Part shown: positions 1-24,000 of the stretch, piece after piece
Numbering within the stretch: position 1 is the stretch's first letter
Layout of the letters: every line of letters starts with the position of its first letter
Origin: Spirochaetia bacterium
GTDB lineage: Bacteria > Spirochaetota > Spirochaetia > DSM-2461
Assembly: GCA_963668315.1 (NCBI GenBank)
Contig: OY764216.1
Coordinates: 2,795,407 to 2,819,406, forward strand
DNA: 24,000 nucleotides
Direction: 5' to 3'
Program-made: the position numbers and the translations under genes
The notes under the pieces: model-generated
What the model saw: the letters and a program-made list of their open reading frames with translations, nothing else
Databases searched by the model: none
What the model was told of the DNA's origin: nothing

Positions 1-3000
1 CTCATGACCGATACGGGGACAGCCCTCCGGTTCACCCACGATAAAATCCAGCAGGCCTGTTACCAGCTCAACGGGAAAAATCAGCTAGGGCGGGAGCATT
101 TCGCTCTGGCCTGCCTGCTTATGGATAATAGGCTCTACTCCGATTCGGATGATCTTTTCAGCCTGGTTTCCCATCTGAATGAAAGCTTCGCCTTCGTTCT
201 TAAGGAGCCGGCCCGGTTTTTTGATATATACCTTGCCGCGGCGGTGAAAAGCCGGAAGATTTCGGCCTATCAGGAGTATCTGCATTATATCGGCCATGGG
301 CGCCGGCTCTTATGTCCGGATATTACCGGGGAGCGCAGGAAAAAATGCCTGAGCGAATATCATCTGGCCCTGCATCTGAACGGAGAATATGAAGAGGCCG
401 ATGATTTTTTTGAAAGGGAAATCAGGGAAGATCCCGATATCTATCTTTTCAAGGAGAATTATATCGCCAAAGTTTCCCAGGACAGCATGCTGGGGAAGTA
501 TGGCGAGGCCACACAGCTGGGCCTGTCCATACTGGAAAAACTGGATATCACCCTCGATCATAACCCGGATCGGAACGCTCTGACGGAGGGGCTGCGGAAA
601 AACCGGGAACTGGCGGAACAGCTGGGGATAGAAAGGGTGGATGATCTTGATTCGGTGGAAAAAAGATCATCCGGGAAAATGGAGTTTATCTGCGGGATGA
701 TCTCCGCCCTGCTTTCCGGCTCCTTCTTTTATTCTCCCAATCTGTCCGTTCTCCTGATACTGGAGACAATCCGGCTCGCCATGATCTATGGGGTCTTCCC
801 GGCCATGGGTTATCCCCTGTCCTTCTCTTCCATCCTTTTTATCCTTACGGAGAACGACTACTTCAGGGGATTCGACTATGGAAAATACGCGATCAATATT
901 TCTCAGATAGATAAAAGATCCCTGGGGCATGCCAAGCATATTTTTATCCTGACCAGCTGGCAATGGAAGCGCCCCCTTAAGGATAACCGCTGTCTGGATA
1001 TCGCCCGCGATGCTTTTCATCTCCTTCTGAAAGGGGGAGATATTCAAATGTCCGGATTTATCTTCGCCAGCACGGTGGGGTGCCTTTTCGAGAGGGGAGA
1101 ACGGCTGTCCGACTGTCTCGATGAGCTTAACCGCGGCCTGGACTATGTGAGAAAAACAAATAATTTCCATGCCCTGGGCGGTTATCAGGTTTATGAACAG
1201 TTCTTTCTTTCCATGATGTCCAGGAATGCATCGGAGAACGATTTTATCAATAACGGATTCAGGGAGAAGGAGTTCCTGGAGATAAACAGCCTCAATTTTG
1301 TAGCCCAGGCCTATCTATACATCTATAAAACCCAGTATCTCTTCATAAACAGACAGTACGGCCTTGCCCGCGATTATGCCGGCAGGGCCGAGAAGATTCT
1401 TCACTGTATTACGGCCTTTATTCCGGTGGGTACTTTCTATTTTTACGGGGCCCTTCTCCTGTGCCGCGGTATCGGGGAGGATTCAGATTCCGATGCTAAG
1501 CTCAGAACCTATATGGACCAGCTGGAAGAGTGGGCCGGGGCCGTTCCCGAGAACTGGCTGCAGAAATATTATCTGGTAAAGGCGGAATCCATCCGATTCT
1601 CCGAAAGCCGTTCCATCGAGGCGGCCCAGTTCTATACCATGGCCATCATTGCTGCCGAACAGAACGGATTCATTCAGGATCTGGCCCTCGCCCAGGAACT
1701 TTTTTCCGAATACTGGCTTGAACAGGGGAGCGGCGAATGGTCCTTCACCCTGCTCGAGCAGGCCTGTGAATCCTATCGGAAATGGGGAGCCGTTCTGAAA
1801 TTGAACGCTCTCCTCAGATCGGACAGCCGGCTTGCTGCGAAGGTCGAGAGAAAAAATATAGATCTCAGAAGCATCATAAAGGCGCAAAACCTGCTGGCCC
1901 GGGAAACAAGGCTCGATATGCTTATTCAAAAGATGCTTAAAATGCTTTTGGATTTCTCCGGGGCAGAAATCTGCCACCTTATCCGTTGTGAGGAGGAGTG
2001 GTTTATCGAGGCGTCCCTGGGAATCGCCGACAAGGACGTTTCGCTGACAAGAAAGAACATCAGTACGGAGACCGTATCAACGGACCTTGTTAATTATGTC
2101 GTGCGGACAAAAAATGAGATTACCCCCGAAGAACTCAGCATTCCCCTTTCCGATGGCTACTTCAAAAAGTTTCGTCCCCTCTCCACAATCGTTGTTCCCC
2201 TCCTCAATCATTCGGAAACCATAGGAATCCTCTACCTGGAGCATCGCCGCGTGAAAGGGCTGTTTTCCAGGGAAAAGCGTGAGGCTATTCAGATGCTCTC
2301 TTCCCAGATCGCCGTATCCCTTCTCAATGCCGAACTGTACGGAACCCTTGAACGGAGAGTTAAGGAGAGGACGGAAGAACTGGAAGAGATGAACAAGGAG
2401 CTTCTCAGGGCCGACGGGGAACTCAGGAAAATCAATAGGACAAAGGATAGGCTCCTGTCCATTCTGGGCCACGATCTGAAAGGTCCCCTGGGCGGGGTGG
2501 CCAAGTTCATGGAGCTCATGGACGAGGGAAAGATCCAGCCTTCGGAGAAGCTCATTTCCACCATGAACAAAAGCATAGGGAACATCTATGACCTGACGGA
2601 AGATCTCCTCCTCTGGGCCAGAAGCCAGAGCGGTGCCCTTGTCCCCTGTCCCGAAGAAATCCGGGCGGGAACCCTTATTGACCAGGTCATAGGCGTGTAC
2701 CGGATGGCGGCGGAAAAAAAGAAAATTGAGCTAGTTGCCGAGGGAACCGCCGAAGGACTGGCCCTTTATACCGATTCTTCCATGGCCGATACGATTCTCC
2801 GGAATCTGGTGAACAACGGGGTGAAGTTCACTCCCCGGGGAGGCAGGGTATCCATAAGAGCCGGGGAACGGGAGAACATGGTGAGGCTGGAGGTATCCGA
2901 TACCGGGGTGGGCATGGAAAAGGTGGTATCGGACAGCCTTTTCTCCATCGTCGATAAAAGCAGACAGCGCCGGGGTACCGATGACGAAAGCGGTACCGGT

Positions 3001-3120
3001 CTGGGGCTGGTGGTATGCAGAGAGCTGGCCGGGCTGTGCGGGGGAGACATCGGCGCCGAGAGCACTCCCGGTGCGGGCAGCACATTCTGGGTGGACTTTC
3101 CCCGGAGCCGTGGAGAATGA
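1..3120 (+). CDS. Multidomain sensor histidine kinase, 5'-truncated by the window edge (helical/TPR-like region - GAF - coiled coil - HisKA - HATPase_c)
   Basis: The frame is open from nt 1 (CTC precedes the first ATG at 4), so the N-terminus lies upstream. 'ALRFTHDKIQQACYQL' resembles the end of the ATPase module in kinase-ATPase-GAF-HK fusion proteins. A GAF-like block includes 'ETIGILYLEHRR'. H-box 'LSILGHDLKGPL', N-box 'RNLVNNGVKFTP', G-boxes 'SDTGVGM' and 'GTGLGLVVCRE'. Stop TGA at 3118-3120. Confidence 0.9.
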   Translation, partial: LMTDTGTALRFTHDKIQQACYQLNGKNQLGREHFALACLLMDNRLYSDSDDLFSLVSHLNESFAFVLKEPARFFDIYLAAAVKSRKISAYQEYLHYIGHGRRLLCPDITGERRKKCLSEYHLALHLNGEYEEADDFFEREIREDPDIYLFKENYIAKVSQDSMLGKYGEATQLGLSILEKLDITLDHNPDRNALTEGLRKNRELAEQLGIERVDDLDSVEKRSSGKMEFICGMISALLSGSFFYSPNLSVLLILETIRLAMIYGVFPAMGYPLSFSSILFILTENDYFRGFDYGKYAINISQIDKRSLGHAKHIFILTSWQWKRPLKDNRCLDIARDAFHLLLKGGDIQMSGFIFASTVGCLFERGERLSDCLDELNRGLDYVRKTNNFHALGGYQVYEQFFLSMMSRNASENDFINNGFREKEFLEINSLNFVAQAYLYIYKTQYLFINRQYGLARDYAGRAEKILHCITAFIPVGTFYFYGALLLCRGIGEDSDSDAKLRTYMDQLEEWAGAVPENWLQKYYLVKAESIRFSESRSIEAAQFYTMAIIAAEQNGFIQDLALAQELFSEYWLEQGSGEWSFTLLEQACESYRKWGAVLKLNALLRSDSRLAAKVERKNIDLRSIIKAQNLLARETRLDMLIQKMLKMLLDFSGAEICHLIRCEEEWFIEASLGIADKDVSLTRKNISTETVSTDLVNYVVRTKNEITPEELSIPLSDGYFKKFRPLSTIVVPLLNHSETIGILYLEHRRVKGLFSREKREAIQMLSSQIAVSLLNAELYGTLERRVKERTEELEEMNKELLRADGELRKINRTKDRLLSILGHDLKGPLGGVAKFMELMDEGKIQPSEKLISTMNKSIGNIYDLTEDLLLWARSQSGALVPCPEEIRAGTLIDQVIGVYRMAAEKKKIELVAEGTAEGLALYTDSSMADTILRNLVNNGVKFTPRGGRVSIRAGERENMVRLEVSDTGVGMEKVVSDSLFSIVDKSRQRRGTDDESGTGLGLVVCRELAGLCGGDIGAESTPGAGSTFWVDFPRSRGE

Positions 3121-4847
3121 TGATCCTTTTGCCATCCCTCGTTATTCTGCTGCTGGCACTCACTTTCTACGGCCGTTCCCGGATAATCAAAGTACGGAGA
3201 GAGCTGGTCCAGGTGAGAGAGCAGCTGGAAAGGGGTCTTATGGTCGCCAATATGGGGGTCTGGGAATATGACATTTCATCGAAGAAACTCTATTGGTCCG
3301 ATACCATCTATCATATTACAGAGCAGGACAGGGAAAGGACAACTCCCACCCGGGAAGCTTTCTGGGATCTGATCCACCCCGAGGATAGGGAGATGGTCCT
3401 GGAAAAGCAGAAAGAGAGTTTGAATACCCGCAGAAAGACGGAAATCATCCATAGGATCCTGATGAAAGACGGCCGGGTCAAATGGATTGAGGAGCATCTT
3501 AAGACAGAGTTCGATAAGAGCGGAAACCCTGTGAAATCGGTAGGTACTATCTACGATTTCACCAGACAGAAAGAGGGGGAGCTGATTTTTAAATCTCTCC
3601 TTGAAAATGCTTCCGACGGCATTCATATCCTGGACGAGAAGGGCAATCTGCTCTATTACAGCCGGTCCTTTGCCAGGAGTCTGGGCTATGAATATGATGA
3701 ACTGGAGAACAAGAACATCACCGATTGGGAGGCTAATCTTGACAAGGACCAGATAAGGGCAACCATTAAACTGCTCCTGAAATCGGATATCACCTTTGAG
3801 ACGAAGCACAGAAAGAAGGATGGAACCCTTTTCGATGTTCAAATCAGCGCAACCGATATACTGCTCGACGGTAAAAAGCGCATATATGCCTCCCAACGGG
3901 ATATTTCGGAGCAGAAGCACTATATTGAGCAGCTGAACAAACTGAATATCATGCTGAATACCGCTGCCAAGGTGGGGAAAATAGGATTCTGGGAGCTTGA
4001 CGGGATTTCCGGTAAGGTGGAGTGGAACGAAGCGCTATACGATATCTTTGAAGTGGATGATAAAACCTCCCCCATGGACAGGGAGCGCTTTCTTACCTTT
4101 CTTCCCCCCGAGAAGAAGGATGATCTGATACATAAATTCATGCTTTTTCAAAAGAGGGGGGATTACTCTGTCGTTCACGATATCATTACCGAAAAGGGGA
4201 ACAGGAAAATCGTTGACGAAAGGGGCAGGCATTTCTATGACGGAGAGGGGCGTCTGATCAAGACGGTAGGCAGTGTTATGGATATCACGGAAAGGATCGC
4301 CCGGGAAAGAATCATAAAAAAACAGGCCGTTACCGATGAATTGACCCAGCTGGGCAACAGGAAGGCCTATAACGAACGTCTTTCCGAACTGATAGCCCAG
4401 TATAAGCGGTATCATCTGATCTTCTCCCTGCTGATTTTCGACATCGACCTGTTCAAGGACATTAATGACACCTACGGCCATCATGTGGGTGACCAGGTTC
4501 TGATGGCCCTGGGAAAACTTGTCTCATCCCTCGTCAGGAAAAATGATTTCATTTTCCGGATCGGCGGGGAGGAGTTCGTCATACTCATGTCGGGAACAGA
4601 CATGGAGCACGCCATCCTCCTCGCCGAGAAAGTGCGGCGAGCGATAGAGAAGGATCTGAACGTAATCAGTAACCGGGATGTCACTGTCAGTATCGGCGTA
4701 GGCGAAATGGAGAGGGATGACACGGCCGATTCTCTCTTCCGAAAGGCGGACAAAAATCTTTATCTTGCCAAAAGGTCAGGGCGCAACAGGGTCGTGGGCG
4801 ATCTGTACTCCTTTCCCGCTAAAGGCGCCACTCATACACAATCCTAG
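3117..4847 (+). CDS. Membrane-anchored PAS x3 - GGDEF diguanylate cyclase with an intact I-site
   Basis: ATG at 3117 overlaps the upstream stop (ATGA). It opens a hydrophobic N-terminus, 'MMILLPSLVILLLALTFYG'. The 3015 start in the ORF track is only an in-frame read-through of the upstream gene. Three PAS-like blocks are present (e.g. 'WEYDISSKKLYWSD', 'LLENASDGIHILDEKGNLLYYS', 'FWELDGISGKVEWNEALYDIF'). GGDEF domain motifs are 'DELTQLGNRKAY', 'FDIDLFKDINDTYGH' and active site 'GGEEF'. 'RKND' sits exactly 5 residues upstream of GGEEF (RxxD I-site). Confidence 0.9.
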   Translation: MMILLPSLVILLLALTFYGRSRIIKVRRELVQVREQLERGLMVANMGVWEYDISSKKLYWSDTIYHITEQDRERTTPTREAFWDLIHPEDREMVLEKQKESLNTRRKTEIIHRILMKDGRVKWIEEHLKTEFDKSGNPVKSVGTIYDFTRQKEGELIFKSLLENASDGIHILDEKGNLLYYSRSFARSLGYEYDELENKNITDWEANLDKDQIRATIKLLLKSDITFETKHRKKDGTLFDVQISATDILLDGKKRIYASQRDISEQKHYIEQLNKLNIMLNTAAKVGKIGFWELDGISGKVEWNEALYDIFEVDDKTSPMDRERFLTFLPPEKKDDLIHKFMLFQKRGDYSVVHDIITEKGNRKIVDERGRHFYDGEGRLIKTVGSVMDITERIARERIIKKQAVTDELTQLGNRKAYNERLSELIAQYKRYHLIFSLLIFDIDLFKDINDTYGHHVGDQVLMALGKLVSSLVRKNDFIFRIGGEEFVILMSGTDMEHAILLAEKVRRAIEKDLNVISNRDVTVSIGVGEMERDDTADSLFRKADKNLYLAKRSGRNRVVGDLYSFPAKGATHTQS

Positions 4848-7113
4848 CTTTTAGACTTATGAGACCCGCCGAAATCCTGCCTCCTTCCTCCCGCCTTCCC
4901 GCCATGGGCGTTTCTGCCTGGACTCTTCCCCCCTCCTTAAGGGGAGTTATGGTCAGTACGAGGGGATGGGATGAGAGGGAAGACTCAAACTCCTTAAGGC
5001 CGATGGTCCAGGGGGCTCCGTTGGCAAAGTTGTCCGCCACCATTCTGCCGTTGATGAAGGCATGGGCGATATCCCCGGTATATTCCGCCTCAAGAAGAAT
5101 CTCCTTGGCTCCTTCGGGAAGGGGGGGGAGTGTCACCCTATAGCGGAACGGGCCGGTTTCCTCCCACTCCGGAGTGAAAGGAAGAGGTTCCGCTTCCATA
5201 AGGCACTCATCCCATCCCTCCCTCTCCCCTTTGAAGGAGAACCGGTCCGAGGAGAGGGCTCCGGAGGGAAATACCTTGAGGGAACAGGACGGCTCGCAGG
5301 ATTCCACTCTCATCTCCCTTCCGTCGAAAAGAAGAGCTCCGCCGGTCATCACGGCCGTCCGGCCCTCCGGTGTATCCAGCAGGTAGAACCTGAGACTCTC
5401 TTCCCGGGTCAGAGTTATCACGGTCAGTTCATTCCCCTGATACCGGACCGTAAAGGGAGACCGGAAGCCGGGACTGACGGTCAGGGCGGCTCCTTCCTGT
5501 CCGGCGCCGCCGTCCGTCTCTCCGGCCGGGGAGACCCCCGGGGCGAAGGTGTAGCCGGGAGTCATTCCTTCGGGACAGAAAAAGAAGGCGTATTTCCGGC
5601 CGTCCCGTTCCAGCAAGCCCGCCGGCTGCGCCAGGGCGTGTTCGAAAGGGATGCCTCCCCATACGAAATGAAAGGGCAGAATGACATTTTCTCCCGCTTT
5701 GAGGCCGATCCCCTTCCACTCTATCCGCTTGTCTGGGAGGATAAGGCTTAGGTCTATCTCGCTTTTATCCGTCATCGGGGCATGGTCCTGATAATTATTG
5801 ATAAGGAGGAATCCCCCTTCTCCGGGATTGTATCTCACGGCATAGCGGAGGGGGAGGGGATCTTCGGGCTGGATCATCCGGGCGTCACGGGGGAGTACGG
5901 TTCGGCTGCGGCAGAGGATATCGGCGAATTCCCCTATCAGATAATGGTGCAGGCGAAGGCGGTGGTAGGAGGGACGGAGCTGACCGTATTCGCCGATGGC
6001 CGCCTGGTAGTCGTAGGAGAGCTTGGGAACCTGTCCCTCGTTAAGGAAGGGAACGGTTTTTCCCGTCGGATTGGTGCCCCCGTGATACATATAGTAGCCC
6101 AGCATGTTGCAGCCGCTTCCTATTTTTATATTGGCCATGGCATCCACGCTTTCATAGGGCAGCTGGAAACGGTAGTAATAGCAGCAGGTCATTCCTCCGC
6201 CCATCTCACAGCACAGATAGGGCCGGCTTTCCGGTTCATAGGCGGGCTCGAAGTTATAGGTGGCGGGGATGGCGTTATTATGATTGTCCCGGTAGATATA
6301 CTCCTCCGTGGCGGGGTGCTCCCCCCGGTGGGAATAGAAGATCCAGGGCCGGAAGGCGTAGCCTCCCCAGAGGGGCATCAGCTTATCGGGAGTCGCGGCT
6401 CCTCCCCAGCCTGTGCAGGTGTAGAAGGGCAGGTCAATGCCGGTCTTCCGGGCCAGGTCCAGAAGGGCCAGCATGTAGGCATCCCCCTCTGTCCCTGTTC
6501 CCATCCACTCGTTTGACACGCCGGTGGTCATCTCCCAGGGGGCGGCGGAGTGCATATATTCGTTATCCAGCTGCGCGGCGATGATAGGGCCTCCCTGGGA
6601 GAAATAGTAACCCTCCAGCTGCTCATGGATCTTCCTATAGAGCCGGGCGACGCATTCCATAAAGCCTTTCCCGGTGGAACGTATCTCGAAGGGCTGGCCG
6701 TACAGCCAGTCGGGAAAGCCCCCGTTGCGTACCTCCCCATGGTTAAAAGGACCGATTCTCACGATGACAAGGAAGCCCGATTCGGCGCAGAGCTTTATGA
6801 AATCCCGTAAATTCCTTCTGCCGGAAAAATCAAAAACTCCTTCCGTCTCCTCATGGTGATTCCAGAACACATAGGTGGAAACGATATTAATCCCTCCCGC
6901 CTTCATCTTAAGCAGTTCGTCCCGCCAGGCGTCCGGACGGTAACGGGAATAGTGGAACTCACCGCTTATGCCGTAGAAGGGCCGGCCTTCCCGTTCCATA
7001 TAGTAATTGGTGAAAGAGAGTCTTCCGTCTGCAGGGGAGATCCCCTCAAAATCCGGGCCCAGGGGATAAACCTTTTTGGGCGATACTTCCCGTAAATCCA
7101 TAATTTCCTTCAT
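4819..7113 (-). CDS. Glycoside hydrolase family 35 beta-galactosidase
   Basis: The N-terminal block 'FYGISGEFHYSRYRPDAWRDELLKMKAGGINIVSTYVFWNHHEE' and the acid/base motif 'QLDNEY' are GH35 hallmarks. There is a long C-terminal beta-sandwich-like region and no obvious signal peptide. AGAGGGA lies 4 nt upstream of ATG 7113, with an alternative ATG at 7101. The 3' end overlaps the convergent GGDEF gene by 29 nt. Confidence 0.85.
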   Translation of the reverse strand: MKEIMDLREVSPKKVYPLGPDFEGISPADGRLSFTNYYMEREGRPFYGISGEFHYSRYRPDAWRDELLKMKAGGINIVSTYVFWNHHEETEGVFDFSGRRNLRDFIKLCAESGFLVIVRIGPFNHGEVRNGGFPDWLYGQPFEIRSTGKGFMECVARLYRKIHEQLEGYYFSQGGPIIAAQLDNEYMHSAAPWEMTTGVSNEWMGTGTEGDAYMLALLDLARKTGIDLPFYTCTGWGGAATPDKLMPLWGGYAFRPWIFYSHRGEHPATEEYIYRDNHNNAIPATYNFEPAYEPESRPYLCCEMGGGMTCCYYYRFQLPYESVDAMANIKIGSGCNMLGYYMYHGGTNPTGKTVPFLNEGQVPKLSYDYQAAIGEYGQLRPSYHRLRLHHYLIGEFADILCRSRTVLPRDARMIQPEDPLPLRYAVRYNPGEGGFLLINNYQDHAPMTDKSEIDLSLILPDKRIEWKGIGLKAGENVILPFHFVWGGIPFEHALAQPAGLLERDGRKYAFFFCPEGMTPGYTFAPGVSPAGETDGGAGQEGAALTVSPGFRSPFTVRYQGNELTVITLTREESLRFYLLDTPEGRTAVMTGGALLFDGREMRVESCEPSCSLKVFPSGALSSDRFSFKGEREGWDECLMEAEPLPFTPEWEETGPFRYRVTLPPLPEGAKEILLEAEYTGDIAHAFINGRMVADNFANGAPWTIGLKEFESSLSSHPLVLTITPLKEGGRVQAETPMAGRREEGGRISAGLISLKARIVYEWRL

Positions 7114-7138
7114 AAAATCCCTCTTTTTATCTCTTCCT

Positions 7139-7963
7139 TTATATTCCGAAAAGTTCCGAGGCGTTTCTCCCCAGAATCAGTTCTTCCTCCCCGCTGCTCA
7201 GCCCCAGGGAGAGAATGAAATCCCTCTCTTTCACAGGGCTGTGCCAGGGGGCATCGCTTCCGAAGAGGATTCGTTCCGCCCCCATCTTGCGGATAATCCG
7301 CCGAGCCTGACCGGAGGATATGTTATCGTAAAGCATGGCCGTGTCGAGAAAAAGACCGGCCGAGGGGGAAAGCTCCCTTTCCACTTCATCCCACCGGTTC
7401 ATACCTCCCAGATGGGACAGGACTGTCTTCAATCCGGGAAAGTCTCTCCTCATCCGGGAAGCCCCCGCCGGCGTACAATGGCAGATATCCGGTGAGAGGG
7501 GATCGAAGCCGGCATGGAAGACAATCGTCAGATTCAGGCTGCGGCAGAGATCGTAGACGGGATAAAGCTTCGGGTCGTCAATATGAAAATTCTGATAGTC
7601 CGGATGGAGTTTAATCCCCGGGACGCCGCCTTCCTTCAGCCTTTCCAGCTCACTGAGTGCCTCGGGACTGTCGGGATGTACCGAACCCAGAGCGGTCGTA
7701 TTGTCCCTGCGGCTGTTATTAAGAAGAGCCGCGTCGTAGATGGACCGTTCCTGACTGGCTTTGGTCGCAATATTCAGAAGAACGCAGTGGTCCGTACCCC
7801 ACCGGGACAGGGAGGATTTCAATCCTTCCTCCGTCCCGTCATGATAGAGGGGCACTTCCCGCGGGTCGCACCGGAGATGGCGGGCCATGGTTGTCTTCAG
7901 ACTGGTCAGAGCCCTTTCGGCGACGGCAGGGGGGAATATATGGCAGTGACTGTCTATCAGCAT
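7139..7963 (-). CDS. Metal-dependent TIM-barrel hydrolase (amidohydrolase family)
   Basis: 'MLIDSHCHIF' gives the N-terminal HxH metal ligands. Later motifs are 'VFHAG', 'SHLGG' and 'FGSDAPW' (terminal Asp). AGGAG lies 5 nt upstream of the ATG. A 25-nt gap to the GH35 gene suggests co-transcription. Substrate is unknown. Confidence 0.75.
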   Translation of the reverse strand: MLIDSHCHIFPPAVAERALTSLKTTMARHLRCDPREVPLYHDGTEEGLKSSLSRWGTDHCVLLNIATKASQERSIYDAALLNNSRRDNTTALGSVHPDSPEALSELERLKEGGVPGIKLHPDYQNFHIDDPKLYPVYDLCRSLNLTIVFHAGFDPLSPDICHCTPAGASRMRRDFPGLKTVLSHLGGMNRWDEVERELSPSAGLFLDTAMLYDNISSGQARRIIRKMGAERILFGSDAPWHSPVKERDFILSLGLSSGEEELILGRNASELFGI

Positions 7964-8122
7964 GGATTCTCCTGTGAAGTCCTCTTTAGGAAAGCTGTCC
8001 CGGTATTATACCCCACAAAGAAAAAAGGTGGTAGGAATTATTTCCCCCTCCCGGGGCGGATGGGAAACAGGAAAAAGCCGGCCGTTTATGCTACACTTAA
8101 GGAACACAAAGGAGTATATGCC

Positions 8123-9163
8123 ATGAGAATTGCCTTTTTTGACACGAAACCCTATGACGAAGACTCTTTTCGAAGGGAAAACAGGGATTTTGGATTTGAT
8201 ATAACTTTTTTTAATATGAAACTGCACCGTGATACGGCTGTGCTGGCCCGGGATTACGATGTGGTATGCGTTTTCGTAAATGACAGAATTGACGAAGATG
8301 TGCTGGATCTTCTGGTACAGGGAAAAACGCGGCTCATTGCCCTGAGGTGCGCAGGATACAATAATGTGGACCTTAAGTATGCCTACGGGAAAATCCACGT
8401 GGTTCACGTCCCCGCCTACTCGCCCTACGCTGTGGCGGAACATGCCGCGGCCCTGCTGCTGACCCTGAACAGAAAGACCCACCGGGCCCATCTGCGGACC
8501 AGGGAGATGAATTTCACCCTTAACGGACTGACGGGAATGGACCTGTACGGGAAAACCGCCGGGGTTATCGGCATGGGAAAAATCGGGGAAAGGATGGTCT
8601 CCATTCTCTCCGGTTTCGGGATGAAGATTCTGGCCTATGACAAATTCCCCCGAAAGGAGCTCGAAGAGAAGTATCCCCTTTCCTATGCCACTCTGGAAGA
8701 GCTGTACAGAAATTCCGATGTTATTACCCTTCATTGTCCCCTGACCCCGGAGACGGTTCATCTTATCAGCTCGGAAGCCATTGAAATGATGAAGGACGGT
8801 GTGTTCCTCATTAATACAAGCCGGGGAAAACTGATTAATACAAAGGCTCTTATCGGCGGTCTGAAAAGCAGAAAAATCGGAGCCGCCGGATTGGATGTGT
8901 ACGAAGAGGAGTCGGAGTACTTTTTTGAGGACTACAGCAACCAGGTGATTTCCGACGATAATCTGGCCAGACTGCTCACCTTTCCCAACGTACTCATCAC
9001 CTCCCATCAGGGGTTTCTCACCCAGGAGGCTCTGGACAGCATCGCCGGAACCACCCTGGCGAATATCCGCGACTTTACCGAGGAGAAAGATCTCCCCAAT
9101 GAGATCTGCTACCAGTGCGGAAGGGAGGAGTGCCGGAAATCCAGGGAGGGCAGGTGCTTCTGA
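8123..9163 (+). CDS. ldhA: D-lactate dehydrogenase / D-isomer-specific 2-hydroxyacid dehydrogenase with a Cys-rich C-terminal tail
   Basis: Colinear with E. coli LdhA as I remember it: 'MRIAFFDTKPYD', 'RCAGYNNVDL', 'VPAYSPYAVAEH', 'GKTAGVIGMGKIG' (NAD fold), 'HCPLTPET', 'NTSRG', 'GLDVYEEE', 'ITSHQGFLT'. AAAGGAG lies 8 nt upstream of ATG 8123. The track's 7514 start is an unsupported extension running antisense through the amidohydrolase gene. Confidence 0.9.
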   Translation: MRIAFFDTKPYDEDSFRRENRDFGFDITFFNMKLHRDTAVLARDYDVVCVFVNDRIDEDVLDLLVQGKTRLIALRCAGYNNVDLKYAYGKIHVVHVPAYSPYAVAEHAAALLLTLNRKTHRAHLRTREMNFTLNGLTGMDLYGKTAGVIGMGKIGERMVSILSGFGMKILAYDKFPRKELEEKYPLSYATLEELYRNSDVITLHCPLTPETVHLISSEAIEMMKDGVFLINTSRGKLINTKALIGGLKSRKIGAAGLDVYEEESEYFFEDYSNQVISDDNLARLLTFPNVLITSHQGFLTQEALDSIAGTTLANIRDFTEEKDLPNEICYQCGREECRKSREGRCF

Positions 9164-9264
9164 GTCAGGGGGATTTCTCCGAATAGCGGACGAAGTAAGG
9201 GAACGGCTGTTCTGTTTTTCGTCCCTTTCCGGAAATTCCGTCCTTGGCGCAGTATATTTCTTCC

Positions 9265-10323
9265 ATGAAATATACTGCCCTGCTTTTAACCCTTTCCCTA
9301 ATCTGGCTGACCACCGGCTGCGGGTACCTTTTTCTCGATGACCCGCAAAGTTCCGGGACGGATCTTTCCTCCGCCGGTCCCGAAGACTCTTCCGTTCCGA
9401 ACCATGTCATAGGGACGGGAACCCCGGAAAGCTGTACGGCCCGGGATTTTCTTGATGCCGTCGCGCAGGGGGGTGTCATCACCTTCAACGGGGGAACGGA
9501 ACCATTTACCCTTACCCTCGATTCTCAGGCCGAAGTTCACAATGACGGTCTTCCGGATGTGGTCATAGACGGAGGGGGACTTGTCACCCTCAGCGGAGGG
9601 GATACCACGAGAATCCTCTATATGAATACCTGCGATCCCCGGCTCACATGGACCACATCCCACGGTGATAATCAGGACCACCCCAGGCTCACCGTCCAGA
9701 ATCTCACCTTCGCCCATGGCAACTCCTCTGCAGACGAGGCGTACAGCGGGGGCGGGGCTATCTGGGCCCGGGGAGGACGTTTCAAGGCGGTGAACTGTAC
9801 CTTTGTCGGTAACAGGGCCGAATCGGAAGGGCCCGATACGGGGGGCGGGGCCATCAGGGTGTTCGACCAGTACGAGGATCTTCCCGTCTATATCAACGGC
9901 TGCACCTTCGGCGGGGGAGAGAACAAGGGGAACAGCGCCTCTAACGGCGGGGCCCTTTCAAGCATCGGGGTCTCCTGGACTATCATCGATTCCCTTTTCT
10001 CCTATAACCTTGCCACCGGGAGAGGCGGGAATCCCGCCGAAGAGGGCACTCCGGGCGGCGGGAGCGGCGGGGCCATATACAACGACGGCAACGAAATGAC
10101 ATTGACCATAAGGAATTCGATAATAGAAGAGAATAGCGTCAACGCCTACGGAAGCGCTCTGTTCTTTGTCTCCAACAACCATACGGGAAATATCGTTATT
10201 GAGTCGAGCCGTATTTCCTCCAATCACGGCGGCTCCTGGTATCCCAGGTACGAAGGGATTTCCATGCACAGCGACACCCCCCTTTCTGTGACCGATTCGG
10301 TGATAGAGAATAACAGAAACTGA
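9265..10323 (+). CDS. Secreted lipoprotein with parallel beta-helix / polymorphic-membrane-protein-like (GGAI) repeats
   Basis: ATG 9265 gives 'MKYTALLLTLSLIWLTTGC', a signal peptide plus a lipobox-like Cys. The track start at 9244 is a TTG. The motif 'GGGAI/GGAL/GGAIY' recurs four times, alternating with 'F.GN / FSYN / IEEN / ISSN' turns, which is typical of right-handed beta-helix (PbH1/PMP) repeats. Confidence 0.7.
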   Translation: MKYTALLLTLSLIWLTTGCGYLFLDDPQSSGTDLSSAGPEDSSVPNHVIGTGTPESCTARDFLDAVAQGGVITFNGGTEPFTLTLDSQAEVHNDGLPDVVIDGGGLVTLSGGDTTRILYMNTCDPRLTWTTSHGDNQDHPRLTVQNLTFAHGNSSADEAYSGGGAIWARGGRFKAVNCTFVGNRAESEGPDTGGGAIRVFDQYEDLPVYINGCTFGGGENKGNSASNGGALSSIGVSWTIIDSLFSYNLATGRGGNPAEEGTPGGGSGGAIYNDGNEMTLTIRNSIIEENSVNAYGSALFFVSNNHTGNIVIESSRISSNHGGSWYPRYEGISMHSDTPLSVTDSVIENNRN

Positions 10324-10394
10324 GTGTTTCCCCCTTCCCCCGGGGATTTGAAAAATACTCCTTTGCTGCTATTATTGTATGAAAAGGAGAACAT

Positions 10395-10697
10395 ATGATT
10401 TATCTGAGTGTGTCAATGATTATCAAAGAGGGAAGGATGGATGATTTTCTGGAAGTCTGCCGTGAAATCCGGCCTCTGGTCCTGGCCGAGGAGGGCTGTC
10501 TTATGTACGATCATACCCGTGATCTTGATGCGAACGGCGAAGACTACAACGAAAGGCGCATTACCCTTTATGAGAAATGGTCCGGTCAGGATGCCCTGGA
10601 TGCCCACCTTAAAACCGGTCATATGGCCCGGTTCTCCGAAGCTGTGGCGGATATGAGGGAAAAGGTGACCGTTCACAGAAGTACCGAAGCCTATTAG
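10395..10697 (+). CDS. ABM-fold (antibiotic biosynthesis monooxygenase / YgiN-like) small protein
   Basis: About 100 aa with a ferredoxin-like pattern: 'IKEGRMDDFLEVCREIRPLVLAEEGCLMY...ITLYEKWSGQDALDAHLKTGHMARF'. AAAAGGAG lies 5 nt upstream of the ATG. Confidence 0.7.
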   Translation: MIYLSVSMIIKEGRMDDFLEVCREIRPLVLAEEGCLMYDHTRDLDANGEDYNERRITLYEKWSGQDALDAHLKTGHMARFSEAVADMREKVTVHRSTEAY

Positions 10698-10757
10698 TCA
10701 CGGCGATAATCCGGCCACGCGACAGGTCATCCCCATAGAAGATCGTGATGAAATAAA

Positions 10758-10786
10758 TTGACATAATCCCTTATGTGAATAACAAT
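10758..10786 (+). promoter_or_regulatory. Candidate sigma-70-type promoter for the MCP gene (TTGACA - 17 nt - AACAAT)
   Basis: A perfect -35 hexamer sits at 10758-10763. After a 17-nt spacer there is a 4/6 -10 match at 10781-10786, about 30 nt upstream of ATG 10816. It is embedded in ACATAA/TTATGT repeats. Pattern match only. Confidence 0.3.
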
Positions 10787-10815
10787 TTACATAAATACCC
10801 CCGGGAGTTGGTGTC

Positions 10816-12921
10816 ATGATAACTAAACAGTTCGGATTAAGAATACAGATCGTTCTCGTCACATCCCTTCTGGTCGCTTTCATAGCCGGAAGCAGCGCCT
10901 ATAATATTATTAAGGCTAACCAGATGAGAAAGAGCTATCAGAATGTCATGGAGGGCGTCGTCGCCAGGAAATCCAATCTGCTCGCTCTGGATGCCGAATT
11001 GAACAGAACATTGCTTCTGGAACTGGAATTCAGCAGCAATCTGGATGACCGGTTCCATGAACTGGCCATGGACTCCTATGGCGAGAGCCGCAACATTCTG
11101 GCCCGGCTGGAAGAAATGGAGCGGAATTCTACCGGCTCCGGAGACCTGGAAAGGGTGAAATCCCTCGAGAATTACCTCTCCCGGATGGGTGAGCTTGTCG
11201 TTTCCATACGTGACAGAACCGTGACAAAGGGACTGACCCAGGATGTGGGATTGAGAGGGGCCTTCCGTGACGCCGCCCATGATCTGGAGGCCGTCATTGA
11301 GGAGCATAGCGATGATGCCATGATGGTGGCCTATCTTATGCTCAGGAGACATGAGAAGGACTATCTCCTCCGGCTCGATAAGAAGTATGTCGCAAAGAAT
11401 CATGATGCGGTGCTTGAGCTTGATCGCCTGATAGAGAGCAGGTACGGTTCGTCAGGAATCAGCCTCTCCCTCCGGAATATCCTGGAACAGTACCAGACGG
11501 ATTTCGGAAAACTGATTCAGATTAATGACGAGCTGATGGAGCTGAATGATCAGAGGGATACTCTTCTTGTCGATATAGAAAGGGAGATAGACTCCTTTCT
11601 GGAAGATGTGGAGAATCAGCAGAATCTCGAATTCAGTTTTATCCTGGAAAATATATCCCGGACCCGGCTCCTCACCCTCCTCGTTTCGGGACTGGCTGTG
11701 CTGGCGGCCCTTTTCATGACTCTGGCTCTGGTCCTGCGCATCAGCAGGCCTATGACGCTGGCCCTTGAGAGTGCCGACTGCCTGGCGCGGGGGGATTTGA
11801 CCCATGAAGGGAGCTACAGGCGAAACGATGAGATGGGGGATATCATCGGAGCTATCAACTCCGCCTCCCAGGCCCTTGCCGTCCTCATGAGGGAATCGGT
11901 TTCCGTTGTCCGGGAAGGCAGGAAAACCAGCGAGTATCTGGCTTCGGGCAGCGAAGAGACCCAGACGGCCATTGTGGAAATTCAGGCCAATCTCTCTTCC
12001 CTGAAGGACATGGGGGTGACCCTTTCCGAGATAAGCGGTAAGACCCTGGGGGCCACGGAGAAAATCAACGGCGGCGTCAATCAGCTTGATGCCATGATCG
12101 ACAGCCTCAGTTCCGGGATCGGGGACACGACATCCGCCATTGAGCAGATGATCGCCAATATCAGAAATGTCAGCGATATCTCAGGTAAGAAGGAGTCAAC
12201 CATCACGGAACTGCTGGAAACTGCCCGGGCAAGCGGGGAGGATATCAGAAGAACGGGGGTTCTGACGGAGGAAATATCCGGCCTCGCCCAGGAGATAAGC
12301 AAAATAATCGGTGTCATCAACGGAATTGCCGCACGGACAAATCTTCTGGCCATGAACGCGGCAATCGAAGCGGCCCATGCCGGCAATGCCGGGCGGGGAT
12401 TCGCCGTTGTGGCCGATGAAATCCGCAAACTGGCTGAATCGTCGGGAACAAATGCGTCTCAGATCGGCCAGATGCTGGGGAATATCACAGACCGGATCGG
12501 CCTGGTCGCCCGCTCCTCCCAAAGCAGTACGGCCGGTTTCGACCGCATTGTGGACGCCATTCAGAGTTTTACCTACTCCTTTTCAGAGATAGTCGGCTCC
12601 ATGGATGAAATGGCGGCCGGTTCGACCCATGTCCTTGAAGCATCACAGCATATGAAGGATGAGCTCGAAGCGGTTTCAGGCATGGCCGGCGAAATCTCCG
12701 GGGAGACCGGAGCCATACATACCGAATCGGAAAATATGAACGGGCAGATACTCAGTCTGGCCCGGGGAATTGAAGAGATATCCCTGGCTCTCACAGATAT
12801 AATGAACAGCTCCCGTACCGTGGCCGACTCCGCCAGGGACAGCAGGGAGCAGATGGAAAAGCTTCATGGAAAGATTCTCCACTTCAGGATCGATGAAGAG
12901 TCTTCCCGGGACGACCTTTAA
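10816..12921 (+). CDS. Methyl-accepting chemotaxis protein (TM1 - ~250-aa helical periplasmic sensor - TM2 - HAMP - MA signalling domain)
   Basis: TM1 is '[19 protein letters not shown]' and TM2 is '[23 protein letters not shown]'. HAMP motif '[21 protein letters not shown]'. The canonical hairpin tip is '[38 protein letters not shown]'. Confidence 0.92.
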
Positions 12922-12924
12922 GAG

Positions 12925-12979
12925 CCGGGAGCAACTTACGCGTTCTTGATATCCTCAAAGCCTCCCGGTTTTTCTTTTT
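12925..12979 (+). terminator. Possible intrinsic terminator after the MCP gene
   Basis: CCGGGAG (12925-12931) pairs with CTCCCGG (12962-12968) and is followed by TTTTTCTTTTT. The 30-nt loop is unusually long, so confidence is low. Confidence 0.3.
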
Positions 12980-13034
12980 CCCCTGGCAGATGTGACATTC
13001 TGTGCATTATTTTGATAAGTGGGGTATAAAAAAT

Positions 13035-13063
13035 TTGCAATTACTCTTCCCGTAAACAATACT
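13035..13063 (+). promoter_or_regulatory. Candidate sigma-70-type promoter for the stressosome operon (TTGCAA - 17 nt - AATACT)
   Basis: The -35-like hexamer is at 13035-13040, followed by a 17-nt spacer and a -10-like hexamer at 13058-13063. It lies about 100 nt upstream of the rsbR ATG. Pattern match only. Confidence 0.3.
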
Positions 13064-13071
13064 TTAATAGG

Positions 13072-13099
13072 GATATCTTTGTTCGCAAATGATATCTTT
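13072..13099 (+). promoter_or_regulatory. GATATCTTT direct repeat / imperfect inverted repeat with a TTCG loop in the rsbR leader
   Basis: GATATCTTT occurs at 13072-13080 and 13091-13099. GATATCTTTG (13072-13081) and CAAATGATATC (13086-13096) are reverse complements apart from one bulged nucleotide, and they flank TTCG. The element lies just downstream of the candidate -10. Confidence 0.3.
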
Positions 13100-13161
13100 C
13101 CGTGATTGAAAACTTATCATTCCGGCAGATGGCGGAAAAAGTCATTTAGGAGTTGAGTTGT

Positions 13162-13962
13162 ATGGAAAAAAGAGGACATGCCGATTTAGGCGATGAACAG
13201 TCGTCGATAGTCTTGAATCAGATTCCCACGCCGGTAATGGCCGTGGACAGGGATATGAATATCATTTTTCTGAATAATTCCGGATGCCGGTTCCTGGGGA
13301 AAAAATGGGAAGAGGTAAGGGGCTGCAAATGCTACGATATCGCCCGTACTGAACACTGCAATACGAAGAACTGCCGGATGACTCAGGTCATGGAGGGAGG
13401 GGAGTCGCTTACCGTGAGGAACTCCCTCAGCATAAACGGCCAGATGGTCCCCGTGGAATATACCACCGATGCCCTGAAGGATGAGGAGGGGCATATCATC
13501 GGCGGACTTGAATACATAATCGATATCACGGAGAAAGTCCGGCAGGAGAAAAAACTGAAGGAGCAGAGCCGTACGATTCTGGAGATATCCACACCCGTCA
13601 TCAAACTATGGGAAAAAATCCTTATTCTGCCCATCGTAGGGGTGGTCGACTCTTTCCGGGCCCAGCAGATGATGGATTCCATGCTCACCAAGCTCAAGGA
13701 TACCGGTTCCAAAATAATCATACTTGATATTCAGGGCGTGGCTGCCGTAGACACAGCTGTCGCGAATCATCTGATAAAAATCGCCAAGGCGACCCGCCTG
13801 ATGGGCTGCCGTTGCATCATCTCGGGAATATCCCCTTCCGTCGCTCAGACCCTGGTGCAGCTGGGAATAGATATGGGTTCCATAATAACCAATTCCGACC
13901 TGCAGGAAGCCCTTGCCGATGCTTTCCAGATGCTCCATTACCGTGTGAGTAAGAGTGAATAA
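13162..13962 (+). CDS. rsbR: Stressosome sensor RsbR-type protein: N-terminal Cys-cluster PAS domain plus C-terminal STAS domain
   Basis: AGGAG lies 9 nt upstream of ATG 13162; the track start at 13153 is a TTG abutting the RBS. The C-terminus, 'LWEKILILPIVGVVDSFRAQQMMDSML...IILDIQGVAAVDTAVANHLIKIAKATRLMGCRCIISGISPSVAQTLVQLGIDM', matches the RsbR-family STAS domain and includes both Thr phospho-acceptor contexts (VDT, AQT). The N-terminal PAS carries 'GCKCYDIARTEHCNTKNC'. Confidence 0.85.
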   Translation: MEKRGHADLGDEQSSIVLNQIPTPVMAVDRDMNIIFLNNSGCRFLGKKWEEVRGCKCYDIARTEHCNTKNCRMTQVMEGGESLTVRNSLSINGQMVPVEYTTDALKDEEGHIIGGLEYIIDITEKVRQEKKLKEQSRTILEISTPVIKLWEKILILPIVGVVDSFRAQQMMDSMLTKLKDTGSKIIILDIQGVAAVDTAVANHLIKIAKATRLMGCRCIISGISPSVAQTLVQLGIDMGSIITNSDLQEALADAFQMLHYRVSKSE

Positions 13963-14369
13963 TGGCTTCGTCCCTTTCCTCCGGTCCCCATGATGATTAC
14001 TCATCCTGCGGTATCTATGAGATGGACGGCTGCATGATCGTCCCTGTCCCGGGATTTATTCACCGCTCCCTTGTCGATGAGCTTAAAGCGCGGGTTCTGT
14101 CAGGTATAGATAAACAGCCGGTAAGGGGCATTATCATGGATATGTCTGCGGTCCCGGTGCTGGAGGGGCTTCTCTTCTCTCTTTTTTATGAGATGGTGAA
14201 AATGATAGAGCTCATGGGTGTCAGAACGGTCTTTGTGGGATTTCAGCCCGGAGTGGCAGTGACCCTTGTTGATCTGGATGTGGATATCCACGATATAGTT
14301 ACCGCCTTCGATCTTAAAGACGGAATGTCCCTGCTGGATGACCTGTCAGCGGAGATCTTTCATGAATGA
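13962..14369 (+). CDS. rsbS: Stressosome scaffold RsbS-type single STAS-domain protein
   Basis: The ATG overlaps the rsbR stop (TAATG). The STAS pattern 'GIIMDMSAVPVLEGLLFSLFYEMVKMIELMGVRTVFVGFQPGVAVTLVDLDVD' parallels B. subtilis RsbS ('...[23 protein letters not shown]'). The true start could be the internal Met at 'MDGCMIVPV'. Confidence 0.8.
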   Translation: MASSLSSGPHDDYSSCGIYEMDGCMIVPVPGFIHRSLVDELKARVLSGIDKQPVRGIIMDMSAVPVLEGLLFSLFYEMVKMIELMGVRTVFVGFQPGVAVTLVDLDVDIHDIVTAFDLKDGMSLLDDLSAEIFHE

Positions 14370-14778
14370 TCGGGAGCCCCGGGAACAATCCGTCGCCATA
14401 GACTGGCCCGGAGACAATGCCCATGCGGTCGTGGTGGCCAGAAAGGTTGCCGGAGACCTGGGGTTTCAGGCCGTTCCGGTAACCCTGATCGCTACGGCCG
14501 TATCGGAGCTGACGACAAACATCATAAAATATGCCGGTAGGGGCATCATACACCTCCGTCCTATCCGCGAAAACGGAAGGACGGGAATTGAAATCTCCGC
14601 AGAAGATTCCGGGCCGGGCATACCCGATCCTGAAAGTGCCATGAGGGAACAGTTTTCCACCGGGGGCAGTCTGGGACTGGGAATCCCGGCGGTGAAGAGA
14701 ATCATGGACTCCTTTGAACTGACTACGATTGTCGGCAAGGGGACCTGCGTCACCGTTCGAAAGTGGAGAGAGGACTGA
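14362..14778 (+). CDS. rsbT: RsbT-type serine/threonine switch kinase (GHKL ATPase fold)
   Basis: 'MND...' N-terminus as in B. subtilis RsbT. N-box 'AVSELTTNIIKYA', 'ISAEDSGPGIPD', 'STGGSLGLGIPAVKRIMDSFEL...GKGTCVTVRKW'. ATG 14362 overlaps the rsbS stop by 8 nt. An upstream ATG at 14338 is also in frame. Confidence 0.85.
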   Translation: MNDREPREQSVAIDWPGDNAHAVVVARKVAGDLGFQAVPVTLIATAVSELTTNIIKYAGRGIIHLRPIRENGRTGIEISAEDSGPGIPDPESAMREQFSTGGSLGLGIPAVKRIMDSFELTTIVGKGTCVTVRKWRED

Positions 14779-15365
14779 TGGACGCCGTTGATTACGCCCT
14801 GAGAAAGGAGGCTTTCATCGGCGGCGACGATGAATGCGGCGATACGGGGGTTATCCGGGAATATGAGGATAAGCTGCTTCTTGCTCTGGTTGACGGTCTC
14901 GGCCATGGAGCAAAAGCCCACAGGGCGGCGGTCCTGGTGGAAGAGTACCTGGAAGAGCATTACCGTGAATCCCTGGAGAGCCTGCTCCTGGGCCTTCATG
15001 ATAACCTGAAGGGATCGGTGGGTGCCGTCGCGGGTATCGGTCGCTTCCATCGTGATACGGGGGAGTTCAGCTACTGCGGCATAGGAAATATCCTGGTACG
15101 TCTCTATGGCAGTTTCGGCCGAACCTTTGTCTCCCGGGATGGTGTCCTGGGATTTAATATGCCCTCTCCCCGTACGGAGACCGTCCTCCTGGAAAGGGGG
15201 GATATCCTGGTCTTCACATCCGACGGCCTGTCCAGTCATATCAGCCGGGACGGGTATCAGAATCTTCTGAGGGGAACGGCGGGAGAGATTGCCGATCGTT
15301 TTATGGAAAAATTCAGAAGGGAAGATGATGCCTCCTGCCTGGTTCTGAGGTATATGCCATGGTAA
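14778..15365 (+). CDS. rsbX: RsbX-type PP2C-family feedback phosphatase
   Basis: The ATG overlaps the rsbT stop (TGATG). Motifs parallel B. subtilis RsbX: 'CGDTGVI' (CGDSFF), 'LVDGLGHG' (VADGLGSG), 'FSYCGIGNI' (FTYCSVGNV), 'VFTSDGL' (IIHTDGL), 'DDASCLVL' (DDLTYIL). About 195 aa. Confidence 0.8.
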
Positions 15366-18064
15366 ACCTGGGCCAGATCCTTCCCGAGTCTTGCAGAAAG
15401 AAGTATAAATTCGGTCATTTCATTATCAATCTGGCCATGGATTACGGTTTTTCCGATATTCAGGCAACCCAGTGGGCGGCTTACTCTTCGGAACTGGTAA
15501 AAACGGGAAGGGATGAATATTTGGTGACACCCGTTACCATCTTCCTTGAGGACAGACATGGACAGGCCCATCTGGGAATAACGTTGAGAGAGCTGGATCT
15601 GGTTGATAGGCATCATCCCTATCTCGCCTTTTTTGACGAGTCTTTTGCCCGGGAGGAGGGGGGAACTCTCTCTCTGACCCTTTTGAAGAAGCTGCCCGAT
15701 CCCACTGTGATGGGGGATTCGGACCTGATAGGAAAATGGCAGGGACGTTTTTCCGAGCCGACAAAGGATTCCCTTTTCAGAATACTGCAGAAACAGAATC
15801 TTGAACTGGAAAAAGCGAAGGAAGAGGCCGAGGCCGCCACTAAGGCCAAGGGGGACTTTCTGGCTAACATGAGCCATGAAATAAGAACCCCCATGAATGC
15901 CATAATCGGCCTGAATTCCCTTTTGGCCAAAACGGATTTGAATAAAAAGCAGCTGGACTATGTTAACAAGATCAGCCATTCGGCCCTGAGCCTTCTGGGA
16001 ATTATCAATGATATCCTTGATTTTTCCAAGATTGAAGCGGGGAAAATGGCCATAGAGAAGACGCCCTTTCAGCTTAATGAAGTTCTCGATAACCTCTCCA
16101 GTCTGGTGGGAGAGAAAGTATGCGGGAAGGACCTGGAGCTGGTTTTCAACTATGATATGGAAATTCCCCATACGCTGATAGGCGATCCCCTTCGTCTGGG
16201 GCAGATCCTTCTGAATCTTACCAATAACGCGGTGAAATTTACCGAAAAGGGTGAGATCGTTGTTTCCGCCGCCCTGGTGGAGAAGAGTGAAAGGGACGTA
16301 ACGATTCTTTTTAAAGTCACCGATACGGGAATCGGCCTGACCCGGGAGCAGAGTGATAGGCTTTTCCAGTCCTTTTCACAGGCGGATACGTCCACGACAA
16401 GAAAATACGGGGGAACTGGTCTGGGACTGGCGATCAGCAAGAATTTGTCCGAACTGATGGGCGGTTCCATCGGCGTGGAGAGCGAATACGGAAAGGGGAG
16501 CACGTTCTATTTCACCACAATTATGGGGATAGGAAGGGAAAAGGTCTGCCGTATTCCTCCCCGGGAGCTGAAGGGGCTTAATGTTCTCGTCGTGGATGAT
16601 AACGAGACAGCCCGTGATGTGCTCTGCGCCTATCTGGAGGATTTTTCCTTCCATGTGAATGCCGTCAGGAACGGAGAACAGGCATGCCGTGAGATTATTA
16701 CGGCGAAAGCGGCTGAAGGGAAGGAGTACGACCTGGTGCTGATGGACTATAAAATGCCCGGAATAAACGGTATCGAAACGGCCCTGAAAATCCGTACGGA
16801 ACTGGAGAATATCAGAGACCCGAAGATTATCATGGTTACCGGCATGGGCAGGGAAGAGATTATTTGGAAGGCCGATGAAATCTCCCTGGACGGCTTTCTC
16901 ATCAAACCCGTCAGTCCGTCCATGCTGTTTGATACCATCATGGATGTTTTCGGCAGAAAAATTCAGGTCTTCTCTAACCTCCGTGAGGAGAGAGAGGCTA
17001 AACCTGAGGGTTTTGAGGGAATACGGGGCGCCCGCATACTGCTGACAGAGGATAACGATATCAATCAGCAGGTGGCAGGAGAGACCCTGGAGCAGGAGGG
17101 CTTCATTGTCGATTTTGCCGATAACGGGCAGGAAGCGGTGGATAAAGCGTCTCTGACCCCATATGACTGCATTCTCATGGATCTCCAGATGCCCGTTCTT
17201 GACGGATACCAGGCAACGGCGAAAATACGGGAGAAAGCATCCTTTGGGGATCTTCCGATTATCGCGATGACTGCCGATGCCATGGTGGGGGTGAAGGAGC
17301 GGACACTGAAAGCGGGAATGAATGACTATGTCACCAAGCCCTTTAATCCCTCGGAGCTCTGGAGGGCCCTCGTGAGGTGGATTCCCCAGGGAGACCGGAC
17401 GGTGCCAGTAAGGAAAAACAGGGAAGGAGCAGGCTCCGCCGATGGGGGGGGAAGTCTTCTCTCCACCCTGGCCGTCGAGGGACTGAACAGCGAGGCTGGT
17501 CTGAGGCGGCTGAACGGAAACGGGACGCTATATCTCAGTCTTCTTCGTAAATTCATCAGGGATTTCTTATCTTCCCCCGCTGACATAAGGGAGCGGCTCT
17601 CCCGGGGAGACGGTAAGGGCGCCGAGAGAATAGCCCATACGGTCAAAGGCGCGGCGGGGAACATCGGTGCCGAGGATGTGCAGAATCGGGCGGCAGAACT
17701 GGATCGGGTTTTGAAGAAGGAGGGGGCGGTTCCCGAGGCTTTACTCCTTGACAATCTTGAAAAAGCCCTGGAGCTTCTGGGCGAGTCACTGGAAAAAAGC
17801 GGCCTGGTCGGGGAAGAGGAAATCCCCGCTGAGACGTCGGGCAGGACGATCTCCCGGGATGAGGCCCGTACACTTCTTGAGGAGCTTCGGGAGATCATCA
17901 AGACAAGGCAGCCGAAGCGGTGTGCGGCGTTTCTGGACAAATGGGACAGCCGGCATTTCCCGGAGGACTGCCGAGAGGATATGCAGGAACTATATGCCAT
18001 TATCAGCGGGTATCGGTTCCGGGACGCCGGCCGGCTTGTGTCGGAGATCCTGGAGCGGTTTTAA
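15359..18064 (+). CDS. Cytoplasmic hybrid histidine kinase: unassigned ~150-aa N-terminal domain - coiled coil - HisKA - HATPase_c - REC - REC - HPt
   Basis: The ATG overlaps the rsbX stop by 7 nt. No hydrophobic TM segment is visible. H-box '[14 protein letters not shown]', N-box '[11 protein letters not shown]', G-boxes 'DTGIGL' and '[11 protein letters not shown]'. REC1 is 'VLVVDDN...[10 protein letters not shown]...LIKPV' and REC2 is 'ILLTEDN...[10 protein letters not shown]...YVTKPF'. HPt motif '[13 protein letters not shown]'. Confidence 0.9.
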
Positions 18065-18078
18065 TTCTGTCCGTTCAG

Positions 18079-18098
18079 GAGGATCCATTCAGATCCTC
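18079..18098 (+). other. Intercistronic hairpin between the hybrid HK and the HD-GYP regulator
   Basis: GAGGATC (18079-18085) pairs with GATCCTC (18092-18098) around a 6-nt loop. No U-tract follows. The 5' arm contains an AGGAGG with no start codon at SD distance. Confidence 0.3.
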
Positions 18099-18118
18099 AG
18101 GCAAGCAGGAAGGGTTTT

Positions 18119-19231
18119 ATGATTACGTTGGAAGATAAGGATGTTTTGATTGTAGATGATACGGAGAGTAATCTGGACATGCTCATGTATGCCCTGCAGG
18201 ACTCCTATCGAATCAGCGTCGCCCTGGATGCCGAATCGGCCTTTGATATTCTGGAAAATACTGTTCCCGATCTAATCCTCCTCGATGTCGTCATGCCGGG
18301 AATGAGCGGCTTCGATATGTGCCGGTTACTGAAGAATAACCCCCGCTACAGTGATATTCCCATTATCTTCCTGACCGTTATGGATCAGCTCGCCGATAAA
18401 ACGAAGGGGTTCGAGCTGGGAGCTGTTGACTACATAACCAAGCCCTTTGAGATTCCCGAGGTAAAAGCAAGGGTGAGAAGTCAGCTTCTGCTTCACGAAG
18501 CCACGGGGCAGTTAGCCAGGCAGAATGAACTCCTGGAGGAGAAGGTGAGGGAGCGGACCCGTGAACTGGAAGACACGCAGGACATAACCATAAACAGCCT
18601 GGCCTTTCTGGCCGAGATAAGGGATAACGAGACGGGCAGTCATATCAGGAGAACGAGAAACTATATCCAGGCGCTTATTGAGGAACTGACGGGCAAGGGG
18701 CATTTCAGGGAGATTCTGACGGAGCAGAGAAAAGGACTTATGGTCAAATCCGCCACCCTCCACGACATCGGCAAAGTGGGGATTCCCGATCGTATCCTCA
18801 TGAAGCCGGGACAGCTGACAAACGAGGAATTCGATTTTATGAAAAAGCATACCGAATTGGGGAAGGAGGCTCTGGTGAAGTCGAACCGGGGCATGGGAAA
18901 CTGCTGTTTTCTGTCCCATGCTATTAAATTCGCCTATTCCCACCATGAGAAATGGGACGGCTCCGGCTACCCCTGCGGATTTGCCGGTGAGGATATCCCC
19001 CTGGAAGGACGGCTTATGGCCATTGCCGATGTGTATGATGCCCTGATCTCCACCCGGATTTATAAACCGCCCTTTTCCCATTCAAAGGCCTGCGCCATTA
19101 TCAAGGAGAGCTGCGGGACCCATTTCGATCCTCTGATGGTCCAAACCTTTGAAGCGGTTAATAATCAGTTCCGACACATAGCGGAACAGTTCTGCGACAG
19201 TGAGAAGGAGTGGATAGCACTCCAGGAATAA
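18119..19231 (+). CDS. Response regulator with an HD-GYP output domain (c-di-GMP phosphodiesterase, RpfG-like)
   Basis: REC domain: 'VLIVDDTESN...LILLDVVMPGMSG...ITKPF'. A coiled-coil linker follows. HD-GYP domain: 'HIRRT', 'LHDIGKVGIPDRIL', 'HHEKWDGSGYP', 'IADVYDAL'. AGGAAGGG lies 4 nt upstream of the ATG. Confidence 0.9.
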   Translation: MITLEDKDVLIVDDTESNLDMLMYALQDSYRISVALDAESAFDILENTVPDLILLDVVMPGMSGFDMCRLLKNNPRYSDIPIIFLTVMDQLADKTKGFELGAVDYITKPFEIPEVKARVRSQLLLHEATGQLARQNELLEEKVRERTRELEDTQDITINSLAFLAEIRDNETGSHIRRTRNYIQALIEELTGKGHFREILTEQRKGLMVKSATLHDIGKVGIPDRILMKPGQLTNEEFDFMKKHTELGKEALVKSNRGMGNCCFLSHAIKFAYSHHEKWDGSGYPCGFAGEDIPLEGRLMAIADVYDALISTRIYKPPFSHSKACAIIKESCGTHFDPLMVQTFEAVNNQFRHIAEQFCDSEKEWIALQE

Positions 19232-19261
19232 AACCGGAGAGATCCGGCGGGATCCGCTAGA

Positions 19262-19435
19262 TCAGCGGTTAATGATGATTTTGCCCTCTTCGTGAGGAGC
19301 AACCTCGCGGTAAGAGCTGTCATTCAGATATCGGCATACCCCGAGAACAATTCTTCTGGTTTTTTGACTGAGATCCCTGTTGACCAGGACTCTTTTCAGA
19401 TAAAGAAGATCCTTTCGTTTAAATGTTCTTGTCAT
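19262..19435 (-). CDS. Small hypothetical basic protein (57 aa), below the ORF-track cutoff
   Basis: My own minus-strand translation is MTRTFKRKDLLYLKRVLVNRDLSQKTRRIVLGVCRYLNDSSYREVAPHEEGKIIINR. AGGAG lies 6 nt upstream of the ATG (19435), and the stop TGA is at 19264-19262. '...RRIVLGVCRYLNDSSYREVA' loosely resembles a helix-turn-helix. No family assignment is possible. Confidence 0.35.
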   Translation of the reverse strand: MTRTFKRKDLLYLKRVLVNRDLSQKTRRIVLGVCRYLNDSSYREVAPHEEGKIIINR

Positions 19436-19632
19436 TGCTCTCTCCTGGCAAAAATGGGGAATGGAACGGTCATCCTTTTACAAACGAACACGCCCTCTTT
19501 CCTATCTCTTATCTGCTTCCCCCCGGATATGATAAAACAGACCCGGTTTTTCCTCTTACCGGAACATCCCCTTTTTATCATAATATAGGACAATGTCTAG
19601 AGAAAAACTCAGTAAACGTATATAATCTTTTT

Positions 19633-20352
19633 CTATGGGGCGTCCGGAAGGGGAATGTATCTGTATCCCCTTCCGTGGACTGTAATTATATATCGAGGCA
19701 ATCGGGAATTATTTTCCACTTTCCGCCTGAGTTTGGCTATGTGCTGGTCCAGAGTCCTCGTTGTTCCCCCGTATTCCACACCCCAGAGATCTTCCAGCAG
19801 TTTATCCCGGGACAGGGCTTCTCCGGGATGGGATGCGAAATAGAAAAGGAGGGCGACTTCCCTTTCGGTCAGTTCTTCCTCCCTCTCCTCTGCATGGAAG
19901 CGGAGTGTCCGGGGATTGACAGCCCCTCCTGCGAAGGGAAATTCATCCCGGGGCAGCCATCCCGTACTTTCTTCCTTTTCTTCGGTCGGCATGGTTCGCC
20001 GCAGCACGGATTTTATCCGCGCCAGAAGCTCACGAACCCCGAATGGTTTGACGATATAATCGTCGGCTCCCATCTCCAGTCCCACAACCTTGTCTATCTC
20101 CTCCTCCCGGGCTGAGAGGAAGATCACCGGTACACGGCTGTCGCATCGGCGGATTTCCCGGCATACTTCATAGCCGCTCATCCCGGGCATCATAATATCC
20201 AGCAGAGCCAGATCGGCTCCCTTTTCCCTGAAAAGACTCAGGGCGGAACGACCGTCGGGTGCTGCGATCGTCCCATACCCCTCGTCATTCAGAAGGTCTA
20301 TCAGACCTTCCCTTATGGGTTCTTCGTCTTCCGCTATGAGAATGCGTATCAT
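19633..20352 (-). CDS. OmpR/PhoB-family response regulator (REC plus winged-helix DNA-binding domain)
   Basis: 'MIRILIAEDEEPI...LALLDIMMPGMSG...YIVKPF' forms the REC domain. The C-terminus, 'LTEREVALLFYFASHPGEALSRDKLLEDLWG...RTLDQHIAKLRRKVE...ITVHGRGYRY', is the winged helix. ATG 20352 overlaps the HK stop (ATGA). The track's extension to 20439 is an in-frame read-through. Confidence 0.9.
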   Translation of the reverse strand: MIRILIAEDEEPIREGLIDLLNDEGYGTIAAPDGRSALSLFREKGADLALLDIMMPGMSGYEVCREIRRCDSRVPVIFLSAREEEIDKVVGLEMGADDYIVKPFGVRELLARIKSVLRRTMPTEEKEESTGWLPRDEFPFAGGAVNPRTLRFHAEEREEELTEREVALLFYFASHPGEALSRDKLLEDLWGVEYGGTTRTLDQHIAKLRRKVENNSRLPRYIITVHGRGYRYIPLPDAP

Positions 20353-22379
20353 ACAATATCTCCCGATTCCGCAGCTGGGGGAAAGGACAGGGTAAAGCGG
20401 CTGCCGCGCCGGTAGTTTGTTCTGTCCCGGGGGGTGCATGTCAGGCGGCCCCCGTGGTTCTTCATGATATGGGCGGCGATGGCAAGACCCAGTCCGGTCC
20501 CTTTATAGCGGGAGGTGATGGACGTGTCCACCCGGTAGAATTCCCGGAAAATCTTCCTGCGGAATGGACGGGGAATGCCGATGCCCCTGTCCGCAACGGA
20601 GAGGGTGATTTCCCTGTCCGCCCTGTTTGTTTCAATGAGTATCTCTTTCCGGGCTTCCGAATACTTGCGGGCATTGGAAAGGAGGTTCAGTATAACCTGA
20701 ATAACAGCTTCCCTGTCGGCGAAGACGGGAAGGGGGACATCCACGGGACGGAAATCCAGGATGAAGCCGTCCTTTTCATACTCTTCCCGTATCTCTTCCA
20801 CCAGTTCACCGGCCAGGCAATTCAAATCGATGGTCTCACGGTTCAGTTTTTTGGAACCCCTGTCCCATTTGGAGAAATCCAGCACATTACCGATCAGCCG
20901 GGTAAGCCTCTGACTCTCTCTGGCTATATATCCGGCATATTTCCTTACTCTTTCCGGATCGTCTTGCTGTCCCTGGGCAAGCATTTCCGAGTAGAGGCGG
21001 ATGGATGTGAGGGGGGTTTTAAGTTCATGGGTAACATTCGTCACAAAGCCGACCCGCTTCTGCACCTCGTTCATCTGCCTGGAGGAGAGGCGGAATACGG
21101 CGATCATGACCACAGCGAGCATAGCCGACAAGGCGGTTATCAGGAAAGTAAGAAAATGACGCGTCCTGTCAAGTTCCTTCTGGAAGGCTTCCGGATCGTT
21201 AAGTATGATGGCCGTTTCCCAGTAGGGAAGCCAGCGGCTTATCTCTTTGGCGACGAAGGGCCGGCGCCACAGGTCCCGCGTTTTCCCCTCAAAAGGAATA
21301 AGCGGTTCTCCCCCGCTGTCCAGTATATTCAGGTACCGGATTCCATTGGCGGGAGATGCCACCGCCTGAACCAGCCGATCTTTTACTCTCTCCATGGAGA
21401 GTTCGCATCCTACAATGAGATCGCCCTGTCTGGCCCAGAAGAGAAGTATGAAGCTGCTGTCAAAAAGCCGGGGAATGATCCCGTATTCCGATGAACTGAC
21501 GATTTCCTGAAAATACCGGGTCGATTCCATATAAACCGAGCGCACGACGGTCTGTGTCTCTTCCTGCCGGGGATCGGCGTTAAGCTGGGGAAGGACATTT
21601 CTTTCCAGATACTGCTGCCCCTCCTCTTCGGCCATGCGGTAGACCTTCTCCTGGACTGTCGGGTCCGATTCAAAAAGCCCTTCGATTTTTTTCGAACGGA
21701 GGGAGGGGAATTCATCGGCAGAGGAGAGGTTATCGGATAGAAGAGCTTCCGGGGCGATTTGATCGGACGATTCGGAAAGGGGAGCTTCCGGGGCGTATTC
21801 CTCCTCCGAGTCGGACGGGATCGGCATGGAGAAGGATTCCATGGCGCTTTGGGGAGCCATGGCCGGCATATCGGGCTCTTCCTCCGCTTCGGGAAGCGGC
21901 TCTTCACTCAGAATCTCGCTGCCGTACTCTTCGGCTATGCTCTGATATACCGGTATGGTTTCACGTCCGGCGAAGAAATTCAGGTAGCGCCAATAGAAAA
22001 GATTCGCCCCGTCGGAACCGTCAAGTTCGGGATACAGGATATCCCCCGTTTCGTTCAAGGTAAAAACCGTTCCGGCCAGGGGCTGATTCTTTTTCCACTC
22101 TTCCGCCCAGAGGGCAGGGGAGACGGCCGGACTTGTTTCGGGCAGAGAACGGAAAAGCTCTTCCACCAGATCATCAAGGTAAAACTCAATCCGGCCGTTC
22201 GTCTGGTCAATTTCCAGAAGAAGACTGTCTTCCAGGCGGCGTCTCTGTATGATCTCCTCCTGGTTGACCGCCCCGAAGGCGAAATAGGCTAAAATAAAGG
22301 CGGGAATAAGAATCAGAGGAAAGAGGAAGGCTAATACCGTTTGTCCCTGTCGGCCTGTCATTCCCTTCATTTTAGCCAT
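20349..22379 (-). CDS. Sensor histidine kinase with a large periplasmic domain containing an acidic Pro/Glu/Ser-rich insert
   Basis: TM1 is 'VLAFLFPLILIPAFILAYFAF' and TM2 is 'FLTFLITALSAMLAVVMIAVF'. H-box 'VTHELKTPLTSI', N-box 'LNLLSNARKY', G-boxes 'DRGIGI' and '[11 protein letters not shown]'. The start is ambiguous: ATG 22379 sits only 1 nt after AAGGA, while the in-frame ATG at 22370 has better RBS spacing. Confidence 0.88.
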   Translation of the reverse strand: MAKMKGMTGRQGQTVLAFLFPLILIPAFILAYFAFGAVNQEEIIQRRRLEDSLLLEIDQTNGRIEFYLDDLVEELFRSLPETSPAVSPALWAEEWKKNQPLAGTVFTLNETGDILYPELDGSDGANLFYWRYLNFFAGRETIPVYQSIAEEYGSEILSEEPLPEAEEEPDMPAMAPQSAMESFSMPIPSDSEEEYAPEAPLSESSDQIAPEALLSDNLSSADEFPSLRSKKIEGLFESDPTVQEKVYRMAEEEGQQYLERNVLPQLNADPRQEETQTVVRSVYMESTRYFQEIVSSSEYGIIPRLFDSSFILLFWARQGDLIVGCELSMERVKDRLVQAVASPANGIRYLNILDSGGEPLIPFEGKTRDLWRRPFVAKEISRWLPYWETAIILNDPEAFQKELDRTRHFLTFLITALSAMLAVVMIAVFRLSSRQMNEVQKRVGFVTNVTHELKTPLTSIRLYSEMLAQGQQDDPERVRKYAGYIARESQRLTRLIGNVLDFSKWDRGSKKLNRETIDLNCLAGELVEEIREEYEKDGFILDFRPVDVPLPVFADREAVIQVILNLLSNARKYSEARKEILIETNRADREITLSVADRGIGIPRPFRRKIFREFYRVDTSITSRYKGTGLGLAIAAHIMKNHGGRLTCTPRDRTNYRRGSRFTLSFPPAAESGDIV
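21743..21795 (-). repeat. In-frame 39-bp imperfect tandem duplication inside the HK periplasmic insert
   Basis: GAGCTTCCGGGGCG occurs at 21743-21756 and again at 21782-21795, which is 13 codons apart. The copies encode 'APEAPLSESSDQI' and 'APEALLSDNLSSA'. Confidence 0.6.
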
Positions 22380-22388
22380 TTCCTTCTC

Positions 22389-23522
22389 TTATTCAAGGCT
22401 GAAACCTTTTTCTTCCGCCGAATTTCTTATGGCATCAATGATAGCCGAATCCAGGGTGGACTCGTCGTTTTCCTGCAGAAGGGCCTGCTGCTCGATGATA
22501 TAAGCCTCCCTTTCAGTGCTCAATCTGCCTATCTCCTCCTGAAGGGCCGCCCGTTTCCGCTGCATTTCCGTGAGGTAAGCCTCCCTCTCCTCATTATTCA
22601 TATTTCTCATCTCCTCGGGCAATTCCGCCGGCATGACCTGGGACAGGACTTCCTCCGACTCACTGTAGGCGTCCACCAGATCCCAGTCGGCATTGCTGTA
22701 GCTTTCGGAAGATTTCACCTTGGCCCTTTCCAGAAAACTGCCCCTGTCCATCATCATGGCATTGGCATCTTGGGCTTCCTGCCTCTCCTTTTTCTCATAA
22801 CCCGATGACCCATAGCCCAGATAGGTTTCATTCAGAAGCCGGTTCAGCTCCTCAAGTCGGTCATCCTGGGGAGAACGGATATAGCGGGAGACGTAATCGC
22901 TGTTTATATTCATAAATGCTCCTCCGCCCAGAAAAGCTCCCTCTTCCCAGAAGGTGCGCCGTCCTTCTTCGGCATCTCCGCAGAATATGGTATTAACGGT
23001 AATGTCCTTACGTGAGGAAAGGCGCAGCGCCCGGGTAAAATCTACCGGTCCCTGGTTGAAAGGCTCATTCCCCGCGATAAACATGAGACGCAGGGTTTCG
23101 GGGCGGTTATCCCAGTCCAGTTCTCCGGTGGCGGCCGCAATAACATTCCCGCAGTATTCGCTTCCCCCGTTAGTCGTGAGGGAAAACAGAACCTGGGAGA
23201 GATAGTCCAGATCCGAAGTGAAGGGAACAACCTGCCGGATGTAGCCGTCAAGAACGGATAGGCCGTCATTGCCGTATTCGTAGAGTCCTACTTCAAGGCG
23301 TGGCTGTTCTCCCCGTCTCCTTTCACGGGCCGTATGGGAAACGATTTTCCATAGCTGGCTTTTCGCCTGGTTGATTAGGCCGTCCATGCTGTTCGAAGTG
23401 TCCAGAAGGAGGGCCACCTGGATAAGGGGGGTATTCCCGGGGTAACCGTCATAGGGCGATACCTGGGCGCTCAGGGCGGCTGCGGTCAGGGTTATCCATA
23501 AAATAAAGCTGGTCTTTTTCAT
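22389..23522 (-). CDS. Secreted von Willebrand factor type A (vWA) domain protein with a C-terminal coiled coil
   Basis: Signal peptide 'MKKTSFILWITLTAAALSAQ'. MIDAS motif 'LLLDTSNSMDG' (DxSxS), then 'TNGGSEY' and 'FIAGNEPFN'. The C-terminal ~100 aa are heptad-like and Glu-rich ('EEREAYLTEMQRKRAALQEEIGRLSTEREAYIIEQQALLQE'). AGAGAGGTGA lies upstream of the ATG. A 9-nt gap separates it from the HK gene. Confidence 0.8.
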   Translation of the reverse strand: MKKTSFILWITLTAAALSAQVSPYDGYPGNTPLIQVALLLDTSNSMDGLINQAKSQLWKIVSHTARERRRGEQPRLEVGLYEYGNDGLSVLDGYIRQVVPFTSDLDYLSQVLFSLTTNGGSEYCGNVIAAATGELDWDNRPETLRLMFIAGNEPFNQGPVDFTRALRLSSRKDITVNTIFCGDAEEGRRTFWEEGAFLGGGAFMNINSDYVSRYIRSPQDDRLEELNRLLNETYLGYGSSGYEKKERQEAQDANAMMMDRGSFLERAKVKSSESYSNADWDLVDAYSESEEVLSQVMPAELPEEMRNMNNEEREAYLTEMQRKRAALQEEIGRLSTEREAYIIEQQALLQENDESTLDSAIIDAIRNSAEEKGFSLE

Positions 23523-23761
23523 TTTTTCACCTCTCTTTGTGATCTGTTCATAGTGTATTACCCTTCCAGTCCGGGGTTGTCAGAGAGATGTAAAGAGTTG
23601 TAAAAAAAATGTAAAAGTGTGAAAAAAGTGAATAAAAATGTGTTTTATGTGAAGATAGTACTTGATCATGTTTTCCAAAAATGGTATTTATTAGTGTATA
23701 AACAAAAGATGCATTTAAATATGATCTAAAAAAGTCATTTTATGACGAAAAGTATAAAGAC

Positions 23762-23786
23762 AGCTCCCGTGAGGGAGCTTTTTTTT
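23762..23786. terminator. Intrinsic-terminator hairpin (AGCTCCC-GTGA-GGGAGCT plus T7) in the AT-rich island
   Basis: A perfect 7-bp GC-rich stem with a 4-nt loop is followed by 7 T on the + strand and preceded by AAAGA. On the - strand the tract after the stem is weaker (GTCTTTATACTTTT). Which transcript it ends is not clear. Confidence 0.5.
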
Positions 23787-23904
23787 ACATTTATCTATAA
23801 AATGTTCATATAATCTTCAAATTCCCTATGTCTTTTCTTGACAATTATTTGGCCTTCATGATATTTTCCCCACTCATTTATATGTAAAAAACGGGAGAAT
23901 TTGT

Positions 23905-24000
23905 GTGAACTTTTTTGCTCTGGTCCAGATGGTCCCTTTGTTGTTTTCAACAATGGAGAGCCGGGAGATCGAATGGTCTGACGAGCCGGCATACGAAGAA
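23905..24000 (+). CDS. Possible 5' end of a + strand gene running off the window (hypothetical)
   Basis: GGGAG (23893-23897) lies 7 nt upstream of GTG 23905. The frame stays open to nt 24000 ('MNFFALVQMVPLLFSTMESREIEWSDEPAYEE'). G/C-leaning third positions in the last 50 nt resemble the other genes here. A TTGACA at 23838-23843 could be its -35. In-frame ATGs at 23929 and 23953 are alternative starts. It competes with the 23795-23992 minus-strand ORF. Confidence 0.3.
   Translation, partial: MNFFALVQMVPLLFSTMESREIEWSDEPAYEE

Follow-up and report, generated by a model that had tools for sequence, protein, structure and literature searches.

How a stressosome that has no sigma-B arm might address a histidine kinase (HK) is the question raised by six plus-strand genes at 13162-19231 of the window (the whole 24,000-nucleotide stretch that was analyzed), which encode a PAS-STAS RsbR, RsbS, RsbT, RsbX, a 901-aa hybrid HK, and a REC-HD-GYP regulator. 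Pane-Farre et al. are said to have listed, in 2005, RSTX modules with two-component or c-di-GMP outputs behind them, and the operon belongs to this known type, in which a stressosome is coupled to an HK relay and a c-di-GMP-degrading enzyme. Heinz et al. 2022 (PMC9237108) also catalogue RSTX modules with downstream two-component or c-di-GMP outputs and describe the Vibrio vulnificus rsbRSTX-D1-D2 locus by a working model in which a stressosome drives c-di-GMP hydrolysis; this rsbR-S-T-X/VvD1-VvD2 locus is also the subject of Cutugno 2023 (PMC10014275). An earlier, sequence-only reading of the window, which saw a stressosome controlling c-di-GMP turnover instead of sigma-B, was therefore reasonable but not new.

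The six genes are tightly linked. rsbR and rsbS share TAATG at 13960-13964, rsbS and rsbT overlap by 8 nt (ATGAATGA, 14362-14369), rsbT and rsbX meet at TGATG (14776-14780), rsbX and the HK gene (15359-18064) overlap by 7 nt (ATGGTAA), and the REC-HD-GYP gene follows after a 54-nt gap; the sequence-only reading had described these junctions and the gap correctly, coordinates included. rsbT could also start at an in-frame ATG at 14338; in a contig that is 93% identical (L001), the gene caller picked the equivalent of 14362. The HK start at ATG 15359 is supported because homologues conserve the N-terminus M-[IV]-x-L-G. The genes probably form one co-transcribed operon that codes for a complete signaling path, its promoter and ribosome-binding site presumably lying in the region 5' of rsbR (Table 1), in which no sigma-70 consensus above chance level and no Rfam match were found; no terminator was found above chance. 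All assigned domains pass the Pfam gathering cut-offs, which bears out the STAS, GHKL, and PP2C assignments and the HisKA-REC-REC-HPt layout of the HK that had been proposed, and the domain identities can be regarded as established at the sequence level. The larger ORFs of the window include no gene for a sigma factor, RsbU, RsbV, or a free-standing RsbW. The earlier statement that no such arm is present holds for whole genes, but only at that level, because the HK itself has an RsbT-like N-terminal domain (NTD).

Table 1. Features of the stressosome-HK locus, in window coordinates
Feature	Coordinates	Strand	Basis
Intergenic region 5' of rsbR, 240 nt	12922..13161	+	AGGAG at 13149-13153 as presumed RBS
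rsbR	13162..13962	+	Pfam PAS_4 1.7e-16, STAS 6.5e-16
rsbS, single STAS domain	13962..14369	+	Pfam STAS 2e-10
rsbT, GHKL serine kinase	14362..14778	+	Pfam HATPase_c_2 2.2e-13
rsbX, single-domain PP2C feedback phosphatase	14778..15365	+	Pfam SpoIIE 5.7e-11
NTD, HK aa 1-134, predicted RsbT-derived pseudokinase	15359..15760	+	hhalign, Foldseek, NTD HMM
Continuous signaling helix, HK aa 136-191	15764..15931	+	AF2 model, residues 1-233
HK catalytic core	15845..16516	+	HisKA aa 163-228, Pfam 4.2e-21; HATPase_c aa 275-386, Pfam 7.3e-28
Two receiver domains, ~aa 409-525 and aa 560-670 of HK	16583..17368	+	Pfam Response_reg 2.2e-48, two stretches
HPt domain, HK aa 728-807	17540..17779	+	Pfam Hpt 1.7e-10
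REC-HD-GYP response regulator	18119..19231	+	Pfam Response_reg 1.7e-25, HD_5 1.7e-31 (HD_5/HD)

The NTD has no match among Pfam or PDB sequences, and Pfam detects no RsbU_N in the HK. In hhalign comparisons, the NTD matches the RsbT family with a probability of 97.8% (E 9.6e-13, 107 aligned columns, with a 19-residue gap where RsbT has its G1 box, ATP lid, and G2 box), as against 20% for the HK CA domain, 0.9% for RsbS, 0.4% for REC, and 0.2% for RsbX, and the NTD HMM matches 49 of 86 true RsbT ORFs in register. The AF2 model of the NTD has a pLDDT of 90.3, and the top seven Foldseek matches are RsbW, UsfX, and SpoIIAB (probability 0.97-1.0, with TM-scores of only 0.36-0.52). With these proteins it shares a beta1-alpha1-alpha2-beta-beta...beta-beta topology but, unlike them, it has no nucleotide-binding motifs or ATP lid and is fused to an HK; it keeps the GHKL fold but has lost the N-box Asn along with the G1 box, ATP lid, and G2 box. 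The comparisons identify the NTD as a degenerate RsbT paralogue that is predicted to be catalytically dead. An RsbT-like pseudokinase at the N-terminus of a kinase is new and previously unreported.

The NTD is followed by the signaling helix, which runs from the PTKDSLF motif past His173 (codon 15875-15877), the residue that accepts the phosphate. Motif and His are spaced by 32, 39, 46, 53, 74, or 81 residues in the homologues (32 + 7n, always 4 mod 7; 34 of 34), so that the NTD-to-His linker varies in whole heptads only. The HK core has the H-box SHEIRTP and N, G1, and G2 boxes, and both receivers retain the acidic pocket, phospho-Asp, Thr, and Lys. The response regulator combines REC (aa 9-119) with an HD-GYP phosphodiesterase (PDE) domain (aa 173-338, with HDIGK and HHEKWDGSGYP) and matches the NCBIfam NosR-family c-di-GMP PDE (3.8e-41) and, in the PDB, PA4781 (4r8z, 1.8e-57) and PmGH (4mcw, 3.7e-38). 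The relay and the predicted PDE are probably enzymatically active. The sequence-only reading had proposed testing RsbT against HK residues 1-150, a choice that was well aimed.

In the stressosome core, the PAS sensor of RsbR (aa 18-127) has a Cys3His motif, C57-x7-H65-C66-x4-C71, that is conserved in comparison with 12 orthologues, in keeping with the earlier description of a Cys-PAS protein. The closest solved relative of its STAS domain (aa 151-237) is V. vulnificus RsbR (7o0i, E 1e-45); the phospho-site equivalents Ser164 and Thr198, mapped on 7o0i_B, are both present and are conserved in orthologues (n=12). RsbS best matches the RsbS proteins of Listeria, Moorella, and Bacillus in the PDB (E ~1e-13) but has Gly69 (codon 14166-14168) at the position aligned with the canonical phospho-serine, S56 in Listeria and S59 in Bacillus. 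The serine is missing from 8 of 23 NTD-type loci as compared with 3 of 61 others (Fisher p = 0.001, uncorrected for phylogeny), and because it is absent here and in those eight loci, the release mechanism of Bacillus cannot apply unchanged. RsbT has intact catalytic motifs, judged from alignment invariants (N-box E49 and N53, G1 box D82-x-G84-x-G86, and G2 box), and all are kept even where the RsbS serine is lost. NTD-type RsbTs are told apart from others most clearly at Bacillus positions 19, 20, 93, 16, 17, and 22; in the NTD-type proteins, R19 is replaced by V in 83%, and G93 is retained in 0 of 23. The published RsbU-contact residues of RsbT are R19, R23, N24, and D92 (PMC12143880). The RsbU-contact surface is thus remodeled in the RsbTs of NTD loci, where V19, A16, and A22 make up a new and conserved hydrophobic surface. 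NTD-type RsbTs may be monophyletic, in which case the difference could reflect no more than divergence between clades. RsbX matches Moorella MtX (3zt9, 3.6e-18) and B. subtilis RsbX (3w40, 3.5e-16).

The locus was compared with 8 contigs found via HK homologues and 80 genome loci found via RsbT. The same gene order recurs in 8/8 of the former, together with a small rsbX/HK overlap, and in many of the latter, so that the tight order is not due to chance. The cassette is found in Vibrio aquimaris, Desulfobacterota, Myxococcota, and other Spirochaetota, and the rsbX-hybrid HK-HD-GYP synteny that had been proposed for survey does recur across phyla. In 15 of 24 NTD-HK loci the REC-HD-GYP gene is no more than two genes away from the HK, and in 9 it is missing or displaced. 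The NTD is strictly linked to rsbX: in all eight HK-homologue loci, in every occurrence among the 80 RsbT-retrieved loci, and in V. aquimaris, it forms the N-terminus of the ORF directly 3' of rsbX. It is also modular. In one lineage it takes the place of RsbU_N on a PP2C phosphatase; in Halioglobus it sits ahead of a PP2C-RsbW-like protein. Other RSTX loci (L011, L056, L058, L073, L081) have RsbU_N-type outputs, including HKs, in the same post-rsbX position.

Like the V. vulnificus locus, the window has the R-S-T-X order, after which come genes for a hybrid sensor kinase and for a response regulator that is predicted to break down c-di-GMP, and both have no sigma-B arm and a kinase without RsbU_N. 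They differ in host (a spirochaete-like organism versus Vibrio), in sensor (Cys3His PAS versus a haem globin), in the RsbS phospho-serine site, Gly only in the window, and in the kinase, which in the window has no PAS between NTD and HisKA. The RsbT-like kinase N-terminus has not been reported for Vibrio; V. aquimaris has an architecture identical to that of the window, NTD and REC-HD-GYP gene included, and the D1 of Vibrio sp. THAF191d, which is V. vulnificus-like, has an N-terminus that resembles the NTD only weakly. With Bacillus subtilis and Listeria, the window shares the RsbR/RsbS STAS core, the RsbT GHKL kinase, the RsbX PP2C reset phosphatase, and an output in which an N-terminal domain that receives RsbT, in the window a proposed role, is joined to the effector by a coiled-coil linker (PMC12143880). 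However, rsbX directly follows rsbT, RsbU, RsbV, RsbW, and SigB are absent, R19 and G93 of RsbT and the serine of RsbS are replaced, and the proposed receiver of RsbT is a pseudokinase resembling RsbT itself instead of a four-helix RsbU_N. The Moorella thermoacetica diguanylate cyclase MtG and the RsbU_N HKs of Proteobacteria are similar in being a second-messenger enzyme or HK under stressosome control. RsbU_N-type outputs outside the Firmicutes also have an N-terminal adaptor domain, a helical linker, and a gene position after rsbX, but the adaptor folds, RsbU_N with its AYELGR-type motif and the GHKL-like NTD, are unrelated.

On the best model, the NTD is where the stressosome signal would enter the HK, most probably because RsbT binds to it. 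PAS-type RsbR and RsbS would form a core that holds the active serine kinase RsbT, with phosphorylation reset by RsbX; the output would be the cytoplasmic hybrid HK, in which an unbroken helix, locked to the heptad register, connects the dead RsbT paralogue with the DHp histidine. Released RsbT would bind the NTD and the start of the helix, by analogy with the binding of Bacillus RsbT to RsbU_N and its linker, and would fix the coiled-coil register and so switch HK autophosphorylation; we infer both this contact and the direction of the switch. Phosphate would then pass from His173 to a receiver Asp, the HPt His, and the Asp of the REC-HD-GYP regulator, changing c-di-GMP hydrolysis. To the whole path we assign a probability of roughly 0.45. 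Counting against it are the failure of Heinz et al. 2022 to detect a VvRsbT-VvD1 interaction (PMC9237108), the weak NTD likeness of the THAF191d D1, the possible clade divergence behind the RsbT surface change, the loss of the RsbS serine, the Gly that the NTD of the window has in place of the Arg aligned to RsbT R19, and the absence of a promoter or terminator signal above chance. The flow from RsbR/RsbS through RsbT and the HK to REC-HD-GYP that was first proposed is supported by the profile searches and the cross-phylum synteny, but its Bacillus template does not fit RsbS Gly69 and the pseudokinase NTD.

It is also conceivable, if unlikely, that the NTD keeps an ancestral binding to STAS domains and that the HK dimer docks on RsbS/RsbR in competition with RsbT; RsbT would be only the writer, and RsbX the eraser, of phosphorylation at RsbR Ser164/Thr198, which would free or capture the HK and thereby set its activity. 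The NTD is homologous to RsbT across the whole domain, pseudoenzymes frequently retain partner binding, and HKs are dimers, but the NTD has no ATP lid, a part of the STAS interface in SpoIIAB-SpoIIAA structures. The Arg aligned to RsbT R19/SpoIIAB R20 is kept in most NTDs (it is Gly in that of the window) and gone from the co-encoded RsbT, and the concentration of RsbS serine loss in NTD-type loci suggests a switching logic other than RsbT release driven by RsbS-P. Docking leaves unexplained, however, the exchange of the RsbU-binding surface of RsbT for a conserved hydrophobic one, and we know of no stressosome that sequesters any kinase besides RsbT. RsbS and RsbR are dimers on the stressosome surface (PMC9237128), and the undetected interaction between VvRsbT and VvD1 (PMC9237108) likewise counts for docking.

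Transient phosphorylation of Ser/Thr in the NTD or linker by RsbT, altering HK activity with no stable complex, is proposed for V. vulnificus by Heinz et al. 2022 (PMC9237108) but appears improbable here. It is consistent with the retention of RsbT catalytic motifs where RsbS has no serine and with conserved Ser/Thr in the NTD and linker (AT..SEL and P-S/T-R-E), but the sequences indicate no specific site, RsbR Ser164 and Thr198 are sufficient substrates to account for the kept kinase activity, and the heptad constraint and modular exchange with RsbU_N better fit a binding-driven helix mechanism. Least probable is that the HK and HD-GYP protein are an independent two-component system beside the stressosome module and the NTD a degenerate dimerization or ligand-binding domain unrelated to its signaling, as the nine loci with a missing or displaced REC-HD-GYP partner might suggest, since the rsbX/HK start/stop overlap is conserved across phyla, the NTD is never seen apart from rsbX among the 80 RsbT-retrieved loci, and its homology is specific to RsbT and not to HK CA domains. 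In the preferred reading, in which RsbT binds the NTD, the RsbT-like domain offers a specific and testable explanation of the way in which stressosomes of this kind may address their kinase.

Six ORFs follow one another on the + strand of the window, encoding RsbR, RsbS, RsbT, RsbX, a hybrid histidine kinase (HK) of 901 residues, and a REC-HD-GYP response regulator. All six products score above the Pfam gathering cut-offs, the first four as PAS_4 plus STAS, STAS, HATPase_c_2, and SpoIIE/PP2C, the HK as HisKA plus HATPase_c, two Response_reg domains, and Hpt, and the last as Response_reg plus HD_5/HD. The STAS, GHKL, and PP2C assignments of the sequence-only reading are thereby upheld, the nearest solved structures being stressosome proteins, and rereading of the junctions reproduced exactly its four overlaps and 54-nt gap. 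Its statement that the window encodes no sigma factor, RsbU, or RsbV also stands after a Pfam scan of the window gene products; the other genes specify a GAF histidine kinase, a PAS-GGDEF protein, a GH35 glycosidase, an amidohydrolase, a 2-hydroxyacid dehydrogenase, an MCP, and a convergent HK/OmpR pair. From the overlaps and the synteny described below, we infer that the six genes are probably co-transcribed. Scans for sigma-70 promoters and intrinsic terminators bounding the operon gave counts at chance level, and a riboswitch in the 240-nt leader was ruled out by an Rfam search without a match.

Coordinates of features in the window and in homologous loci (L numbers) gathered for comparison
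Feature	Source	Position	Strand	Remark
Six-gene operon	window	13162-19231	+	ORF reading
RsbR Cys/His motif, residues 57-71	window	13330-13374	+	
rsbR/rsbS junction	window	13960-13964	+	TAATG; read from sequence
RsbS Gly69 codon	window	14166-14168	+	
rsbS/rsbT junction	window	14362-14369	+	ATGAATGA; read from sequence
rsbT/rsbX junction	window	14776-14780	+	TGATG; read from sequence
rsbX/HK junction	window	15359-15365	+	ATGGTAA; read from sequence
HK N-terminal domain, residues 1-134	window	15359-15760	+	
HK/last-gene gap	window	last gene starts 18119	+	54 nt; read from sequence
Short hairpin	window	19233-19248		
57-aa ORF	window	19262-19435	-	
Counterpart of 57-aa ORF	L001	13904-14077		gene-called
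GAF histidine kinase (1038 aa) and PAS-PAS-GGDEF ORFs	window	4-4847		
359-aa ORF	window	9244-10323	+	no Pfam match
377-aa ORF	window	22389-23522	-	no Pfam match
RsbT-RsbX fusion region	L035, L043, L046	about 8926-11687		Halioglobus
rsbR-S-T-X, kinase, receiver	L076	7724-11672		Methanomicrobia archaeon MAG
Kinase and REC-PP2C regulator	L031	9974-13957		Planctomycetaceae
Second RsbT paralogue	L029	9782-10225		Polyangiaceae / Sorangium
Second RsbT paralogue	L057	10046-10453		Polyangiaceae / Sorangium

Several further ORFs of the window may be recorded here. As longest ORFs, those for the GAF histidine kinase and the PAS-PAS-GGDEF protein overlap by ~100 nt, the latter being a diguanylate cyclase ORF 8 kb upstream of the HD-GYP operon. 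A 57-residue ORF without a family match is convergent with the HD-GYP gene, from which it is separated by a short hairpin; it has a counterpart in L001, a 93%-identical contig in which the 359- and 377-residue ORFs are also gene-called.

Single-sequence searches with HK residues 1-150 gave nothing informative in Pfam (E up to 10), in PDB sequences, or in a word-indexed protein search. A profile search of PDB sequences with the N-terminal domain (NTD, residues 1-134) and a member-wise Pfam scan returned only noise, an exhaustive phmmer search with this region gave only 6 matches, and the word-indexed search with an enlarged NTD alignment gave 1. The domain is conserved at the extreme N terminus of 40 of the best 120 HK homologues, with the consensus elements MIELG..., LGF..I.AtR.AT.FSEL, FFD, LPD, and PSREELL..L..KN.EL. 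An AlphaFold2 model generated from the homologue alignment (pLDDT 90.3, pTM 0.82) has an alpha/beta GHKL-like fold, and GHKL anti-sigma serine kinases account for each of its top seven Foldseek matches in the PDB, including RsbW (6m37), UsfX (8ih8), and SpoIIAB (1til, 1tid, 1th8, and 1l0o), with probabilities of 0.97-1.0 but E values of about 5e-3 and TM-scores of 0.36-0.52.

At the level of sequence, the relationship with RsbT is settled by profile-profile comparison. When 38 NTD sequences were compared with 88 RsbT sequences from the gathered loci, hhalign gave a probability of 97.8% (E 9.6e-13) over 107 columns (NTD 6-112, RsbT 15-140), with one 19-residue gap that coincides exactly with the last part of the G1 box plus the ATP lid and G2 box; control comparisons with the NTD query gave 20% for HK CA domains, 0.9% for RsbS, 0.2% for RsbX, and 0.4% for receivers. 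An HMM built from NTDs alone matches 49 of 86 genuine RsbT ORFs in register at E < 1e-4, and the RsbT HMM matches an archaeal NTD with a domain E of 9e-6. By hhalign, reciprocal HMM searches, and Foldseek, the NTD is thus homologous in sequence and fold with the RsbT/RsbW/SpoIIAB family. Two other identities were rejected: that of a duplicated HK CA domain, by the 20% probability versus 97.8% for RsbT, and that of RsbU_N, the four-helix N-terminal RsbT-receiving domain of Bacillus RsbU, from which the NTD differs in fold and motifs and to which it has no Pfam match even with E values up to 10. The NTD lacks the N-box Asn (SELVKTG versus SELTTNIIKY in RsbT) and has no DxGxG, and the 19-residue deletion removes the lid and the G2 box. 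The loss of these elements from an RsbT homologue indicates that the NTD is a predicted RsbT-derived pseudokinase and not an active member of the family. No earlier description of this RsbT-like domain was found in the literature searched, which leaves out most subscription journals; it is the pseudokinase adaptor that is newly recognised, the cassette itself being already known.

The association of rsbX, hybrid HK, and HD-GYP gene on which the sequence-only reading turned recurs in other genomes. The closest HK homologue (93% identity) comes from the 1.85-Mb metagenome contig L001, where the gene neighbourhood is that of the window and includes the gene for a protein with a Treponema TP_0021_N domain. 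In all eight contigs found through HK homologues, Desulfobacula phenolica and an Oleidesulfovibrio among them, genes for PAS-STAS, STAS, HATPase_c_2, and SpoIIE proteins stand directly upstream of the kinase, which usually overlaps the preceding gene by 4 nt, and a REC-HD-GYP gene is at most two genes from the NTD kinase in 15 of 24 loci. Among 80 genome loci retrieved with an RsbT profile and scanned with custom HMMs, the NTD occurs only in an N-terminal position and only in the ORF directly after rsbX. The hosts are Spirochaetota, Desulfobacterota, Myxococcota, one planctomycete, Catenovulum, HTCC2080, Halioglobus, and a Methanomicrobia archaeon.

The domain is not confined to hybrid kinases. 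In three Halioglobus loci, where RsbT and RsbX are fused in one 375-residue protein, the next gene encodes an NTD, a coiled coil, a PP2C domain, and an RsbW-like kinase (553 residues), an output resembling a partner-switching enzyme complete in itself. Kinases with RsbU_N-like N termini (AYELGR motif) occupy the same gene position in loci L011, L056, L058, L073, and L081, and with the NTD found on a PP2C protein, the two domains would thus be interchangeable adaptors. One input adaptor also appears to feed different outputs, since in the Planctomycetaceae locus the gene after the NTD kinase encodes a REC-PP2C response regulator (RsbY-like) and not a REC-HD-GYP protein. The archaeal locus has a full rsbR-S-T-X set, an NTD histidine kinase of 409 residues, and a stand-alone receiver, and of all the NTDs this is the one that the RsbT HMM recognises most directly. 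In Acidobacteriota (L009, L014, L017, L033, and others), rsbX is followed immediately by an unannotated ORF of ~300 residues, a 210-residue receiver protein and, farther away, a GGDEF protein.

RsbT of the window is a GHKL kinase (HATPase_c_2, 2.2e-13) that retains all catalytic motifs in the alignment, with E49, N53, D82, G84, G86, and GLGLG invariant; its best genomic relatives are from Spirochaetales and Spirochaetaceae MAGs and Oceanispirochaeta. With the neighbourhood of the closest HK homologue, these relatives indicate that the window most probably belongs to the Spirochaetota. The columns that best separate the RsbTs of NTD-type systems from all others are Bacillus positions 19, 20, 93, 16, 17, 43, and 22. 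Position 19 is Arg in 94% of the other RsbTs and Val in 83% of the NTD type, and Gly93, 92% conserved in the others, is kept in none of the 23 of the NTD type. Arg19, Arg23, Asn24, and Asp92 of RsbT are implicated in RsbU binding in a published study (PMC12143880). Taken with these contact residues, the changes at positions 19 and 93 suggest that RsbT has exchanged its output-binding surface for a new and conserved one exactly where the output carries an NTD; shared ancestry of the NTD-type RsbTs may account for part of the difference. Two Polyangiaceae/Sorangium loci (L029 and L057) have an additional RsbT paralogue, its catalytic motifs intact, between rsbX and the gene for an RsbU_N-type histidine kinase; this paralogue may represent an intermediate stage in the evolution of the fused pseudokinase.

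The phospho-serine of RsbS is essential in Bacillus. RsbS of the window has the STAS fold (Pfam) and matches the Listeria, Moorella, and Bacillus proteins in the PDB, and Gly69 (PVLEGLLF) occupies the position of Listeria Ser56 and Bacillus Ser59. The residue is also Gly in L001, Arg in L002, and Ser in L003-L005. In 8 of 23 NTD-type systems the serine gives way to Gly, Arg, Pro, or Ala, and it is missing from only 3 of 61 others (Fisher test, p = 0.001, kinship of the loci being ignored); two of these three are truncated contigs from spirochaetes or Desulfobacteraceae. Loci L002, L012, L031, and L035 are examples of replacement, and such lineages almost all have NTD-output systems. Because the serine is missing from some of the NTD-type loci, release driven by RsbS phosphorylation in the Bacillus manner cannot be the universal switch there, and the residue would be dispensable in several of these lineages. 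The catalytic motifs of RsbT are intact and RsbX is encoded, and phosphorylation remains important, presumably that of RsbR. RsbX is a single-domain PP2C (SpoIIE, 5.7e-11) whose best PDB matches are MtX of Moorella (3zt9) and RsbX of B. subtilis (3w40). RsbR, whose STAS domain matches that of V. vulnificus RsbR (7o0i_B) with E 1e-45 and which matches Listeria RsbR with E about 1e-27, keeps Ser164 and Thr198 at the phosphorylation sites Thr171/Thr205 of Bacillus and Thr175/Thr209 of Listeria; among 12 orthologues, Ser164 is invariant and Thr198 nearly so. In the PAS domain of RsbR, the motif C57-x7-H65-C66-x4-C71 (CYD...HCxTxxCRM) is shared by 10 of the 12 spirochaete, Desulfobacterota, and Myxococcota orthologues and may mark a metal site, an Fe-S site, or a redox sensor; Cys42 and Cys55 of the window protein show no such conservation.

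Downstream of the NTD, a conserved P-S/T-R-E-x-L motif and the phospho-accepting His are 32, 39, 46, 53, 74, or 81 residues apart, which is 4 modulo 7 in each of the 34 kinases lacking a PAS domain between the two. In a model of HK residues 1-233, a single continuous helix spans residues 136-191 and runs through His173. Such variation, by whole heptads only, marks the linker as a putative register-sensitive coiled coil. Pfam and reading of the sequence identify the H-box His, the N, G1, and G2 boxes, the receiver Asp, and the HPt His of a phosphorelay, and NCBIfam gives BarA/TorS-type similarity below equivalog cut-offs. The last gene product retains HDIGK and HHEKWDGSGYP in alignment with PA4781 (4r8z, E 1.8e-57) and PmGH (4mcw) and is a predicted c-di-GMP phosphodiesterase.

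The path from stressosome through phosphorelay to HD-GYP protein set out in the sequence-only reading is sound in outline; it is not novel, having been published for another organism. Heinz et al. (2022, PMC9237108) describe RsbR-S-T-X modules in many phyla and count HisKA/REC phosphorelays and c-di-GMP enzymes among eleven downstream architectures; some outputs carry RsbU_N and most do not, the V. vulnificus kinase VvD1 being one of the latter. The Vibrio-type layout of rsbT-rsbX, hybrid kinase, and c-di-GMP response regulator is present in the window, as it is in Vibrio sp. THAF191d (L090), and Vibrio aquimaris (L086) has the same cassette, with RsbR-S-T-X, a 913-residue HK with REC-REC-Hpt, and a REC-HD-GYP protein. 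The V. vulnificus-type locus differs in its globin-coupled, haem-binding RsbR sensor, where Pfam identifies PAS_4 in the window protein. The VvD1-like kinase of Vibrio sp. THAF191d matches the NTD clearly in the linker motif only. The window operon thus appears to be a real and well-conserved further member of this class.

In the mechanism proposed, the PAS-RsbR/RsbS core would control RsbT, which would bind its pseudokinase paralogue, the NTD, together with the start of the helix; a shift in coiled-coil register would then switch the HK, and phosphate would pass from His173 through a receiver Asp and the HPt His to the REC-HD-GYP regulator, changing c-di-GMP hydrolysis. The position of the NTD, its modularity, the linker, and the RsbT surface are evidence for it as the putative stressosome-facing input. 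A specific RsbT-NTD contact has somewhat less than an even chance of being correct, and the overall path is rated higher. More generally, the NTD may be a second, previously unrecognised general adaptor for stressosome output that takes the place of RsbU_N on both histidine kinases and PP2C phosphatases, with a distribution spanning Spirochaetota, Desulfobacterota, Myxococcota, Planctomycetota, Gammaproteobacteria (including Vibrio), and a methanogenic archaeon, and receiving the signal through contact with RsbT or by occupying the RsbT site on the STAS core before passing it down the register-locked coiled coil; the probability of this reading is put at about 45%. The main alternative, conceivable but unlikely, is that the NTD has kept the STAS binding of RsbT and docks the HK on the stressosome while RsbT and RsbX merely write and erase RsbR phosphorylation. 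Such docking would account for the relaxed RsbS serine and for the VvRsbT-VvD1 interaction that Heinz et al. (2022, PMC9237108) report they could not demonstrate, but it leaves the remodelled RsbT surface without explanation. Transient phosphorylation of the kinase by RsbT is improbable, and mere adjacency of the HK and HD-GYP genes to the stressosome module is less probable still.

The coupling of stressosome to output outside the Firmicutes is an acknowledged gap. With a dead RsbT paralogue that would be rigidly coupled to the catalytic His, this gap becomes testable in terms of partner, surface, and helix register, and the NTD adaptor with the co-varying changes in RsbT and RsbS makes the coupling question a direct one. 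The NTD also provides a sequence signature by which RsbR-S-T-X loci can be sorted according to coupling type, and it would be a case of a signalling enzyme that was duplicated, inactivated, and then fused to its own downstream target.
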